In this document: one piece after another, positions 1-64,000 of the stretch
Numbering within the stretch: position 1 is the first letter of the stretch
How the letters are laid out: each line of letters opens with the position of its first letter
Source: an uncultured Solirubrobacterales bacterium
GTDB taxonomy: Bacteria; Actinomycetota; Thermoleophilia; Solirubrobacterales; Solirubrobacteraceae
Length of the DNA stretch: 64,000 nucleotides
Reading direction: 5' to 3'
Assembly (NCBI GenBank): GCA_963770885.1
Contig: CAVYRI010000002.1
Coordinates: 29,265 to 93,264 of the forward strand
The notes under the pieces: model-generated
Database searches by the model: none
Told to the model about the DNA's origin: nothing
What the model saw: the letters and a program-made list of their open reading frames with translations, nothing else
Made by a program: the position numbers and the translations under genes

Positions 1-88
1 ACGGAAGCTGCGGCCCGCCCGAATTGCCGTCGCGGGGATAGCATCGGCCAATCGACGCACCGACCACCCAAGACAAGGAGAACGCGCG

Positions 89-628
89 ATGGCGATCGAC
101 ACGCTGATGGCATATGTAGGCGTCTACGACAGCCTCGAGGACGCCGAGGCCGACTACGAGCTGGTCAAGGAGCTGCACGTGGAGGCGGGCCTGATCGACG
201 CCTACGACGCGGCGATTGTCGAGCGGACCGCCGACGGCAAGGTCAAGCTCGGCAAGAAGCACGAGACCCCAACCCGCGTCGGCGGCGTGCTCGGCGGTGG
301 CGTCGGCCTGGCGACCGGTCTGGTGGTGGCGCTGTTCCCGTTCGCCGCGATCGGTGGTGGGCTGCTGCTCGGCACGGCCGCCGGTGGGGCGATCCTCGGG
401 TCGGTCGCCGGCCACGCAGCCGCTGGCATGAGCCGCGGCGACCTCAAGGACCTGGGCGAGCAGCTCGACGCCGGACAGGCGGGGCTGGTCGTGGTCGCCG
501 TGTCTGACATGGGTGCCAAGGTGGAGCGGGCGATGAAGCACGCGTCCAAGGTGCAGGAGAAGGAGCTCAAGGCCGACACCGCCGAGATCGAGCGCGACGC
601 GGCGTCCGCCGGGGAGGGCCAGAGCTAG
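89..628 (+). CDS. DUF1269-like glycine-rich membrane protein
   Basis: 179 aa ORF after GGAG; central Gly/Ala hydrophobic stretch (GGVLGGGVGLATGLVVALFPFAAIGGGLLLG) flanked by the DAAIVER..DGKVK and LGEQLDAGQAGLVVV patterns of DUF1269 proteins. Confidence 0.7.
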   Translation: MAIDTLMAYVGVYDSLEDAEADYELVKELHVEAGLIDAYDAAIVERTADGKVKLGKKHETPTRVGGVLGGGVGLATGLVVALFPFAAIGGGLLLGTAAGGAILGSVAGHAAAGMSRGDLKDLGEQLDAGQAGLVVVAVSDMGAKVERAMKHASKVQEKELKADTAEIERDAASAGEGQS

Positions 629-691
629 CGGCTCGGAGGTCGCGCCGGTAGTGTCGCAAGCGACCGGTGGGCAATCGAAAAGGAGAAGGTC

Positions 692-1102
692 ATGTCGCAA
701 GAAGCGGTTGCGAAGCTGCGTGCGGCGTACGACGGATTCGCGCGCCAGGACATGGCCGCGGTCCTGGCCGCGTTTGATGAGCGGATCGAGTGGACGGTCC
801 CCGACGTGCTCCCGTTCGGTGGCGTCTACCGCGGCCACGAAGGCGTCGGAGGCTTCTTCGCCCAGCTACCGGGCTACTTCGAGCAGCTGATCGTCGAGCC
901 ACAGGAGTTCTTCGATGGCGGAGAAGTCATCACGGTCACGATCCGCCTGCGCGGTAAGGGCCCAGGCGGGTCGCTCGACAGCCAGTCACTGCATCTGTGG
1001 CGCATGGGCGACGGCAAGGCCGCGAGCTTCCGTGAATACCCCGACACGGCGGCCCTGCTGCAGGTGATCGGCCACGCGGCGCCGCCTGCCGACGGCGGCT
1101 AA
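692..1102 (+). CDS. NTF2/SnoaL-like domain protein (ketosteroid isomerase-like fold)
   Basis: 136 aa; AAGGAG SD; AYDGFARQD...GGVYRGHEGV..FF...HLWRMGDGK...FREYPDT pattern of SnoaL-like proteins. Confidence 0.8.
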   Translation: MSQEAVAKLRAAYDGFARQDMAAVLAAFDERIEWTVPDVLPFGGVYRGHEGVGGFFAQLPGYFEQLIVEPQEFFDGGEVITVTIRLRGKGPGGSLDSQSLHLWRMGDGKAASFREYPDTAALLQVIGHAAPPADGG

Positions 1103-2223
1103 CCCCAGACTTCGCCGGCGACCTCGACGATCAGCTCGAGCTTGGCGCGCTGCTCGTCGATCGTCAGCTTGTTGCCCTCCTCGGTTGAGGAGAAACCGCA
1201 TTGGGGTGAGAGACAGAGCTGGTCGAGGTCGACGTAGCGCGAGGCCTCATCGATCCTGCGCTTGAGCAGGTCACGGTCCTCGAGCTGCGGCTTCTTGGTC
1301 GTCACCAGCCCGAGCACCACCTGCTTGCCGGGGCCGACGAACCGAAGCGGCTCAAACGTGCCCGAGCGCTCGTCGTCGAACTCGAGGAAGTAGCCGTTGA
1401 CGTTCAGATCACCGAACAGCGCCTCGGCGACGAAGTCATAGCCCCCCTCGGCGACCCACATCGACTGGTTGTTGCCGCGGCAGAGATGCGTGGTGACCAC
1501 CAGGTCATCGGGCTTGGCGGCAAGCGCCCGGTTGATGTTGGCGATGTACTGCTCGTGGAGGTGGTCCGGATCGCCTCCGATCTGCTCGATGTGCTCGCGC
1601 TGGGCAGGATCGTTGATGTAGGCGAGGCTGGTGTCGTCGAGCTGCAGGTAACGGCACCCAAGCTCGTAGACGCCGCGCATCTGCTCTGCGTAAGCGCTCG
1701 TCAGGTCCTCCCAGAACGCGTCGAGCTCCGGGTACACCGACGGGTCGATCGACGAATTGCCGCCCCGGTAGTGGACCATGCTCGGTGACGGGATCGTCAG
1801 CTTCGGGGTCTGGCCGGCGCCCGCATGATCGCGGAGGAACTCAAACGCGTCCGCGAAGATCGTGCCGGGCAGCGTGACCGGCGCGGCGACCCGCATCGCT
1901 GGCGGGCTGTAATCGAACTCCGCGTCGTTGCTCCTGAAGCGGACATGGATGCTCTCACCCTCGGCCTGGGCAACGCCGCCGAGCGAGTAGATGAAGTCCA
2001 TGTGCCACGACGTGCGCCGGAACTCGCCGTCGGTGACCGTTCGCAGTCCCGCCGCGCGCTGGAGCTCGATCACGCCCTCGATCGCCTGATCCTCGACCGC
2101 ACGCAGCGCGGCGGCGTCGATCTCGCCCGCTTTGAACCGCGCGCGGGCCTGCGCCAGCTCCGGCGGCCGCAGCAGACTGCCGACGTGATCGGCACGGAAT
2201 GGGGGTGTGTCACGAGCGGGCGT
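1099..2223 (-). CDS. cobalamin-independent methionine synthase II family protein (MetE catalytic-domain-only type)
   Basis: Conserved N-terminus RADHVGSLLRP lies upstream of the track's GTG start; TDGEFRR, YLQLDD, Zn ligands THLCRGN / FLEFD / SPQCGF; the only codon positioned after the AGGAGG SD is ACG (2223-2221), with in-frame TAG just upstream; 374 aa. Confidence 0.85.
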   Translation of the reverse strand, partial: TPARDTPPFRADHVGSLLRPPELAQARARFKAGEIDAAALRAVEDQAIEGVIELQRAAGLRTVTDGEFRRTSWHMDFIYSLGGVAQAEGESIHVRFRSNDAEFDYSPPAMRVAAPVTLPGTIFADAFEFLRDHAGAGQTPKLTIPSPSMVHYRGGNSSIDPSVYPELDAFWEDLTSAYAEQMRGVYELGCRYLQLDDTSLAYINDPAQREHIEQIGGDPDHLHEQYIANINRALAAKPDDLVVTTHLCRGNNQSMWVAEGGYDFVAEALFGDLNVNGYFLEFDDERSGTFEPLRFVGPGKQVVLGLVTTKKPQLEDRDLLKRRIDEASRYVDLDQLCLSPQCGFSSTEEGNKLTIDEQRAKLELIVEVAGEVWG

Positions 2224-2312
2224 ATCGACCTCCTACCGACGACTCAAAACCGGAGCTCAACCATACCCGCGGGTCGCCAAGCGCCTCGCGGATCGCGGTG
2301 TAGCCTCGAACG

Positions 2313-3593
2313 ATGGTCTCGAAGTACCGCTCAGTCCTGTCCGTGCCCGGATCGCTGGCGCTGATCCTCAGCGCGCTCGTCGGCCGGCTGCCGCTCGGGA
2401 TGTCCTCGCTGGCGATGCTGCTGCTCGTGCGCGAGACCCATCATTCATACGCGGTCGCGGGCCTTGTGGTCGGCGCCTACGCGCTGGCGAGCGCCGCCGC
2501 GGCTCCGCTCCAGGGGCGTCTGGTCGACGGCTTTGGCCGCACGCGCGTGCTCGTGCCGTGCGCGTTCGGGCAGGCGCTGATGCTGGTCGCCTTCGTGCTC
2601 GCCGCGTCAGCGGATGCCAGCGGCACGGCGCTCGTGCCGCTGGCGGCGCTCACCGGCGCGTTCGCGCCGCCGGTGCCGGCCACCGCCCGGGCCCTGCTGC
2701 GCGAGGTGTATCGCGACCCAGCCGTCCGCGACACTGCCTACGCGCTGGACTCGGTCGTGCAGGAGGTCGTCTGGATCAGCGGTCCGCTGGTGGTCGCGCT
2801 GGTGGTGAGCGTCAGCTCGCCCGACGTGGCGGTGCTGCTGGTCGCCGCCGTCTGCGTGGTGGGGACCTTGCTGTTCGTCCGCTCGCCGCTCGCGCGCCGC
2901 TCAGACAGGCCCGTGCACCATGAGCAGCGGTCGGCTGTGCGCTCCAACCGCGCGTTGCGGGCGCTGCTCGCGCCGGTCTTCCTGCTCGGCGCGGGACTGG
3001 GCGCGATCGAGGTTGGGCTGCCCTCACTCGCGCTGCACGCCGGGTCGAGGCCAGCCACGGGGCTGCTGCTCGCGTTGTGGAGCGTCGGCAGCGTGATCGG
3101 CGGACTCTGGTACGGCGCCCGCGTGTGGAGCTCGTCGCTGACGGGCCGCTACCGGATGCTGATCCTCGCGGCGGTGGCCTGCTCGGTGCCGCTGGTCTTC
3201 GCGCGTACGATCCCCGAGGGCGCGGTCGCCAGCCTGCTGGCGGGCCTGACGACCGCTCCGGTGTTCTCGAGCCAGTATGCGCTGGTCGGCAGGGTCGTCC
3301 AGCGGGGCAGCGAGAACGAGGCGTTCACGTGGATCTCGGCGGCACTGGTGGCCGGGATCGCGGCCGGCTCGGCGATCGGCGGCGTGGTGATCGCGGCCGC
3401 CGGCGTCAGCGCTCCGTTCATCGTCTCGTGTCTGGCTACGGCGCTCGCCGCGGCGATGTCACTGCGAACGCACGAGCCGGCGGCGGACGTTCAGGGCCTG
3501 TCCGGCGCCACGAGCGCCGCGGCGTTCGGCCCGGTGCCCGACGCCGGGGCGCTCACAGCAGCGCCAGCTGAGGCCCAGTCCAGCCGGCGCTGA
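2313..3593 (+). CDS. MFS transporter
   Basis: 426 aa, about 12 hydrophobic segments, MFS motif A GRLVDGFGRTRV; TAGCCT -10-like hexamer 6 nt before ATG. Confidence 0.85.
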   Translation: MVSKYRSVLSVPGSLALILSALVGRLPLGMSSLAMLLLVRETHHSYAVAGLVVGAYALASAAAAPLQGRLVDGFGRTRVLVPCAFGQALMLVAFVLAASADASGTALVPLAALTGAFAPPVPATARALLREVYRDPAVRDTAYALDSVVQEVVWISGPLVVALVVSVSSPDVAVLLVAAVCVVGTLLFVRSPLARRSDRPVHHEQRSAVRSNRALRALLAPVFLLGAGLGAIEVGLPSLALHAGSRPATGLLLALWSVGSVIGGLWYGARVWSSSLTGRYRMLILAAVACSVPLVFARTIPEGAVASLLAGLTTAPVFSSQYALVGRVVQRGSENEAFTWISAALVAGIAAGSAIGGVVIAAAGVSAPFIVSCLATALAAAMSLRTHEPAADVQGLSGATSAAAFGPVPDAGALTAAPAEAQSSRR

Positions 3594-4104
3594 GCGCCTC
3601 GCGCCGGCCGCCGGACGCCTCGAAGTCAAGCAGCGCTCGCTTGCGGTGCAGCCCGCCGCCGTACCCGGTCAGCGAGCCGTCGGCGCCGATCACCCGGTGG
3701 CAGGGGACGATGATCGGAATTGGCGTCTGCCCGACCGCCCAGCCGACAGCGCGAGGCTCGACCGTGCGTCCGCCGCGTTCGGCAGTCAGCTCGCGCGCGA
3801 TCGTTCCGTAGGTCGTGGTTGCGCCGTATGGGATCTCGAGCAGCGCCGCCCAGACCCGCCGCGCGAACGCGGCCCCCGACGGATCGAGATCGAGCGTCAG
3901 ATCGAAGCTCCGCAGCTCGCCGGCGAAGTAGGCGTCGAGTTGTTCGGCGGCCGCCGTAAGCGTTGCGTCAGCCGGATTCCCGTACTGCTCGCGCTTGCTC
4001 GGGCCGCGGCGCGGGAAGTGAAGGGCCCGGAGTCCCTGCTCGCCGGTCACGAGGGTCAGTGCCCCGATCGGGCTCTCATAGATCGTGAAGCTCATGGTCC
4101 TCAT
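3553..4104 (-). CDS. ogt: methylated-DNA--[protein]-cysteine S-methyltransferase
   Basis: ESPIGALTL N-terminus, IPYGATTTYG, active site IVPCHRVIGADGSLTGYGGGL; ATG at 4104 overlaps upstream stop (ATGA). Confidence 0.93.
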   Translation of the reverse strand: MRTMSFTIYESPIGALTLVTGEQGLRALHFPRRGPSKREQYGNPADATLTAAAEQLDAYFAGELRSFDLTLDLDPSGAAFARRVWAALLEIPYGATTTYGTIARELTAERGGRTVEPRAVGWAVGQTPIPIIVPCHRVIGADGSLTGYGGGLHRKRALLDFEASGGRREALSAGWTGPQLALL

Positions 4105-4815
4105 TTCGAGTCGTGGAAGATGATGCCGAGCGCCGTCCGCTCGCCGCTCGTTACGGTGCTGACGCCGTGGCGCAGCGCGACGCGATGGTGTCCCCGAGCG
4201 CCCGGGTTCGGGCGCTCCCGCGTCGGGAAGATCACAAACGCCCCGCGCTCCGGGGTCAGCACGTGAGCTCGGCTCTGCGCCCGCGGCCGCTGCTCGAGCA
4301 GAACGAATTCGCCGCCGCAGAAGTCGACCGTGGGGGCCGAGAGAACGGTCACGACCTGCAGCGGGAAGTACACGTCCCCGTAGAGGTCCTGGTGCAGCGC
4401 GTTCCAATCCCCGGCGCGATAGCGGAGCAGCAACGGCGTCGGCCGTGTCTGGCCTGCATCCCGGCAGCGCCCGAGCAGCTCCGAATGCGACGCGGGGAAG
4501 GTGAGACGATCGCCTGACAGCTGCATCGCCCAGCGGTTGGCGACCGGCGCCAGATGCTCATAGAACGCGCGACGGGCGGTCTGGATCGGGTCCGGCAAGG
4601 GGTGTGAGAAGTACCGGTAACGGCCCTCGCCGAAGCGGTGGCGGGCCATCTCGACGGTGGATCGAAAGCCGTCACCAGTCGAACAGCGCCGCCAGGCCTT
4701 CGCACTCAGCGAGGCTCAGCACGGGTGGTGTGATCGCAAAGCCGCGATCATCGAGCGCTTCGGACAACGCCTCCCAATCCAGTGCGTGGACGCGGCCTGC
4801 AAGGTCGGTGGTCAT
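4101..4815 (-). pseudogene. 2OG-Fe(II) oxygenase (DUF2086-like), interrupted by a +1 frameshift near 4677 (true lesion or sequencing error)
   Basis: Frame 1 from ATG 4815 gives MTTDLAGRVHALDWEALSEALDDRGFAITPPVLSLAECEGLAALFD then TGA; next frame continues GDGFRSTVEMARHRFG...TPLLLRY...NALHQDLYG...RHGVS...LGIIFHD (HxD...H triad). Confidence 0.8.
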
Positions 4816-4857
4816 GCCCGTATAACGACCGGCGGCGACGATCCGTGAGATCGACGG

Positions 4858-5412
4858 TCAGACCGCGCGCACCGGCCGGCAGGGAGCGCCGACGCACAGG
4901 TGCCGTGACGGCAGGTCGCGAGTGACGACGCTGCCGGCGCCGACGACCGTGCCCGCTCCGATCGTGACCCCGCCGCACACGATCACCCCGGCAGCGAGCC
5001 AGGCGTCGTCGCAGACGGTGATCGGGGCCGCGACCTCATAGCGGGTGCGCCGCTCCTCGGGATTCAGCGGGTGGTTGGGCGTCACGAGCTGGACACGGGG
5101 GCCGATCTGGACGTCGTTGCCGATCCGGACGAGCGCCGAATCGAGGATCACGGCGCCGAAGTTGATGAACGTCCGCGCGCCGACCTCGATCTGGTAGCCG
5201 TAGTCACAGACGAACGGGGACAGGACCTCGCTCTCCTCGCCCAGATCTCCGAGCAGTTCGCGCAGGATCGATGCTCGCTGTTCTGGCTCGCCGGCGCTGA
5301 TCTCATTCAGCTGCTGAACCACCACCCGGCAGCGTCGACGATCGGCCAGCAGCTCCTCGTCGTCGGCGTCATAGGGATCGCCGCCCAGCATCCGTTCCTT
5401 GTGCGTCGGCAC
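4858..5412 (-). CDS. sugar O-acetyltransferase (maltose O-acetyltransferase family, hexapeptide repeat)
   Basis: KERMLGGDPYD N-terminus, CDYGYQI, hexapeptide repeats, GAGSVVTRDLP...GAPCR. Confidence 0.9.
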   Translation of the reverse strand: MPTHKERMLGGDPYDADDEELLADRRRCRVVVQQLNEISAGEPEQRASILRELLGDLGEESEVLSPFVCDYGYQIEVGARTFINFGAVILDSALVRIGNDVQIGPRVQLVTPNHPLNPEERRTRYEVAAPITVCDDAWLAAGVIVCGGVTIGAGTVVGAGSVVTRDLPSRHLCVGAPCRPVRAV

Positions 5413-5474
5413 GCGGCAATCCTCGCATCCGCAGCGGTGGGCCGGCCGTCACGGGCTCGCGCCCGGAGTGCCGC

Positions 5475-6156
5475 TCAGATGACGAACGTGCCCAGCTTGG
5501 TCACGAACCGTGGCGACGCGGTCTTGCTGTAACGCCGCGAGTCGTCGATCTGGACGCCGTAGCTGTTGAAGTGGGGGTGCCCGCCGGGGAACAGCCGAGC
5601 CTTGACCTTGAGCAGCCCGCACGGTCCGTGCGCGCGACCGAACCTGGCGAACGCCACCTGCTTGTGGTGGATGTAGTGCCCGAAGATCGGCTTGTCGGGC
5701 CTGAACCCGGAGAAGTACCACGTGACCTTGCGAGACAGCGGCGCCTGCTCGGGCTTGGTCGCCACCGACAGAGGGGCCGCGAGCAGTTGCGTCGTGGCGA
5801 CGAGCGAGCGCGCCTCGAGATCGGTAGCGGTGAGCGTGACGGTCTTCTCGCCGGGGTGTTTGAAGGCCGGGCCGAGGGGCGCCGGTGGTGGTCTCAATCG
5901 TCCCGGTCGCGGTGGCCGTTACGGTGCTGTCGACCGAGCCGTCGCTGCTGGTGATCGTGACCTGGTCACCCGGGGTGAAGCCCGACCCGATGACCGTCAT
6001 CTGGGCCTGGACCGCGGTCGTGCTCACGTAGCAGTGGTTGTCGACGCTGATCGTCGCCGCCGAGGCCTGTGCGCTCGCCACAGCCGGGGTCAAAAGAACT
6101 GCGCCACCGATCAGCAACCGCTCGACGCGGCGGCGTGCAACGCCCCAACTAGCCAT
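5475..6156 (-). pseudogene. secreted hypothetical protein, split by a +1 frameshift near 5876-5879
   Basis: ATG 6156 after AGGGAG; signal-peptide-like N-terminus (RRRVERLLIGGAVLLTPAVASAQASA), beta-rich body continues in a second frame (LGPAFKHPGEKTVTLTATD...VTWYFSGFRP...GPCG) to stop at 5475; shift sits in a 4-nt G/C run. Confidence 0.6.
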
Positions 6157-6234
6157 CTCCGTCTCCCTACTCGTGGTTTGCGAGTGCTGCCGGCCGCGCG
6201 CGAAGTCTAGCGGCCATGCGGGCGGGGATTTACG

Positions 6235-6266
6235 TTGACGCGGCTGACCTGCATCTGATATATCAG
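6235..6266 (+). promoter_or_regulatory. sigma70-type promoter overlapped by perfect palindrome CTGATATATCAG (candidate GntR operator)
   Basis: TTGACG 6235-6240, AT-rich -10 region 6258-6264, palindrome 6255-6266, ATG at 6273. Confidence 0.7.
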
Positions 6267-6272
6267 GCACCC

Positions 6273-8801
6273 ATGGCATCTGACTCCAGGCAGCTGCCTG
6301 CGACCCAGAGCGTCGTCGTGATCGGCGCCGGAATCGTGGGCAACAGCGTTGCGTATCACCTCACGCAGTTGGGCGAAACCGAGATCACGCTGATCGACAA
6401 GGGGCCGCTGCCCAACCCCGGCGGCTCCACCGGCCACGCCTCGAACTTCATCTTTCCGGTCGACCACTCCAAGGAGATGACCTCACTGACGCTCGAGAGC
6501 ATGCGTCAGTACAGGGAGCTCGACGTGTTCCTCGAGTGCGGCGGGATCGAGGTCGCGCGGACGCAGGAGCGGATGCAAGAGCTGACACGGCGGATCGTGT
6601 CGGCCAAGACCTGGGGAATCGAGCCTGTGTCGCTGCTCACTCCGGCCGAGATCAAGGAGCTGGTGCCGTTCATCGACGAACAGCTGTTGCTGGGCGGCTT
6701 CTACACCCCGGGCGCAGGAGTGGTCGACTCGCTTCAGGCGGCGACGATCATGCGCGAGCGTGCGCAGGCCGCCGGCATGACCATCGCGGCCAACACCGAG
6801 GTGCTCGGGCTCGACGTCGAGCAGGGAACGATCCGTCGCGTGCGGACCGATCGCGGCGATATCGAGGCCGACCGGGTGGTAATCGCATGCGGCTGCTGGA
6901 GTCCGCGGATCGCGCGGATGGCGGGAGCGAACATACCGCTGACCCCTGCCGTGCACCAGATGATCGACATCGGGCCGGCGCCGCGGTTCGCCGATGCCAA
7001 GGCGCTGGTCGAATACCCGATCGTGCGCGACATGGACACCAACATGTACGAGCGCCAGGACGGCAGCGGGCTCGAGATCGGCTCCTACGCGCACCGGGCG
7101 ATCATGATGGACGCCGACGACATCCCCTCGATCGAGGAGTCGGCGCTGAGCCCGACCGAGCTGCCGTTCACGCAGGCCGACTTCGAGCTGCAGATGGAGC
7201 AGGCGCTCGAGCTGATGCCGGAGATCGTCGGCGACGAGACCGTCGGCCAGCGATACGCGATCAACGGCCTGCTGTCGGTGACGCTCGACGGAATGCCGCT
7301 GATCGGCGAGACGCCGGAGGTCAAGGGGCTGTGGTCGGCGGCGGCGATCTGGATCAAGGAGGGTCCGGGTGCCGGCAAGACGGTCGCCGAACTGATCGTG
7401 CGCGGCGAGTCGGAGATCGACGTCTATGAGTCCAACATCGCACGCGCGTACCCACACCAGAAGACCAAGGCGCACATCCAGGCCCGCGCCGGCGAGGGTT
7501 TCAACAAGATGTACGGGATCGTCCACCCGTCCGAGCAGTGGGAGTCAGACCGGCGGGTCAAGTTGCCGCCGTACTACGAGCGCGAGCAGGAGCTGGGCGC
7601 GGTCTTCTACGAGGCGGCAGGATGGGAGCGGCCCCAGTGGTATGAGTCAAACGCCCCGTTGCTCGAGGAGTACAGCGACCGGATCAACCGCCGGGAGTCA
7701 GAGTGGGAGGCTCGCTGGTGGTCACCGATCATCAACGCGGAGCATCTCGCGATGCGCGACCGGGCGGCGTACACCGACCTGACCGCATTCGCGATCTTCG
7801 ACATCACCGGACCGGGTGCCCTGGACGCGGTCCAGCGGATCGCGATGCGCCAGATGAACGTCGCCGTGGGCCGGGTCGTGTACACGCCGGTGCTGACGCC
7901 CAGCGGTGGCTTCAAGGCGGACCTGACGATCATGCGGATCGCCGATGACGTGTTCCGCGTCGTCACCGGTGGCGCATGGGGGATGTCTGACCTGAAGTGG
8001 TTCAAGGACCATCTGCCCGCCGACGGCAGCGCTCAGGTCCACGACCAGACGAACGCGTGGACGACGCTCGGGCTATGGGGTCCGCGGGCGCGGGACATCC
8101 TCTCGAGCGTGACCGGCGGCGACGTCTCGAACGACGGGTTCCCGTTCGCGACCTTCAAGGCGCTCGAGGTGGGCCCGCTGGAGGTGATCGCCTCACGGAT
8201 CTCCTACGTCGGTGATCTCGGCTGGGAGCTGTACGCGCCGATCGAGCAGGGCGCAAGGCTGTGGGACATCGTCGCCGAGGCGGGCCTCCCGCACGGTGCG
8301 GTGCCGATGGGGGCGGGCGTCTATGGCACAACCGGGCGGCTGGAGAAGTGCTACCGCGCCTACGGTGCCGAGCTCGAGGGCGAGTACAACGTGGTCGAGG
8401 CCGGGATGGCGTGGGGCAAGGTCAAGGACCAGGAGTTCATCGGCAAGCAGGCCCATGTCGGTCACCGCGAGGCCCCACCGGCGGCGAGCATGTGCACGCT
8501 GACTGTCGATGACCACAGCTCGAAGTCGGGCGTCAAGCGCTACATGCTCGGCGGCGAGCCGATCCTGACCGCGGGCGGTGACCCGATCACGGACGCCCAC
8601 GGGCGTCGCTCGTACGTGACCAGCGCCGGCGCCGGCCCGTCGGTGGGCAAGCACATCCTGATGAGCTACCTGCCTCCCGAGCACGCCAATGCGGGCGAGC
8701 AACTGCTGGTCCAGTACATGGGCGAGCAGTATCCGGTCACGGTCGCGGTCGCCGGCTCGACGCCGATCTTCGATCCCGACAACTCGCGGGTTCGCGCATG
8801 A
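6273..8801 (+). CDS. dimethylglycine/sarcosine dehydrogenase family flavoprotein (DAO + GcvT domains)
   Basis: GAGIVG FAD motif, GGSTGHAS (His at the covalent-flavin position of DMG oxidase), ISYVGDLGWELY and C-terminal GcvT folate-binding domains; 842 aa; followed by etf genes. Confidence 0.88.
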   Translation: MASDSRQLPATQSVVVIGAGIVGNSVAYHLTQLGETEITLIDKGPLPNPGGSTGHASNFIFPVDHSKEMTSLTLESMRQYRELDVFLECGGIEVARTQERMQELTRRIVSAKTWGIEPVSLLTPAEIKELVPFIDEQLLLGGFYTPGAGVVDSLQAATIMRERAQAAGMTIAANTEVLGLDVEQGTIRRVRTDRGDIEADRVVIACGCWSPRIARMAGANIPLTPAVHQMIDIGPAPRFADAKALVEYPIVRDMDTNMYERQDGSGLEIGSYAHRAIMMDADDIPSIEESALSPTELPFTQADFELQMEQALELMPEIVGDETVGQRYAINGLLSVTLDGMPLIGETPEVKGLWSAAAIWIKEGPGAGKTVAELIVRGESEIDVYESNIARAYPHQKTKAHIQARAGEGFNKMYGIVHPSEQWESDRRVKLPPYYEREQELGAVFYEAAGWERPQWYESNAPLLEEYSDRINRRESEWEARWWSPIINAEHLAMRDRAAYTDLTAFAIFDITGPGALDAVQRIAMRQMNVAVGRVVYTPVLTPSGGFKADLTIMRIADDVFRVVTGGAWGMSDLKWFKDHLPADGSAQVHDQTNAWTTLGLWGPRARDILSSVTGGDVSNDGFPFATFKALEVGPLEVIASRISYVGDLGWELYAPIEQGARLWDIVAEAGLPHGAVPMGAGVYGTTGRLEKCYRAYGAELEGEYNVVEAGMAWGKVKDQEFIGKQAHVGHREAPPAASMCTLTVDDHSSKSGVKRYMLGGEPILTAGGDPITDAHGRRSYVTSAGAGPSVGKHILMSYLPPEHANAGEQLLVQYMGEQYPVTVAVAGSTPIFDPDNSRVRA

Positions 8802-9553
8802 ACATCCTCGTCTGCGTCAAGCGCGTCCCGCTGACCGGCGGCAAGATCACGCTGACCGACGATGCGCAGGCGATCCAGACGCGCCACCTCGGGTTCACGA
8901 TCAGCCCGCACGAGGAATGCGGCGCCGAGGAGGCAGTGCGGCTGGTCGAGCAGCACGGAGGCTCGTCGACGGTCCTCACGCTCGGCCCCGCGGAGGCCGA
9001 GGAGCAGCTGCGCGACATGATGGCGATCGGGATCGACCGTGGCATTCACCTGATCAGCGACGGTGGCGAGTGGGACCCGCAGGCGACTGCGGGCGCGATC
9101 GTCGCGGCGATCAAGTCCGACAGCGAGAGCTACGACCTGATCCTGTTCGGCAACGAGTCGGCCGACGCGGGCAACTACCAGGTCGCGATCCGGGTCGCCC
9201 AAGCGCTCGGACTGCCGTGCGTCAACGGCGTCAAGGGGATCGCGGTGGACGGTCAGCAGCTGCGCTGCGAGCAGGAGGTCGCGGGCGGCCGGGACGTCTA
9301 TCTGATCCCGATGCCGGCCGTCGTGAGCGTCAAGGAAGGGCTCAACCTGCCGCGCTACCCGTCGGTACCGGGCCGGCTGCGCGCCAAGCGCAAGCCGCTT
9401 GACGTCTCGACGCCGCAGCGCCCCGAGAGCCGGCTGGAGATGGTGCGCCTCGTGCTGCCGCAGACCGCCAGCAAGGAGGCCGAGGTGCTCGGCACGGGCC
9501 CAGAGGCAGCGCCGGCGGTGGTCAGAGTGCTGCAGGAGATCGGGGTCGTGTGA
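8798..9553 (+). CDS. etfB: electron transfer flavoprotein subunit beta
   Basis: MNILVCVKRVP, MAIGIDRG, LILFGNESAD, NLPRYPS; ATGA overlap with upstream gene. Confidence 0.92.
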   Translation: MNILVCVKRVPLTGGKITLTDDAQAIQTRHLGFTISPHEECGAEEAVRLVEQHGGSSTVLTLGPAEAEEQLRDMMAIGIDRGIHLISDGGEWDPQATAGAIVAAIKSDSESYDLILFGNESADAGNYQVAIRVAQALGLPCVNGVKGIAVDGQQLRCEQEVAGGRDVYLIPMPAVVSVKEGLNLPRYPSVPGRLRAKRKPLDVSTPQRPESRLEMVRLVLPQTASKEAEVLGTGPEAAPAVVRVLQEIGVV

Positions 9554-10425
9554 TGGCGCTCGTGTTCGTCGAGAGCTCCGATGACGAGCTCTCCCAGCAG
9601 GCGGTCGCGCTGGCCCGAACGCTCGGTGACGGGGTCGACGCCGTCTCGATCGACTCAGCCGCTCCGTACGCGCCCGCCGCTTGGGCGCAGACGCTCGTCG
9701 AGCTGATCGAGCAGCGGTCGCCGACCGCCGTCGTCGGACCCGGAAGCGACCGTGGCAATGAGATCCTCGCCCACGTAGCCGCCAAGCTCGACCAGCCGAT
9801 GGCGGCCAACTGCATCTCGGTCACCACCGGCGACCCGGCGTCGGTGACCCGGGTGCGCTGGGGCGGCAGCCTGCTCGAGGAGGCGCGCCTGGACGGATCG
9901 CCACTGCTTCTGACCAGCGCGCCCCACGCTGTCGCGGCCGAGCCGATCGGCCAGCTGGAGACCATCGCCGTCGCGGGATCGGCGTCCGAGCTCGACAACG
10001 CAGCGCGGGTCGTCGAGCACCTGACCGCTGAGACCTCGGGCGTGTCATTGGCCGACGCCGACGTGGTCGTCTCGGGCGGCCGCGGGGTCGGGTCGGCGGA
10101 GGGCTTCTCGGTGATCGAGGAACTGGCGGCGCTGCTCGGCGGCGCGGTCGGCTGCTCACGCGCGGTCACCAGCGCCGGCTGGCGACCCCACACCGATCAG
10201 GTCGGGCAGACGGGCACCAAGATCTCGCCCGAGATCTACATCGCATGTGGGATCAGCGGCGCGACCCAGCACATGGCCGGCTGCAAGGGCGCCAAACGCC
10301 TGCTGGCGATCAACCCCGACGGCGAGGCGTCGATCTTCGCCAGCGCCGACTACGCCGTGATCGGGGATCTGCACGAGGTGGTGCCGGCGATCTCCGCCGA
10401 GATCAGGAAGGCGAGAGACTCATAG
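9553..10425 (+). CDS. etfA: electron transfer flavoprotein subunit alpha
   Basis: VVVSGGRGVG, GCSRAV, QVGQTG, YIACGISGATQHMAG, AINPD FAD-binding motifs. Confidence 0.93.
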   Translation: MALVFVESSDDELSQQAVALARTLGDGVDAVSIDSAAPYAPAAWAQTLVELIEQRSPTAVVGPGSDRGNEILAHVAAKLDQPMAANCISVTTGDPASVTRVRWGGSLLEEARLDGSPLLLTSAPHAVAAEPIGQLETIAVAGSASELDNAARVVEHLTAETSGVSLADADVVVSGGRGVGSAEGFSVIEELAALLGGAVGCSRAVTSAGWRPHTDQVGQTGTKISPEIYIACGISGATQHMAGCKGAKRLLAINPDGEASIFASADYAVIGDLHEVVPAISAEIRKARDS

Positions 10426-10430
10426 GTGTC

Positions 10431-12425
10431 GTGATCGCCGCGATCGTGCTCGCCGCGTTGATCGTGGTGAGCGCGACGTTGTTCGCGATTCGTGTCGGCT
10501 TCCTACTCGGACTGGTCCGGGCGGCCGCGCCGGTGAATCGCTCCGGCGATCTCGAGCGGCGGGTCAGCCACGAGGCGACGATCGTCCTCGGACAGCGCAA
10601 GCTGCTCCAGCGACTCGGCCCCGGCCTGATCCACGCGTTCATCTTCTGGGGCTTCCTGGTGCTGGTTCCGACGATCCTGATCGCGCTGATCGGAGTCGTA
10701 GACAAGCACTCGACGCTCCCGTGGCTCGGCCATCAGGGCTGGTTCGCGCTGCTGGCCGACGTGTTCGCGACGCTTGTGCTGGTCGGCTGCGCGGGGGCGG
10801 TCTGGATCCGCAAGGTCCAGCGCCCCGGGCGCTTTGAGGGCAGCCATCTGGGCGAGGCCGACCTGATCCTCGCCCTGATCGCGACGATCGCGACGACGCT
10901 GCTGCTGTGGCAGGCGTGCCGGATCGCGCTCGGACTGAACGAGTGGCCGGCCGGTTGGGCCCCGGTGTCGGACCTGCTCTCGAAGCTGTTCGCCGACAAC
11001 GGATTGACACGCGTGCTCGAGCGGGTGTTCGTGTGGCTGCACGTGTGCACGATCCTGTTCTTCCTCGCCTACCTGCCGCGCTCCAAGCACCTGCACATCT
11101 TCAGCGCCGCGTTCAACGTCTGGTTCGGCCGCACGGGTCCAGGCGGCCGGCTGGAGACGTTGCGCTTCGACGATCCCGATGTGCCCGAGGAGGAGATCCG
11201 GTTCGGCGCCGGGACGGCCGCCGATCTGACCTGGAAGCAGGTTCTGGACACGTTCTCGTGCACCGAGTGCGGCCGCTGCCAGGACGCGTGCCCGGCGTTC
11301 GCAACCGGCAAGCTGCTGTCACCGAAGCTGGTGATCATGGGGCTGCGCGACCAGCTGTTCGCCGACGGCGGCACGATCGTGGCGGCCGCCGGGCACGAGG
11401 GGGAGGCGCCCGAGCTCGCGAGCTTGGTCGGCGATGCCGTACCTGAGGAGTCTGTCTGGGACTGCGTCACCTGCGGGGCGTGTGTGCAGGCCTGCCCGGT
11501 GTCGATCGAGCACGTCGACCACATCGTCGATCTGCGCCGCCACCTGGTGATGGTCGAGTCGAGCTTTCCCGCGGAGGCCGAGCCGATGCTGCGCGACGTC
11601 GAGCGGGCCGGCAACCCATGGGGCAAGGCACAGTCCGAGCGGGCCGATTGGGCCGCCGACCTGGGAGTCCGGGTTCTGGAGCCGGGCGACCCGGCGCCCG
11701 AGTACCTGTACTGGGTCGGATGCGCGACCTCATTTGATGAGCGCGCGCGCAGAACCGGCGAGGCGACCGCGAAGCTGCTGCGCAAGGCGGGCGTCGACTT
11801 CGCGATCCTCGGTCCGCGGGAGGCCTGCACCGGTGACCCGGCCCGGAGGATCGGCAACGAGTATGTCTTTCAGGCGTACGCCGAGCAGAACGTCCAGACG
11901 CTCAACGAAGCGGGGGTGACGAAGATCATCACCGGCTGTCCGCACTGCTTCAACACGCTCGGTAACGAATACCCAGACTTCGGCGGCCACTACGAGGTGA
12001 TCCATCATTCAGAGCTGCTGGCGCGGCTGGTGGCCGACGGGCGCCTGGCGCCCAAGCGCGACCAGGGGCTGAGCATCACCTACCACGACTCCTGCTACCT
12101 GGCGCGCCACAATGACGTGCTCGCTCCGCCGCGGGATCTCGTGGCCGCGGTCGGCGAGCCAGTGGAGATGGAGCGCAGCGGCAAGTCGACGTTCTGCTGT
12201 GGAGCGGGCGGCGCTCACATGTGGATGGAGGAGCGCGCCAAGCCGATCAACGAGAACCGGGTCCGCGAGGCGGCCGGGACGGGTGCGCAGACGCTCGCGG
12301 TTGCGTGCCCGTTCTGCACCGTGATGCTCGATGACGGGGTCCAGAGCGCAGGCGAGGAGCTGCGTGTGGTCGACGTCGCGACGCTGCTCGACGAGGCGAC
12401 GTCAGGGGACGTGGACGGCGGCTAG
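10431..12425 (+). CDS. membrane-bound Fe-S oxidoreductase, FadF/EtfD (ETF:menaquinone oxidoreductase) type
   Basis: N-terminal TM helices with conserved His (HAFIFWGF, HVC, SKHLHI), two CxxCxxCxxxCP motifs (CTECGRCQDACP, CVTCGACVQACP), two CCG domains (GCPHC, CCGAGG); start uncertain (GTG 10431). Confidence 0.85.
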   Translation: MIAAIVLAALIVVSATLFAIRVGFLLGLVRAAAPVNRSGDLERRVSHEATIVLGQRKLLQRLGPGLIHAFIFWGFLVLVPTILIALIGVVDKHSTLPWLGHQGWFALLADVFATLVLVGCAGAVWIRKVQRPGRFEGSHLGEADLILALIATIATTLLLWQACRIALGLNEWPAGWAPVSDLLSKLFADNGLTRVLERVFVWLHVCTILFFLAYLPRSKHLHIFSAAFNVWFGRTGPGGRLETLRFDDPDVPEEEIRFGAGTAADLTWKQVLDTFSCTECGRCQDACPAFATGKLLSPKLVIMGLRDQLFADGGTIVAAAGHEGEAPELASLVGDAVPEESVWDCVTCGACVQACPVSIEHVDHIVDLRRHLVMVESSFPAEAEPMLRDVERAGNPWGKAQSERADWAADLGVRVLEPGDPAPEYLYWVGCATSFDERARRTGEATAKLLRKAGVDFAILGPREACTGDPARRIGNEYVFQAYAEQNVQTLNEAGVTKIITGCPHCFNTLGNEYPDFGGHYEVIHHSELLARLVADGRLAPKRDQGLSITYHDSCYLARHNDVLAPPRDLVAAVGEPVEMERSGKSTFCCGAGGAHMWMEERAKPINENRVREAAGTGAQTLAVACPFCTVMLDDGVQSAGEELRVVDVATLLDEATSGDVDGG

Positions 12426-12989
12426 CAACGCCGCGTAGGACCGAACCAGCGCTGCTCGCTCGTCGTCGACCAGCGGGCTCTCCAGGTCACAGCCCTCCTT
12501 GACCCAGCGATCGGAGAGCCGCATCGCCAGCGCCCGCTGCTCGGCCGCCAGCCGGACGGTTGGCTCGGGCACCCCGTAGGCGTAGGCGTAAAGCTTGGCC
12601 AGCGCGGCGATCAGCGCCTGCTCGTCGAGATCGGAGCCGTGGCGCTGGTGCTCGCGGTGGATCCGCCACCAGTCGACCTCGAGCTCGGCCGCCACCTTGG
12701 GGTCATATCCCTCACCGTGCTCGCGTTTGACCAGCGCGTAGAAGCGCTCCATCGCACCCCGCGCGCCGTCGGGGTCGTTGTCGGTAGGCGGCGCCCAGAG
12801 CTGATTTGCACGCAGCACGAGCCACGCCCCCTGAAAGGTCGCCGGCCAGGGAAGCCCGAAGGCCTGGCGGGTCACGAGCACGGCGGCGCGCAGGAACTTC
12901 AGCCACTCGCGGCGGTAGTAGGAGACCCATGTGACGGTCTCGAGCCGGCCCACCCGGTTTGGGTCAAACGATCGGTGCGGCGCGCTCAC
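12402..12989 (-). CDS. conserved hypothetical protein, last gene of the corrinoid operon
   Basis: 195 aa, GTG start overlapping upstream stop, helical soluble sequence with normal high-GC codon use. Confidence 0.7.
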   Translation of the reverse strand: MSAPHRSFDPNRVGRLETVTWVSYYRREWLKFLRAAVLVTRQAFGLPWPATFQGAWLVLRANQLWAPPTDNDPDGARGAMERFYALVKREHGEGYDPKVAAELEVDWWRIHREHQRHGSDLDEQALIAALAKLYAYAYGVPEPTVRLAAEQRALAMRLSDRWVKEGCDLESPLVDDERAALVRSYAALLAAVHVP

Positions 12990-13547
12990 GGGGTGAGCAG
13001 CTCCTCGAGCGCACGCTCGAGGCCCGCGGTGCCGACCTGGCGCACCTCGAGCGGGAGCCCGAGCCGCTCGGCGGCCGAGACCGCGCAGGCCCGCGTGGCC
13101 GCTGTCGGGCGCTGGGCGAGCCAGACGACGCGCGTGTAGTTGCGAAAGTACTCGTCGCGCAGCTCGGGGTAACGGTCGAGTCCCAGCTCGCGGACCACGG
13201 TGTGCTCGAACGTTCGGGCGAGGAAGTCGGTCAGAAAGTACGTCCCCGGCTCCTGGGCCAGCGCCTCGGCGACCTCATCGCGCGCGAACACGTCGTAGCA
13301 GTGATCGCCGGCCAGCCGGGGCAGCCCGAGCTCGTCGAGCGCGCCGTGGGTTCCGCAGTCGGCGTACGCGAGCGCGACCGCGTCGTGGCGCGCGACGCAG
13401 CTCTGCGACCGCGGGCGCGATCCGCTCGGGGTGGTTGTGCAACATCGCGTCGACCGGCAGTACCTCGACGTCCCAGCCGCGCCGCCGGGCGATCGCGCGG
13501 ACGTCAAACGCCAGCGCCCCGCATCCGATGACTGCGGCCGAGGTCAC
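12986..13547 (-). pseudogene. DUF1638 domain protein, +1 frameshift near 13397
   Basis: Frame 1 VIGCGALA...MLHNHPERI; frame 2 AYADCGTHGALD...HCYDVFA...YFLTDFL...YFRNYTRVVWL, the DUF1638 pattern. Confidence 0.8.
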
Positions 13548-15437
13548 CCGGGAAACGCGAGCTGGTCGATGAACAGATCGTTGAAGTCCGCCCGCCCCGA
13601 CAGCTCGACGTACTCGACCTCGCGCAGGATCGACTGGGCCTCGGCGCGCTCGCGCAGTGAGAGCGCTGCGATCTTGGCGCCCTCGCCCGCGACGTTTCCG
13701 GCCGAGATGATCCGCGGCAGCGCCAGCTTTGGCACCAGCCCGATCCGGATCGCGCTCAGCGGCGTCAGGTAGGCGCCGAAGCTTCCCGCCAGCAGGACCT
13801 GCGTGATCTCGGAGGCGTCGACGCCCAGGTCGGACAGGAGGATGTTCCAGCCGGTCGCGATCGACGCCTTGGCGAACTGAAGCTCGCGCACATCGCGCTG
13901 GGAGAGGAACACCGAGTTGGCCGGGTCATCGTCGCGCCAGTGCAGCACGAACACGCGCTCCTCGCCGATCTTGGTCAGCCGTGAAGCGAGACCGGGCAAC
14001 TTCTCGGCCGCGTCCTCGTCGGCCATGAACCGGCCCGAGTGGTCGAGCAGCCCGGCGTGGGCGAGCTCGGCGACCGCGTCGACGAGGCCCGAGCCGCACA
14101 TACCGACCGGCTCGACGTCACCGATCACGTCGAGCTTGAGCGCCTCCTGCTCGATCTGGACGCCCTCGATCGCGCCCTCCGCGGCTCGCATCCCGCACCG
14201 GATCTGGGCCGCCTCAAACGCGGGCCCGGCCGGCGCCGCGGTCGCCAGCACCCGATCGACTGACCCGAGGGCGATCTCGCTGTTGGTGCCGACGTCGATG
14301 AACAGGCGCAGCCGACGGTCGCGGGTCAGGCCCGTGGCGAGCATCCCGGCGACGATGTCACCGCCGACGTAGGCGCCCAGTGACGGGAACACGAACGCGG
14401 GCGCGCGTGGATGGATCTCGACGCCGAACTCGCTCGCGCGGACCGGCGGAAACTCGTGTGTCGCAACCACGAACGGCGCCATCGACAGCGGCTCGGGGTC
14501 GATGCCGAGCGCGAGCTGCATCATCGTCACGTTGCCGCAGACGGTGATCTCATAGACCTCCGCGCGGCTGCACCTCGCCCTCGACGAGCACCTCCTGGCA
14601 GAGCGTGCTGACCGTCTCGTGGGCTCGATCGCGCAGCGCTCCGAGTGCCAGCTCATCCATCATCGTCGAAGAGATGCGGGTGATCACGTCGGCGCCGTAG
14701 GGCTGCTGGCGGTTGAGCATCGAGCGCACGGCGACCGGCTGCCCGGTCTCGAGGTCGAGCAGCGTTGCGACGACGGTCGTCGTGCCGAGGTCAAACGCGA
14801 TCGCAAACCGGCGTGTGCTCGTGTCACCGGGCTCGAGGTCGATCAGCTCCTCGTCGCAGACGACCGCGGTGACGTCGAAATGGGCCTTGCGCAGGGTTCC
14901 GCCAAGCGTGCGCAGCAACTCGACCGACGCGTGGGGCTCGAGGTCGTCGAGCGCGTCGAGCACGCGCTGCAGATCGGGCCGCTGATCCTCGAGTGACGGC
15001 TCTTCGAGCACCAGGTGGCGCTTCTGCACGCTCGGACGCAGGATCACATGTCGCCCGACGCCTACGAGCGCCGCCTTGGGCCTGGTCTGAAGCGGCGGCA
15101 CCTCGACCACGAGGTCGGCCTGTGCGCTCGCGCGGCAGGCGAGACGCCAGCCGTCGCGCAGCTCGTCGGTCGTGAATGCACGCGGGTCGACGGTCCCGAC
15201 CGGAACGTCTCCCGACACGATCCGAACCTTGCACTTCTTGCAGGTGCCGTGGCCGCCGCAGGTCGAGTCGATCGCGATCCCATTCCAGCTCGCGGCGTCG
15301 AAGATCGGCGTGCCGCTCGGCACCCGGACCTCGTTGCCGTCAGGCAGGAACCGCAGCCGGACCCGGGCGGCTCCGTCTTGCTCGCCCGCCGGCAGCTCGC
15401 GCTCGCGGGCGAGCCGCTTGGGTGCCGAGGCACTCAC
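13544..15437 (-). pseudogene. ASKHA-domain reductive activator of corrinoid proteins (RACo, DUF4445) with N-terminal 2Fe-2S ferredoxin, +1 frameshift near 14561
   Basis: CGGHGTCKKC...RLAC 2Fe-2S; DLGTTT, NRQQPYGADVITR, GNVTM, GAYVGGDIVAG, DVGTNSE, AGPAFE, CGSGLVD, LAGSFG; frames join at VQPR/EVYEIT. Confidence 0.88.
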
Positions 15438-16303
15438 GCGGTAGCTGCCTCCTTGGCGGCCGCCTCGCGCGCCCGGTGGGCGGCGATCCAGCTCGTGCCC
15501 CAGGGGTCGTGGCCGAGCAGCAGGTCTGCCGCTCGCACCGACTGCACGCACACCTCGGCGGTCGACATGATCGCGCTCGTCAGACCGGCGGCCATCGCCA
15601 TCGGCAAAAAGCCGGCGTTGAGCACATGGCGCTGGGGGAGGCCGAAGGACACGTTCGACGCGCCGAGGCACATGTTGACCCCGAGCTCGTCACGGATCAG
15701 CGAGATCGTCGCGAGCGTGGTCGTGACCGCCTCGGTGTCGGCGCCGACCGTCATCGCGAGCGGGTCGATGATCACGTCCTCGGTCGCGATCCCGTGGTCG
15801 TTGGCGGCGCCGACGATCTTGCGCGCGCACTCGAGGCGCTTGTGGGGGGTCTCCGGGATCCCGGTCTCGTCGTTGGCCAGCCCGATCACGGCCGCGTCGT
15901 GCCGGGCGACCAGCGGCAGGATCTCGTCCAGGCGCTCGTCCTCGGCGGTCACCGAGTTGACCAGCGCACGGCCCTCGTAGACCGACAGACCGGCCTCGAG
16001 CGCCTCGATCACCGAGGAGTCGATGCAGATCGGCACGTCGACCGCTTCCTGGACGGTCTTGAGCATCGACTTCAGCAGCTCGGGCTCGTCGACGAGCGGG
16101 ATTCCGGCGTTGACGTCGAGCATGTTGGCGCCGGCCTGAAACTGGTTGACGGCGTCGAGCGTCACCGTCGAGAGGTCCCCGCCGCGAAGCTCCTCGGCGA
16201 ACTTCTTGCGACCGGTCGGGTTGATCCGCTCGCCGATCACGCAGAAGGGCTGTTCGGCCCCAATCGTGACGCTACTGGAGCGCGACCGAAGCACTGTGTC
16301 CAT
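15434..16303 (-). CDS. methyltetrahydrofolate:corrinoid methyltransferase (MeTr, pterin-binding/DHPS fold)
   Basis: IGERINPTGRK, LDVNAG, IDSS, LVNSV, IIDPL, GASNVSFGLP; ATG at 16303. Confidence 0.88.
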   Translation of the reverse strand: MDTVLRSRSSSVTIGAEQPFCVIGERINPTGRKKFAEELRGGDLSTVTLDAVNQFQAGANMLDVNAGIPLVDEPELLKSMLKTVQEAVDVPICIDSSVIEALEAGLSVYEGRALVNSVTAEDERLDEILPLVARHDAAVIGLANDETGIPETPHKRLECARKIVGAANDHGIATEDVIIDPLAMTVGADTEAVTTTLATISLIRDELGVNMCLGASNVSFGLPQRHVLNAGFLPMAMAAGLTSAIMSTAEVCVQSVRAADLLLGHDPWGTSWIAAHRAREAAAKEAATA

Positions 16304-17213
16304 TGGTCTCTCTTTCGAGTCGTGGTCGGATCCCCAGCCGCGTGCAGAGCTTCGCGATACCGGCGTCCTTGCGGAAGGAGATGAAGTGAAGTCCGGCGAC
16401 GCCCGGCTGGGCGAGCGCGTGTGAGGCGAGCTCGTAGGCGATCTCGAAGCACTCGTGCTCGGGGTCGGAAGCCTGCTCGACGCGCGCCACCGTCTCCGGC
16501 GGCACATCGATGCCCGGCACCTTGGAGGCGACGAAACGCATCCCGCCGACGGTGCGCAGGATGCAGATCGACGGGATCAGCGCGATCCGCTCGGTCAGCC
16601 CGGTTTCGTGTGCGACATGCATGAACGACTCGAGCTGCTCGCTCCGGTAGCAGAGCTGGAGCTGCAAAAAGCGCGCTCCCGCAAGCGCCTTCTTCGCTGC
16701 CCGCCGCACGCGGTAGTCCAGCGGCGGCGCGCTCGGGTTCTCGACTGCGCCGACGAAGAAGTGGGGCGGAGGCGAGATGCTGCGGCCCGAGAGGTACCGC
16801 CCCGATGCCAGCGAGCGCGCGATCGCGATCAGCTGGACGCCGTCGACGTCGAACACGCGGCGGGCCTCGGGCTCATCACCGGCGGTGACATCGTCTCCGG
16901 TCAGGCAGCAGACGTTCTCGATCCCGTGCATCGAGGCGCCCATCAGGTCGGCCTCGAGCGCGATCCGGTTGCGGTCGCGGCAGATCAGCTGCATCACCGG
17001 CTCGACGCCGGCCTCGCGGAGCGCGACCGAGACCGCGAGCGGCGAGCAGTGGGCGTGCGCGGAGGGATTGTCGGTCGCGTTGAAGGCGTCGACGAATGCC
17101 TGCATCGGCTCGAGCTGGCGGCGGATCTCGTCCTTGCCACCGCCGTCGATCACGGGCATCTCGGCCGTCACCACGAACTCCCTCGCGTCGAGTTTGCGCT
17201 CAAGCGCTGACAT
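16272..17213 (-). CDS. metF: methylenetetrahydrofolate reductase (MetF, acetogen/MetVF type)
   Basis: VVTAE, NATDN, QLICRDRNRIAL, LTGD, KKALAGARFLQLQ; 313 aa. Confidence 0.88.
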   Translation of the reverse strand: MSALERKLDAREFVVTAEMPVIDGGGKDEIRRQLEPMQAFVDAFNATDNPSAHAHCSPLAVSVALREAGVEPVMQLICRDRNRIALEADLMGASMHGIENVCCLTGDDVTAGDEPEARRVFDVDGVQLIAIARSLASGRYLSGRSISPPPHFFVGAVENPSAPPLDYRVRRAAKKALAGARFLQLQLCYRSEQLESFMHVAHETGLTERIALIPSICILRTVGGMRFVASKVPGIDVPPETVARVEQASDPEHECFEIAYELASHALAQPGVAGLHFISFRKDAGIAKLCTRLGIRPRLERETNGHSASVALQ

Positions 17214-17589
17214 CGACCGGCGCCTCCGGCGTCCGTCGCCACCCGGCCGGCACCTCGCGGTCGCGGCCGCTGAACAGGTTCAGCCACGCCGAGCTGCCCT
17301 GTAGCCGGTTGTCCACCGGGGGGCGGAGGTCGTCGATATGGCCGCGCCACAGTGGCAGCCGCTCAGAGCGCTCGACCGCCTTCAGCCACACGCAGCGCAT
17401 CTCCGGCTTGACCTCGCAGTTGCCGTTGGCGCGCACGCCGCCGCAGGGCCCGTTGCGCAGCATCTTGGGGCACGTCATCGGGCACGTCAGCCCGGTCGAG
17501 TGCAGCACGCACTGGCCGCACATCTGACAATCCCAGACGGGCTTTTTGACCGCGTGCTCGAGGCCGGCGACCACGCCCCTGGCGTTCAC
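17200..17589 (-). CDS. metV: MTHFR small subunit / zinc-Fe-S protein (MetV-like, MTHFR_C domain)
   Basis: DCQMCGQCVL...CPMTCPK.LRNGPCGG...CEV....CVW Cys pattern directly upstream of metF. Confidence 0.85.
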   Translation of the reverse strand: MNARGVVAGLEHAVKKPVWDCQMCGQCVLHSTGLTCPMTCPKMLRNGPCGGVRANGNCEVKPEMRCVWLKAVERSERLPLWRGHIDDLRPPVDNRLQGSSAWLNLFSGRDREVPAGWRRTPEAPVDVSA

Positions 17590-18251
17590 GCCGGTACCTT
17601 CTCCCGACGGAGCTCGATCAGTTCCTTGGCCTTCTTTACCGCCGATGACGCGTCCGCCGAGTAGCCGTCGGCGCCGACGGCGTCGGCGTACTCCTGGGTT
17701 ACCGGCGCGCCGCCGACCATCACGATCACGTCCTCGCGTATGCCCGCCTTCTCGAGCGCGTTGATGTTGGCCTTGAACATCGGCATCGTCGTCGTCAGGA
17801 AGGCCGAGAAACCGACAATGTCGGGGTTGTGCTCGCCGATCTGCTCGATGAACTTCTCCGGCGGCACGTTGACGCCGAGGTCGATGACGGTGAAGCCCGC
17901 TCCCTCGAGCATGATGTTGCAGAGGTTCTTGCCGATGTCGTGGACGTCTCCCTTGACGGTGCCCATCAGGAAGGTGCCGACCGTCCGGGTCCCGGTCTCG
18001 GCCAGCAGCGGCCGCAGGATGTCGAGCGCGCCCTGCATCGCGCGGGCCGCGATCAGCATCTCGGGGACGAAGTAGTCACCGCGCTCAAACCGCGCGCCGA
18101 CCTCCTCCAGAGACGGGATCAGGGCGTCGTAGAGCATCCGCTCGGGCTCGAGGTCTGTCTCGAGGCCCTGCTGAACGCCGTCGGTGACCGCGGGGGCATT
18201 GCCGACGAGCGTCTCTTCGTAGAGCAGTTGCAGGATCTCCTCGTGAGTCAT
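17586..18251 (-). CDS. corrinoid (B12-binding) methyl-carrier protein, MtbC/MttC-like
   Basis: GTVKGDVHDIGKNL (DxHxxG), FVPEMLIAARAM cap domain, SAFLTTT, VGGAP; 221 aa. Confidence 0.93.
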   Translation of the reverse strand: MTHEEILQLLYEETLVGNAPAVTDGVQQGLETDLEPERMLYDALIPSLEEVGARFERGDYFVPEMLIAARAMQGALDILRPLLAETGTRTVGTFLMGTVKGDVHDIGKNLCNIMLEGAGFTVIDLGVNVPPEKFIEQIGEHNPDIVGFSAFLTTTMPMFKANINALEKAGIREDVIVMVGGAPVTQEYADAVGADGYSADASSAVKKAKELIELRREKVPA

Positions 18252-19069
18252 GCGGCGTGTTCTCCTTGCTGGTCGTTGCCCAGCCGGCGGCTGAGTGCCT
18301 CCGCCTCGGCGATCAGGATCGGTTTGAGCTCGGCGATCCGAGCCGGGGTCATGCGGGTGGTCGGTCCGGAGATGCTCAGCGCGGCGACAACCTCTCCGCC
18401 CGCGCCGCGCACCGGAGCCGCGATCGCGGCGAGCCCGACCTCGAGCTCATCAACCGCGGTGGCGAACTGCTCGCGCCGGACCTCATCGAGCTGCGCGCGC
18501 AGCTGGGCTGGGTCGACGATCGTCATCGGCGTCAGCCGCTCGAGCTCGCGGGCCGGCATCGTCGCGCGGCCGAAGGCCATGAACACCTTGCCGACCGCCG
18601 TGCAGTTGTATCCGACCGACCGCCCGAGCCACTGGCCGGCGCCGAGGAAGTGCTGGCTCTCCACCTGCGCGACATGCTCGACGCCGTCGCGCGCCGGTAC
18701 GGCGAGGTTGATCGTCTCGCCACTTGTCTGGGCCAGCGAGTCCAACGACTGGCGGGCCAGCTCGACGACGCTGCGCTCGAGCATGCTGCGCTCGGCGACC
18801 CGCAGGATCGCGGGCCCCGGACGGAGCCGGCCGCGCTCGCCGTCCTGCTCGACCAGGCCGCGGCGCTCGAGCGCGCTGACCAGCCGTGAGGCGGTGCTCT
18901 TCGGGATCCCGCTTGCGGACGCCAGCTCCGACAGCGCCACCGGCTGGGCCGATTCCAGGACCCGCACGAGCAGCTCGGCGCCGCGATCGATCGCGGTGGT
19001 GCCGGGGGACGGCGTGGCCGAAGAGAGTTCCTCGGCGCCGTCTCGAGAAAGTTGGAACTGTTGTTCCAC
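18248..19069 (-). CDS. IclR family transcriptional regulator
   Basis: AIDRGAELL...LSELASASGIPKSTASRLVSAL HTH; GETINLAV, TAVGKV, DELEVGLAAIAAPV; start uncertain (GTG 19069 just after TAATAT). Confidence 0.88.
   Translation of the reverse strand: MEQQFQLSRDGAEELSSATPSPGTTAIDRGAELLVRVLESAQPVALSELASASGIPKSTASRLVSALERRGLVEQDGERGRLRPGPAILRVAERSMLERSVVELARQSLDSLAQTSGETINLAVPARDGVEHVAQVESQHFLGAGQWLGRSVGYNCTAVGKVFMAFGRATMPARELERLTPMTIVDPAQLRAQLDEVRREQFATAVDELEVGLAAIAAPVRGAGGEVVAALSISGPTTRMTPARIAELKPILIAEAEALSRRLGNDQQGEHAA
19053..19068. promoter_or_regulatory. palindrome TGGAAC-N4-GTTCCA, candidate IclR operator between divergent iclR and mttB
   Basis: perfect 6-bp arms read directly from the sequence at the divergent junction. 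Confidence 0.5.
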
Positions 19070-19123
19070 GCCGGTTATATTAGGGCCCGACACCGCTGCG
19101 TCAAGCCACAATCGGAGGAAGCC

Positions 19124-20566
19124 TTGTTCAAGAACGCGATGCCTCGCTACGAGGTCCTCAGCGAGGACGCGATGGAAGTGCTCGACCGCGGCTGGCGGCG
19201 GATCGTGTCCGAGCTCGGGGTCGAGTTCCTGCTGCCCGAGGCCGTCGAACTGCTCAGAGACGCAGGTCAGATCGTCGAAGGCGAGAACCGGGTCCGGTTT
19301 GACCCCGAGTTCATTCTCGAGCAGGTGGCCAAGGCGCCGAGCGAGTTCGAGCTCCAGGCGCGCAACCCCGACAACACGGCCCACATCGGCGGCGACAACA
19401 TGGTCTTCGCGCCGGTCTACGGCTGCCCGTTCATCCGCGAGGGCAACGTCCGCCGAGATGCGAAGATGGCCGACTTCGAGAACCTGGTCCGGCTCTCGCA
19501 GGCCTTCCCCGAGCTCGACTCACCCGGCGGCACGATCTGCGAGCCCGAGGACCGCCCGCTGGACTCGCGCCACCTCGACATGGTCTACGCGCTGCAGACG
19601 CTGTCGGACAAGCCCTACATGGGCTCGGTGACCTCGGGCCCGAACGCCGCCGACACGATCCGGATGGGTGAGATCCTGTTCGGCGGCCGCGAGGCGATCG
19701 AGCGGGCCCCGGCCTCGATCTCGCTGATCAACGTCAACTCCCCGCTGCGTTACGACGACCGCATGCTCGCGGCGATGTTCGAGTACGTGAAGGCCAACCA
19801 GGCGGTCGTGATCACCCCGTTTTTGTTGATGGGCGCGATGTCGCCGGTCTCGCTGCCCGCGACGCTCGTACAGCAGATGGCCGAGGCGCTGGCGGGGATC
19901 GCGCTCTCGCAGCTGATCCGTCCGGGAGCGCCGGTCGTGTTCGGCTCGTTTCTGTCAAACACCGACATGCAGTCGGGCTCGCCGTCGTTCGGGACCCCGG
20001 AGTCGGGGATCGGCGTGCTCTGCACGGGGCAGATCGCGCGGAAATTCGGCCTCCCTTGGCGGGGCGGCGGCGCGCTGAACGCGTCCCAGACCGTCGACGC
20101 GCAGGCTGCGTATGAGTCGCTGATGACGCTTCTGCCAACGTTCCTGGCCGGCGCCAACTTCGTCATGCACTCGGCGGGCTGGCTCGAGGGAGGGCTCGTC
20201 TCCTGCTATGAGAAGTTCATCGTCGATGTCGAGCTGCTGCGCGAGCTGCGCCACGAGTTCACCCCGCTCGAGATCGACGAGGAGAGCCTCGCCTTCGACG
20301 CCCACGAGGAGGTCGGCGCCGGTGGACACTTCCTCGGCGCGGCCCATACGCTCGCCCGCTTCCGGGAGTGCTTCTACCGTCCGTTGCTGTCCTCGACCGA
20401 GAACTTCGACCGCTGGACCAAGCGCGGGGCCAGGGACACGACCGCGCGGGCGGCGGAGATCTGGCGCGCGACGCTCGAGGCCTACGAGCAGCCGCCGCTC
20501 GATGATGCGATCCGGGCCGAGCTCGAGGAGTTCGTCGTCCGGCGGCGCGCCGAGCTGGGGGACTGA
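19124..20566 (+). CDS. trimethylamine methyltransferase (MttB) superfamily protein, non-pyrrolysine (MtgB-like quaternary-amine:corrinoid methyltransferase)
   Basis: TTG after GGAGGA; MPRYEVLSED, PVYGCPF, EPEDRPLDSRHLD, NVNSPLRYD, GAMSPV, SGSPSFGTPE, DAQAAYES, HSAGWLEGGL, GGHFLG; no in-frame amber. Confidence 0.92.
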   Translation: MFKNAMPRYEVLSEDAMEVLDRGWRRIVSELGVEFLLPEAVELLRDAGQIVEGENRVRFDPEFILEQVAKAPSEFELQARNPDNTAHIGGDNMVFAPVYGCPFIREGNVRRDAKMADFENLVRLSQAFPELDSPGGTICEPEDRPLDSRHLDMVYALQTLSDKPYMGSVTSGPNAADTIRMGEILFGGREAIERAPASISLINVNSPLRYDDRMLAAMFEYVKANQAVVITPFLLMGAMSPVSLPATLVQQMAEALAGIALSQLIRPGAPVVFGSFLSNTDMQSGSPSFGTPESGIGVLCTGQIARKFGLPWRGGGALNASQTVDAQAAYESLMTLLPTFLAGANFVMHSAGWLEGGLVSCYEKFIVDVELLRELRHEFTPLEIDEESLAFDAHEEVGAGGHFLGAAHTLARFRECFYRPLLSSTENFDRWTKRGARDTTARAAEIWRATLEAYEQPPLDDAIRAELEEFVVRRRAELGD

Positions 20567-20573
20567 GCCCGGG

Positions 20574-21281
20574 CTAGGACTCGGGGCCGGCGCTGGCGCC
20601 TCCGGGCTCCGCCGGCGGCGCCGTGGGAGCCGCGGGAGTCGCGCTCTCGGGCTCCTTGGGGGCCATCGCCCGCAGCCAGACGGTCTCGAGCGTACGCAGC
20701 GCGAGCTCGGGGTTGCCCTCGTTGGGGCGCCCGAACTCCCCCAGCAGGTAGCGCTCATTCATCAGGTTGAGCGCGCGGGCAACGGGCCACGGGTCGAGCG
20801 GGTCGATCCGGCCCTCGCTGACCATCGTCCCAAGGCCGAACGCGGTCAGTTCCGTGAACCGGTCGAGGAAGCCGTTGTAGGCCCGCTCGATTCGAACGTC
20901 GGTCGTCGCGCCCTCGGCGAAGGCGCGGATCAGTGGGCCGTTGCGCGTGAAGAAATCGACGATCGCCTTGAGCCCGGTACGCGCGGCGTGCGGGAACCCA
21001 AGCGCGGCGGCCTGCTCGGCCTGGGCGTCCTGAAGCCAGCGCTCGGCGACCCCGTAGAGCTCGTTTCCCATCTCGTCCATCAGCGCCAGGACGAGCTCGG
21101 TGACGTCGTCGAAGTGGCGGTAGAAGGCGTACCTGGTGGAGCCCGATTGGGTCACGAGCGCCTCGACCGACAGCTCACGGTACGGGCGGGAGCGCAGGAA
21201 CTCGTCGGCCGAGGTGAGGATCTCGCCGCGCGTGGCCTCGTCTGGCTGCGCTTGTCGGGTGGTCTGCTCGGCCGGGCTCAC
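20574..21281 (-). CDS. TetR/AcrR family transcriptional regulator
   Basis: TRGEILTSADEFL..RPYRELSVEAL...GSTRYAFYRHF HTH; TATGAT 6 nt before GTG. Confidence 0.85.
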   Translation of the reverse strand: MSPAEQTTRQAQPDEATRGEILTSADEFLRSRPYRELSVEALVTQSGSTRYAFYRHFDDVTELVLALMDEMGNELYGVAERWLQDAQAEQAAALGFPHAARTGLKAIVDFFTRNGPLIRAFAEGATTDVRIERAYNGFLDRFTELTAFGLGTMVSEGRIDPLDPWPVARALNLMNERYLLGEFGRPNEGNPELALRTLETVWLRAMAPKEPESATPAAPTAPPAEPGGASAGPES

Positions 21282-21347
21282 GGGCGCATCATATTCCGCT
21301 CGCGCGTGTTTAAAGGAACCATCGTGGACCGGTATAAGAACACGCCC

Positions 21348-23213
21348 ATGCCCGCCCGAGGAGCTGCCAGTCGCTGCGCGAGGCTGTTTGGCCGACTCCT
21401 GCCGGCAGCGCTCGCGGCTGCCTGCCTCGGCCTTCCGGCCGCCGCTGGCGCCGACGCCGGCCGCCACGCGTCGGCCCACGCCGCGCGGCGTCCCGCCCGC
21501 GCCGCCGCACCGACGATCTCGCCGCTGCCGGGCACCCCGGACGCGTCTCCCCAGACCCAGATCAGCATCCTCGGGGTCGCGCGCAGGCAGATCCTCGCCG
21601 TCGGCGTGACCGGCTCGGCCAGCGGCATCCACGCGGGTCGACTGCGGGCCTACAGCGACGGACGCGGCGCGAGCTTCGTGCTGCGCAACCCGCTGACCCA
21701 GGGCGAGCGGGTCAAGGTGCGGGTCACGCTGCGCGGCCAGCGTGCTGTGCGATCCGATTTCACGGTCGCGCGGCTCGCGCCGACGCCGCCGATCATCGAC
21801 ACGCTCGTCGAGCAGCCCGACAAGCTCGACCACTTCGTCTCCCAACCGTCGCTGCTGGCACCCCGGATCCAGATCCGCCGCCATTCGCGGATCGGCGGCG
21901 GCGACATCTTCCTGACGCCGCTGCCATCTCCGATCGTCCATCCCGAGAGCAACAACGAGCTGTCGATCAAGCCGGTCGGCCCGGGCGGCCCGATGATCAT
22001 CAACGGTCGCGGACGTCTGGTCTGGTTTGACCAGCTCCCGTCGCCGCTGGTGGCTACCAACTTCAGGCCACAGCGCTTCGATGGGCACGAGGTGCTCACC
22101 TGGTGGCAGGGAAAGGTCACCGCGACCGCCTACGGTCTCGGCGAGGGCGTGATCGCCGATACGCGCTACCGGACGATCCGCACGGTGCACGCCGGCAACG
22201 GCTACCAGTCCGATCTGCACGAGTTCGTGCTGACGCCCGGCGGCGACGCGCTGTTCACGGTCGACCAGCCGGTCCTGGTGCACGTGCCCGGCACCCCAGC
22301 CGGGACGCAGACGCGGCTTTTGGATTCGATGATCCAGGAGGTCGACGTCCGCACCGGGCTGGTGATGTGGGAATGGCACTCGCTCGGCCACATCCCGCTC
22401 GCCGACTCCTACGCGACGCCGTCCAACAGCGTCAGCGACGACGCGTTCCATCTCAACTCGATCCAGCAGCTCGCGCACGATCGGCTGCTGGTCTCCGCCC
22501 GTGACACCTCGGCCGTGTACGAGCTCAACCGCCGCACCGGAGCGATCGTCTGGACGCTCGGTGGCAAGGCGAGCAGCTTCCGCCTCGGACGCCGCGCGCG
22601 CTTCTACTTCCAGCACGACGCGCAGCTGATCGGACCCGACCGCGTCAGCCTGTTCGATGACGGTGCCGGACCGCCGATCCGGGAGCGCAACTCGCGTGGG
22701 CTGGTCCTGGCGCTACACCAGCACCGGCACGTCGCGACCGTCGCGCGGCAGTTCAGGCGCCCGGGCGCCACCAGCGCCGAGAGCGAAGGCAACGTCCAGA
22801 GCCTGTCACGCGGGAAGGTGTTCGTCGGCTTCGGCGCGACGCCGTTCTTCTCCGAGTTCTCCGCCACCGGTCGGCTGCTGTTCGACGGCTCGCTGCCGGT
22901 CGACGACGGCAGCTACCGGGCCTACAGATTCCCGTGGCACGCAGGTCCTGCTGCCCCGCCACGGGCGCTGGTGCGGCGCACCTCGAGCTCGCAGGTGACC
23001 GTCTACGCGACCTGGAACGGCGCGACCTCGGTGTGCCGCTGGCAGGTGCTCGCCGGCACGGCGAGCGGGCCGCTGCGACCGGTCGCGACCGCCCCGGACC
23101 GGGGATTCGAGACGCGGATCGCGGTCACCAGCTCGGCCGGCAGCTTCCAGCTGCGCGCACTCGGCGCCAAGGGTCAGGTGCTCGGCCGGTCGGCGCGCCT
23201 GAGCGCCTCCTGA
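21348..23213 (+). CDS. secreted arylsulfotransferase (ASST)-family beta-propeller protein
   Basis: signal peptide; DLHEFVLT, WEWHSLGH, DAFHLNSI, LLVSARDTSAVY, FYFQHDA, LFDDG, EGNVQ, SYRAYRFPW, YATWNGAT motifs. Confidence 0.82.
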   Translation: MPARGAASRCARLFGRLLPAALAAACLGLPAAAGADAGRHASAHAARRPARAAAPTISPLPGTPDASPQTQISILGVARRQILAVGVTGSASGIHAGRLRAYSDGRGASFVLRNPLTQGERVKVRVTLRGQRAVRSDFTVARLAPTPPIIDTLVEQPDKLDHFVSQPSLLAPRIQIRRHSRIGGGDIFLTPLPSPIVHPESNNELSIKPVGPGGPMIINGRGRLVWFDQLPSPLVATNFRPQRFDGHEVLTWWQGKVTATAYGLGEGVIADTRYRTIRTVHAGNGYQSDLHEFVLTPGGDALFTVDQPVLVHVPGTPAGTQTRLLDSMIQEVDVRTGLVMWEWHSLGHIPLADSYATPSNSVSDDAFHLNSIQQLAHDRLLVSARDTSAVYELNRRTGAIVWTLGGKASSFRLGRRARFYFQHDAQLIGPDRVSLFDDGAGPPIRERNSRGLVLALHQHRHVATVARQFRRPGATSAESEGNVQSLSRGKVFVGFGATPFFSEFSATGRLLFDGSLPVDDGSYRAYRFPWHAGPAAPPRALVRRTSSSQVTVYATWNGATSVCRWQVLAGTASGPLRPVATAPDRGFETRIAVTSSAGSFQLRALGAKGQVLGRSARLSAS

Positions 23214-23230
23214 ACACCGACAAGTGAGTT

Positions 23231-24499
23231 TCAGCTGTCCTCGGGTCCGGCGAGCCGCCGGATCTCGTAGCCCGCCGCGGCGAGCGCTGCGATGATCGCC
23301 TCGCTGTGCTCGGCGCCGCGCGTCTCGAGCGCGATGTTGACGCCGGTCTCGCGCACGTGCAGGGGGACGGCCTCGCGGACGTGATCGGCGTGCACGACGT
23401 TGCCGCCGGCCTCGGCGATCCTCGTCAGCAGCGCCGCCAATCCGCCGGGCCGGTCAGAGATCGTCGTGAACAGACGCAGCCGACGGCCGGCGGTCGTCTC
23501 GTGGCGGTGTGCGATCGCCGCCAGCAGCCCGGCGTCAACGTTGCCGCCCGACAGCACGATCACCATCCGGCCGTGGGCGGCCGGCGTGACGTGGCCGCTG
23601 AGCAGCGCGGCGACTCCTGCGGCGCCACCGCCCTCGACGACCAGCTTTGACCGCTCCAGCAGCCACACCATCGCGTCGGCGATCTCGTCCTCGGTCACGA
23701 CCACCATCTCGTCGACCCACCGCTGGACGAGCGGCAGCGTCAGCTCGCCCGGGCGTTTGATCGCGATCCCGTCGGCGATCGTGGGACGTGACTGGAAGGT
23801 GATCGGGGCGCCCTCGGCAAGCGACTCGGGGAACGGCGAGCAGGCGTCGACCTGGACGCCGATCACCCTCGCCGACGGCCGTGCCGCCTTGACCACGCCC
23901 GCGATGCCGGAGATCAACCCGCCGCCGCCGACCGGGACGACGACCGCCTCGAGATCGGCCACGTCCTCGAGCAGCTCGAGCCCGAGCGTCGCCTGTCCGA
24001 GGATCACCTCGGGGTCGTCGAACGGATGGACGAAAGCGGCGCCGGTCTCGGCGGCCCGCTCACGGGCCGCCGCCACACACGCGTCGACCGACTCGCCGCC
24101 GAGGTTGACCGTGCCGCCGAATGCCTGCACGGCGGCGACCTTCGCCACCGGCGCCTCGTCTGGCATGAACACCTCGCACGGGATCCCCTGCTCGCGCGCC
24201 GCGTAGGCGAGCGATTGGCCGTGGTTGCCGGCGCTCCCCGCAACGACGCCGACGGGGTCCTCGAGCCGGGAGATCTTGTGCATCGCTCCCCGGAGCTTGA
24301 ACGAGCCGGTGCGTTGCAGACTCTCGGCCTTGAGAACGATCTGGCCGCCACCGCGTTCCGACAGGCTGCGAGACGTCAGCAGCGGCGTATGGCGCGCGAC
24401 CGTCTGGACGATCCGCCGCGCGGCTTGCGCGTCACCGGCCTCTAGCCGGCGCGCTACGGCGTCCGCGGTGTACCCGTCCGGCGCGGTCATGTAGGGCAT
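23231..24499 (-). CDS. ilvA: threonine/serine ammonia-lyase with C-terminal ACT domain
   Basis: LKAESLQRTGSFKLRGA (PLP Lys), SAGNHGQ, HPFDD, VPVGGGGLISG, SGGNVD, ISDRPGGLA. Confidence 0.92.
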   Translation of the reverse strand: MPYMTAPDGYTADAVARRLEAGDAQAARRIVQTVARHTPLLTSRSLSERGGGQIVLKAESLQRTGSFKLRGAMHKISRLEDPVGVVAGSAGNHGQSLAYAAREQGIPCEVFMPDEAPVAKVAAVQAFGGTVNLGGESVDACVAAARERAAETGAAFVHPFDDPEVILGQATLGLELLEDVADLEAVVVPVGGGGLISGIAGVVKAARPSARVIGVQVDACSPFPESLAEGAPITFQSRPTIADGIAIKRPGELTLPLVQRWVDEMVVVTEDEIADAMVWLLERSKLVVEGGGAAGVAALLSGHVTPAAHGRMVIVLSGGNVDAGLLAAIAHRHETTAGRRLRLFTTISDRPGGLAALLTRIAEAGGNVVHADHVREAVPLHVRETGVNIALETRGAEHSEAIIAALAAAGYEIRRLAGPEDS

Positions 24500-24584
24500 C
24501 CCGAGGCAGCCAGATGCACCGTCCCGACGGGGTCCAGAAACGCTTGGCGCACGATGAACAGAATGTTAGACTCCTAGACGATGA

Positions 24585-24596
24585 CTCATATATCAG
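24585..24596. promoter_or_regulatory. CTCATATATCAG, near-palindromic copy of the CTGATATATCAG operator upstream of gntR
   Basis: 11/12 match to the 6255-6266 palindrome; on the minus strand reads CAACTGATATAT as at 28154-28165. Confidence 0.65.
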
Positions 24597-24672
24597 TTGC
24601 GTGCAGTGGTGGGGATTGCGTGCAGCGTCGCGGAGCCGGTTCGGCGTGCCGTCCGCGGATCGGGGAGGAGTC

Positions 24673-25335
24673 GTGGCCAACGCGCAGGTGACGCAGCGGC
24701 CGCAGCGTGAGCTGCTTGCGGACCGCGCGTATTCGGAGCTTCGAGACCGAATCGTGACGCTCAGGATCGCCCCGGGGGCGCCGATCGACGAGGACGCGCT
24801 CGGCGGCGAGCTGGACATCGGTCGCACTCCGGTGCGCGAGGCGATCAAGCGGCTGGCGCTCGAGAACCTCGTCACGGTCTTTCCCCGCCGGGGGACGTTC
24901 GCCTCCGACATCAACATCACCGACCTCGCCGATATCTCCGACGTCCGGATGCAGCTCGAGGGACACGCCGCCTACCGAGCGGCCGAGCGGATCACCCCTG
25001 CCCAGCAGGCGGAGCTCGAGCAGCTGCTGGTCGAGCTCGCCGGCAGTCAGGGCAGCGATGACGTCGACGCGCTGATGTCGCTCGACGCTCGGGTGCATCG
25101 GTTCGTCCACCGCTGCGCGGGCAACCCGTACCTCGAGGAGACGCTCGGGCGCTACTTCAATCTCTCGCTGCGCATCTGGTACCTGGTGGTCGACCGGCTG
25201 CCGCACCTGTTCGCGCGGGTGCACGAGCACGATGACCTGCTGCGCGCGATCGCCGCCGGAGAGCCCGCGCGCTCGCGCGATGTGATGGTCGAGCACATCG
25301 AGACCTTCGAGCGCGAGATCCGCTCCGTCCTCTGA
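24673..25335 (+). CDS. GntR family transcriptional regulator (FadR/FCD type)
   Basis: GTG after GGAGGAG; AYSELRDRIVTL...GRTPVREAIKRL wHTH; FCD domain with LDARVHR, HEHDDLLRAI, MVEHI. Confidence 0.92.
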   Translation: MANAQVTQRPQRELLADRAYSELRDRIVTLRIAPGAPIDEDALGGELDIGRTPVREAIKRLALENLVTVFPRRGTFASDINITDLADISDVRMQLEGHAAYRAAERITPAQQAELEQLLVELAGSQGSDDVDALMSLDARVHRFVHRCAGNPYLEETLGRYFNLSLRIWYLVVDRLPHLFARVHEHDDLLRAIAAGEPARSRDVMVEHIETFEREIRSVL

Positions 25336-25608
25336 GCGCAACTGGCTAGTGTCGTGATGCTTTAGTTGGTGGTCGGCGCAGGCGTTGGCGTTGCGCGCTC
25401 GGATTGTGTCGGCGGTGGCTGGGGTCTGAACAGCACTGCTGTTTTGTTCGAGCGGCGGCTTGATCGGCTGCTTGACGAGCCCTTGGAGACCGACGCTGAC
25501 GGATGCGGCGCACTGGTCGGCGCGGTCGATGGGCTGCGAGGTCGGGTTCAAATCAGTCGGCCGTCGGTGGGTGGGGCTCGTTTGGTTGTCGGAGGGGAGC
25601 GCGATCGG

Positions 25609-25727
25609 GGATGTCAAACGCGACAAACCCCGTCCGCGGGGAGGCGATTTGTCGCAGACCGGGCCGATTTCGATGCCGTCTGTGGCAAATCCGGTCGTGC
25701 GCGGACGATTTGTCACGTTTGGCATCC
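25609..25727. repeat. long imperfect inverted repeat (about 120-nt hairpin) in a roughly 550-bp intergenic region
   Basis: GGATGTCAAACGCGACAAA/TTTGTCACGTTTGGCATCC (17/19 Watson-Crick), CGTCCGCG/CGCGGACG (8/8), GATTTGTCGCAGAC/GTCTGTGGCAAATC (12/14) nested arms. Confidence 0.75.
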
Positions 25728-25889
25728 GCTCGGGGCAGCGGCCTGCACCGATCTGGAAGGCGTTCGGGCTGAAACCTGATCGTCAGCAGACCTAAAAGCT
25801 GTCCAAGCACCCCGCCTGTTGATCGACAAGGTCCGCCGATGTCGTCGGCCTGTAGCTCGATCCGCCACGCCGATCAATGAATTACGGCA

Positions 25890-26630
25890 CTAGCGCGGCT
25901 CGTAGCCGAGTCGCGCCGAGACCTCGTTCGCCTGCTCGACGGCGACCCGCCCGAGCAGCTCGAGACGCTGGGGCGCCAGCCTCAACGTCGCGCCCGAGGC
26001 ACAGAGGACGGCCACGACCTCGCCGCCACGCTCGCGCACCGGCGCCGCGACCGCCGACAGCCCGGTCTCGAGCTCGTCGATCAACGTCGCGTAGCCGCGC
26101 TCGCGCACCGACTCGAGCTCGCTCTGGAGGCGATCGCGGTCGGTGATCGTTGCGGGGGTTAGCGCTTCGAGCTCACCGTCGGGCAGCGTCGCTGTCCCGA
26201 ACGCGAGAAACACCTTGCCGGCGGCTGTCGTATGCAGTCCAAGCGGTCGTCCGACCCAGTTGGTGACGCCGAGCAGATGCGAGCCATCGATCTGGGCGAT
26301 CGCCTCAGTCCCGCCGGCGCGCGGCATGATCAGGTTCGCCGTCTCACCGCTCTCGGCCGCCAGCCGGCCCATGCTCGGGCGAGCCACCTCGACCAGTTCG
26401 GTGATGCCGCGGTCCGAGCGGGCGAATCGAAGCGCGGCTGGGCCGGGACGGACGTCGACGCCGACCGACACCAGGTCGTGGCGTTCGAGCACGGCGAGCA
26501 GCTCTCCCAGCTCACGCTGATCGAGCCCGGTGTTTGCGGCGAGGGCGTCCACCGACAGAGGTGACTGGTCCAGCACCGCGGCCAGCAGACGCGCCGCCTG
26601 ATCGGCGGCCCGGGTGCCGTCGAGGCTCAC
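25890..26630 (-). CDS. IclR family transcriptional regulator
   Basis: GTRAADQAARLLAAVL HTH, SGETANL, TAAGKVFLA, DELETGLSAVAAPV. Confidence 0.88.
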   Translation of the reverse strand: MSLDGTRAADQAARLLAAVLDQSPLSVDALAANTGLDQRELGELLAVLERHDLVSVGVDVRPGPAALRFARSDRGITELVEVARPSMGRLAAESGETANLIMPRAGGTEAIAQIDGSHLLGVTNWVGRPLGLHTTAAGKVFLAFGTATLPDGELEALTPATITDRDRLQSELESVRERGYATLIDELETGLSAVAAPVRERGGEVVAVLCASGATLRLAPQRLELLGRVAVEQANEVSARLGYEPR

Positions 26631-28093
26631 GAGCGACGGCGATCGCGCGTGATCACGATCGTCTGCAGCTCGGTGAACGAGTGCATCACGTGCGCGCCGC
26701 CGACCTTGCCAATCCCGCTGTCAGTCCCCGCGCGTCCGCCGAACGGCAGCTGCGCCTCCCAGTAGTTGCTCGACTCGTTGATGTTCACCCAGCCGGTGTG
26801 GACCCGGTCAGCGAACTCGAGCCCCCGCGCGATGTCGGCGGTGAAGATCGCTGCCAGCAGTCCGTACGGGGACTCGTTGGTGAGCGCGATCGCGTGCTCG
26901 AGTGAATCGACCGCGACCACCGGCGCGACCGGACCGAATGTCTCCTCGGCCGACACCCTCGCGTCCGCGGGGACGTCGGCCAGCACCGTCGCCTCCCAGT
27001 AGAGCGGCGTCGGAAAGCCATCACCCCGCGAGCCGCCGGTCACCACCGTCGCGCCGCGCTGCACCGCGTCGCCGACATGCTCGTCCATCTTCGCCGCCAC
27101 CGGCTCATTGTTGAGCGGCCCCATCGTCGTCTGGTCATCGAACGGATCGCCGAGCACGATCCGCGCGGTCACAGCGCGCGCCAATCCCTCCACATAGGCG
27201 TCATAGACCTCGCGATGGACGAGGATCCGCTCGCCGGCGGTGCAGCTCTGGCCTGCACACAGAAAGCAGGCGGTCAGCGTCGCCTCGACGGCGGCCTCGA
27301 CGTCGCCGTCCTCGAGCACCACGACCGGGCCATTGCCGCCCATCTCGAGCAGCGCCGCCTTGCCGGCCGACGCCTGCGCCACCATCCGGCCGGTCGCCGT
27401 CGAGCCGATGAACGCGACGCCGTCGGTGCCGGGGTTGCGGGCGATCTCGTCGCCGACGACTGGGCCGGGACCGGTGACCAGGTTGAAAACACCGGGCGGC
27501 AGATCGGCGTCGGCGATGCACTCCGCGAGCGCGACCGCGCAGACCGCGGTCGACGGGGCCGGGGTCCAGACGACCGCGTTGCCGCAGGCGAGCGCCGGCG
27601 CCACGAGCTCGGCCGGCATCGTGTAGGGCCAGTTCCAGGGACTGATGACGCCGACGACCCCGCGCGCGCGACGCGCCAGCAGCACGCGCTTGCCCGGTGA
27701 GAACGAGTTCGGAAGCTCGCCGCCGAGTCGCTTGGCGTCCTCCGCCGCCATCCGCCAGTACTCGACCAGCTCATCGACCTCGCCGAATGCCTCGGCCTTC
27801 ATCGGCTTGCCCTGATCGAGCGTCAGCGTGCGCGCGAGGTCGTCGCGCCGGGCCTCGATCAGGTCACCGACGGCGTGCATCTTGGCAGCCCGCTCGAACG
27901 CGGTCAGGCCGGCCCAGCCATCGGCCGCGTCGCGCGCGGCGTCGATCGCGGTCTGCGCGTCGGCTCGGTCACCCTGCGGAACCGACCCGATCCGCTCGCC
28001 GGTGGCGGGGCTGATCGCGTCAAACGTCTCGCCGGTGGCGCTGGCTCGCCACTGACCGCCGACGAACATCTGCTGGGCAGTTCCCGTGGCCAT
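26627..28093 (-). CDS. NAD(P)-dependent aldehyde dehydrogenase
   Basis: ISPWNWP, FIGSTATG, LEMGGNG (catalytic Glu), GQSCTAG (catalytic Cys), EETFGPV, PFGG; 488 aa. Confidence 0.93.
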   Translation of the reverse strand: MATGTAQQMFVGGQWRASATGETFDAISPATGERIGSVPQGDRADAQTAIDAARDAADGWAGLTAFERAAKMHAVGDLIEARRDDLARTLTLDQGKPMKAEAFGEVDELVEYWRMAAEDAKRLGGELPNSFSPGKRVLLARRARGVVGVISPWNWPYTMPAELVAPALACGNAVVWTPAPSTAVCAVALAECIADADLPPGVFNLVTGPGPVVGDEIARNPGTDGVAFIGSTATGRMVAQASAGKAALLEMGGNGPVVVLEDGDVEAAVEATLTACFLCAGQSCTAGERILVHREVYDAYVEGLARAVTARIVLGDPFDDQTTMGPLNNEPVAAKMDEHVGDAVQRGATVVTGGSRGDGFPTPLYWEATVLADVPADARVSAEETFGPVAPVVAVDSLEHAIALTNESPYGLLAAIFTADIARGLEFADRVHTGWVNINESSNYWEAQLPFGGRAGTDSGIGKVGGAHVMHSFTELQTIVITRDRRRS

Positions 28094-28139
28094 GGCAAGC
28101 CTTTCGCTCGGACGGTCCGGTCACCGACCCAGAGCGTCG

Positions 28140-28168
28140 TTGACACGATTCGACAACTGATATATAAC
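28140..28168 (+). promoter_or_regulatory. near-consensus sigma70 promoter TTGACA-N17-TATAAC overlapped by CTGATATAT operator
   Basis: TTGACA 28140-28145, TATAAC 28163-28168, operator core 28157-28165; upstream of APC permease and divergent from the aldehyde dehydrogenase. Confidence 0.78.
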
Positions 28169-28279
28169 AGCTCGATCTGGATCGGGTCAATCCCTTTGCA
28201 AGCCGCCGGCGCTTCGGCGGAGAGGTCTTTCGAGCAACACGATCCCGCGCCTGATCTGCGCGGGCGGGGAGGTTGATTG

Positions 28280-29869
28280 ATGGCAACCGCAGAGGCGCCG
28301 CAAGGCTCCACGGCCAACGACAGCGCGGAGCTCGCGGGGTTCGGCTACAAGCAGGAGCTCGACCGCTCGCTCGGCAGCTTCTCGTCGTTCGCCGCGGGGT
28401 TCAGCTACATCTCGATCCTCACCGGCGTCACCGCGCTGTACGGGTTCGGCTATCTCAATGCCGGCCCGGGGGTCTGGTGGACGTGGCCCGCGGTTGTCCT
28501 CGGCCAGATCTTTGTGGCGCTGTGCTTCATGGAGATGGCGGCCCAGTACCCGATCGCCGGCTCGGTGTACCAGTGGTCCAAGCAGCTCTCGACCGGTTAC
28601 GCGTCATGGATGACCGGCTGGATCTACATCGTCGGCGCGATCGTTACGATCGCCGCGGTGGCAGTCGACTGGCAGGTTGTGCTGCCACAGATCACGACCA
28701 AGTTGCAGTTCTTCGGGTCCTCGGCCGATGCCGGCAGCTACCTGACCAAGGCCGGAGCCCAGAACGCGCTGCTGCTCGGGGCGGTGCTGATCGGGATCAC
28801 CACCACGATCAACATGATGGGCGTCAAGCTGATGTCACGGATCAACAATGTCGGCGTCGCCGCCGAGCTGATCGGATCGACTCTGCTGATCATCCTGCTG
28901 CTGTTCCACCTGCACCACGGGCCGCAGATCATCTTCCACTCCTACGGCTACGGCGCCGGACACCCTTGGGGCTACTTCGGCGCGCTGCTCGTCGGCGGCC
29001 TGCTGAGCGCGTATGTGATGTACGGATTCGATACGGCCGGCACCCTGGCTGAGGAGACCAACAACCCGCGCAAGCACGCGCCTCCGGCGATCATCCGCGC
29101 GATCGCAGCCGCCGCCGTGGTCGGCGGCCTGGTGATCCTCCTGGGGAGCATGTCGAACAAGAACATCGCCGACCAGAACATCGGACTGTTCGGGCTGCCG
29201 TACGTGATCAAGAACGCGTTCGGTAGCACGACCGGGAACGTGTTCCTCGCCGACACGGCACTGGCGATCTTCGTCTGCTGCCTGGCGGTGCAGGCCGCCA
29301 CGATCCGGATGTTGTTCTCGATGGCCCGCGATAACAGGCTGCCGTTCGGCTCGCAGATCGCGCGGGTGTCGGGCCACCGCAAGGTGCCGATCGTGCCGGC
29401 GCTGGTGACCGGGATCCTGGCTCTGGCGCTACTGGTGATCAACGTCGGCAACCAGAGTGCGTTTCTGGTGATCACCTCGATCGCGATCATCATGTTCTAT
29501 ATGGCCTACCTCGGCGTGACCACCCCGATGCTGGTGCGCCGCCTTCGCGGCGACTGGCCCAAGCCAGACCACGGGCCGTTCTTCTCGCTCGGGCGGTGGG
29601 GCCTGTTCGTGAACATAGTGGCCGTGGCGTACGGAACGCTGGTCGCGATCAACATCGCCTGGCCGCGCAACTCGGTCTACAACGCAGTCGGCGCGCCACA
29701 TTGGTACTGGCAGTGGTCACCGGTTCTGTTCATCGGGCTCGTGATCATCATCGGCACCATCTACTACTTCGCAGTTCAGGCGAAGAAGCCGCCGGAGGTG
29801 CTCGAGGAGCACCGGGCCGACATCCCGATGCCACCTGTGCCGGCGCCTTTGGGTGACGCGGCGCCATGA
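28280..29869 (+). CDS. APC family amino acid/amine permease (GabP/PuuP/choline-transporter-like)
   Basis: GYKQELDRSLG.FSSFAAGFS.ISILTG, EMAAQYPIAGSVYQW, YGFDTAGTLAEET, FSMARD; about 12 TM. Confidence 0.92.
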   Translation: MATAEAPQGSTANDSAELAGFGYKQELDRSLGSFSSFAAGFSYISILTGVTALYGFGYLNAGPGVWWTWPAVVLGQIFVALCFMEMAAQYPIAGSVYQWSKQLSTGYASWMTGWIYIVGAIVTIAAVAVDWQVVLPQITTKLQFFGSSADAGSYLTKAGAQNALLLGAVLIGITTTINMMGVKLMSRINNVGVAAELIGSTLLIILLLFHLHHGPQIIFHSYGYGAGHPWGYFGALLVGGLLSAYVMYGFDTAGTLAEETNNPRKHAPPAIIRAIAAAAVVGGLVILLGSMSNKNIADQNIGLFGLPYVIKNAFGSTTGNVFLADTALAIFVCCLAVQAATIRMLFSMARDNRLPFGSQIARVSGHRKVPIVPALVTGILALALLVINVGNQSAFLVITSIAIIMFYMAYLGVTTPMLVRRLRGDWPKPDHGPFFSLGRWGLFVNIVAVAYGTLVAINIAWPRNSVYNAVGAPHWYWQWSPVLFIGLVIIIGTIYYFAVQAKKPPEVLEEHRADIPMPPVPAPLGDAAP

Positions 29870-29920
29870 GCCAGGACGGGCGCCGGGAGGCGCTCGCCGC
29901 AGCTGTCTGAGGGCGGTGCT

Positions 29921-31798
29921 TTGAGCGCCGACGACGCGCTCGAGACCGCCCTCTTCCTGCGGGCCCATCCGCCGTTCTCATCACTGCCCGAGCCCGAGGT
30001 GGAGCGCGTGGCGCGCGCCGCCGAACTCGAGCATCTGCCCGCGGGCGTGACCATCTTCTCCGAGGGCGAAGGGCCCGTGGAGTACCTGCGGGTCGTCCGC
30101 AGCGGGGCGGTCGAGATTGTCTCCGAGGGACGCGTGCTGGATCTGGTCGGCGAGGGAGAGTTGTTCGGCCAGGCCTCGATGCTGTCGGGCTTTCCGTCCG
30201 GGTTCGAGGCCCGCGCCGCAGAGGACACGGTCTGCTATCGGATTCCGGCCGACGTCGCCGCGGGCCTGCTGTCGTCTGCGGAGGGGCTGCGCTTCGTGGC
30301 CCGCTCGCTGCTTGAGCCGACGACCGATCTGCACCTGCTCGCCCGCCAGCCGGCCCGCAACCTCGCCGACCAGCCGATCGGCACACTGCTGCACGGCGAG
30401 CCGGTGGTGTGCGGCCCGGATACCACGATCCGCGAGGCCGCGCAGCGGATGACCGCCGCCGGCGCCACCTCGGTGGTCGTCGACCTCGGTGAGGGTGCGG
30501 CGGGAATCATGACCGACCGCGATCTGCGGACGCGCGTCGTCGCAACGGGGCTCTCGGGCAACGAGCCGGTTTCGGCGGTGATGTCGGCGCCTGCTTACTG
30601 CGCCAGCGCCGACCGCCGTTCCGGCGACGTGCTGCTCGAGATGCTCGACCGGGGGCTGCGCCACTTCCCCGTGCTGTCCGCCACCGGTGACGTGCTGGGA
30701 GTCATCGAGGACGTCGACCTGGTCGCGCTGCGGACGCGCTCGTCGTTCTACCTGCGCCAGCGGATCGCCGCCGCCAAGAGCGTCACCGAGCTGGTGGCGG
30801 TCGCGTCCGAGCTGTACCCGATGGTGATCGCGCTGCACGAGTCCCACGTCGCCGCGGCCAACGTGATGGCGGTCTACTCGGTCACGGTCGACACGCTGAC
30901 ACGGCGGATGCTCGAGCTCGAGATGGAGCGCCTGGGCCGCCCGGAGATCCACTTCGCGTGGCTGGCGCTCGGCAGCCAGGCGCGACGCGAGGCGCTGCCG
31001 AGCTCCGACGTGGACAGTGCGATCGTGTGGTTCGACGCGCCCGACGACGCGCCCGCCAAACCGGCCCTGGTCGAGCTTGGCAAGGCGGTCACCGAGGGTC
31101 TGGAGCGGTGCGGGCTGCGACCCGACGACCACGGCGCCACCGCCTCAGATCCGATGTTCGTGCGATCGCTCGAGTCCTGGCAGCGCGTGGTCAAGAGCTG
31201 GATCGTCGAGCCGACCCAGGACCAGGCGCTGATCCTCTCCTCGGTGCTGGTCGACAGCCGGCCGGTCTGGGGCGTGCACACCGGAACGCCGGTCGCCGAC
31301 ACGTTTCGCCTGGCGCCCAGTTCGCCGATGCTGCTGCGCCTGATGGCCCGCTTCGCGCTCTCGTCCCATCCACCGACGGGCTTTTTGCGCGGCCTCGTGG
31401 TGGAGCATGGGGGCGAGCATCGAGGGCGCCTGGATCTCAAGCACGGCGGCGTGATCCCGATCGCGGCGCTTGCGCGATGGGCGGGGATGTCGGCCGGCGT
31501 GACGGCCGCATCGACGGTCGAGCGGCTGCGAGCCGCGGGCAGGGCCGGCACCATCGCGCCGGCCGATGCCCACACGCTCGAGGATGCCTTCCAGCTGATC
31601 AACAACCTGCGCGTCGAGCACCAGGTCGGCCAGCTCCGTGATGGCCAGGAGCCCGACGATTATCTGAACCCGGGGGACTTCAGCGCTCTCACGCGCGCCT
31701 ATCTGAAGGACTCGTTCCGGGCTGTCAGCTCCGTTCAGAAGCGGCTCTCGGGCGAGCTGCGGATGGGGCGGACCGAGGCGCCCGTCGAGTCCGGGTGA
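29921..31798 (+). CDS. cNMP-binding + CBS + DUF294 putative nucleotidyltransferase signal-transduction protein
   Basis: N-terminal HPPFSSL...GELFG cNMP domain, CBS pair (GIMTDRDLRTRVVA), NTase motif LGSQARRE...SDVDSA, C-terminal LDLKHGGVIPI substrate-binding domain; true start may be ATG 29866 if a +1 error lies at 29878-29880. Confidence 0.88.
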   Translation: MSADDALETALFLRAHPPFSSLPEPEVERVARAAELEHLPAGVTIFSEGEGPVEYLRVVRSGAVEIVSEGRVLDLVGEGELFGQASMLSGFPSGFEARAAEDTVCYRIPADVAAGLLSSAEGLRFVARSLLEPTTDLHLLARQPARNLADQPIGTLLHGEPVVCGPDTTIREAAQRMTAAGATSVVVDLGEGAAGIMTDRDLRTRVVATGLSGNEPVSAVMSAPAYCASADRRSGDVLLEMLDRGLRHFPVLSATGDVLGVIEDVDLVALRTRSSFYLRQRIAAAKSVTELVAVASELYPMVIALHESHVAAANVMAVYSVTVDTLTRRMLELEMERLGRPEIHFAWLALGSQARREALPSSDVDSAIVWFDAPDDAPAKPALVELGKAVTEGLERCGLRPDDHGATASDPMFVRSLESWQRVVKSWIVEPTQDQALILSSVLVDSRPVWGVHTGTPVADTFRLAPSSPMLLRLMARFALSSHPPTGFLRGLVVEHGGEHRGRLDLKHGGVIPIAALARWAGMSAGVTAASTVERLRAAGRAGTIAPADAHTLEDAFQLINNLRVEHQVGQLRDGQEPDDYLNPGDFSALTRAYLKDSFRAVSSVQKRLSGELRMGRTEAPVESG

Positions 31799-31823
31799 GC
31801 GACGCCGGTAGGGTGCACCTCCG

Positions 31824-32033
31824 ATGACGCCCGACCAACCGACCCGCGGCGCCCGGCGCCGCAGCGCCAACAAGGGCGGTGCGCCCCAGGACTGGCGCGT
31901 CTACCGGCCGGCGATCTGGCTGGCGATGCTCGGGGTCGCAGTGATGCTGCTCGTCACTCCGTCATGGATCGGTGCGGCACCGATCGGTGCCGCGATCGGG
32001 GTCGCGCTGCGGATCCGTCGGCGCCGCCGCTGA
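31824..32033 (+). CDS. small membrane protein
   Basis: 69 aa with a long hydrophobic segment and Arg-rich ends; fits between same-strand genes. Confidence 0.5.
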   Translation: MTPDQPTRGARRRSANKGGAPQDWRVYRPAIWLAMLGVAVMLLVTPSWIGAAPIGAAIGVALRIRRRRR

Positions 32034-32100
32034 GGCGCCGCAAGGGCGACTCCCGCCGCCGCGATCCTCGCCGGGCGAGCCGATCGCTACCGTGGTGTAC

Positions 32101-33120
32101 GTGACTGCCGGCTCCGGACTTTCGGCGGCAGCGTCTGACGCTGTCCACAACCCCAAGCTCGCGATCACCGTTCGCGGGCTCGTCAAGTCGTTCGGCAACG
32201 TGCGCGCGCTGGGCGGCGTCGACCTCGACGTGGCGACCGGGACCGTGCTCGGCCTGCTTGGGCCCAACGGCGCCGGCAAGACGACCCTTGTTCGAATTCT
32301 GACAACGTTGCTCGAGCCCGACGGCGGCACGGGCGAGGTCGTGGGCCTGGACGTCGTGCGCGACGCGGCACGGCTGCGTCAGCGGATCGGGCTCGCCGGT
32401 CAGTACGCGGCGGTCGACGAGAACCTGACCGGACTCGAGAACCTCGTCATGGTCGGACGGCTGTACGGGAACTCGCGCGCGGCTGCAAAGCGGCGCGGCG
32501 CCGAGTTGCTCGAGCGCTTTGACCTGAGTGGGGCCGGTGGTCGCCTGACGAGCACCTACTCGGGCGGTATGCGCAGGCGGCTCGATCTCGCGGCAGCGCT
32601 CGTGTCAAAGCCGGAGGTGCTGTTCCTCGACGAGCCGACGACGGGGCTGGACCCCCGCAGCCGAATTGACCTGTGGGAGACGATCGAAGGGCTGGTCGCG
32701 GACGGGACGACCGTGCTGCTGACGACGCAGTACCTCGACGAGGCCGACCGGCTCGCGGACACGATCACGGTCATCGACCACGGTCTCGTGATCGCTCAGG
32801 GAACCTCCGACGAGCTCAAGGATCGTGTCGGAGGGGAGCGGCTCGAGGTCCGGCTCGAGGACGCCTCCGACGCTGAGGCGGCAGTCACGGCGCTGCAGTC
32901 GCTGTCCGACGAGCAGCCGAGCGCCCATGATTCGATCGTCAGCGCCCCGGTCCGGACCCGCAGCGGCGCGATCGTTGAGGCGGTCCGCAGGCTCGGCGAC
33001 GCCGGCGTCGGGGTGGATGACATAACGCTGCGGCGGCCGACCCTCGATGACGTGTTCCTGTCGCTCACCGGCCACGCGGCGGAAGAGGGCGACGCGGACT
33101 CCCGGAATGGCGACCGATGA
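32101..33120 (+). CDS. ABC exporter ATP-binding protein (DrrA-like)
   Basis: GPNGAGKTT Walker A, YSGGMRRRLD signature, LFLDEPTTGLD Walker B, TTQYLDEAD; start uncertain. Confidence 0.9.
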   Translation: MTAGSGLSAAASDAVHNPKLAITVRGLVKSFGNVRALGGVDLDVATGTVLGLLGPNGAGKTTLVRILTTLLEPDGGTGEVVGLDVVRDAARLRQRIGLAGQYAAVDENLTGLENLVMVGRLYGNSRAAAKRRGAELLERFDLSGAGGRLTSTYSGGMRRRLDLAAALVSKPEVLFLDEPTTGLDPRSRIDLWETIEGLVADGTTVLLTTQYLDEADRLADTITVIDHGLVIAQGTSDELKDRVGGERLEVRLEDASDAEAAVTALQSLSDEQPSAHDSIVSAPVRTRSGAIVEAVRRLGDAGVGVDDITLRRPTLDDVFLSLTGHAAEEGDADSRNGDR

Positions 33121-33881
33121 GACGGCTCGCGACCGACACCATGATCATGGCCGAGCGCAACCTGATCCGGCTGCCGCGAAAGCCCGAGCTGCTGCTCGCG
33201 TTCACGGTCCAGCCGATCATGTTTCTGCTCCTGTTCCGTTACGTGTTCGGCGGCGCGATCCAGACCGGAGGCCTGTCCTACATCGAGTTCCTGCTGCCGG
33301 GGATCATCGTCCAGAACATCGCGTTCGGTGGCTTCGTGACCGCGATCGGCCTCAACGAGGATGTCCACAAGGGCCTGATCGATCGCTTCCGCTCGCTCCC
33401 GATGACGCGCCCGGCGGTGCTCGCCGGGCGGACCCTGGCCGACGTGGTGACGAACTTCATCTCGGTCTGCATCCTGGTCGTGACCGGCATCATCATCGGC
33501 TTCTCGTTCCACGCTTCGGTCGCCGAGGTCGTGTTCGGGGTCGGCCTGCTGCTGCTGTTCGGGTATGCGTTCTCGTGGGTGTTCGCGTTCGTCGGCCTGG
33601 TCGCCTCGACGCCGGAGTCGGCCAACTCGATCGCGTTCATCGCCGTCTTCCCGCTGACCTTCATCTCGTCGGCGTTCGTGCCCGTCGCGACGATGCCCGC
33701 CCCGCTGAGGGCGTTCGCCGAGGTGAATCCGTTCACGATCGTGGTCGATGCGATGCGCTCGCTGTGGATCGGCACCCCCGCGCACAACTACGTCTGGGGT
33801 GCGGTCGTCTGGGCGTTGGTGATCCTGGTCGTGTTCGCGCCCTTGGGAGTCGCCCGCTATCGCAAGGCGACCTCGGGCTAA
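33117..33881 (+). CDS. ABC-2 type permease (DrrB-like)
   Basis: VQPIMFLLLFRYVFGGAI, LLPGIIVQ, GLIDRFRSLP, FISSAFVP, NPFT; 6 TM. Confidence 0.9.
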   Translation: MRRLATDTMIMAERNLIRLPRKPELLLAFTVQPIMFLLLFRYVFGGAIQTGGLSYIEFLLPGIIVQNIAFGGFVTAIGLNEDVHKGLIDRFRSLPMTRPAVLAGRTLADVVTNFISVCILVVTGIIIGFSFHASVAEVVFGVGLLLLFGYAFSWVFAFVGLVASTPESANSIAFIAVFPLTFISSAFVPVATMPAPLRAFAEVNPFTIVVDAMRSLWIGTPAHNYVWGAVVWALVILVVFAPLGVARYRKATSG

Positions 33882-34102
33882 TTCTGCTCGCCGCGGGCGA
33901 TCGCCAGACACGCCTCGCAACGCGGCCAGGGCGGATTCCACGGGTACCCGGTCACGTCCTTGCCGCACAGCGCGGTGTCCGGATCGCTCTCGGTCACAAG
34001 GTGGCAGAGCTCCTCGAACCCGTCGTCGTTGATCAAGGGGACGTTCGTGCACCGGGGGTGGACGTTGGGTGCATGAACGGGCGTTGTCGATGCGCCCGGC
34101 AT
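33878..34102 (-). CDS. small Cys/His-containing hypothetical protein (possible zinc ribbon)
   Basis: 74 aa, CH...ALCGK...CEAC; TATCCT hexamer 8 nt before ATG; convergent stop overlap with permease. Confidence 0.5.
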   Translation of the reverse strand: MPGASTTPVHAPNVHPRCTNVPLINDDGFEELCHLVTESDPDTALCGKDVTGYPWNPPWPRCEACLAIARGEQN

Positions 34103-34130
34103 CGATTGCGAGGATACCCGCCGACCGCGG

Positions 34131-35633
34131 CTAACCGGCGACGAGCTCGCCGCGCTCGTGTGTGCCGGCGTCGCCCGAGTCCAGACCAGTCTCCAGTGGC
34201 TCTTCGTTCAACCGCCGTGCGGTGTGGCGCGCGGTCTCTCTGGCCCAGCCGGTGCTGGTCACGAAGCCGAGGCACAGTGCGGCCACACCGAGGCCGACGA
34301 CGACCCACCAACTCGCGTGGGTAGCGGCCGCAAACGACGGGCCCACGTTCTCGGCTGCAGCCCCCGCGGCCAGCGAGCCGAGCACGGCGACGCCAAGGGC
34401 GAAGCCGACCTGACGGCTCGTCGATGCGATCGCGGCGGCCACCCCGGCCTGTGAAGGCGGCATCCCCGAGACGGCCGTGTTGGTGATCGGCGGATTGACG
34501 AGCCCGAATCCGGCCCCGTAGATCGTGTAGGAGGCGATCAGCAGCGGGTACGAGGTCGTGGTCGTCAGGCCCGTCAGCATCAGACCGCCGACGATCAATC
34601 CGATCCCGCCGCCGACGAGCGGCAACCTCGTCCCGCGGGTGCTGACCATTCGTCCCGAGATCGGCGCGATCACGACGGTCGCAAGTGCGAGCGGGAGCAC
34701 ATAGAGCCCGGCATCGAGCGGCGACAGGCCGCGCACCTCCTGCAGATACAGCGTGTTCAGGAACAGAAAGCCGCCCAGCCCGGCGAACGCGAACAGCGCG
34801 ATCGCGCTGGCGCCGGCGAACGGGGCGCTGCCGAAGAAGCGGACCTCGATCAGCGGCTGGTCGCGGCGCAGCTCGTAGGGCACCAGCACAGCGAACGCGA
34901 TCACCGCGACCGCGAACAGGGTCACCGTCTGCGCCGACAGCCAGCCGCTGCCCGGAGCTTCGATGATCGCGTAGGTCAGCGTCGCGAGCCCGATGATCAC
35001 CAGCGCCTGACCGACGAGGTCCGGCCGGCGCGGCCGAGCGGCGCGCGACTCGGGCACGTACAGCGCGGTCAGCGCGATCGCGAGCACGCCGACCGGGACG
35101 TTGACCAGGAAGATCGACCGCCAGCCCACCGAGTCGACCAGCGCCCCGCCGATCACCGGGCCGAGCGCCATGCTGATCCCGAACACGCCGCCCCAGACGC
35201 CGATCGCGCGCGCCCGCTCGCGCGGATCCTCGAACACGTTGCGGATGATCGACATCGCGACCGGGTTGAGCATCGAGCCTCCGATCGCCTGCAGCACGCG
35301 GGCGGCGATCAGCAGGTCGAGGCTCGGTGCCACCGCGCACAGCAGCGAGCCGAGCGAGAACAGCGACAGCCCGATCTGGAACACCCGGCGCCGGCCGATC
35401 CGGTCGGCCGTCGACCCCGACAGCATCAGCAGGCTGGCGAGAACGAGCGTGTAGGCGTCGATCGTCCACTGCAGCCCCGACAGCGACGCATGCAGGGACC
35501 GATGGATCGACGGCAGCGCGACGTTGACGATCGTCGTGTCGAGCCCGACGATCAGCAGGCTCATCGAGCAGATGCCGAGGATCAGGAGACGCCGGCGCCG
35601 GTCCGGGTGGTGATCTGGGCCGCGCTGATCCAC
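34131..35633 (-). CDS. MFS drug:H+ antiporter, DHA2 (EmrB/QacA) family
   Basis: GLDTTIVNVALP, WTIDAY, GSTADRIGRRR, QAIGG, WRSIFLVNVPVG; 14 TM, 500 aa. Confidence 0.92.
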   Translation of the reverse strand: MDQRGPDHHPDRRRRLLILGICSMSLLIVGLDTTIVNVALPSIHRSLHASLSGLQWTIDAYTLVLASLLMLSGSTADRIGRRRVFQIGLSLFSLGSLLCAVAPSLDLLIAARVLQAIGGSMLNPVAMSIIRNVFEDPRERARAIGVWGGVFGISMALGPVIGGALVDSVGWRSIFLVNVPVGVLAIALTALYVPESRAARPRRPDLVGQALVIIGLATLTYAIIEAPGSGWLSAQTVTLFAVAVIAFAVLVPYELRRDQPLIEVRFFGSAPFAGASAIALFAFAGLGGFLFLNTLYLQEVRGLSPLDAGLYVLPLALATVVIAPISGRMVSTRGTRLPLVGGGIGLIVGGLMLTGLTTTTSYPLLIASYTIYGAGFGLVNPPITNTAVSGMPPSQAGVAAAIASTSRQVGFALGVAVLGSLAAGAAAENVGPSFAAATHASWWVVVGLGVAALCLGFVTSTGWARETARHTARRLNEEPLETGLDSGDAGTHERGELVAG

Positions 35634-35687
35634 GATCCGATCCTAGCCAGCGGGGTCTGCGTCCCCGTGGGCGTGGCCAGCTCGTCG

Positions 35688-37217
35688 CTAGCCCAGTTCG
35701 GTGTCCCAGCCGGCGATCAGCAGGCGAGCTGCCTCGACGTCAGGATGCAGCGGCCGGTCGCTCAGATCGGAGTTCAGATGCTCGGTCGCGGCCTGCCAAA
35801 GCGCCTGCGTCCCGGCCGCCTTGGGCTCGTAGCCGGCGAGCCGCAGCGCCCGCACGGCTACCACCAGCTCGGTCGCGACCGCCACGCGGAGCGCATCGAT
35901 CGCCTCGTGTGCTCGCCGGGCGGCGATCGGGGCCAGGCTCGAGTGCGACTCAACGCCGCGCGAGACCGTGACCGTCTGCGCGGCGACGGGCGTGACCAGT
36001 GAGCGGACCTCGGCGACCGCGGCGTGGGCGGTGTACTCGAGCACCAGCGCGCCCGACTCCGGGCCCGGCTTGCGCGCCAGAAACGGCGGCAGGCCGGTCA
36101 GGGTCGAGTCCAGCAGCGTGCTGACCCGGGCGGCGATCAGCGCGGCCGACTGGGCGACCGCCGTCCTGACCCCGTCAATCGCGTTGGCGAGCGGCGCCGC
36201 GTGGGGGTTGCCGTTGGGCAGCGCGATGTCGTCACCGGGGACGATCAGCGCGTTCTCACCGGCGAAGTTGAGCTCGTGGCCGACGGTCTCCTCGAGCGCG
36301 TTGAGCGCGTCGTGCACGGTTCCATCCACCTGCGGCTGGGCCCGGAACGGGTACGGATCCTGAACGCCGAGCGGCCCAGGCGCCCGGGTCCGCTCGCCGA
36401 CGCCCTCCAGCAGCTCGCGCATCCTGGCCGCGACCGCCGCCTGGCCCGGCCGGTGGCGCCACGAGTGGATCCGCGGGTCGAGCACCACCGGATCGGCGGC
36501 CGCAGCCTCGAATGACAGCGCCGCGACCGTCAGCCACGCATCGAGCAGCCGCCGCGCGTCGACCACCAGCAGCGCCGCGCGCCCGATGCTGACCGCGTTG
36601 GAGCTCATCAGGGCGAGACCGTCGCGGCCGCCCAGCCGGGCCGCCTGGAGGCCTGCGTCATGCAGCGCAGTCGACGCATCGAGCAGCTCCTCGCCACGCC
36701 ACACCTGTCCCTCGCCGAGCAGCGCCAGTCCGATATCGGCGAGATTGGTCAGGTCACCGGTGCCAAGCGACCCCAGCTCGCGGGTGAACGGCGACAGCCC
36801 GGCGTTGAGCAGGTTGACGAGCGCGTCGAGCAGCTCCCGCGCGACGCCGGCGCCACCGGCGCCGATCTGGTTGGCGCGGGTCGCCATCGCGGCCCGGACG
36901 AGCTGCGCGGGCAGCGGCTGGCCGGCGCCGCACGCATGGCTGCGCAGCAGGCTCAGCGAGTACTGCTGGCGGCGGTTCTTCGGCACCCGGTAGGCGCGCA
37001 GCGCGCCGACGCCGGTGGTGACGCCGTAGAGGTCGTCGCCGCGCGCGAGCAGCGCCGCGATCGCGTCGCGGGCGCGGTCGTTGCGGGCGTGCGCCTCGGG
37101 CGCGAGCTGTGCCCGGGCGCCCTCGCGCGCGATCAACGCGACCCTCTTTGGCGTCAGCGTCGCGCCGTCGAGGATCACGGGCGCGGTGGTTTCTGTCGCG
37201 AGCTGTTGCAGAGCCAT
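35688..37217 (-). CDS. aromatic amino acid lyase (HAL/PAL) family protein lacking the ASG/MIO motif (lyase 1)
   Basis: YGVTTGVG, RSHACGAG, GSLGTGDL in place of GSxGASGDL, QDPYPFRAQPQ, NGNPH. Confidence 0.85.
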   Translation of the reverse strand: MALQQLATETTAPVILDGATLTPKRVALIAREGARAQLAPEAHARNDRARDAIAALLARGDDLYGVTTGVGALRAYRVPKNRRQQYSLSLLRSHACGAGQPLPAQLVRAAMATRANQIGAGGAGVARELLDALVNLLNAGLSPFTRELGSLGTGDLTNLADIGLALLGEGQVWRGEELLDASTALHDAGLQAARLGGRDGLALMSSNAVSIGRAALLVVDARRLLDAWLTVAALSFEAAAADPVVLDPRIHSWRHRPGQAAVAARMRELLEGVGERTRAPGPLGVQDPYPFRAQPQVDGTVHDALNALEETVGHELNFAGENALIVPGDDIALPNGNPHAAPLANAIDGVRTAVAQSAALIAARVSTLLDSTLTGLPPFLARKPGPESGALVLEYTAHAAVAEVRSLVTPVAAQTVTVSRGVESHSSLAPIAARRAHEAIDALRVAVATELVVAVRALRLAGYEPKAAGTQALWQAATEHLNSDLSDRPLHPDVEAARLLIAGWDTELG

Positions 37218-37270
37218 CGCCAACGCACTCTAATCCCGTCGGCGACTTCGCGGCCAGTATCGTCGGCCGG

Positions 37271-38794
37271 ATGGACGGGTCCGTGACACTCACCGGTTGC
37301 GACCTCGATCCCGCGCTGCTGGCGGCGATCGCGCGCGACGGCGCCGCGGTCGAGATCGATCCGGCGGCGCGGGCCCGGATTGCAGCCGCCCACGCGACCG
37401 TGGAGCGAGCCGTCGCGGACGGGAGGCCGATCTACGGCGTCACGACCGGGCTTGGATCGAGGGTCGGCGAGCTGGTCGCCGGCGTCGACGGGGCGGTCTA
37501 TTCGCTGCGGACGCTCCGAGGCCGGGCGGCGGCGGTCGGCCCAGCGCTCGACCGCGAGCTCTCGCGCGCGGCGATGGCGGTCAGGTGCAACGGGATCTGC
37601 GCCGGCGGGTCGGGCGCCGGTCCGGCGGTCGCCGACGGGCTGGCGGCGCTGCTCAACGCGGGCGTGCACCCGCGGATTCCCGAGAGCGGCTCGGTTGGGG
37701 CGGCGGATCTGGTGATGCTCGCCTACGTCGGTCTGGTGTTGATCGGCGAGGGAGAGGCCGAGCTCGACGGCGAGCTGATGTCGGCGTCCGACGCGCTGGT
37801 GCGCTGCGGCCTTGAGCCCGTCGCGCTCGGGGCCAAGGACGGCCTTGCGATCTGCTCGAGCTCGGCGGTCAGCGCCGGTGCGGCGGCGTTGGCGCTGCTG
37901 GACGGCGAAGGCTGCCTGGCCTCCGTCCAGGTCTCGGCGGCGCTGTCGATGGAGGGCTTCAGAGCCAACCTGACGCCGATCGACGAACGGGTCGCGGCGG
38001 CCCGGCCGGCTCCTGGGCAGGAATGGGCAGCGGGCGGGCTGCGAGCGCTGCTGGCCGACGGCTCGCTGACCGAACCGGGGTCCGCACGCCGCCTGCAGGA
38101 CCCGCTCAGCTTCCGTTGCGCGAGCCAGATCCACGGCTCGTTACGCACGGCGCTCGACCAGCTGGCTGTCGCCGTTGACGCCGAGCTCAACGGCGCGGCC
38201 GACAACCCGCTCGTGCTGACCGCCGACGATCAGATCCTGTCGACCGGCAACTTCCACGTCCCGGCGCTCTCGCTCGCGCTCGATTCGGCGGCGATTGCCG
38301 TCGCCCAGGTGGCGGCGACCGTGGCCGAGCGCCCGGCGCGGCTGCGCACCCGCGCTTTGAGCGGGCTGCCGGCCGGACTCGTCCGCGGCGACGACGTCAC
38401 CCGCACCGGCGTCTCTCCGCTGCTCAAGACAGGGCAGGCGCTGACGCTCGAGATCCGCCACCTCGCCGCGCCGCTGGCGATCCATGCGACCGTCAGCGCC
38501 GAGGGCGTCGAGGATGACTCGACCGGCGCCACGCAGGCGGCGCTACGCCTGCGAGAGCAGCTTGCGAAACTGAGGCTGCTGATCGCGGTCGAGCTGCTGG
38601 TTGCGGCCGAGGCGGTGCAGCTCGCGTCGCCGGCCCGGTTGGGGCGCGGCACCGAGGCGGCGCAGCGTTGCGTTCGTGAGCTCGTCGCCGGGGTCGACCA
38701 CGACCGGCCGCTCGGCCCGGACGTGGAACTGCTCGCGGGGGAGGCGCTCGCGTCCGGGCGGCTGCTGGACCGCGTCCGGGAAGCGCTCGCTTGA
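37271..38794 (+). CDS. aromatic amino acid lyase (HAL/PAL) family protein lacking the ASG/MIO motif (lyase 2)
   Basis: IYGVTTGLG, GSVGAADL, LGAKDGL, LQDPLSFRC, DNPLV, TGNFH, GVEDD; TATCGT 7 nt before ATG. Confidence 0.87.
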   Translation: MDGSVTLTGCDLDPALLAAIARDGAAVEIDPAARARIAAAHATVERAVADGRPIYGVTTGLGSRVGELVAGVDGAVYSLRTLRGRAAAVGPALDRELSRAAMAVRCNGICAGGSGAGPAVADGLAALLNAGVHPRIPESGSVGAADLVMLAYVGLVLIGEGEAELDGELMSASDALVRCGLEPVALGAKDGLAICSSSAVSAGAAALALLDGEGCLASVQVSAALSMEGFRANLTPIDERVAAARPAPGQEWAAGGLRALLADGSLTEPGSARRLQDPLSFRCASQIHGSLRTALDQLAVAVDAELNGAADNPLVLTADDQILSTGNFHVPALSLALDSAAIAVAQVAATVAERPARLRTRALSGLPAGLVRGDDVTRTGVSPLLKTGQALTLEIRHLAAPLAIHATVSAEGVEDDSTGATQAALRLREQLAKLRLLIAVELLVAAEAVQLASPARLGRGTEAAQRCVRELVAGVDHDRPLGPDVELLAGEALASGRLLDRVREALA

Positions 38795-39786
38795 CGGCGA
38801 TCGAGCTCACCTACCTGAGCGGAGCCGACGTCGATGCGCTCGCGCTCGGCGATGACGAGATCCTGGAATCGATTCGCGGCGTGCTGGCCGCCCAGGGACG
38901 GGGCGAGACCGTGATCGAGCCTCGCACGCACCTCTTTCCCGGGCGCGCCGACGGCCATTTCAACGTCCTGCGCGGGGTCACCGCCGAATACGCGGGCGTC
39001 AAGGTGGTGGGCGACTTCGTCGACAACCACCGGCTCGGGCTCCCCTCGGAGATGGCGCTGCTGCTGTTGGCAGACCCCGCGACCGGCGTCCCGGCGGCAA
39101 TCGTCGACGCGACCGCGATCACCGAGATGCGAACCGGGGCGGTGACGGCGATCGGCGCCGAGCACCTCGCCCGGCGCGACGCCCGCACGCTCGGCCACAT
39201 CGGCGCCCGCGGCAGCGCCTACTGGAACGTCCGTCTGCTCTGCAGGGTGCTACCCGAGCTCGAGCAGATCCGCGTCCACTCCCGTCGCCCCGCGAGTCGT
39301 GAGCAGTTCGCCCGGCGCCTGTCAGCCGAGCTCGGAATCGATGTACGGGCGGTCGATACCTGGGAGCAGTGCGTCCGGGAAGCCGACGTGGTCGTCGAGG
39401 CCTCGCGGCTCAGCAGCCCCGAGCCGCTACTTGCGACCTCCTGGATCAAGCCCGGGGCGCTCGTGATCCCATACGGGACGGTCAGCGCCGTCGAGCTCGA
39501 CCTGACCGAGGTGATGGACAAGATCGTCGTCGACGACTGGGGCCAGGTGCACTCCGGCCCGCTCGGAGCGCTCCGCGCGCACGTCGACTCGGGCCGGCTG
39601 TCGGAGCGCAACCTCCATGGCGAGCTCGGCCAGATCGTGTCCGGCGCACTCGTCGGCCGCGAGCGCGCCGACGAGACGATCCTGTTCTGGCACCGGGGGC
39701 TCTCGATCACGGACATCGCGCTCGGCGAGGCGCTGCTCGCCAAGGCCGGCGCACGCGGGGTCGGGACCCGGCTCCCCTATCGCTAG
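38791..39786 (+). CDS. ornithine cyclodeaminase/mu-crystallin family protein
   Basis: GVKVVGDFVDN, ITEMRTGAVTAIGA, GHIGARGSA Rossmann, ADVVVEAS, GLSITDIA. Confidence 0.88.
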   Translation: MTAIELTYLSGADVDALALGDDEILESIRGVLAAQGRGETVIEPRTHLFPGRADGHFNVLRGVTAEYAGVKVVGDFVDNHRLGLPSEMALLLLADPATGVPAAIVDATAITEMRTGAVTAIGAEHLARRDARTLGHIGARGSAYWNVRLLCRVLPELEQIRVHSRRPASREQFARRLSAELGIDVRAVDTWEQCVREADVVVEASRLSSPEPLLATSWIKPGALVIPYGTVSAVELDLTEVMDKIVVDDWGQVHSGPLGALRAHVDSGRLSERNLHGELGQIVSGALVGRERADETILFWHRGLSITDIALGEALLAKAGARGVGTRLPYR

Positions 39787-39811
39787 CGGCCTGCGGTAGC
39801 GTGCGGACGCG

Positions 39812-41465
<1,654 letters not shown>

Positions 41466-41469
<4 letters not shown>

Positions 41470-42716
41470 GCCCGGGCTCGGTCTCGGTCAACGGCGCCGA
41501 GCAGATCCTGCGCCCCGACCGCGACGGCCGCCCCTACATCCGCGGCACCGACGCCGGCAGCCAGACGCTCGAGCCGGGCGATCTGCTGATCGCCGAGGGG
41601 AAGATCGCCGGGTTTGAGCCCGACGGCGACGCCGCGGTGCAGGTCGACGCGTCCGGATGCGCCGTGATTCCCGGCTTCGTCGACTGTCACACCCACCTGC
41701 CGTTCGTCGGCTGGCGGGCGTGGGAGTACGAGCAGAAGATCGGCGGCGTGCCCTACGAGCAGATTTCGCGCGAGGGTGGCGGGATCGCATCGTCGGCCCG
41801 CGCGCTGGCCGAGAGCTCCGACCAGCAGGTGCTCGACCAGTCGGCTGCCCTGGCCGCCGAGATGCTGGCCGCGGGGACGACCACGTTCGAGTGCAAGTCC
41901 GGCTACGGCCGCTCGCGCGAGGGTGAGCTGCGGGCGCTGGCGCTCGCCCGTGAGCTCGACGACCGCGTCGTGCAGACGACCACCTCGACCGCGCTGCTCG
42001 CCCACTCGGTGCCGCCGGGATACACGGCCGACGAGTGGATGGATGAGGTCGAGGCGATGATGCCCGAGGTGGTTGCGCCCGGGAGCGTGAGCGCGGTCGA
42101 CATCTTCGTCGAGTCGATCGCGTTCGACAACGACCATCTGACCCGGATGGGCCGGCTCGCCGCCGACTCGGGGCTGGCGCTCCGCTGTCACGTCGAGCAG
42201 TTCGGCGGCCTGCGCTCGGTGCCGGTCGCGCTCGCAGCAGGCGCCCGCTCGGTCGATCACCTGTCGACCCTTCACAGCGATGACGTCGAGCCGCTCGCCG
42301 CATCGGAGTGTGCGGCGGTGCTGCTGCCGGCCGCCGAGTTTCTCGGCGCCGAGCACCGTGCTCCAGGGCGCCGGCTGCTCGATGCCGGCGCGATCGTCGT
42401 GCTCGCGACCGATCTGAACCCCGGCACGGCGCCGGTTGCGTCGCTGCCGGTGGTGATCGGGCTGGCGGTGCGGCTGTATGGGATGAGCCCGCGCGAGGCG
42501 CTCGCGGCGGTGACGCTGAACGGCGCCTGGACGGTGGGGCTGGAGCGCGATCGGGGGTCGATCGAGCCCGGCAAGCGAGCCGACCTGCTGGTGCTCGACG
42601 GGCCGGTGGACCGGGTCGCATACCGCTTCGGTCGTAACCCGGTTGCGGTCGTGATCGTCGACGGTGCGGTCGCCTATGTGCGTGATGACGCGCGCGGGCG
42701 GGTGAGCGAGCGATGA
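41466..42716 (+). CDS. hutI: imidazolonepropionase
   Basis: [62 protein letters not shown]. Confidence 0.88.
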
Positions 42717-43831
42717 GGAGCGCGTCGATTCCCGCGATGGCCAACGCCCACAGCCACGCGTTCCAGCTCGACCTGCGCGGGGTCGGCGAGCGGCCGCACC
42801 CCGGCGATGACTTCTGGAGCTGGCGCAACGAGATGTACCGGCTCGCCGGCAGCCATGACCCGGACTCGATGCGCGCCGTCGGCGAGCGAGTCTACGGCCA
42901 GATGGCGGCCGCCGGGTACGGCGCGCTGGGCGAGTTTCACTACGTCGTTCACCAGCCTGACGGGACGCCGTACCCCGAGCCCAACGCGATGGCGATCGCG
43001 CTTGCGCAGGCGGCCCTGGCATCTGGACTGGAGATCGTGCTGCTGCCCGCGGCCTACAACCGCGGCGGCGCCGGGCGCGCGCCAGATCCGGGCCAGCGGC
43101 GCTTCTGCGACCCCGACGTTGCGACGTTCCTTGAGCGCACCGACCGGTTGCGCGAATGGGCCGACGGCCAGCGGGGTGTCAGCGTCGGGGTCGCGGTCCA
43201 CAGCGTTCGCGCGGTCGGAGCCGACTGGATCGAGGCGATCGCCCGCTACAGCGACGAGCACCGCCTGGTCCGTCACGTGCACGCATGCGAGCAGCTGCGC
43301 GAGCTGTCCGAGTGCGACGCCGAGCACGGCTGCTCGCCGATCGAGTTGCTGCAGCGCACCGGCTTCCTCGGTCAGCGGTGCAGCGTCGTGCACGCGATCC
43401 ACGTCAGCGACCGCGACGTCGAGCTGCTCGCCGCGACCGATTCGATCGTGATCACCTGCCCGACGACCGAGGGCAACCTCGGTGACGGATATCTGCCGGC
43501 GCTGCGCTACCGCGATGCGGGTGTGCGGCTCGCGATCGGGACCGATTCCCAGGTCCGGATTGACCCGTTCGAGGAGCTGCGCGAGATGGAGACGCTCGCG
43601 CGCCGAGAACGCCAGACGCGCTATGCCCTGCTCGAGGCGGCCGACGGCGACCTCTGGGGGCAGACGGTCGCCAACGGTCGCGCGAGCCTGGGACTGTCGG
43701 GCGCAGGGCGTGAGGTTGAGATCGATCTCGATTCACCTGAGCTGGCCGGGGTGGCCGAGCGGGACCTGCCGCTCGCGCTGGCGACCTGCGCGTCGGCGGC
43801 GATCGTCCGCGGCGGGGGCGTTCGACGATGA
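42713..43831 (+). CDS. hutF: formimidoylglutamate deiminase
   Basis: [59 protein letters not shown]. Confidence 0.9.
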
Positions 43832-45219
43832 CGGTCACGCTGGCGCGCCGCGCCGACATCGACCTTGACGCGTTCAGGCGTGTGGCGTGGGAGGGTGAGG
43901 CGGTCTCGGTCGACCACGCTGCACTCGACGAGGTGGCCCGGCGGCGCGAGCAGTTTTTGACCTTCGTCGCGGCCAATCCCGACCGCAGGTTCTACGGCGT
44001 CAACGTTCACGCCGGGGAGGGCGCCAACCGCGCTTTGAGTGCTTCGGACCAGCGCGACTACGCGCGCGGCCTGCACAGCGGCACCTCGTTCGGCGAACCG
44101 CTGCCGCAGCGGGTGGTACGCGGGGTCGTGCTCTCCAGGCTGGCCAACTTCATCGAGGGCCACGCCGGGGTCAGCGCCGAGCTGGTCGAGGTCGTGGCGA
44201 GCCGACTCGACGGCCGGCGGCTCCCGCCGGTGCCGCGCTACGGAAACGGCGGCGCGGGCGAGATCCAGGCGCTCGGCTGGCTGTTCGAAGACGTCGGCGA
44301 GGAGCTGGCGCTCGGCGTCAAGGAGCCGATGGCGTTGATCAACGGCGCGCCGTGCGCCCCGGCGCTGCTGGCCGACGTGGTGCTCGTCGCCGAGCTGGTG
44401 ATCGAGGTTGTGCAAGCGGTCATGTGCCTGGCGGCCGCCGCGCTTGGGGTGGCCCCGGTGACCTATGACCGCCGGCTCGACGCGCTGTGGGGCGACCCGT
44501 TTCAGGCTCAGGCGCTGGCGGCGATCCGTGCCGCCCTGAACGGCGCCGACAAGCTGGAAGGCCTCGAGCACGCGCAACCTCCGGTGTCGTTCCGGATCCT
44601 CCCGCGCGTGGTCGGCAACGCACTCCGGGTCCTGGCCGCGGCCCGCGATGCGGCCGCGATCGCGCTGCCGGCGGTCAGCGACAACCCCGTGTTCCTGTTC
44701 GATGACGGCCCCGAAGACATGGTCTCAAACGGGGGCTTTCACAACGCCGCCGCCCCGGCCTGCATCGATGCGCTGACGTTCGCGCTGGCTGACTTCGCGC
44801 AGCTGGCCCAGCACCAGGTGCAGCGCCTGCAGACCAGCCCGCAGGCGCTGCCCGGCCTCGACTCGCTCGGGCTCGGCACGATGCAGATGGTGGCCGGGGG
44901 CTATGCCGAGGAGGCGCGAGCAGCCGCGGTTCCGTCACTGCTGCCGCTGTCGGGGTTCGGTCAGACCGACGTGCCGGCGCCCGCGTTCTTTGCCTACAGC
45001 CGCTTTGACCGTGTCCGCGGCTTCCTGCTCGGCTCGCTGACGTGTCTGGCCGCGCTCGCCGCCCAGGCGCTGGCGCGTCCCGGCCGGACCGTGCCCGGAG
45101 CCTTGGGCGCGCTCCAGGCCGCGGTGCTCGCCGCCTGTCCGCCGATCGCCGAGCGTCGCTCGCTCGGCCCGGAACTGTCGGCGCTCGCGGCCGCGATAGC
45201 TCCCGAGATCCCCGCCTGA
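43828..45219 (+). CDS. highly divergent aromatic amino acid lyase family protein, no MIO motif (lyase 3)
   Basis: FYGVN, RLANFIEGHAGVS, GNGGAGEI, KEPMALINGAP, QPPVSFRILP, SDNPV, NGGFHN; 463 aa. Confidence 0.78.
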   Translation: MTVTLARRADIDLDAFRRVAWEGEAVSVDHAALDEVARRREQFLTFVAANPDRRFYGVNVHAGEGANRALSASDQRDYARGLHSGTSFGEPLPQRVVRGVVLSRLANFIEGHAGVSAELVEVVASRLDGRRLPPVPRYGNGGAGEIQALGWLFEDVGEELALGVKEPMALINGAPCAPALLADVVLVAELVIEVVQAVMCLAAAALGVAPVTYDRRLDALWGDPFQAQALAAIRAALNGADKLEGLEHAQPPVSFRILPRVVGNALRVLAAARDAAAIALPAVSDNPVFLFDDGPEDMVSNGGFHNAAAPACIDALTFALADFAQLAQHQVQRLQTSPQALPGLDSLGLGTMQMVAGGYAEEARAAAVPSLLPLSGFGQTDVPAPAFFAYSRFDRVRGFLLGSLTCLAALAAQALARPGRTVPGALGALQAAVLAACPPIAERRSLGPELSALAAAIAPEIPA

Positions 45220-45222
45220 GTC

Positions 45223-46518
45223 ATGCCCCATCGCTATCCGTGCCTACTCGCATCGCCACCGGCCCGGCCCGGCCGGCTGTGGCTGACCGGAGCACGGCTG
45301 TTCGATGGCACCGGCGGCCAGGTGCACGAGGGCGTCGCCGTGCTGGTCAACGACGGAGTGATCGAACGGGTGGGGGAGGCCGGGGAGCCGGCGCCCGAAG
45401 GGGCTTATGTCGTGGAGCTCGATGGGCGGACCCTGATGCCGGGGCTGATCAACGCCCACGTCCACGTGCAGGGCCACCGGCCGGCGCCCGGGCACGGCGC
45501 CGAGCCGCTGTTGGCGGGCACCAGCGCGCACTTCCTGCAGGCGAGCCTGCGCGACTGCCTGCGGATGGGCGTGACGACGATCCGCAACGTCGGCTCGCAG
45601 GAGCGCCAGCCCCAGGAGGTCCGCCAGGCGATGCGCTACGGCGCCTTCCGCGGGCCGCGGCTGCTCACCTGCGGGCTGATCATCTCCGCGACCGCCCCCG
45701 GCGGGCGGTTCTACGGCGCGATGTACCGCGAGGCGGACGGCCCCGAGGAGATCCGCAAAGCCGTCCGCGAGCAACTTCGCGACGGCGCCGACTTCATCAA
45801 GGTGATGACCTGCGGCGCGCGGTCAAACGAGCTCGAGGACCCCGACCCGCTGCAGCTGACCGACGCTGAGCTGTCGGCGCTCGTCGGTGAGGCACACCGG
45901 ATGGGGGTGCGGGTGGCCGCCCATGTCGAGGGGCTCGACGGCACCGAGGCCGCGATCGAGCACGGGATGGACACGATCGAGCACGGGATGTACCTCTGCC
46001 AGCGTCCCGAGCTGCTCGAGCGGATGGCCGCCCACGGCCAGGTCCTGGTGCCGACCCTGAGCGGCTACTACTGGATGGCGGGCTTGGGCGATGCGATCGA
46101 CCCCGCCGGCGCGACGGTCGCGCCCGAGATGCTCGACAGCATCGTCGCACTCGCGCACTACAACCTCGAGCAGGGCAGCGCCTCGCTGCGGGCGGCACGG
46201 GACGCCGGCGTCCCGATCGCGCTCGGCTCAGACCGCGACGGCGTGTCGGGCGACGACACCGCCCTGGAGCTGGTGCGGATGGTCCATCACGGCCTCAGCG
46301 CACGTGAGGCGCTGCATGCGGCAACCGGCGCGGCGGCCCGCGCGATCGGCCTCGGCGAGTACATCGGCGTCGTGGCGCCCGGCCGGTTGGCCGACCTGGT
46401 GATCATCGACGGCGACCCGGTGGCCGAACCGTCGCTGCTGCTGGACCGCGATCGGATCTGGCTCGTGCTGCAGCTAGGGGAGCCCGTGGCCGGCGCGGCT
46501 TATGAGGATCGCCTGTAG
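45223..46518 (+). CDS. metal-dependent amidohydrolase (Xaa-Pro dipeptidase/prolidase-like subgroup)
   Basis: PGLINAHVH, GADFIKVMTCG, AAHVEG, TIEHG, ALGSD, GRLADLVIIDGDP. Confidence 0.88.
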   Translation: MPHRYPCLLASPPARPGRLWLTGARLFDGTGGQVHEGVAVLVNDGVIERVGEAGEPAPEGAYVVELDGRTLMPGLINAHVHVQGHRPAPGHGAEPLLAGTSAHFLQASLRDCLRMGVTTIRNVGSQERQPQEVRQAMRYGAFRGPRLLTCGLIISATAPGGRFYGAMYREADGPEEIRKAVREQLRDGADFIKVMTCGARSNELEDPDPLQLTDAELSALVGEAHRMGVRVAAHVEGLDGTEAAIEHGMDTIEHGMYLCQRPELLERMAAHGQVLVPTLSGYYWMAGLGDAIDPAGATVAPEMLDSIVALAHYNLEQGSASLRAARDAGVPIALGSDRDGVSGDDTALELVRMVHHGLSAREALHAATGAAARAIGLGEYIGVVAPGRLADLVIIDGDPVAEPSLLLDRDRIWLVLQLGEPVAGAAYEDRL

Positions 46519-47379
46519 CCTGGCCGCCTCGCGCTGGGGCGCGCCGGTGAGCCGCTCCCAGGTCACGCGAAGACTCACGTAACCGGCCGCGAGCAGCGCC
46601 GCGTCGCGCTCCCGGTCGCGCTCGAACGAGCGCTTGGAGGAGTGAAACTCCCAGCCGTCGAGTTCGACGACCACCTTGGCGTCGGCGAACAGCGCGTCGA
46701 CCTCGTAGCCGATGACGCGCACGTTCATCTGCGGCGTCGGCAGGCCGTACTCGCGCGCGAACGCGAGAAAGCGGTCCTCGAACTCCGAGCGCGTCGGGCC
46801 GGTGGCGTGCTCGGCAAACGGCCTCAGCAGGCGCGTACCGCGGTGGTACGGATTGCGTGCGATCGCGTCCGCCAGATGGTTGACGCGAAGGCCGGCGTTC
46901 AGACGCGCCTCGTTGACGGCGCGGGCTCGGCGCGCCTGCGTCAGCCTCGGCGCGATGTCGAGGACTGTGCGGGCTGGGCTGGTGACCCGAATGCCCCTGT
47001 GGCGCCGGATGTCCTGGCTTTCGAGAGCAGGGTGGAGGTGGACCCGGATCCCGGACGGGCGGCGCCGCGCGGGGACGGTGACCTCGGGGATCTGCGGCCA
47101 GCGCTTCACGAACCCCCAGAGGGCGGCCGCCGAGAAGTAGCTGAGGGCCGCCTGGTCCCCGCAGGCCAGGACGGCCGCGGCGGCGCGGGCGATCGGTTCG
47201 GGGCGGGGATGGCCGACTGCGTAGACACCTGGGTAGACCCGGATCAGCCGCCCGAGCCGTATCCGCGTCGCGATCTCGCTACGCGTAAATCCGAGCTCGA
47301 TCAGCTGGGCGTAGCTGACATGGCCGTACTGACGGGCTGCGAGGCGAGCCAGCAGGACATCTCTTGGAACCGAATGCAC
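46474..47379 (-). CDS. AbiEi-like N-terminal domain + DUF559 (Vsr-like endonuclease) protein
   Basis: LAARQYGHVSYAQL..LG, YPGVYAVGH, VTSPARTVLD, TRSEFE, EVDALF..AKVVVELDGWEFH, RDRERD, LRVTWE; start uncertain. Confidence 0.85.
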   Translation of the reverse strand: MHSVPRDVLLARLAARQYGHVSYAQLIELGFTRSEIATRIRLGRLIRVYPGVYAVGHPRPEPIARAAAAVLACGDQAALSYFSAAALWGFVKRWPQIPEVTVPARRRPSGIRVHLHPALESQDIRRHRGIRVTSPARTVLDIAPRLTQARRARAVNEARLNAGLRVNHLADAIARNPYHRGTRLLRPFAEHATGPTRSEFEDRFLAFAREYGLPTPQMNVRVIGYEVDALFADAKVVVELDGWEFHSSKRSFERDRERDAALLAAGYVSLRVTWERLTGAPQREAARLQAILISRAGHGLP

Positions 47380-47404
47380 GCTATACGTGCAGAGCGTTCC
47401 AAGA
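47362..47404. other. 43-nt inverted repeat (possible terminator or operator) between two minus-strand genes
   Basis: TCTTGGAAC-cgaa-TGCACG-ctata-CGTGCA-gagc-GTTCCAAGA directly after the stop at 47405. Confidence 0.6.
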
Positions 47405-48310
47405 CTACGTTTCCGCCCCCCTTGAAAGCCGCAACCGGACCCCCGCGGCGTCCTCATAGAGCTGCATGACGCTCATCTCGCCGGCCGAGTCACCGTAAAC
47501 CTCGCGCACCCGCACGTGGATCTGCTCGACGAGTGCCGCCAACTCCACCGACACCCCCGCGTCGCGCGCCAGTTCCACGGCCAATCCCAGGTCCTTGGTC
47601 ACCAGTGACATGAAGAACCCCTCGTCGTAGTCCCCGTCATCGAGAACCATCCGCACATCGCGCTCGAGGAACACCGAGTTGGCCGGGGAGGAAACCAGCG
47701 CCTCGTGGAGCTTGTCCAGCGACACGCCGGCCTTGACCCCCACGGTCAGGGCCTCGGCGGTCGCGACCGCCTGCACGAACCACATCAGGTTGAGCAGCAG
47801 CTTGGTCGTGTAGCCGCTGCCCTGCTCGCCGACGTGCATGATCCGCTGCGGATTGCCGATCGCCTCCAGCACCGGCCGGGCGCGCTCAAAAGCGCGATCG
47901 GATCCCCCGACATAGATCGCCAGCATCCCCGCCTCGGCGCCGATCGTCTGACCGGCCACCGGAGCGTCGACGAGTTCGATCCCACGCTGCGCGGCCAAAG
48001 CGCAGGCGCGGCGGCCGACCTCGAGCGAACTGGTGCTCATCTCGATCGCCAGCGAGCCCGGAGCCAACACCCCAAGCGCCTCCCTGAGAACCGCGTCAAC
48101 CTGCACCGGCCCCGGGAGGCTGGTGACCAACACGTCCGCCCCGTCGAGGCAGTCGGCGATCGAGGAAGCTCCGCGCGCACCGTGCGACGCGGCTCGCGCA
48201 ACGGCCTGCGCAACCACGTCAAACGCAGACACCGAGAATCCCGCCTCGCACACGTGCCGGCACATGTGCGACCCCATCCGCCCGAGCCCGATGAACGCGA
48301 CCCGCGTCAT
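47405..48310 (-). CDS. NAD(P)-dependent beta-hydroxyacid dehydrogenase (3-hydroxyisobutyrate dehydrogenase family)
   Basis: VAFIGLGRMG, VTSLP, EMSTS, VDAPVAG, catalytic TKLLLNL. Confidence 0.9.
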   Translation of the reverse strand: MTRVAFIGLGRMGSHMCRHVCEAGFSVSAFDVVAQAVARAASHGARGASSIADCLDGADVLVTSLPGPVQVDAVLREALGVLAPGSLAIEMSTSSLEVGRRACALAAQRGIELVDAPVAGQTIGAEAGMLAIYVGGSDRAFERARPVLEAIGNPQRIMHVGEQGSGYTTKLLLNLMWFVQAVATAEALTVGVKAGVSLDKLHEALVSSPANSVFLERDVRMVLDDGDYDEGFFMSLVTKDLGLAVELARDAGVSVELAALVEQIHVRVREVYGDSAGEMSVMQLYEDAAGVRLRLSRGAET

Positions 48311-49416
48311 GAGACCGAGTACCTAGACACCGCGTCCTCGTCCAACACGACACCGAGGCCAGGCTCTGAGGGGACCGCGAGCATCCCGTCGCCGTCAACG
48401 CGCACCGGCGCGGCGAGCATGAAGTCACGGCGCTCCGGCGTCCATCCGGGCGGGTCATATGGGTACTCGATGAATGGGCCACCGCCAACGCCGCAGCAGA
48501 CCTGGAGGTTGGCGAGCATCCCGATCCCGTTGGTCCACGTGTGAGGCGTGAACCAGCGATTGCGACGCAGAGCGAGGTCGGCGAGCGTGCGCGCGCCCGA
48601 GATGCCGAGCGCCAGCACGACATCGGGCTGGACTACGTCTAGCGCCTCCTGCTCGAGCGCGACGCGCAGCTCGTCAAACCCACGCGCCATCTCGCCGCCC
48701 GCGATCCGCACGCCCGACACCGAGCGCAGCATCCGCATCCCGGCCAGATCCGCGCCCGCCAGCGGCTCCTCGACCCACAGGACGCCGTACTCGTCGAGCC
48801 GTTCGATCACCCGGCGAGCGTCGGCAACACCGAGTCCAGGGGCGATGTCACCCGCCATCCGCCACCACTGGTTGAGGTCGACCATGATCTCGAGCGCATC
48901 GTCGACGGCCTCACGGATCGCGGCCACGACCGCGATCCCCTCTGCGATCCGGTCACGGGCGATCCGCACCTTGACGGCGCCGAACCCCTCCTCGACGAGC
49001 GCCCGCGCGTCGTCGCGCCGGACGTCCGCCGCTCGCAGCTCGCCCCACGACGCGTAGGCCGGCACCCGATCCAGGGCGCCGCCGAGCAGCGATGCGACCG
49101 AGACTCCGTGCGCGCGTCCGAACAGGTCCCAGAGCGCGGCCTCCACCGGCCAGTAGCGCCCGGCGTGAAAGGAGATCGTCTCGAGCGTCCTGGCATGGGC
49201 CGACAGCGCCAGCGCGTCGCGCCCGATGAACAGATGCTCGAACTCCCCAAAGCCCGTCATCGTGTCCCCCGAGCCGACCCCGGTCACCCCCTCATCGGTC
49301 TCGACGCGGACGATCGACGCTTCAAAGACACGGCGCGGATCGGGATCCCAGGCCGCGAAGAACGGCGGGTCGAGATCGAGGCGCAACCGCTGCACTCCGA
49401 TCGCGGTGATCCTCAC
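48307..49416 (-). CDS. mandelate racemase/muconate lactonizing (enolase superfamily) enzyme
   Basis: EAALWDL, GFGAVKVR, metal ligands VDLN / WVEEP / AGGE, QPDV, TPH. Confidence 0.9.
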   Translation of the reverse strand: MRITAIGVQRLRLDLDPPFFAAWDPDPRRVFEASIVRVETDEGVTGVGSGDTMTGFGEFEHLFIGRDALALSAHARTLETISFHAGRYWPVEAALWDLFGRAHGVSVASLLGGALDRVPAYASWGELRAADVRRDDARALVEEGFGAVKVRIARDRIAEGIAVVAAIREAVDDALEIMVDLNQWWRMAGDIAPGLGVADARRVIERLDEYGVLWVEEPLAGADLAGMRMLRSVSGVRIAGGEMARGFDELRVALEQEALDVVQPDVVLALGISGARTLADLALRRNRWFTPHTWTNGIGMLANLQVCCGVGGGPFIEYPYDPPGWTPERRDFMLAAPVRVDGDGMLAVPSEPGLGVVLDEDAVSRYSVS

Positions 49417-49950
49417 TCACTCGCCGCCGTAGAAGGGATTGCGCACCGTGTCGCGGCGTTCCACCAGGGCCAAGGCGGCGTCCATGTCGCGGCCGAGCAC
49501 GGCCGTCCGGATCCCCTTCAGGGTCGCGGCGCGGCTCGAGATCCGGACCTTGGTCTCATCGGTCGCGCCAGGGTCGATGTAGATCGCGACGAACACGAGC
49601 ACGTCTCCGCTGCACGGGATCAGCTCCTCCGCGACCGCGTCGAGCACGCCCTGCCCGATCCCCAGCTGGCCCGCCCCCCAGGTGATCGTCTGGTGTTGCT
49701 CCTCGAGCGCGGTCGCCTTGTTGATCATGATCGTCGGCGGCCAGACGGGCTCGTAGTCGTGCTTGGTCGCGCCGACGACGACCAGGATCGGGGCGTGACC
49801 CGGCGCGGGGGAGGTGAAGGTGCCCAGCAACGAGGCGGCGGTCGCGCTGCCCCGCTCGGCGAGGACGACGTTGACATGCGCGCCGTCGGGGTCGACGCCG
49901 CTCCACCCCTCGCCGATCAGACCGTCGAAGTCAGCCGGGAAGCGGCTCAT
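49417..49950 (-). CDS. formaldehyde-activating enzyme (Fae) family homologue
   Basis: IGEGWSG...GAHVNVVL.ERG, PPTIMINKAT, TWGAGQLGI.QGVLDAV, VFVAIYIDP align by eye with Fae (IGEALVG..VAHIDLI, PNTILFNKVT, MFGPAQ.AV); 177 aa. Confidence 0.72.
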   Translation of the reverse strand: MSRFPADFDGLIGEGWSGVDPDGAHVNVVLAERGSATAASLLGTFTSPAPGHAPILVVVGATKHDYEPVWPPTIMINKATALEEQHQTITWGAGQLGIGQGVLDAVAEELIPCSGDVLVFVAIYIDPGATDETKVRISSRAATLKGIRTAVLGRDMDAALALVERRDTVRNPFYGGE

Positions 49951-51137
49951 GCGGCGCCCCCGGCCGCGGCGCCCGCGAGTTCTGAGTCGACGATCACGAC
50001 CGAACGGTCGCCGTCGCCCCGACACATTCGGCCGAACGCGTCCTGCACCCCGTCGAGCGTGATCAGGTCGGAGACCACACCACCCAGGTCCAGCCGGCCC
50101 GACCGCACCAGCTCGACCAGCCCGGGGAGGCTCTGCGCCGGATCAGACGAGCCGTAGTAACTGCCGACGATCGCCTTCTCGGACGAAAACTGAATCGCGG
50201 GCAGCGACACCTCGGCGCCGACCGGCGAGACGCCGACGACGACCGCGGTCCCACCGGGCGCGAGCGTGTCCCACGCCATCCTGATCGTCGCTGGCGATCC
50301 GACCACCTCGAACGCGTGGTCGACCCCGCCGCCGGCAGACGCCCGCACCTGGGCAACGGCATCGTCGTCCCGCGCATCGACCGCGTGGGTTGCGCCGCGG
50401 CGCAGCGCGTGGTCGAGCTTTGGAGCGGCACGATCGACCGCAATGATCGTCGCCGCGCCGCCCAGGCGCGCGGCAGCGATCACCTGCAGGCCGACGCCGC
50501 CGCAGCCGATCACGCAGACGCGCTCGCCGATCGCGACCCGCGCCGCGTGCGTGACCGCACCAAACCCGGTCACGACTCCGCAGCCGAGCAGTGCCGCCTG
50601 CCACAGCGGAATGTCGCGTGGGATCGCGATCACGCCGGCGCGGGCGACGACCGCGTGCTCCGCGAAGCAGGCGACGGTCAGGCCGTGCTGGAGCACCGTG
50701 CCGTCGGCTCCGCGCAGCCGTGAAGTGCCGTCGGGCATCGTGCCGGCGAGCGAGTTGCGCGCCGCCGTCTCGCACAGCGTCCGGCGTCCGCTGCGGCAGG
50801 CGCCGCACGCGCCGCACGAGGCCACGAACGAGAAAACGACGTGATCTCCAACCGCGAGCCCGGTGACGCCGTCACCGAGGGCTTCGACAACGCCGGCGCC
50901 CTCGTGGCCGAGCACGATCGGCCAGCGCCCGGGTCCGAGCAGCCCGTCGGCGAGGTGGAGATCGGAGTGGCAGACGCCGGCGGCGGCGATCCGGACGAGC
51001 ACCTCGTCGCGGCGCGGCGGCTCGAGCAGCACACGCTCGCAGACGACCGGCCGTCCGGGCTCGCGCAGCACTGCGGCCCGCATCTCGATCGCGGCGCGCG
51101 TACTGCGCCTGAGCTCGGCCAGCGAGGTCTCTGTCAT
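49947..51137 (-). CDS. zinc-dependent alcohol dehydrogenase (class III/formaldehyde dehydrogenase-like MDR)
   Basis: GVCHSD, LGHEGAG, CGACGACRSGRRTLC, LLGCGVVTG, GCGGVG; alternative start ATG 51083. Confidence 0.92.
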   Translation of the reverse strand: MTETSLAELRRSTRAAIEMRAAVLREPGRPVVCERVLLEPPRRDEVLVRIAAAGVCHSDLHLADGLLGPGRWPIVLGHEGAGVVEALGDGVTGLAVGDHVVFSFVASCGACGACRSGRRTLCETAARNSLAGTMPDGTSRLRGADGTVLQHGLTVACFAEHAVVARAGVIAIPRDIPLWQAALLGCGVVTGFGAVTHAARVAIGERVCVIGCGGVGLQVIAAARLGGAATIIAVDRAAPKLDHALRRGATHAVDARDDDAVAQVRASAGGGVDHAFEVVGSPATIRMAWDTLAPGGTAVVVGVSPVGAEVSLPAIQFSSEKAIVGSYYGSSDPAQSLPGLVELVRSGRLDLGGVVSDLITLDGVQDAFGRMCRGDGDRSVVIVDSELAGAAAGGAA

Positions 51138-51144
51138 CTGAATT

Positions 51145-53238
51145 TCAGCTCTGTTCGGAGCGGGCGGCAGGGACCTCGGCCTCGCCGCCGTTGATCGCCT
51201 GCAACCGTCTCAGTTCCTCGAGCGGGATGTGACAGCGGATGCCATGTCCGGTCTCCTCCTCGCGCAACTCGGGCTCGGTCGTCTCGCAGATCGCGCCGAT
51301 CTTGCGCGGGCAGCGGGTGTGAAATGGGCAACCGGCCGGCGGGTCGGCCGAGCTCGGGATCTCGCCCTCGAGCCGGATCCGGAGCCGGTCGAGATCGTCG
51401 AGCGTCGGCACCGCGGACAGCAACGCCTCGGTGTAGGGGTGGTGTGGGCTGTCGAACACCTTGTCGGCCGGCCCCACCTCCATCACCTTGCCGAGGTAGA
51501 GGACGACGATCCGGTCAGAGAGATAGCGGACGACGCCGAGGTCGTGGCTGATGAACAGGTAGGACACGTCCTCGCGGTGCTGGAGGTCGGTGAGCAGGTT
51601 GAGGATCGCCGCCTGGACCGAAACGTCCAGGGCCGAGGTCGGCTCGTCGCAGACCACGATCCGCGGGTCGCCCGCGAATGCGCGGGCGATCGCGACCCGC
51701 TGCTTGAGGCCGCCCGATAGCTGCACCGGCTTCATCGCCAGATGACGCTCGGACAGTCGCACCTCGGAGATCAGCTTCTGCAAGCGCCTGTCGACCTCGT
51801 CGCCTCTGTAGCCGCCGAGCTTTGACAGCGCGCGCGACAGCAGCCGCCTGACCGAGTGACGGCGGTTGAGCGCCGAGTCGGGATTCTGGAACACGATCTG
51901 CAGCGCCTTCTTCTGCTCGCGCGAGCGCTTCTGAGCCATGCCGGGCAGCGGCTTGCCCTCGAGGGCGATCGTCGCGCCCTCGTCGGGCTCGGTCAGCCCG
52001 AGCAGCACGCGGGCCATCGTCGTCTTGCCGCTCCCCGACTCGCCGACCAGCCCCAGCGTCTCGCCGCTTCGCAGTTCGAGGTCGACGCCGGCCAGGCCGC
52101 GAATCGTCTGACCGCCGATGCGGAACGTCTTGGAGACCGCCGTCGCGGAGATCAGCTGCTCGCCGTTGGACTTGGCCCGCGCGGCCCGCTCGGGCTCGGC
52201 CTTGACGACCCGCGGCAGCGTCTGCGCCCGCTCGTGGAAGTGGCAGCGCGAGCGGCGGCCGGGTCCGGCGTCATAGGGCGGCGGCGACTCGTCGCGGCAG
52301 CGCTGCTCGACCAGCCCGCAGCGGTCGGCGAAGATGCAGCCCTGCTCGAGGGCGCCGGGGGTCGGGAGGAAGCCCGGGATCGTGTCGAGCGTCCCGTGGG
52401 CCTTGAGCGTGTCGCGCCGGGGGATACAGCGCAGCAGCCCGACCGTGTACGGGTGGCGCGGGTCGTGGAAGACCTCGCGGGCGGGGCCCTCCTCGATCAT
52501 CTCGCCGGCGTACAGGACCCCGACGCGGTCGCACATCTTCGCGATCACCCCGAGGTTGTGGCTGATGAACATCAGCGAGGTGCCGAACTCGTCGCGCAGC
52601 GCCGAGATCAGATCGAGCACCTCCGCTTCGACGGTCGCGTCGAGAGCGGTCGTCGGCTCATCGAGGATCAGCAGCGCCGGCTCGGACGCGAGCGCCATCG
52701 CGATCACGACGCGCTGGAGCATCCCGCCTGACAGCTGGTGCGGGTAGCGGTTCATCACCCCGCCAGGGTCGGAGATCCGCACCTTCTCGAGCATCTCGCG
52801 GCTACGATCGAGCGCCTTGGCGCGGTCGTCGCCGGCGATCTCGAACACCTCGGCAACCTGGCGCCCGACCCGGAGCGTCGGGTTCAGGGCCCGGCCCGGC
52901 TCCTGGTAGACCATCGAGACGGTGTTCTGGCGGAGCCTGCGCAGATCGCCCTGGCCCATCGCGAGCACGTCGCGGCCGTCGATCGAGATCCCGCCCTCCG
53001 AGACCGTGCCGTTGCGGGCGAGATAGCGGACGACGGCGAGCGCGATCGTCGACTTGCCGCACCCCGACTCGCCCACCAGCCCGTAGGACTCGCCGCGCCC
53101 GACTTTGAACGAGACGTCGCGGACGACCAACAGCGGGTGGCCGCGGACGCGGTAGGTGACGTTGATGTGATCCACCGAGAGCGCATCCGGCGCCGCCGTG
53201 GTCTGGCCCCCGGCAGGGGAGTCGGCGACCGTGCTCAT
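51145..53238 (-). CDS. fused double ATP-binding subunit of peptide/opine/nickel ABC importer (DppD-DppF)
   Basis: GESGCGKST / LSGGMLQR / DEPTT and GESGSGKTT / LSGGLKQR / DEPTS, two oligopeptide ABC C-terminal CxF..RC domains. Confidence 0.92.
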   Translation of the reverse strand: MSTVADSPAGGQTTAAPDALSVDHINVTYRVRGHPLLVVRDVSFKVGRGESYGLVGESGCGKSTIALAVVRYLARNGTVSEGGISIDGRDVLAMGQGDLRRLRQNTVSMVYQEPGRALNPTLRVGRQVAEVFEIAGDDRAKALDRSREMLEKVRISDPGGVMNRYPHQLSGGMLQRVVIAMALASEPALLILDEPTTALDATVEAEVLDLISALRDEFGTSLMFISHNLGVIAKMCDRVGVLYAGEMIEEGPAREVFHDPRHPYTVGLLRCIPRRDTLKAHGTLDTIPGFLPTPGALEQGCIFADRCGLVEQRCRDESPPPYDAGPGRRSRCHFHERAQTLPRVVKAEPERAARAKSNGEQLISATAVSKTFRIGGQTIRGLAGVDLELRSGETLGLVGESGSGKTTMARVLLGLTEPDEGATIALEGKPLPGMAQKRSREQKKALQIVFQNPDSALNRRHSVRRLLSRALSKLGGYRGDEVDRRLQKLISEVRLSERHLAMKPVQLSGGLKQRVAIARAFAGDPRIVVCDEPTSALDVSVQAAILNLLTDLQHREDVSYLFISHDLGVVRYLSDRIVVLYLGKVMEVGPADKVFDSPHHPYTEALLSAVPTLDDLDRLRIRLEGEIPSSADPPAGCPFHTRCPRKIGAICETTEPELREEETGHGIRCHIPLEELRRLQAINGGEAEVPAARSEQS

Positions 53239-54119
53239 CGCTCGAGCACTCCCTGGATCGCGTCTGAGATCAGCGACACCGAGACGACGAGGGTTGCGAT
53301 CGCGAGCGCGTCGAACAGGACCTCCCACCAGTATCCGGCCGGGACGACGCTGTAGTTGGAGGCGATGTCCAACCCCCAGTCGGGCGATGGTGGCTGCACG
53401 CCGAGGCCGAGGAAGGTCAAGGTCAAGACCGTGAAGATCGCGTACGCGAGTCGAACGGTGAACTCGACCAGGATCGGTGCGAATACGTTCGGGAGGATCT
53501 CGACGAACATGATGTAGAGGCTGCCCTCGCCACGCAGGCGCGCCGCAGAGACGTAGTCGAGCTCGCGCTCGAGCAGCACCGCCGCCCGGACGGTACGCGC
53601 GATCAACGGCGTGAACACGAGGCCGATCACGCCGATGATCACCAGGTTCGAGCGCCCCAGGGTCGAGAGCGCGATCACTCCGGTGACGACCAGCGGCAGC
53701 GCCAGGAAGGCCTCGACGAACCGGCTCAGGAAGTCGTCGACGAACCCGCGGTAGTAGCCCATCACGAGGCCGAGCGCGGTCCCGAGCACGGTCCCGAGCA
53801 GGGTCGCGAGTGGCGCGATGATGAGGATGTCGCGCGCGCCCACGATCACGCGCGAGAACATGTCGCGGCCGAGCTGGTCGGTCCCGAACAGATGCGCGCT
53901 CGAGGGCGCCTTGTTGATCCCCTCGAGGTTCTGCGCGAATGGGCTGTGCGGTGCGATCGCCGAGCCGAAGATCGCGCAGATGATCCAGATCAACAGGATC
54001 ACGGCGCCGACCAGGAACGTCTTGGAGTGCAGCAGTTCGCCCAGCAGCTCACGGCGGACCTCGCTGCGGCCCGCGCGGAGCGCGCCTATCGACTCGACCG
54101 GGACGTCGGCGATGCTCAT
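53235..54119 (-). CDS. peptide/nickel ABC permease (DppC-like)
   Basis: HLFGTDQLGRDMFSR, YVSAARLRGE, EILPN, LTFLGLGVQPP.PDWG. Confidence 0.92.
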   Translation of the reverse strand: MSIADVPVESIGALRAGRSEVRRELLGELLHSKTFLVGAVILLIWIICAIFGSAIAPHSPFAQNLEGINKAPSSAHLFGTDQLGRDMFSRVIVGARDILIIAPLATLLGTVLGTALGLVMGYYRGFVDDFLSRFVEAFLALPLVVTGVIALSTLGRSNLVIIGVIGLVFTPLIARTVRAAVLLERELDYVSAARLRGEGSLYIMFVEILPNVFAPILVEFTVRLAYAIFTVLTLTFLGLGVQPPSPDWGLDIASNYSVVPAGYWWEVLFDALAIATLVVSVSLISDAIQGVLER

Positions 54120-55057
54120 TCGGCCGTTCGCAACCGGATCCGCGGGTTCAGCAGCGAGAAGCCGATGTCGGCCACCAGCGTCACAACCATGTACACGATC
54201 CCGATCGTCAGCACGCACGCCTCGAGCATCGGGATGTCGTGCTGGTTTGCGGCGTTGTACGTGAGCATCCCGATGCCGTTGTAACGAAACAGCGTCTCGA
54301 CGACGACCAGGCCGCCGATCAGGTAGCCCGTCTGGGTCGCGATCACGGTGATCGTCGGCAGCAGCGAGTTGCGCAGCACGTGGCGACGGATCACGACCCC
54401 GCGCGGCAGGCCCTTCAGGGTCGCCGTCCGCGCGTAGTCTGACTCGAGCGCCTCGACCGTTCCAGCACGGGCCATACGGGCGATGTACCCGAAGAGGACC
54501 AATACGAGCGGGATCACCGGCAGGATCAAGTACTTCAGCTGGGTGAAGAAGCCCGACCCCGCCGGAGCGGTGGCCGTCACAGGCAACCACCCGAGCGCGA
54601 TCGAGAACACGACGAGCAGCACGATCCCCGAGACGAACTCAGGCACCGTCAGGGCCGACTGGCCGACGATGCTGATCGTCCGATCCAGCGGCTTGCCGAA
54701 GTTGAGCGCCGAGACGATGCCGCCGATCAGCCCCAGCGGCACGACGATCACGAACGCGAACACCGCCAGCTTCAGCGAACGGCCCAGCGCGCTGGTCAGG
54801 ATCGGCCCGATCGGCGCCTGGTACTGGGTCGAGGTGCCGGGGAAGTGGGTGATCCAGTTCCAGTACTGCGTCAACAGCGGCTTGTCGACGCCAAGTGTGT
54901 GATCGAGCGCGCGGACCGCGCTGGGCGCGGCGAGCGGCCCGAGCACCGAGCGCCCCGGATCGCTCGGTAGGACCTGGCCGAGGACGAACACGATCACGCT
55001 CAGCAGCCACAGCGTTACCAGCGCCAGGCCGAGCCGCTTGAGGATGAAGCCCGTCAT
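54116..55057 (-). CDS. peptide/nickel ABC permease (DppB-like)
   Basis: LKRLGLAL, YARTATLKGL, HVLRNSLLP, VVVETLF.YNGIG, DIPMLE, LNPRIR. Confidence 0.92.
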   Translation of the reverse strand: MTGFILKRLGLALVTLWLLSVIVFVLGQVLPSDPGRSVLGPLAAPSAVRALDHTLGVDKPLLTQYWNWITHFPGTSTQYQAPIGPILTSALGRSLKLAVFAFVIVVPLGLIGGIVSALNFGKPLDRTISIVGQSALTVPEFVSGIVLLVVFSIALGWLPVTATAPAGSGFFTQLKYLILPVIPLVLVLFGYIARMARAGTVEALESDYARTATLKGLPRGVVIRRHVLRNSLLPTITVIATQTGYLIGGLVVVETLFRYNGIGMLTYNAANQHDIPMLEACVLTIGIVYMVVTLVADIGFSLLNPRIRLRTAE

Positions 55058-55073
55058 CGGCCGCCCGCCGGCA

Positions 55074-56768
55074 TCAGCTCTTGTAGGCCGTGTTGAGGTA
55101 TAGCTGCGCGATCGAGGTCGGGTTCAGCCCGCCCACATTCGGCGTCGAGGCGGTCAGGCCGTCGATCCAGTACGGGATCACGATCGGCGTCTCGTTGAGC
55201 AGCAGCGTCTCGATCTTGCCCGCGATCTGCTTCTGCGTCGTCAGATCGAGCGCGGCGACGTACTGCTTGACGAGCGCGTCGTACTGGCTGTTCTTGAAGT
55301 GAGCCGCGTTCCACGGCCCCGTCGAGGTCAGCGGTGCCTCGAGATAGACGTTCGGCACGCCACGGTCCCCGTAGTCGACAAGGCTTGCCGTGCCGTCCAG
55401 CCAGTCGGAGTTGCCGTACGTCGCCTTGCCGTAGTAGAGCGTCTGGCTCTCGATCTTGAGATCGAAGTTGATCCCCGCCTTGGCCGCGTCCTCCTTGATC
55501 ACCTGTGCCAACTGGGGGATCTCCTGGTAGACCTCGGTGAACAGCGGCGCGCTGATTCCGGATGAATGGCCCGCCGCCGCCAGCAGCTGCTTGGACTTGG
55601 CGATGTCCTGCTCGCGCTGCGGAAGCGAGAGATCCGAGGACGGGAACCGGGGCCCGAACGGCGTGTCGTTGGCGACCGTGCCGTAGCCGCCGAGCAGCGC
55701 GTTGACCATGCCCTTGCGGTCCAGCGAGTAGGCGACCGCCTGACGGACGCGGGCGTCGGTGAACGGCGCCTGGTCGTTGCGCATCGACAGCTCACGATGG
55801 TTGGCCGACTTGAGCTGGATGATCTTGTAGGAGGGGTTGTGAAGGATCGCCGTCGCGCCCGCCGGCACGAACTGCGCGATCACGTCGACCGAGCTTCCCT
55901 GCAGCGCGAGGATCATCGGCGGCTGGCTGGCGTAGAACTTGAACGACGTGCTCGCCAGCAGCGGCTTGGGCCCCCAGTAGTTGGGGTTGGGCACGAACGA
56001 CGCGCCGACGTTGGTCGTGTAGCTCGAGAGCTTGAAGGCGCCGGTGCCGACGAACGTCTTCTGCCACTTGGAGAAGTCGGTTCCGTTGGGAACGATGATC
56101 GCGTTGTAGTTGTCTGACGAGACCAGGTACGGGAAGTTCCCGTTCGGCGACTCGAGATGGAACTCGACCGTCGTCGAATTGACCTTCTTGACGCCGTCGG
56201 GAGTGAGCACGCTGGTGAACGTCGACAGCGCGTTGGAGGCGTTGTTCTTGTCCGATAGCTGCTTGAACGTGTAGACGACGTCGTCGGCGGTCATCGGCGC
56301 CCCGGTGCTGAACTTCACGCCGGGGCGGAGCTTGAAGGTCCACACGCTGCCGTCACCGTTGTGGCTCCAGCTGAGCGCCAGCATAGGCTGCAACGCGAGC
56401 TTCAGGTTGCTGTCGAAGATCAGGAACTCGCCGGTCTGGTTGAGCATGCACAGACCGCCCGCGTCGGCCACCGTGAGCGGGTTGACGGCGGCCGATGGGG
56501 TCACCGATGCGACCTGGAGCGTGCCGCCGGACTTCGGCGCGGCGCCGCTGGTCGACGACGCGGCGCCCGCCGACGAGGACGAGGAAGAACTGCCGCACGC
56601 GGCCAGGATCGTCCCCAGCAGCACCGTGGACATGCCAATCGTGCTGCCCCGGCGAAGGAACTGACGGCGATCGATCCGCCCCGCGAGGAGCTCGTCGATG
56701 TAGTGGTTTTCGAGTTCGCTGCGTCCGGCGCGGATCTCATCGAGCCTGCGCGTCTGATCCTTATCCAT
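55074..56768 (-). CDS. family 5 ABC substrate-binding lipoprotein with twin-arginine-like signal
   Basis: IDRRQFLRRG...LAAC lipobox, Ser-rich linker, PMLALSW, WTFKLRPGVKF, VGTGAFKL, PFTDARVRQA; ATG 56768 after AAAGGAAG. Confidence 0.9.
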   Translation of the reverse strand: MDKDQTRRLDEIRAGRSELENHYIDELLAGRIDRRQFLRRGSTIGMSTVLLGTILAACGSSSSSSSAGAASSTSGAAPKSGGTLQVASVTPSAAVNPLTVADAGGLCMLNQTGEFLIFDSNLKLALQPMLALSWSHNGDGSVWTFKLRPGVKFSTGAPMTADDVVYTFKQLSDKNNASNALSTFTSVLTPDGVKKVNSTTVEFHLESPNGNFPYLVSSDNYNAIIVPNGTDFSKWQKTFVGTGAFKLSSYTTNVGASFVPNPNYWGPKPLLASTSFKFYASQPPMILALQGSSVDVIAQFVPAGATAILHNPSYKIIQLKSANHRELSMRNDQAPFTDARVRQAVAYSLDRKGMVNALLGGYGTVANDTPFGPRFPSSDLSLPQREQDIAKSKQLLAAAGHSSGISAPLFTEVYQEIPQLAQVIKEDAAKAGINFDLKIESQTLYYGKATYGNSDWLDGTASLVDYGDRGVPNVYLEAPLTSTGPWNAAHFKNSQYDALVKQYVAALDLTTQKQIAGKIETLLLNETPIVIPYWIDGLTASTPNVGGLNPTSIAQLYLNTAYKS

Positions 56769-57663
56769 GACTTGACTTCCTTTCGGTGGCAATCGATCCT
56801 GCGCCGGCCGCTGCCGCGGAATCGACGCTTACATCACTAATTCGATCAAATTTGGTGGGGGACGGGTCTTTGGCGGGGGGCAGGTCAGCCAGGGGGGCGA
56901 GTGATCGCGCTGCGCTGATTAGGTCAGGGAGCATTTCAGCCTTTCGCTCGGACGTCATCCGCCCGCTGGGGATGCACAACGTGAGCGCGGCGGCGACGCG
57001 GCCCACCGGCCCGACCCGCACCGCGACGCAATGGAGTCCGAGCGCGGTCTCGTCGATGTTCTCGCCGTAGCCACGTTCGCGCGTCCGCTCGAGGATCAGG
57101 TGGAGCTCGTCCAGCCCGCCGAGCCGCCGCCCGGTCGGGGTCACCAGCTCCCTGCCGGCGAACATCGCGTTGACCCGTTCGCGCGGCAGGTCGGCGAGCA
57201 GGACGCGGCCCGCCGCGGATGCGAACGCCGGCAACCGGCTCCCGACCGGGCTCACGAGCCGCACCGGGTGGGTCGTCTCGACCTTGGCCAAGAACAGGCT
57301 GTCGAGGCCGTCGAGCACCACCAGGCAGGTGGTCTCGTTGTGGCGCGCGACAAGCCGTCCGGCGACCGAGTGAAAGCCGTTGGTCAGCGCCGCCGCCGGC
57401 GCAGCTCGCGCGAGCCGAGCCGTGCGGGGGCCGAGCGCGAGCGTCGACGTGCCGGCGTCGCGCGCGATCCAGCCGCGCTCGAGCATCATTGAGCAGACCC
57501 GGTGCAAGGTGCTCTTGGGGGCGCCGGTCTCCCGTGAGAGCTCGGCCAGGGTCAGCGTGCCGCAGCCGTCAAGCGCGTCGAGCACGTCAAGCACCGTCGC
57601 GACGCCGGCTGAGCGAGCGCGCGGCCTTCGTGGCGCGTGGGGGCGCACCGCTGAACCTGCCAA
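56761..57663 (-). CDS. IclR family transcriptional regulator
   Basis: LDVLDAL..TLAELSRETGAPKSTLHR, ETTCLVVL, VGSRLPAFASAAGRVLLA, DETALGLHCVAV; both ends uncertain. Confidence 0.85.
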   Translation of the reverse strand: MAGSAVRPHAPRRPRARSAGVATVLDVLDALDGCGTLTLAELSRETGAPKSTLHRVCSMMLERGWIARDAGTSTLALGPRTARLARAAPAAALTNGFHSVAGRLVARHNETTCLVVLDGLDSLFLAKVETTHPVRLVSPVGSRLPAFASAAGRVLLADLPRERVNAMFAGRELVTPTGRRLGGLDELHLILERTRERGYGENIDETALGLHCVAVRVGPVGRVAAALTLCIPSGRMTSERKAEMLPDLISAARSLAPLADLPPAKDPSPTKFDRISDVSVDSAAAAGAGSIATERKSSHG

Positions 57664-57720
57664 ATCTCCTGCCTCCTCCTGGATCCACCGGCGGAACGGT
57701 GTTCAGCGGATGGACCATGC

Positions 57721-57749
57721 ATATTCCTCACACTCGGCCGCCATGTCAA
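57721..57749 (-). promoter_or_regulatory. sigma70-type promoter TTGACA-N17-GAATAT upstream of iclR
   Basis: TTGACA at 57749-57744, 17-nt spacer, GAATAT at 57726-57721. Confidence 0.6.
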
Positions 57750-57765
57750 GACGGCCAATCAGCGC

Positions 57766-59004
57766 CTAACGGTCAGGGCTCGGGCTGGCCGCGCGCGCCG
57801 CGGCAGCCCCCGCCAGCACCTCGGCGACTACCCGGGTCGCGGCGATGATCTCGTCGATGTCGGCGCCCTCCTGGGGGGTGTGGGACTCGCCGCCGTGGAG
57901 CGGGACGAAGACCAGCAGCGTCGCGATCTGCGCCGCCAGGTGCTGGGCGTCGTGACCGGAGCCCGACCAGGTCTTGATCGCGCCGATGCCGAGCGACCGT
58001 GCGGCGTCGACGGCGGCATCGGCGAGCCCTGGGTGCAGCGCCACCGGATCCCCGGTGCGGACCAGCTCGACGTCGACGGTCACCCCCCGGCGTTGCGCGA
58101 TCGCAGCCGCATCACCGCGGATCTCGGCCTCGAGTCGATCCAGCGACGGTCCCGAGATCGCTCGCGCGTCGATCGTCAGCCTGGCGGTACCCGGAATCAC
58201 GCTCACCGCCCCAGGCGTGATTTCGATCTCGCCTACGGTCGCAACCGTCTCTGGGTCCTCGGCGCTGGCGGCGGCCTCGACCGCGAGCACGAGCTCGGCG
58301 GCGGCGGCCAGGGCGTCATGGCGCTCCTCCATCGCCACCTCGCCGGCGTGGCCGGACCTGCCGGCGATCAGCCCCTGCAGCCGACGGGGCGCGGCGACCT
58401 TGGTGACCACGCCGAGCTCGCGCAGTGACCGCCGCTGGGCGACGTGGATCTCGGCGTGCGCGATCACGCGCCCGAGAGCCGGCTGGACGCGCGGCAGCTC
58501 GCCGACGGCCTGCAGATAGGTGACCCGCGCCTGCGCGGCGCTCACCCCGGCCGCGTCTCGGAAACGCTCGAGCTCACGCTCTGAGAGGGTGCCGACCAGC
58601 AGCCGCGAGCCAACGGTGCCGGCCGCGAAGCGCGGTGCCTCCTCGGCCGCGCAGACGAGCAGGCCCGCCCGGGCGCCAGCAGCGAGCCGTTCGCCGAGGT
58701 CATTGACGAGCTCGAGCCCGAGCACGGTCCCGAGCGCACCGTCGTAGCGGCCACCGTCGGGAACGGTGTCGACGTGTGAGCCGGCCGTGACGACCGGGCC
58801 GCTCCAGCCCGCGGGCAGCGCCCAGAGGTTCCCGAACGGGTCGATCCCGGGCTCCAGCCCGGCCTCGCGCGCCCAACCGGCGACGAGCAGCATCGCCTCC
58901 GCCTCGGCGGTCGAGAAGGCAGGGCGGTCGGCCCCGCCGGCAAGACCCCTGGCGATCTGCCACAGCTGCTCCAGGCGCGCGGCGATCCGCTCACGGTCAG
59001 GCAA
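57766..59004 (-). CDS. M20-family N-carbamoyl-L-amino acid amidohydrolase (allantoate amidohydrolase-like)
   Basis: DPFGNL, GSHVDTVPDGGRYDGALG, AAEE, GRSGHAG, DALAAAAE, PGAVSVIPG, SGSGHDAQ; TTG start overlapping upstream stop. Confidence 0.88.
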   Translation of the reverse strand: MPDRERIAARLEQLWQIARGLAGGADRPAFSTAEAEAMLLVAGWAREAGLEPGIDPFGNLWALPAGWSGPVVTAGSHVDTVPDGGRYDGALGTVLGLELVNDLGERLAAGARAGLLVCAAEEAPRFAAGTVGSRLLVGTLSERELERFRDAAGVSAAQARVTYLQAVGELPRVQPALGRVIAHAEIHVAQRRSLRELGVVTKVAAPRRLQGLIAGRSGHAGEVAMEERHDALAAAAELVLAVEAAASAEDPETVATVGEIEITPGAVSVIPGTARLTIDARAISGPSLDRLEAEIRGDAAAIAQRRGVTVDVELVRTGDPVALHPGLADAAVDAARSLGIGAIKTWSGSGHDAQHLAAQIATLLVFVPLHGGESHTPQEGADIDEIIAATRVVAEVLAGAAAARAASPSPDR

Positions 59005-60067
59005 GCGCGAACTCCGCCAACGGCTTGCCGAGCATCGCCTCGACCTCGGGGTAGACGCTCGGCTCCTTGACGCCGTCACCGAGCGGGACATTGGCCTTGG
59101 GCACGTGCAGGACGGCGACCTCGTCGCCCTCGCGGAGGTTGGCGATCGAGATGATCCTTCCGGTCTGCACCGACAGCGTCGCCAGGACGTCGGGGAAGGT
59201 GGCCAAGCGCTCGCCGCCCGACTCGGCGGTCAGGTACTCGTTGACGAATCCCAGCTCCAATTCATCGACGACGATCGTGCCGACGTCAAACGCGTTCTCG
59301 GTTCTCAGCTCGCGGCTGCGGACACGACCCTCCGCGATCACCGCGCCGCCGAGATGGTCGGCGGTCGTCTCGATCATCCGTCTCGGGCCGTCGGCCTCGA
59401 CGGCGAGGATCGCCTCGCCGAGCGCCAGCGCGAAGCTGATCGCGCCGACCGCCGCATGGCGGGCGACGAACGACGCCGGGAGCGGGTTGCGCGCGCACGA
59501 GATGAAGCCACCGGATTGCTCGGCGGCGGTGCGGAGCACGTTGGCGGTGTGGCGAACCGTGCCCCGGGTGACCACCTCGAGGTAGCGGTTCTGCGCCCGG
59601 TTGCCGCCTGCGACGGCCTGGACAGTCTGGTGGTCGTCATCGGCGGCGAGCCCAAACGAGCCCATCTTGCCGGTCGGGTGGGCGCGCCCGTCACCGGCGG
59701 CGTCGATCACCAGCGTGCCGAGCACCGCGGACGCGACCCAGCCGTTGCAGGTCGTCGAGGAACCGTTCTGGGCGGTGACGGTGCCGACGATCGGCGCGGG
59801 CACCGCCTCGATCAGCAACTGGAGCGCGCGGACATAGTCGCCCGGTCGCATCTCCCAGCCGACGGCGGCCGGCGCGCCGATCGCGCTCACCGTCGCGAGC
59901 ATCGCCTCGGGGTCGACCTCGCCCAGTGAGGCGAGCCGGGGCGTCCCGTACTGGACGGCGGTCGTGCCGACGAGCATTCCATGGTCGACCCAGCCGCCGC
60001 CACCGGCGGCGAGCACCGAGCCGCCCGCGACGGCTGCGTGGACGGCAGCCAGATCCAGGTCTCTCAC
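58997..60067 (-). CDS. DUF917 family protein (candidate thiohydantoin desulfhydrase)
   Basis: GGSVLAAGGGG, VSAIGAP, AQNG, VIDAAGDGRAHP..KMG, NEY, TFPDVL; 356 aa. Confidence 0.85.
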   Translation of the reverse strand: MRDLDLAAVHAAVAGGSVLAAGGGGWVDHGMLVGTTAVQYGTPRLASLGEVDPEAMLATVSAIGAPAAVGWEMRPGDYVRALQLLIEAVPAPIVGTVTAQNGSSTTCNGWVASAVLGTLVIDAAGDGRAHPTGKMGSFGLAADDDHQTVQAVAGGNRAQNRYLEVVTRGTVRHTANVLRTAAEQSGGFISCARNPLPASFVARHAAVGAISFALALGEAILAVEADGPRRMIETTADHLGGAVIAEGRVRSRELRTENAFDVGTIVVDELELGFVNEYLTAESGGERLATFPDVLATLSVQTGRIISIANLREGDEVAVLHVPKANVPLGDGVKEPSVYPEVEAMLGKPLAEFALA

Positions 60068-61710
60068 GGCTCACCTCCAATCGTCGGCAATCCAAGGCCA
60101 AACTCCCGCGCACCGGCCTGCGCTTGCTCGAGGCCCGCGTCGGCGTGGCGCAGAACGCCAAGCGCGGTGTCGACGTTCAGGGCGCCGGCGAGACGCAGCC
60201 GCGCGTCCTCGGTGCCGGTGGCGACCACGGTCATGCCGGCGCTCTGCGAGTAACCGGCGTAGCCACCGCCGCCGGCGTGAAGGGCGACGAGGTCCGCGCC
60301 GGCGGCCGTCGTCAGCAGCGCGTTGAGCAACGGCCAGTCGCTGATCGGGTCAGAGCCGTCGGGCATCGCCTCGGTGATTATGTTGGGGTGGGTCATCGCG
60401 CCGCCGTCCATGTGATCGCGGGTGAACGCGACCGGCGCCTGCAGCCGTCCGTCGGCGACCGCCTCGTTGACCGCGAGCGCCAGCCGCGCGCGCTCGCCGT
60501 GTCCGAGCCAGGCGATCCGCGCCGGCAGCCCCTGGCGGCTGACGTGTTCGCGCGCCAGCGCGATCCAGTTGACGATCCGCGGCACCCCGTCGAACAGCTC
60601 CAGGCAGAGATCATCGACGAGCTCGAGATCGCCGTCCTCACCCGACAGGCAGATCCAGCGAAAGGGCCCGATCCCGCGGCAGAACAGGGGCCTGATGTAG
60701 CGCGCGGTGAAGATGTCGATGTCGAGCGCCTCGGGAAGTCCGCCACCCGCCGCCTGAGGCCGGATGTTATTGCCGTAATCGAACGTGATCGCGCCCCGCT
60801 CACGCAGCTCCAGCATCGAGCGGACGTGAGCGACCAGCGTCGCCAGCGCGAGCGCCTCGAGCTTGCCCGGATCGCCGAGCCGCAGCGCGGCCACCTCGTC
60901 CATCGCGAGCCCCGCCGGCAGGTAGCCGCTGCGCAGGTCATGCGCGGCGGTCAGGTCGGTGACGACGTCGGGCACGACGCCGCGCCCGACCAGTCCCTTC
61001 AGCAGCTCGGCCGCGTTGACGGCGACTCCGACGGCCAGCGGGCGGCGATCGGCGCGGGCCGCGAGTGCGGCGTCGAGCGCCTCGTCGATCACGTCGGCGG
61101 CGAGATCGAGCTTGCCCTCGTCGAGCCGGCGGCGCACCTTGTCGGGATCGGCGTCGGCGACCAGGCAGACGCCGCCGAGCATCCGGGCGATCGCGACCGG
61201 CTGCGCGGCGCCCATCCCGCCGAGGCCTGCGGTTGTGACCAGACGCCCGCTCAGCGAGCCGCCAAAGTGCTCGCGTGCGACCTCGGCGAACGTCTCGTAG
61301 GTCCCCTGGAGCACTCCCTGGGCGCCGATGTACTGCCAGCACCCGGCGGTCAGCCCGCCCCACGCGATCAGGTTGCGCCGCTCGAGCTCGTAGAAGATCT
61401 CCGGCGTTGCCCAGCGGCCGACGAGGTTGCCGTTGGCCAGCAGGACAGCTGGTGAGCGCGGGCCGGTGGGCAGCACCGCGATCGGCTTGCCCGACTGGAC
61501 GATCAGCGTCTCGCCGTCGCCGAGCACGAGCAGCGCGGCGACGATCGCGTCGAGGCTGTCTCGGTCACGGGCCACCTTGGCGTGGGCGGCGTAGACGACC
61601 AACCGCTCGGGATCCTCGGCGATCGCGAGGTTGTTCTCCAGCAGTCGCAGGATCGCCTCCTGGCGCCAGCCGCGGCAGCGCAGAGAGGGTGCCCGAGGGG
61701 CCTCAGGCAC
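60064..61710 (-). CDS. divergent urocanate hydratase homologue (candidate thiourocanate hydratase)
   Basis: [90 protein letters not shown]; start uncertain (61710 or 61728). Confidence 0.88.
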   Translation of the reverse strand: MPEAPRAPSLRCRGWRQEAILRLLENNLAIAEDPERLVVYAAHAKVARDRDSLDAIVAALLVLGDGETLIVQSGKPIAVLPTGPRSPAVLLANGNLVGRWATPEIFYELERRNLIAWGGLTAGCWQYIGAQGVLQGTYETFAEVAREHFGGSLSGRLVTTAGLGGMGAAQPVAIARMLGGVCLVADADPDKVRRRLDEGKLDLAADVIDEALDAALAARADRRPLAVGVAVNAAELLKGLVGRGVVPDVVTDLTAAHDLRSGYLPAGLAMDEVAALRLGDPGKLEALALATLVAHVRSMLELRERGAITFDYGNNIRPQAAGGGLPEALDIDIFTARYIRPLFCRGIGPFRWICLSGEDGDLELVDDLCLELFDGVPRIVNWIALAREHVSRQGLPARIAWLGHGERARLALAVNEAVADGRLQAPVAFTRDHMDGGAMTHPNIITEAMPDGSDPISDWPLLNALLTTAAGADLVALHAGGGGYAGYSQSAGMTVVATGTEDARLRLAGALNVDTALGVLRHADAGLEQAQAGAREFGLGLPTIGGEP

Positions 61711-63088
61711 CGGCTGCCGCGGGCTCACGTGCCGTCGATCCGCGCTCACCCGGGGCGGCGCCGTGCTCGCGGGGAAGGACTGCGGGTACAAATCGGCCGT
61801 GGCCCGGAGCCGAGCCGACGCTGGTGCCGTCCCACACCTGCACCCCGCGCGAGAAGGCGGCGATCACCCGGCCCCGCAGGCGCCGGCCGGCGTACGGGCT
61901 CCAGCCGGCAGCCGTCACCAGCCGCGCCGGATCGATCTCCCACTCGAGCTCGGGATCGAGCACGAGGACGTCGGCGTCGGCGCCGGGCAGCAGGTTGCCC
62001 TTGCGGGGCCAGAGCCCGAACCGGCGGGCGGGCGCCTCGCTGACCAGCCGCACCAGTGCATGCGCGCCGAGCGCGTCGTGGACGAGCGGAACGATCAGCT
62101 CGACGCCCGGCGCGCCCGATGCGAGCGCGAAGATGTCGGGCCCGTGCTTGCGCTCCACCGGCCAGCCGACGTGGTCTGACGAGATCAGATCGAGGCCATC
62201 GACCGGCAGCGGTGCGGCGCGCAGCGGCGGGTTGATCTTCGCCTCGCCTCCCTGGCGCACCAGCTCGGTCTCGTCGAGCAGCAGGTAGTGCGGGCAGGTC
62301 TCTGCGGTCACGTCGACACCGTCGCGGCGGGCCGCGATCACCAGCTTCACCGCGCGGGGCGTCGAGACGTGGCAGATGTGGATGCGGACCCCGGTCGCGC
62401 GCGCCAACTCGAGCACCCGCGCGACGGCCTCGTGCTCGGCGACCGGCGGTCGCGAGCGAGCATGGGCGAGCGGATCGGCGCCACCGGTGGCGGCCTGCTC
62501 GGCCGCGATCCCGGCGCGGACTATCTCGTCGTTCTCGGCGTGGATGCCGGCCAGGCCGCCGGCCGCCGCGATCTGCTGGAACGCTGCCAGTAACTGCCCG
62601 TCGGGGATCCGGGGGAAGCGCTGCGGGTGGGTCTCGAAGGTCGAGAGCTTGAACGCGGCAGCCCCGGCAGCGACGAGCGCCGCGACCTCGTCGATCGCGC
62701 CGCGGGGCGGGACCGTCGCCCACAGACCGACATCGACGTGCGCCTCGCGCTCGACGTCGGCGACCTTGGCCGCGAAGGCGTCCACGGTGTCGATCGGACC
62801 GGCGGCGTCGTAGGGCATGTCGACGATCGTCGTCACGCCGCCCGCGGCGGCTGCGCTCGTGCAGCGCTCGATTCCCTCGCCGTCATAGCTGCGGGTGTGG
62901 ACGTGGACATCCACCGCGCCGGGGAGCAGCAGCGCGTCGCCGTAATCGATGCCACCGGGCAGTGGCTCGCCAACGTGCTCGATACGACCGTCGCGGATTG
63001 ACAGGCCAGCCCGTCTCGCGGCCCCGTTGAGGCCGAGAACCCTTCCCGAAACGTTCTCGATGGCTGAGATAGAGGTAGGGTATAACAC
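61703..63088 (-). CDS. cyclic amidohydrolase (allantoinase/hydantoinase/dihydroorotase family)
   Basis: PGAVDVHVH, AAAAGGVTTIVDMP, FKLS, HAEN, HICHVST, ETCPHYL, KINPPLR, SSDH, GADADVL; start uncertain. Confidence 0.88.
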   Translation of the reverse strand: MLYPTSISAIENVSGRVLGLNGAARRAGLSIRDGRIEHVGEPLPGGIDYGDALLLPGAVDVHVHTRSYDGEGIERCTSAAAAGGVTTIVDMPYDAAGPIDTVDAFAAKVADVEREAHVDVGLWATVPPRGAIDEVAALVAAGAAAFKLSTFETHPQRFPRIPDGQLLAAFQQIAAAGGLAGIHAENDEIVRAGIAAEQAATGGADPLAHARSRPPVAEHEAVARVLELARATGVRIHICHVSTPRAVKLVIAARRDGVDVTAETCPHYLLLDETELVRQGGEAKINPPLRAAPLPVDGLDLISSDHVGWPVERKHGPDIFALASGAPGVELIVPLVHDALGAHALVRLVSEAPARRFGLWPRKGNLLPGADADVLVLDPELEWEIDPARLVTAAGWSPYAGRRLRGRVIAAFSRGVQVWDGTSVGSAPGHGRFVPAVLPREHGAAPGERGSTAREPAAAGA

Positions 63089-63097
63089 CCATAGCTC

Positions 63098-64000
63098 ATG
63101 ACCATCGTCTCAGCTAACGAGAAGATTCTCCTCAGTGGCGATGGTCTGACCGTGGACGACGTGCTGGCGATCGCACGCGGCCGCGCGCGGGTCGAGCTCG
63201 ACCCGGCTGCGCTCGTCCGCGTTCGCGCGGCGCGCGAGGTCGTCGACCGGGTGCTGGCCAGCGGTGAGTCGGTGTACGGGCTCAACACTGGTCTCGGATC
63301 GCTGTCGCGCCACCACATCGCGCTCGACGAGATCGGCGCGTTCTCGTTCGCGACGGTCGCCGATCAGGTCTCCTCCTACGGCCGCCCGCTGCCGAGCGAC
63401 GTCGTGCGCGCGATGATGGTCTCGCGGGTCAACGGCATGCTGAAGGCCGGAGTGGGGGTGACGCGTGAGCTGATCGAGCTGCTGGTCGCATTGCTGAACG
63501 CCGACGTGCACCCGATCGTGCGGATGCTTGGATCGGTCGGTCAGGGTGACCTGTCGGAGATGGCCGACATCGGCAAGGTCCTGATCGGCCGCGGCTGGGC
63601 CGAGTACGAGAACGAGACCGTGCCCGGTGACGAGGCGCTGCGCCGCGCCGGGATCGAGCCGATCGCCTTGGGCCCCAAGGAGGCGCTCGGGTTGATCAGC
63701 GCCAACGGGGTGACGATCGGGCGCGGCTCGCTCGTCCTCGTCGACGCCGCCGACCTGATCGAGAGCATGCAGATCGCTGCGGCGCTCAGCTTCGAGGCGT
63801 TCGCGGCGAACCTCTCGATCATTCATCCGGCTGCCGATCGCGCCCGTCCCCACTCCGGTCAGCAGACCGCGAGCGCGCGGCTGCGCGAGCTGCTGGAGGA
63901 CTCCGAGCTGTGGCGGCCCGGTGCGGCCCGAAACCTCCAGGACCCGCTCTCGATCCGCTGCGTGCCGCAGACCCACGGCGCCGTCTATGACGCGCTCTCG
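63098..64000 (+). CDS. aromatic amino acid lyase family protein lacking the ASG/MIO motif (lyase 4; candidate ergothioneine/hercynine TMA-lyase), 3'-truncated by the window edge
   Basis: Own translation from ATG 63098 (missing from the ORF track, no stop before the edge): LSGDGLTVDDV, VYGLNTGLG, GSVGQGDL, LGPKEAL, ISANG, LQDPLSIRCVPQTHG; TATAAC at 63081-63086. Confidence 0.87.
   Translation, partial: MTIVSANEKILLSGDGLTVDDVLAIARGRARVELDPAALVRVRAAREVVDRVLASGESVYGLNTGLGSLSRHHIALDEIGAFSFATVADQVSSYGRPLPSDVVRAMMVSRVNGMLKAGVGVTRELIELLVALLNADVHPIVRMLGSVGQGDLSEMADIGKVLIGRGWAEYENETVPGDEALRRAGIEPIALGPKEALGLISANGVTIGRGSLVLVDAADLIESMQIAAALSFEAFAANLSIIHPAADRARPHSGQQTASARLRELLEDSELWRPGAARNLQDPLSIRCVPQTHGAVYDALS

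Follow-up and report, generated by a model that had tools for sequence, protein, structure and literature searches.

Canonical Fae joins formaldehyde to H4MPT, and fae serves as a marker for methylotrophy. The Fae-like groups of methylotrophs have been called function unknown, and fae3 of M. alcaliphilum does not complement a fae mutant (PMC11748545, 2024). Here, we describe a Fae-like protein encoded in a nine-gene operon of a soil actinobacterium, within a 64-kb stretch of DNA (the window). Since the host has no detected H4MPT genes and its diverged Fae is part of a conserved catabolic operon, the Fae fold in this bacterium probably does a different job than in methylotrophs, as far as sequences can tell.

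Organization of the operon and its importer

The original prediction described one minus-strand run of nine genes with mostly coupled stops and starts. Using Pfam and NCBIfam, we recovered all nine genes with the families as stated: an IclR regulator, a substrate-binding protein (SBP), two permeases, a fused ATPase, a Zn alcohol dehydrogenase (ADH), the Fae-like protein, an enolase-superfamily enzyme, and a HIBADH-family dehydrogenase (Table 1). The coupling was likewise found. ATGA overlaps of 4 nt join PermB to PermC, PermC to the ATPase, the ADH to the Fae-like gene, and the enolase to the HIBADH gene, while the TGA stop of the Fae-like gene abuts the GTG start of the enolase gene. The IclR and SBP genes overlap by 8 nt, and the remaining gaps are 7 and 16 nt, never more. 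The TTG start of the IclR gene is preceded by GGAGGAGG, and a gap of about 100 nt separates it from the upstream M20 gene. No oxygenase is encoded within the nine-gene operon.

TABLE 1 Genes of the operon and a flanking gene, with positions in the window
Feature	Position	Strand	Domains and remarks
IclR-family regulator, operon gene 1	56761..57663	-	HTH_IclR + IclR_C
Family-5 (Dpp/Opp/Nik-type) substrate-binding lipoprotein	55074..56768	-	SBP_bac_5, 260 bits
ABC permease PermB (DppB/OppB type)	54116..55057	-	BPD_transp_1 + BPD_transp_1_N
ABC permease PermC (DppC/OppC type)	53235..54119	-	OppC_N + BPD_transp_1
Fused double ATPase of the importer	51145..53238	-	2x ABC_tran + 2x oligo_HPY stretches
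Class-III-like Zn alcohol dehydrogenase	49947..51137	-	ADH_N + ADH_zinc_N; start possibly 51083
Divergent Fae-family protein, clade A, AHxN type, 177 aa	49417..49950	-	PF08714; ATG start chosen by us, longest ORF (from GTG) extends to 50025
Enolase-superfamily enzyme, MR-subgroup-like	48307..49416	-	MR_MLE_C + MR_MLE_N; KVR, D/E/E, Asp-His dyad
Beta-hydroxyacid dehydrogenase (HIBADH family), final operon gene	47405..48310	-	NAD_binding_2 + NAD_binding_11
Amidohydrolase, possible accessory part, convergent strand	45223..46518	+	Amidohydro_1

The Dpp/Opp/Nik-type ABC importer is complete, with a family-5 SBP, two BPD_transp_1 permeases, and an ATPase with an oligo_HPY tail. The SBP carries a twin-arginine signal motif (DRRQFLRRG) and a lipobox (ILAAC). 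Its best NCBIfam and PDB relatives are NikA-like proteins and peptide binders, with every score far under the cut-off. The fused type of ATPase also occurs in Ensifer and Gaiellales-like loci. The surroundings had been predicted to encode demethylation chemistry; the gene set right beside the operon instead looks like one for ergothioneine utilization, and the importer may serve these adjacent genes and not the Fae-like pathway.

The Fae-like protein is a diverged relative of Fae

As judged from its sequence and predicted structure, the 177-aa protein is a real Fae-fold protein, a true but diverged relative of Fae. Its predicted membership of the Fae family was borne out by PF08714, which matched at 84.7 bits (gathering score, 27) over profile positions 1 to 158 of 159. 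By sequence it matches 1Y5Y with an E value of 1.2e-13. The AF2 model (pLDDT 80.4; pTM 0.80) retrieved 1Y60 and 1Y5Y in Foldseek with E values from 1.6e-11 to 2e-9 and TM scores of 0.67 to 0.75, the next match having an E value of 0.02. For 1Y60 alone, the TM scores were 0.71 to 0.75 and the E value was 1.6e-11. Under the NCBIfam equivalog TIGR03126, the protein reached 68.3 bits against a cut-off of 118.05.

The His of the AHxD/N motif, already pointed out in the original prediction, is kept (GAHVNV). This residue, His25, corresponds in the alignment to M. extorquens His22, and none of 18 diverse family members deviates from it. Gln95, which aligns with Gln88 of 1Y60, is kept in at least 90% of aligned Fae-family sequences, and the aromatic Trp91 aligns with Phe84 of Fae. 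Several of the retained residues presumably contact the pterin in Fae, and we take the roles of His22 and Gln88 to be those given by Acharya et al. (2005). Asn27, two residues past the His, sits where canonical AHxD carries Asp. All three verified canonical H4MPT-linked sequences of our set have Asp at this position, and nearly all clade A and clade B sequences have Asn. Both clades retain the C-terminal arm motif NPF(Y/F). In a tree that left out fae2 and fae3, the Fae-like type formed its own clade apart from canonical Fae (support, 100/99).

H4MPT genes in the host and its relatives

The original prediction held that the window has no H4MPT genes and named a full pathway elsewhere in the genome as a finding that would overturn it. 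None were found in the 64-kb window. Genome-wide, searches for Mch, Ftr, and the beta-RFAP synthase MptG gave no PF02289, PF01913, or TIGR00144 match in the 92.8%-complete assembly, while the controls gave matches. Mch was also not found in 16 of the 17 sampled Thermoleophilia genomes bearing the divergent Fae type. The sole mch-positive genome, G017 of the same genus, has both types: a separate canonical Fae is encoded about 7 kb from mch, and the divergent copy is not near it.

The neighboring enzymes

The GVCHSD and GHEG motifs of the ADH align with the matching motifs of human ADH5, and its best PDB relatives are class III ADH/GSH-FDH enzymes (E value, 1e-66). It scored under the cut-offs for FrmA (TIGR02818, 272.7 versus 543.95), MscR (TIGR03451, 277.9 versus 512.9), and the NDMA-dependent ADH subfamily (305.3 bits versus 440). 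At the GSH-binding positions, which we take to be Asp55, Glu57, and Arg114 in human ADH5, it has Leu, Pro, and Ala. For the mycothiol ligase MshC, the best TIGR03447 match in the genome reached 276.6 bits (cut-off, 485) and is presumably a cysteinyl-tRNA synthetase; neither an MscR equivalog nor EgtD was found in the genome. With no MshC or MscR equivalog and no glutathione-binding residues in the ADH, the thiol-linked formaldehyde activator of the original prediction lost ground in its mycothiol and glutathione versions, the only two that these data address.

The enolase-superfamily enzyme matches MR_MLE_C at 181 bits and MR_MLE_N at 30.9 bits, and the predicted KxR, D/E/E, and His residues could all be located. 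The end of strand 2 reads K147-V-R149, with Arg replacing the second Lys of KxK, and aligns with 3SJN. By a motif-based alignment, the same holds for D180, E216, E242, D264, and H291 in the DLN, EEP, GGE, QPD, and PH motifs. Its PDB relatives have E values of 1e-29 or weaker, and all 16 NCBIfam matches lie under their cut-offs, the best being galactonate dehydratase (115 bits versus 311). The HIBADH-family protein also scored under its equivalogs (HIBADH, 180 versus 292; tartronate semialdehyde reductase, 167 versus 341; L-threonate dehydrogenase, 147 versus 350). Its best PDB relative is the 2-(hydroxymethyl)glutarate dehydrogenase 3CKY, and it is 51 to 54% identical to the HIBADH encoded beside Fae-like genes in Streptomyces and other Thermoleophilia.

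The flanking amidohydrolase is Xaa-Pro-dipeptidase-like (224 bits versus a cut-off of 500). An ADH-Fae-enolase-ADH operon at another locus, L118, ends in an amidohydrolase gene whose product is 52% identical to it, and from this likeness we infer that the flanking gene may be linked to the pathway of the operon.

Conservation of the cassette

The arrangement of the operon is not due to chance, as the ADH-Fae-enolase core was found again in most of 80 related loci. Among these loci, ADH was present in 68, enolase in 67, and HIBADH in 56; the ADH gene adjoined Fae in 68 of the 80, an adjacency also seen in Bacillaceae. In a profile over 201 genomes, 17 had both the enolase ortholog and a Fae-family gene, 1 had the enolase only, 6 had Fae only, and 177 had neither, such that a Fae-family gene was present in 17 of the 18 genomes with the enolase ortholog. 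The divergent type occurs in at least 391 species genomes, mostly of soil Thermoleophilia. Clade B, found in other actinobacteria, pairs with an enolase ortholog at 60 to 61% identity, in heterogeneous gene contexts.

Outside Thermoleophilia, in the lineages examined, Fae-like genes always adjoin aldehyde or alcohol dehydrogenase genes, often for a true SSADH, together with solute transporters. The Bacillaceae locus consists of two blocks (BCCT, Zn-ADH, and SSADH, then Fae, IclR, and ABM). That of S. clavuligerus has a betaine-type ABC transporter, Fae, HIBADH, and ALDH; that of Ensifer has AKR, Fae, SSADH, LysR, and a Dpp-type ABC transporter; that of Burkholderia/Caballeronia (Burkholderiaceae) has Fae, AKR, SSADH, and MFS; and one actinomycete locus has SSF, Fae, gabD, and gabT. 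Several Fae-like copies lie beside oxygenases (ABM, HalD-like Fe/2OG, and luciferase-like), which could create carbinolamines. Cultured carriers include Domibacillus mangrovi, Bacillus sp. F19, Streptomyces clavuligerus, Ensifer adhaerens, and Caballeronia, and they make the function of the Fae-like protein directly testable.

Proposed function and alternatives

We tentatively propose that the Fae-like protein is a hydro-lyase that forms or cleaves the aldehyde-nitrogen adduct of some pathway intermediate instead of acting on formaldehyde and H4MPT. It would keep the elementary chemistry of Fae, in which water is added or removed at the carbon between an aldehyde and a nitrogen, and would interconvert carbinolamine, iminium, and aminal forms of that intermediate. 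By abstracting the alpha-proton of the acid and expelling its beta-substituent, the enolase-family enzyme would give an enamine or iminium (or an enol or aldehyde). The Fae-like protein would make this product take up water and break its C-N bond (or open its ring) faster, much as RidA aids dehydratases, while the ADH and the HIBADH-type enzyme would oxidize or reduce the flanking hydroxyl and aldehyde groups. Since imine hydration and carbinolamine break-up are fast uncatalyzed, the need for a catalyst is argued by analogy only. This reading, to which we give somewhat less than an even chance, would make a Fae-fold enzyme independent of H4MPT a fixed part of a conserved catabolic cassette that degrades an imported solute, either a hydroxy acid or a peptide-like compound and probably one containing nitrogen.

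The original prediction had offered either a THF- or thiol-linked formaldehyde activator or the repurposing of a Fae-fold enzyme in a new pathway that handles an imported hydroxy acid or conjugate. Repurposing fits the comparative data better, given the tie to one enolase ortholog group and to NAD(P) alcohol and aldehyde dehydrogenases across orders and phyla and the presence of operons in which no formaldehyde source is conceivable, the gabT-gabD cluster among them; no positive support was found for THF. Hydroxymethyl release, given as an example of the repurposed activity, is chemically possible but is not singled out by any of the data.

The alternative that survives best, although we consider it unlikely, is THF-dependent formaldehyde activation, in which formaldehyde released in the operon (e.g., through a retro-aldol step that splits off a hydroxymethyl group) or by nearby demethylations would be trapped as 5,10-methylene-THF. 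The retained pterin-contact residues, with His25, Gln95, and Trp91 at the positions of His22, Gln88, and Phe84, and the NPF(Y/F) arm of clades A and B would be just as compatible with a pterin, such as THF, having been kept as the partner. Because THF is universal, the cofactor raises no difficulty, and THF-linked C1 transfer is among the roles suggested for Fae-like proteins (PMC11748545). However, close relatives lie in several operons without a plausible formaldehyde source (gabT-gabD; Fae-AKR-SSADH-MFS), no THF enzyme was found in any conserved cassette, and strict co-occurrence with one enolase ortholog group would be unexpected of a general formaldehyde trap. The failed complementation by M. 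alcaliphilum fae3 also counts against it, with the reservation that this test bears on H4MPT (PMC11748545).

Less likely again is carrier-dependent aldehyde oxidation, parallel to Gfa/FlhA/FghA. Here the Fae-like protein would load formaldehyde, or another aldehyde, onto a carrier (a thiol or an amine), the coupled ADH would form a thioester or amide, and a hydrolase or amidohydrolase would free the acid and the carrier. The ATGA overlap that couples the Fae-like gene to that of a class-III-like ADH, the glutathione-dependent formaldehyde dehydrogenases as nearest solved ADH relatives, and the ADH-Fae adjacency noted above (68/80 loci, and Bacillaceae) suit such a scheme, as do the amidohydrolase that closes the L118 operon, its 52% ortholog beside the operon studied here, and the adjacent ergothioneine-related genes and importer. 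But the ADH lacks the GSH-binding residues and falls under every equivalog cut-off, neither EgtD nor an equivalog of MshC or MscR was found in the genome, and many Fae-like loci have no Zn-ADH (LysR-Fae-HIBADH; Fae-AKR-SSADH). The scheme also leaves the enolase and HIBADH enzymes without a role.

It is improbable that the Fae-like protein is noncatalytic and acts as an aldehyde-binding sensor, a buffer, or a regulatory partner of the adjacent IclR or LysR. Fae-like proteins have been suggested to act in regulation or sensing (PMC11748545), and an IclR or LysR gene adjoins the Fae-like gene in many loci. Yet the gene here is translationally coupled between two enzymes and not to the regulator, His25 is invariant across the sampled family, and co-occurrence is with an enzyme ortholog group instead of one regulator family. 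Finally, an ordinary H4MPT-dependent Fae whose other pathway genes fall in the 7% of the genome that was not assembled has a near-negligible probability: completeness is only 92.8%, and G017 has mch and a canonical Fae, but three independent H4MPT markers are absent, the copy near mch in G017 is the canonical one, 16 of 17 genomes with the divergent type have no mch, and the score is under the equivalog cut-off.

The hydro-lyase reading can be extended, more doubtfully, to a second, widespread activity of the Fae fold. The fold would act as an iminium/carbinolamine hydro-lyase that is obligately paired with a specific enolase-superfamily enzyme and, in other settings, with semialdehyde dehydrogenases. 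Through such pairs, abundant soil Thermoleophilia and other bacteria would have a new C-N-cleaving route by which to degrade imported betaine-like or peptide-like compounds or N-substituted hydroxy acids. If the proposed hydro-lyase role is correct, the Fae fold would have two functions, an uncharacterized enolase-superfamily group would gain both a partner and a reaction type, and a new catabolic pathway would come into view in a poorly cultured, abundant soil lineage. In annotations, the divergent genes appear as "formaldehyde-activating enzyme" or "tetrahydromethanopterin hydro-lyase." With at least 391 carrier species genomes, and mch missing in 16 of the 17 sampled, such annotations mislead metabolic reconstructions.

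Comparison with known systems

Fae of Methylorubrum extorquens AM1 (EC 4.2.1.147; 1Y5Y/1Y60) has the same full-length fold and a similar size, at about 28% identity, and shares the invariant His as well as the Gln and the aromatic residue at aligned positions. The Fae-like protein differs in having Asn for the Asp of AHxD, a score below the TIGR03126 cut-off, and a separate clade (100/99). Its host also lacks detectable Mch, Ftr, and MptG, and its gene lies in a catabolic operon and not in a C1 cluster. The fae2, fae3, and fae1-2 genes of methylotrophs ("groups 2-4") are likewise noncanonical family members without an assigned function, but their hosts have H4MPT, whereas the copies studied here are mostly in genomes without it and have fixed catabolic neighbors. 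The Fae-Hps fusion of methanogenic archaea (NF009833) is a weak match (44 bits). There too, the aldehyde handled by a Fae domain is made by the enzyme to which that domain is coupled, as we propose for the Fae-like protein; here, however, the partner is an enolase-superfamily enzyme instead of hexulose-phosphate synthase, there is no fusion, and H4MPT is absent.

The Gfa/FlhA/FghA (GSH) and MscR (mycothiol) systems also feature a small "activating" protein encoded beside a class-III-type Zn-ADH. The fold of Gfa differs from that of Fae, the ADH here has no GSH-binding residues and is under the FrmA and MscR cut-offs, and neither a thioesterase in the operon nor a mycothiol ligase was found. 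The MR-subgroup acid-sugar dehydratases (GalD, TalrD/GalrD, and AraD) have the barrel, the D/E/E ligands, and the Asp-His dyad in common with our enolase member, whose best family scores are for galactonate, arabinonate, and talarate dehydratases; cis-3-hydroxy-L-proline dehydratase is a weak full-length match. Every score is far under its cut-off (115 versus 311, 103 versus 650, and 56 versus 500). Unlike these dehydratases of the MR subgroup, it has Arg for the second Lys of KxK. To our knowledge, no characterized enolase-superfamily member works with a Fae-like partner. RidA, an enamine/imine deaminase, has a fold unrelated to that of Fae, but by analogy the two may share a role, in that each would help a dehydratase product, a reactive imine or enamine, to hydrolyze faster.

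Operon structure and surroundings

Domain profile searches placed nine minus-strand genes of the window (47405-57663) in the families that the original prediction had named, and its description of coupled stops and starts was borne out when the junctions were read. ATGA overlaps occur at PermB/PermC, PermC/ATPase, ADH/Fae, and enolase/HIBADH, the enolase GTG directly follows the Fae stop with no gap, and the other gaps are at most 16 nt. The IclR gene is preceded by a gap of about 100 nt that contains a strong ribosome-binding site. The operon is a tightly packed, tightly coupled unit. A scan for consensus promoters and terminators gave no signal above shuffled expectation, and base composition is uniform at ~70% G+C.

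The four genes directly upstream of IclR on the same strand (57766-63109) have ergothioneine-utilization enzymes as their best NCBIfam matches. No clear ergothionase gene was found beside them in the window. The importer may serve these genes, the Fae cassette, or both. On the other side, homologs of the HutF-like and aromatic-lyase-family genes lie near the cassette in 42 and 31, respectively, of the best 80 related loci and also in a Gaiellales-like genome. The AbiEi/DUF559-like gene wedged between HIBADH and the convergent amidohydrolase has homologs at the same position in 11 of these 80 loci. Farther away, one open reading frame covers no more of urocanase than its N-terminal and Rossmann parts; it may be a hutU gene that is split or carries a frameshift.

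Genes of the operon and its surroundings (window coordinates)
Feature	Position	Strand	Remarks
Ornithine-cyclodeaminase-family gene	38680-39786		adjoins next entry
Partial urocanase ORF	39800-40744	+	hutU 9-308 of 545
HutF-like formimidoylglutamate deiminase	within 42689-46518	+	above one equivalog cutoff; convergent to operon
Divergent aromatic-lyase-family protein	within 42689-46518	+	histidine ammonia-lyase match at residues 158-370 only; convergent to operon
Xaa-Pro-dipeptidase-like amidohydrolase	45223-46518	+	convergent to operon
AbiEi-antitoxin/DUF559/MTES_1575-like gene	46474-47457	-
HIBADH-family dehydrogenase	47405-48310	-	domain family
Enolase-superfamily gene	48307-49416	-	domain family
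Fae-family gene	49417-49950	-	start, ATG at 49950 (junction reading)
Zn-dependent alcohol dehydrogenase (ADH)		-	domain family
Fused double ATPase	start refined to 53238	-	domain family
Two Dpp/Opp-type permeases (PermB, PermC)	PermC start refined to 54119	-	domain family
Family-5 substrate-binding protein (SBP)	start refined to 56768	-	twin-arginine signal and lipobox
IclR regulator		-	domain family
N-Carbamyl-L-glutamate amidohydrolase ErtE-like carbamoylase	57766-59091	-	246 vs cutoff 520; above hydantase subfamily cutoff
Thiohydantoin desulfurase-like	58997-60067	-	427.5 vs cutoff 440
Thiourocanate hydratase-like urocanase homolog	60064-61863	-	746 vs cutoff 930; also above hutU cutoff
Hydantoin-5-propionate amidohydrolase ErtD-like	61703-63109	-	411 vs cutoff 600

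Fold and site residues of the Fae-like protein

The 177-residue Fae-like protein matched PF08714 along the full length of the profile (84.7 bits; gathering score, 27) and the sequence of the M. extorquens Fae structure (E = 1.2e-13, ~28% identity). An AlphaFold2 model built from a 40-sequence alignment reached a pLDDT of 80.4 and a pTM of 0.80, and its confident PDB matches were Fae only (1Y60 and 1Y5Y; E = 1.6e-11, TM 0.67 to 0.75), the next match having an E value of 0.02. Taken together, these data confirm the predicted family membership and dispose of the possibility that the protein is not Fae-fold: it has the Fae fold.

Domain and fold thus place the protein in the Fae family, but it failed the equivalog, motif, and cofactor tests. 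Its score against the Fae equivalog TIGR03126 (68.3 bits) is below the cutoff of 118, and its motif is AHxN rather than AHxD. The histidine of this motif is retained, as predicted; this residue, His25, is invariant in 18 of 18 diverse Fae-family members, at least 90% of which also retain Gln95, and an aromatic residue is common at the position of Trp91. His25, Gln95, and Trp91 align with His22, Gln88, and Phe84 of M. extorquens Fae, which the 2005 Fae structure paper reportedly describes as active-site and pterin-site residues. As judged from sequence, the protein is not the Fae equivalog.

Conservation of the cassette in Thermoleophilia

Best matches place the host of the window in Solirubrobacterales. 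A pattern scan with one genome per species found a relative in 391 genomes, from which the 80 best loci were retained. Homologs of the ADH were present in 68 of these, the enolase in 67, HIBADH in 56, and the importer genes in 51 to 54. Many of the 80 have a divergent MFS gene and a LysR gene inserted between importer and ADH, along with a PuuC-like aldehyde dehydrogenase between enolase and HIBADH, and some consist of LysR-Fae-HIBADH only. The order importer-ADH1-Fae-enolase-ADH2 was found in Gaiellaceae and a further actinobacterial family; one such operon (locus L118) is closed by an amidohydrolase 52% identical to the convergent Xaa-Pro-dipeptidase-like protein of the window.

Among 201 evenly sampled Thermoleophilia genomes, the enolase ortholog and a Fae-family gene occurred together in 17, the enolase alone in 1, the Fae-family gene alone in 6, and neither in 177. 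Of the 17 genomes holding both, 15 have them as immediate neighbors. Fisher's test gives a P value of 9e-19, which overstates the pairing since the genomes are kin; the pairing nevertheless spans at least five families. The Fae-like protein is tied to a single enolase ortholog group and to dehydrogenases that handle aldehydes.

The single sampled genome with the enolase ortholog (66% identity) and no detectable Fae-family gene is G113 (C1:208879-209970). Beside the Gaiellales-type cassette, a homocysteine S-methyltransferase (PF02574) gene recurs at three related loci (L062:15084-16115, L118:14236-15264, and L119:354-1394), adjoined in two of them by a CN_hydrolase gene. Apparent Fae-enolase and ADH-Fae "fusions" among the representatives were attributed to read-through or frameshifts in the gene calling of metagenome contigs, and they support gene adjacency only.

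Gene contexts across the wider Fae family

In a maximum-likelihood tree of 51 Fae-family sequences, the Fae-like protein falls in clade A (support, 100/99) with Gaiellales-type copies, another actinobacterial family, and Bacillaceae (Domibacillus mangrovi and Bacillus sp. F19); BLAST indicated a further copy, outside the tree, in Peribacillus simplex. The rest of the tree, group B, is poorly resolved and has AHxN, with the canonical AHxD clade nested there on a long branch. Some group-B copies adjoin 60 to 61% identical orthologs of the window's enolase and the cassette aldehyde dehydrogenase, and others adjoin HIBADH orthologs (51 to 54% identical). These neighborhoods suggest that the two clades, A and B, are interchangeable with respect to gene context.

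Neighbors of Fae-like genes outside Thermoleophilia
Host	Genes at the locus
Bacillaceae	BCCT, Zn-ADH (42% to window ADH), SSADH; divergent from Fae, IclR, ABM; malic enzyme in Domibacillus only
S. clavuligerus	Betaine-type ABC importer, Fae (4-nt overlap with SBP gene), HIBADH (52%), ALDH
Streptomyces sp. NBC_01562	Fae, HIBADH; divergent from IclR, ALDH, SDR, FAD oxidoreductase, FGGY kinase
Ensifer adhaerens	AKR, Fae, SSADH, LysR, Dpp-type importer with fused ATPase
Burkholderia/Caballeronia	Fae, AKR, SSADH, MFS
One actinomycete (G555)	Arginase-family gene, SSF transporter, Fae, gabD, gabT
Two unrelated actinobacterial genomes (L100:7994-10396, L101:9468-10298)	HalD-like Fe/2OG oxygenase directly beside group-B Fae-like gene

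All of these contexts share an NAD(P)-dependent enzyme with an aldehyde as its product or substrate, drawn from five families (Zn-ADH, HIBADH, AKR, Fe-ADH, and ALDH), usually with a transporter for zwitterionic or cationic solutes. The aldehyde dehydrogenases of the Ensifer, Bacillus, Burkholderia, and G555 loci passed the TIGR01780 SSADH cutoff, and the G555 aminotransferase passed the GabT equivalog cutoff. At one of the two oxygenase loci, genes for E1 alpha, E1 beta, and E2 of a 2-oxoacid dehydrogenase complex come next. The idea of a Fae-fold enzyme in a new pathway gained ground from the pairing with enolase and dehydrogenases and from the recurring contexts, while nothing specific pointed to the hydroxymethyl release suggested as an example.

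According to PMC11748545, a function has been defined only for Fae of group 1 (bacterial) and group 5 (archaeal); that of groups 2 to 4 is unknown, and roles in regulation, in sensing, or linked to THF have been proposed for them. Our literature searches found no characterization of Fae-like proteins outside methylotrophs and no paper on this operon. Judged on homology, the Fae-like protein is a Fae-family variant of putative function, apart from the Fae equivalog.

The conserved site residues would suit a THF-dependent formaldehyde activator, in line with the THF-linked role proposed in PMC11748545, but operons without a formaldehyde source and the strict pairing with the enolase make this unlikely. 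Somewhat less probable still is a route of aldehyde oxidation that depends on a carrier, in the manner of Gfa, FlhA, and FghA. The class-III-like ADH coupled to the Fae-like gene and the amidohydrolase close by speak for it; the many Fae-like loci with no Zn-ADH speak against it. A sensor or other noncatalytic role, also suggested in PMC11748545 and consistent with regulators often being adjacent, is improbable given that the Fae-like gene is coupled to enzymes and not to the regulator.

Methanopterin and thiol cofactors

The window's genome (5.77 Mb in 12 contigs, 92.8% complete) has one Fae-family gene. Methenyl-H4MPT cyclohydrolase (Mch), formyltransferase Ftr, and beta-RFAP synthase MptG were not found in it, while control genomes matched each; the PF09176 (Mpt_N) profile matched no control genome and was hence uninformative. 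Across the 201 sampled genomes, a Fae-family gene was present in 23 and Mch in 17. A low-scoring divergent Fae occurred in 17 genomes, only one of which had Mch. This genome (G017, of the same genus) carries its divergent copy within an ADH-Fae-enolase-HIBADH cassette and has a second, canonical Fae (234 bits, AHxD) ~7 kb from mch. The absence of the three markers from a 92.8%-complete genome, together with Mch in 1 of 17 divergent-copy genomes, speaks against a full H4MPT pathway elsewhere in the genome, in keeping with the original expectation. That one was overlooked because the genome is incomplete is very improbable. A canonical H4MPT-dependent Fae was rejected on the TIGR03126 score, the missing markers, G017, and the 17-genome comparison.

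The G017 region with the canonical Fae near a split mch (C4:414279-422264) shows that H4MPT-type genes occur in some Thermoleophilia. Fourteen of the 17 Mch-bearing genomes in the sample had no Fae match.

The thiol-linked alternative of the original prediction was rejected for both mycothiol and glutathione: neither an MshC nor an MscR equivalog was found in the window's genome, and Leu, Pro, and Ala of the ADH align with the glutathione-binding residues Asp55, Glu57, and Arg114 of human ADH5. Host-made ergothioneine as carrier was set aside on the weak ground that EgtD had no match in this genome, since control genomes also scored below the cutoff.

Proposed function

Canonical Fae speeds a spontaneous reaction in which an amine joins an aldehyde carbon, water is lost, and ring closure by a second nitrogen gives a five-membered ring. 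Carried over in the simplest way to the gene contexts described here, this chemistry would make the Fae-like protein a hydro-lyase interconverting iminium, carbinolamine, or aminal forms of a pathway aldehyde, a reading that we put forward tentatively. The enolase-family enzyme, which has only one His base and KxR in place of KxK, would deprotonate an acid and eliminate its beta-substituent. If the substrate carried nitrogen at C-alpha, the product would be an enamine or iminium, which the Fae-like protein might then hydrate and cleave at the C-N bond.

Several candidate substrates were considered, namely C4 sugar acids (giving 4-hydroxy-2-oxobutanoate), pantothenate, carnitine or gamma-butyrobetaine, DMSP or beta-alanine betaine, hydroxyproline-containing dipeptides, folate fragments, and thiazolidine-type formaldehyde adducts. 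Each fit some genes but never all.

An enolase-superfamily dehydratase that releases a cyclic imine is known in cis-3-hydroxy-L-proline dehydratase, whose family gives a weak full-length match (56 bits) to the window's enolase. For the Fae-like protein as a putative hydro-lyase, RidA offers a functional analogy.

Follow-up and report, generated by a model that had tools for sequence, protein, structure and literature searches.

A probable ergothioneine-degradation gene cluster with a variant first enzyme in uncultured soil Solirubrobacterales

Aerobic ergothioneine catabolism is known as a five-step pathway (ErtA-E). Muramatsu et al. are said to have described it in Burkholderia sp. HME13, and Beliaeva, Leisinger and Seebeck reportedly reconstituted the five steps of Paenibacillus in vitro in 2021. 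Curated NCBIfam models are available for it (NF058529, NF058530, NF058538/NF058539 and NF058540). The characterised ergothionase is that of Treponema denticola (TdETL; PDB 6s7j/6s7q; Maurer et al. 2019). In lyases of this type the catalytic Tyr is the beta-proton acceptor, Gln, Arg and Asn are carboxylate ligands and a Glu binds Npi; Lys384, which binds the thiolate, is reported to be essential, its replacement having abolished the activity of the Treponema enzyme (bioRxiv 10.1101/2025.08.13.670108, 10.64898/2026.04.22.720169). Other trimethylammonia-lyases are now known as well: the histidine betaine lyase Swoo_3913 and the N(pi)-methyl histidine betaine lyase SO_3299 (same two preprints).

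The locus described here is very probably a diverged actinobacterial version of this pathway, to judge from sequence comparison. What is new is the host and the variant first enzyme; the pathway itself is published and already curated. The window (the whole stretch of DNA analysed, 64,000 nt) comes from contig CAVYRI010000002.1 of an uncultured Solirubrobacterales soil actinobacterium (GCA_963770885.1). Direct reading together with Pfam and NCBIfam places four translationally coupled minus-strand genes between 57766 and 64000, opposite a single plus-strand lyase gene (Table 1), so that the order is ErtA divergent from ErtD-B-C-E. An earlier note on this DNA had named five enzyme families here, with a MIO-less lyase divergent from the operon, and all are present at those positions by Pfam, NCBIfam and sequence. 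Consecutive minus-strand genes overlap by 4-8 nt. The ErtD-like gene is the first of the operon and starts with GTG. The ErtB-like reading frame is open to 61791 (60064-61791), its likely start being the GTG at 61710, which overlaps the ErtD stop; the GTG start of the ErtC-like gene overlaps the ErtB stop (GTGA, 60064-60067); and the ErtE-like frame is open to 59091 (57766-59091), with a likely TTG start at 59004 that overlaps the ErtC stop. In relatives the ErtE gene likewise starts a few bases from the ErtC stop. The gap between the divergent start codons extrapolates to 8-10 bp in 47 relatives. Conserved TAnnnT and ATCTCA blocks are located within the first ErtD codons. Extending the contig, as the note had proposed, completes the lyase at 525 aa (L003:6363-7940, equivalent to window 63098-64675, past the window end) and brings in first an IclR gene and then an APC permease gene.

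Table 1. Features of the candidate ergothioneine-degradation locus (window positions unless prefixed L003)
Feature	Position	Strand	Basis or remark
ErtA-like PF00221 lyase, MIO-less, putative ergothioneine trimethylammonia-lyase	63098..64000	+	N-terminal 301 aa inside window
Gap between divergent start codons, 9 bp	63089..63097	.	ErtD GTG 63088 and lyase ATG 63098, read from sequence
ErtD-like cyclic amidohydrolase, putative hydantoin-5-propionate amidohydrolase, 461 aa	61703..63088	-	NCBIfam and Pfam Amidohydro_1
ErtB-like urocanase homologue, putative thiourocanate hydratase	60064..61710	-	NCBIfam, PDB match, signature
ErtC-like DUF917 protein, putative thiohydantoin desulfurase (H2S-releasing step), 356 aa	58997..60067	-	NCBIfam, Pfam S-Me-THD_N and S-Me-THD_C
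ErtE-like M20 carbamoylase, putative N-carbamoyl-L-glutamate amidohydrolase	57766..59004	-	TIGR01879, NCBIfam
IclR regulator, 3' of lyase, outside window	L003:7940-8662		Start overlaps lyase stop (TAGTG)
APC permease, after IclR, outside window	L003:8686-10614		

The cluster occurs in some 55 genomes at species level, the majority of them MAGs obtained in large surveys of soil. All five genes have the same layout in 47 of 55 related Solirubrobacterales-type MAG loci, which argues that the five-gene arrangement is not due to chance; of the eight exceptions, seven are truncated by contig ends and one (L061) is without a close ErtE homologue. Other phyla have the same five genes in different orders, B-C-A-D-E in Paenibacillus and A-B-C-D-E in an Obscuribacterales cluster (L007). 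An IclR-type regulator lies near the cluster here and in several other ert clusters. The linked transporter differs: roughly half of the loci have an APC permease, rather than an MFS or OpuAC-type ABC transporter. The permease was not accepted as a fixed member of the unit: it is present in only 26 of the 55 loci (26 of the 47 complete ones), and the loci that lack it have unrelated neighbours at that place. An upstream IclR gene (56761-57663) was also set aside, as part of the next operon and syntenic in the closest relatives only.

The ErtB, ErtC and ErtD homologues have ergothioneine-utilisation models as their top-scoring NCBIfam models. Dedicated models exist for four of the proteins (ErtB, ErtC, ErtD and ErtE), yet each of the four stays below its curated equivalog cut-off, and this counts against the ergothioneine reading. 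The ErtB homologue scores 746.2 bits with the thiourocanate hydratase model NF058530 (cut-off 930), against 703 with the S-methyl variant and 646 with hutU. Its best PDB match, at 620 bits, is 7NED, which is taken to be of the thiourocanate-hydratase type because it matches a DUF917-linked homologue in a Paenibacillus cluster at 981 bits. The signature WGGLTAxxWQYIG, MTHPNIxTE, GGGGYAGY is common to the ErtB homologue (in which the segments are WGGLTAGCWQYIG, MTHPNIITE and GGGGYAGY), to 7NED and to every one of 20 DUF917-linked homologues. The genome's canonical HutU is without it and has VASPERETE at the MTHPNIITE position, and urocanase 1x87 has GGVGMGYS in place of GGGGYAGY. The ErtC homologue falls 12.5 bits short, over the full model length, of the NF058529 thiohydantoin desulfurase cut-off (427.5 against 440), which family members in a sister genus exceed at 450-454 bits; with the S-methyl thiohydantoin desulfurase model it scores 296.7. 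This DUF917 protein is present in a single copy in the genome, and a PDB sequence search with it gave no match at E <= 0.001. An S-methyl-ergothioneine pathway, considered since NCBIfam models it separately, was rejected as the main reading, the non-methyl models winning by 131 bits for ErtC and by 43 bits for ErtB.

For the ErtD homologue the two ErtD models, NF058538/NF058539, rank first at 410.8 and 408.9 bits (cut-offs 600/650), followed by allantoinase at 279; its identity to ErtD of other ert clusters is 41-48%. For the ErtE homologue the 245.7 bits with NF058540 (cut-off 520) rank fourth, behind generic amidase models. Among these are TIGR01879, the hydantoinase/carbamoylase family amidase (265.5 bits, above the cut-off of 204), and the model of a generic subfamily of allantoate amidohydrolases, at 290 bits. 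The protein is only about 30-38% identical to ErtE of other clusters. Its better fit to generic carbamoylase and allantoate-amidohydrolase models is another point against the ergothioneine reading. The one-to-one match claimed in the earlier note thus stands at the level of families but not at that of the curated cut-offs, whereas its assignment to ergothioneine catabolism is borne out by the top-ranking ErtB, ErtC and ErtD models, by the lead of the non-methyl over the S-methyl models and by the 7NED-type signature.

Since ErtD and ErtE lie in broad allantoinase/hydantoinase and carbamoylase families and the urocanase homologue formally passes the hutU cut-off (646 > 375), the operon might serve a generic salvage of hydantoin, ureide or histidine-type nitrogen that involves no sulfur chemistry, with the DUF917 protein and the urocanase homologue acting on non-thio substrates. 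This we hold to be highly improbable. The hydratase has the thiourocanate-type signature, unlike the genome's own HutU; the DUF917 protein comes nearly to the desulfurase cut-off; and deamination of histidine is impossible for a MIO-less lyase (bioRxiv 10.1101/2025.08.13.670108, 10.64898/2026.04.22.720169). A plain Hut pathway was rejected because the genome encodes an intact HutU elsewhere, as well as a separate HutH of the canonical type that contains MIO; the signatures differ too.

At full length the lyase matches PF00221 at 451 bits. Among PDB entries ergothionase 6s7j scores highest with it, at 252 bits, barely above HAL at 228 (a Paenibacillus ErtA-type lyase reaches 453 against that ergothionase), and its identity to the Paenibacillus ErtA-type lyases is only 33-37%; both figures are counted against the ergothioneine reading. 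Its loop, GSVGQGDL, is without the Ala-Ser-Gly from which MIO is formed and is one residue shorter than that of HAL, aligning to SIGEGD in 6s7j and to GSVG-ASGDL in HAL; YGLNTGLGSL is found as well. Tyr60, Gln281, Arg287, Asn317 and Glu419 are kept at conserved positions in the alignment, so that the catalytic Tyr, the carboxylate ligands and the Glu of IEDH are shared with the Treponema enzyme, as are the PF00221 fold and an S-x-N motif where HAL has N-G-T. Two substrate-contacting positions are unlike those of characterised ergothionase, and these too tell against the ergothioneine reading. Arg390, 10 residues before an R-x-L-A-N-P anchor in an ungapped alignment, stands in place of Lys384, and Gln90 (ADQVS), which is conserved throughout the Solirubrobacterales lyase clade, takes the place of the Ntau-binding His (His83 in HAL; LSHAA in HAL, NSHCL in TdETL).

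In the tree the lyase lies outside the clade of the Treponema ergothionase, with which the Paenibacillus lyases group, and in a separate MIO-less clade, much as the earlier note had guessed from the loop. The lyases of its sister clade, with His and Arg at the two positions, sit in complete, collinear ErtABCDE clusters, among them L007, in which ErtC, ErtD and ErtE all pass their NCBIfam cut-offs; a second His/Arg clade also occurs in a full ert cluster, with an OpuAC-type ABC transporter. The Lys384-to-Arg exchange was therefore not accepted as a refutation: three other lineages have complete ert clusters whose lyases carry Arg. By tree position ert-linked lyases belong to at least two distant MIO-less clades, and by alignment Arg commonly occupies the place of the "essential" Treponema Lys among them.

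Might the chemistry be the same and the main substrate be a compound related to ergothioneine, for instance selenoneine, S-methyl-ergothioneine or some other histidine betaine with a 2-substituent? That substrate would then be reflected in the Gln90/Arg390 pocket and in the lineage-specific changes in ErtB (TDLTAAHD for TDQTSAHD and YSQSAG for YMTSAG); the uniformly sub-threshold scores would fit, and MIO-less lyases with other histidine-betaine specificities are now known (bioRxiv 10.1101/2025.08.13.670108, 10.64898/2026.04.22.720169). We consider it unlikely, given how far ErtC prefers the thiohydantoin over the S-methyl model and how near it comes to the cut-off, the presence of Arg at position 384 in clusters that pass curated Ert cut-offs, and the retention of a positive charge for the thiolate. 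Swoo_3913 and SO_3299, which are likewise PF00221 enzymes without MIO and split trimethylamine off histidine betaines, differ on this last point in that a neutral residue, Asn or Gln, takes the place of Lys384; they are also periplasmic and coupled to flavocytochrome reductases, whereas the lyase here is coupled to ErtB-E. Selenoneine would probably be handled by these enzymes as a side substrate rather than have a pathway of its own. A more far-reaching proposal, and an unlikely one, is that the Gln90/Arg390 clade and the diverged hydratase are tuned to a non-ergothioneine substrate (e.g. selenoneine or another 2-substituted histidine betaine), or else that a second MIO-less lineage evolved ergothionase activity on its own, Arg taking over the role of Lys.

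Two paralogous lyases are encoded at 35688-37223 and at 37109-38794 of the window. The one at 37109-38794 bears on the identity of the first enzyme, and its Lys at the 384 position is a further point counted against the ergothioneine reading. It is MIO-less and belongs to a large Arg/Lys clade in the tree, so that it could be the true ergothionase, the lyase at 63098 then acting on a different betaine and merely neighbouring ErtBCDE. This is very unlikely. This paralogue has Arg instead of the Ntau-binding His, and its neighbours are hutU (of canonical signature), hutI and hutF, with neither a thiourocanate-type hydratase nor a DUF917 gene among them; the lyase at 63098, on the other hand, adjoins ErtD in every uncut relative locus (47/55), and the lyases of its sister clades form part of ert operons.

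The ergothioneine reading is preferred, then, because the ErtB, ErtC and ErtD homologues match the curated pathway models best; because ErtB shares a signature with 7NED and DUF917-linked homologues that the genome's own HutU does not have; because the lyase combines an ergothionase-like short loop without MIO with a conserved catalytic Tyr and conserved ligands for the carboxylate and for Npi; and because its sister clades sit in ert clusters and the layout is so widely kept. From the observed gene content, family assignments, signature residues and conserved synteny we infer the substrates, direction of transport and regulation in the following scheme. Ergothioneine would be taken up, possibly through the APC permease 3' of the lyase, and split by the MIO-less lyase into thiourocanate and trimethylamine, the latter being a good leaving group, so that MIO would be unnecessary. 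The NAD-dependent urocanase homologue would hydrate thiourocanate to thiohydantoin propionate, from which the DUF917 protein would take off the sulfur as H2S to yield hydantoin-5-propionate. Ring opening by the cyclic amidohydrolase would give N-carbamoyl-glutamate, and the M20 enzyme would convert this to glutamate, NH3 and CO2. Both divergent units are probably under the control of the IclR regulator whose gene is coupled to that of the lyase.

The published degradation pathway would thereby extend to the Solirubrobacterales, a common uncultured soil lineage. The biosynthetic methyltransferase EgtD was looked for in the genome and none was found; the organism is therefore probably an ergothioneine consumer and not a producer, and the earlier framing of its phylum as one of producers is inapplicable to this genome. 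The organism probably scavenges ergothioneine that fungi and other actinobacteria make, using it as a source of nitrogen, sulfur and carbon. For enzymology the interest lies in the division of ert-linked lyases over at least two distant MIO-less clades; with Arg so often in place of Lys384, searches that depend on finding this Lys, or on BLAST matches to ergothionases already known, would undercount degraders. Were either branch of the more far-reaching proposal true, substrate tuning of the lyase and hydratase or independent origin of ergothionase activity, abundant non-producing soil actinobacteria would be a major sink for ergothioneine.

The five-gene set with a divergent MIO-less lyase that the earlier note had proposed is borne out by the ORFs, their Pfam domains and the 9 bp separating the divergent start codons. 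In the window (G000:C2:29265-93264), four long ORFs with head-to-tail overlaps occupy the minus strand between 57766 and 63088, homologues of the ErtD, ErtB, ErtC and ErtE enzymes of ergothioneine catabolism (cyclic amidohydrolase, thiourocanate hydratase, DUF917 desulfurase and M20 carbamoylase). The most plausible starts are GTG 61710 for ErtB, GTG 60067 (within GTGA) for ErtC and TTG 59004 for ErtE, and these leave overlaps of 4-8 nt. The ErtA-like lyase was completed from the continuation of the contig (L003, C2:86000-104000; window coordinate = L003 position + 56735), where an IclR regulator, an APC-family permease and then an unrelated kdp operon follow it. The permease, which extends ~180 residues beyond the end of its AA_permease_2 match, is a candidate ergothioneine importer of a different family from the known ergothioneine transporter EgtU, an ABC system. 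OCTN1, also an ergothioneine transporter, likewise belongs to a family other than that of the APC permease.

Features of the ert-like cluster and the other PF00221 lyases of the window (L003, continuation of the contig)
Feature	Coordinates	Strand	Domains and remarks
ErtE homologue ORF	57766-59091	minus	Peptidase_M20 + dimerisation domain
ErtC homologue	58997-60067	minus	S-Me-THD_N + S-Me-THD_C (formerly DUF917)
ErtB homologue ORF	60064-61791	minus	three urocanase domains
ErtD homologue	61703-63088	minus	Amidohydro_1
PF00221 lyase	from 63098, past window end	plus	9 bp from ErtD start codon
Complete lyase, 525 aa	L003:6363-7940	plus	
IclR regulator	L003:7940-8662		GTG overlaps lyase stop
APC-family permease, 642 aa	L003:8686-10614		AA_permease_2; just beyond window end, after IclR
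PF00221 lyase	35688-37223	minus	loop GSLGTGDL, without Ala-Ser-Gly; His/Tyr
PF00221 lyase	37109-38794	plus	loop GSVGAADL, without Ala-Ser-Gly; Arg/Lys
PF00221 lyase	43828-45219	plus	loop GNGGAGEI, without Ala-Ser-Gly; too diverged at 83/384

An ErtC alignment used to scan species-representative genomes found 80 loci. Of these, 55 lie in MAGs of Solirubrobacterales, Solirubrobacteraceae or unclassified Actinomycetota and share 70% or more identity in ErtC. The layout of ErtA divergent from ErtD-B-C-E, with all five genes, recurs in 47 of these 55; seven of the eight incomplete loci end at contig ends, and the other, L061, is without a close ErtE homologue. The IclR regulator is present in 46 and the APC permease in 26; the permease-less loci have unrelated neighbour genes, and the permease is facultative at the cluster. 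In the 47 relatives the gap between the start codons of ErtD and the lyase extrapolates to 8-10 bp; in several relatives no canonical start codon precedes the aligned N-terminus of ErtD. With so close a spacing, the ErtD and lyase promoters must each lie within the opposite gene, or else the mRNAs must be leaderless. TAnnnT and ATCTCA blocks, at least 90% conserved, stand within the first ErtD codons (region 63060-63125), in a genome that otherwise favours G or C at the third position of codons.

The trait is patchy in even samples: an ErtC homologue was found in one of 300 further genomes sampled from the phylum and in three of 150 from the family, in two genera only. Ert genes also occur together in Paenibacillus, Cohnella and Bacillus, in the order B-C-A-D-E-E, in Obscuribacterales (A-B-C-D-E) and in several Alphaproteobacteria (D-E-C-B). 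In the Paenibacillus and Bacillus sp. loci L070-L072, L077-L079 and L081, ErtD is followed by two ErtE-like M20 genes in tandem. Locus L063, from a Rubrobacteraceae MAG, has ErtB and ErtC homologues (62-64% identical), but its ErtD- and ErtE-like genes are only distantly related (32-35%) and there is no lyase gene within 15 kb; it may be a thiourocanate-only variant.

Curated models for precisely this pathway exist in NCBIfam release 20, and the ErtB, ErtC and ErtD homologues each match the pathway's own model best, the non-methyl versions leading: ErtC scores 427.5 with thiohydantoin desulfurase (cut-off 440) and 296.7 with the S-methyl enzyme; ErtB 746 with thiourocanate hydratase (cut-off 930), 703 with the S-methyl variant and 646 with hutU; ErtD 411 and 409 with two ErtD models (cut-offs 600 and 650) and 279 with allantoinase. 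By NCBI thresholds none of the four proteins scored (ErtB, C, D and E) reaches equivalog status. The M20 enzyme scores 246 with ErtE (cut-off 520), 290 with a generic allantoate amidohydrolase subfamily and 265.5 with TIGR01879, whose cut-off of 204 it clears; since generic carbamoylase models fit it better than ErtE, it may have been recruited separately from the broader carbamoylase family.

The best PDB match of the ErtB homologue is 7NED (620 bits, versus 596 for Geobacillus urocanase), labelled merely "urocanate hydratase". The DUF917-adjacent urocanase homologue of a Paenibacillus cluster scores 981 bits with 7NED, versus 646 for canonical urocanases, which identifies 7NED, by sequence, as the Paenibacillus cluster enzyme; we take it to be the thiourocanate hydratase with which the pathway was reconstituted in 2021. 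Twenty DUF917-linked homologues from six phyla have in common the blocks WGGLTAxxWQYIG, M(T/A)HPxIxTE and GGGGY(A/S)G(Y/F); the hutU of this genome has [13 protein letters not shown] at the first and VASPERETE at the second, and canonical urocanase 1x87 has GGVGMGYS at the third. The window's ErtB homologue carries blocks of the DUF917-linked type, besides lineage-specific TDLTAAHD and YSQSAG, partly common to a Rubrobacteraceae locus. These blocks, together with the model matches of ErtB, ErtC and ErtD, support the reading of the set as ergothioneine degradation.

The lyase loop, GSVGQGDL, lacks Ala-Ser-Gly and is one residue shorter than that of HAL, as is the loop of Treponema ergothionase 6s7j (SIGEGD). 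The lyase retains the catalytic Tyr60 and the carboxylate ligands Gln281, Arg287 and Asn317, as well as Glu419 and the S-x-N motif. In contrast to the characterised ergothionase, the imidazole Ntau-binding His (HAL His83) is Gln90 and Lys384 is Arg390. Lys384 is reported to be essential for thiolate binding and is used to separate ergothionases from histidine-betaine lyases (bioRxiv 10.1101/2025.08.13.670108 and 10.64898/2026.04.22.720169, two Shewanella preprints). PDB scores lie close together (ergothionase 252 bits, HAL 228).

A tree built from a search of a 50%-identity representative library, with the key columns read, resolves the MIO-less lyases into several clades, named here by their residues at 83/384. 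Treponema ergothionase is His/Lys, as are the Paenibacillus cluster lyases (453 bits to 6s7j) within that clade; Arg/Lys and His/Tyr are large clades. The ErtD-adjacent lyase and its Solirubrobacterales relatives form a small, separate Gln/Arg clade, as the suggestion of a distinct lyase clade had anticipated, and Gln at position 83 is confined to it. Its His/Arg sister clade sits inside collinear ErtA-B-C-D-E operons: at one such locus (L007) ErtC (447), ErtD (766) and ErtE (555) exceed the NCBIfam cut-offs and ErtB (899) nearly does, and the order recurs in three Obscuribacterales-type genomes. In a second His/Arg clade, locus L092 combines the complete set, in the order IclR-ErtD-E-B-C-lyase, with an ABC transporter of the OpuAC type, and at L090 the lyase adjoins such a transporter alone. 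Arg at position 384, retaining the positive charge, is thus a regular trait of lyases linked to ert genes; the evidence that it replaces Lys384 across several such lineages is added here. The lyase lies outside the characterised ergothionase clade but very probably works like an ergothionase.

The genome has six PF00221 genes, four of them in the window and all four without the MIO motif; one canonical MIO-containing HAL (GSLGASGDL) is on another contig. By residues the lyases at 35688-37223 and 37109-38794 match large uncharacterised MIO-less clades, yet the former branches with a mixed His/His group. The sixth gene (L094, G000:C5:594224-595672; 535 bits) carries YGVTTGFG and yielded no GS[VLI]G..D[LI] loop in a simple pattern search. 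An intact canonical HutU (777 bits) is encoded on contig C1; a hut-like operon nearby contains a hutU with the canonical signature at 39812-41442 (G000:C2:69094-70706), whose model match is broken over three frames (positions 9-309, 305-451 and 452-545), because either the gene is a frameshifted pseudogene or the assembly is in error.

The pathway is already published and curated; added here are the full-length lyase, the IclR regulator, the facultative permease, the position of every scored component below equivalog thresholds, the separate Gln/Arg lyase clade, a carbamoylase closer to generic models than to ErtE, and the lack of an EgtD homologue. No EgtD homologue was found in the 5.8-Mb genome (estimated completeness 92.8%, so that absence is not proven), which points to an organism that consumes ergothioneine rather than producing it.
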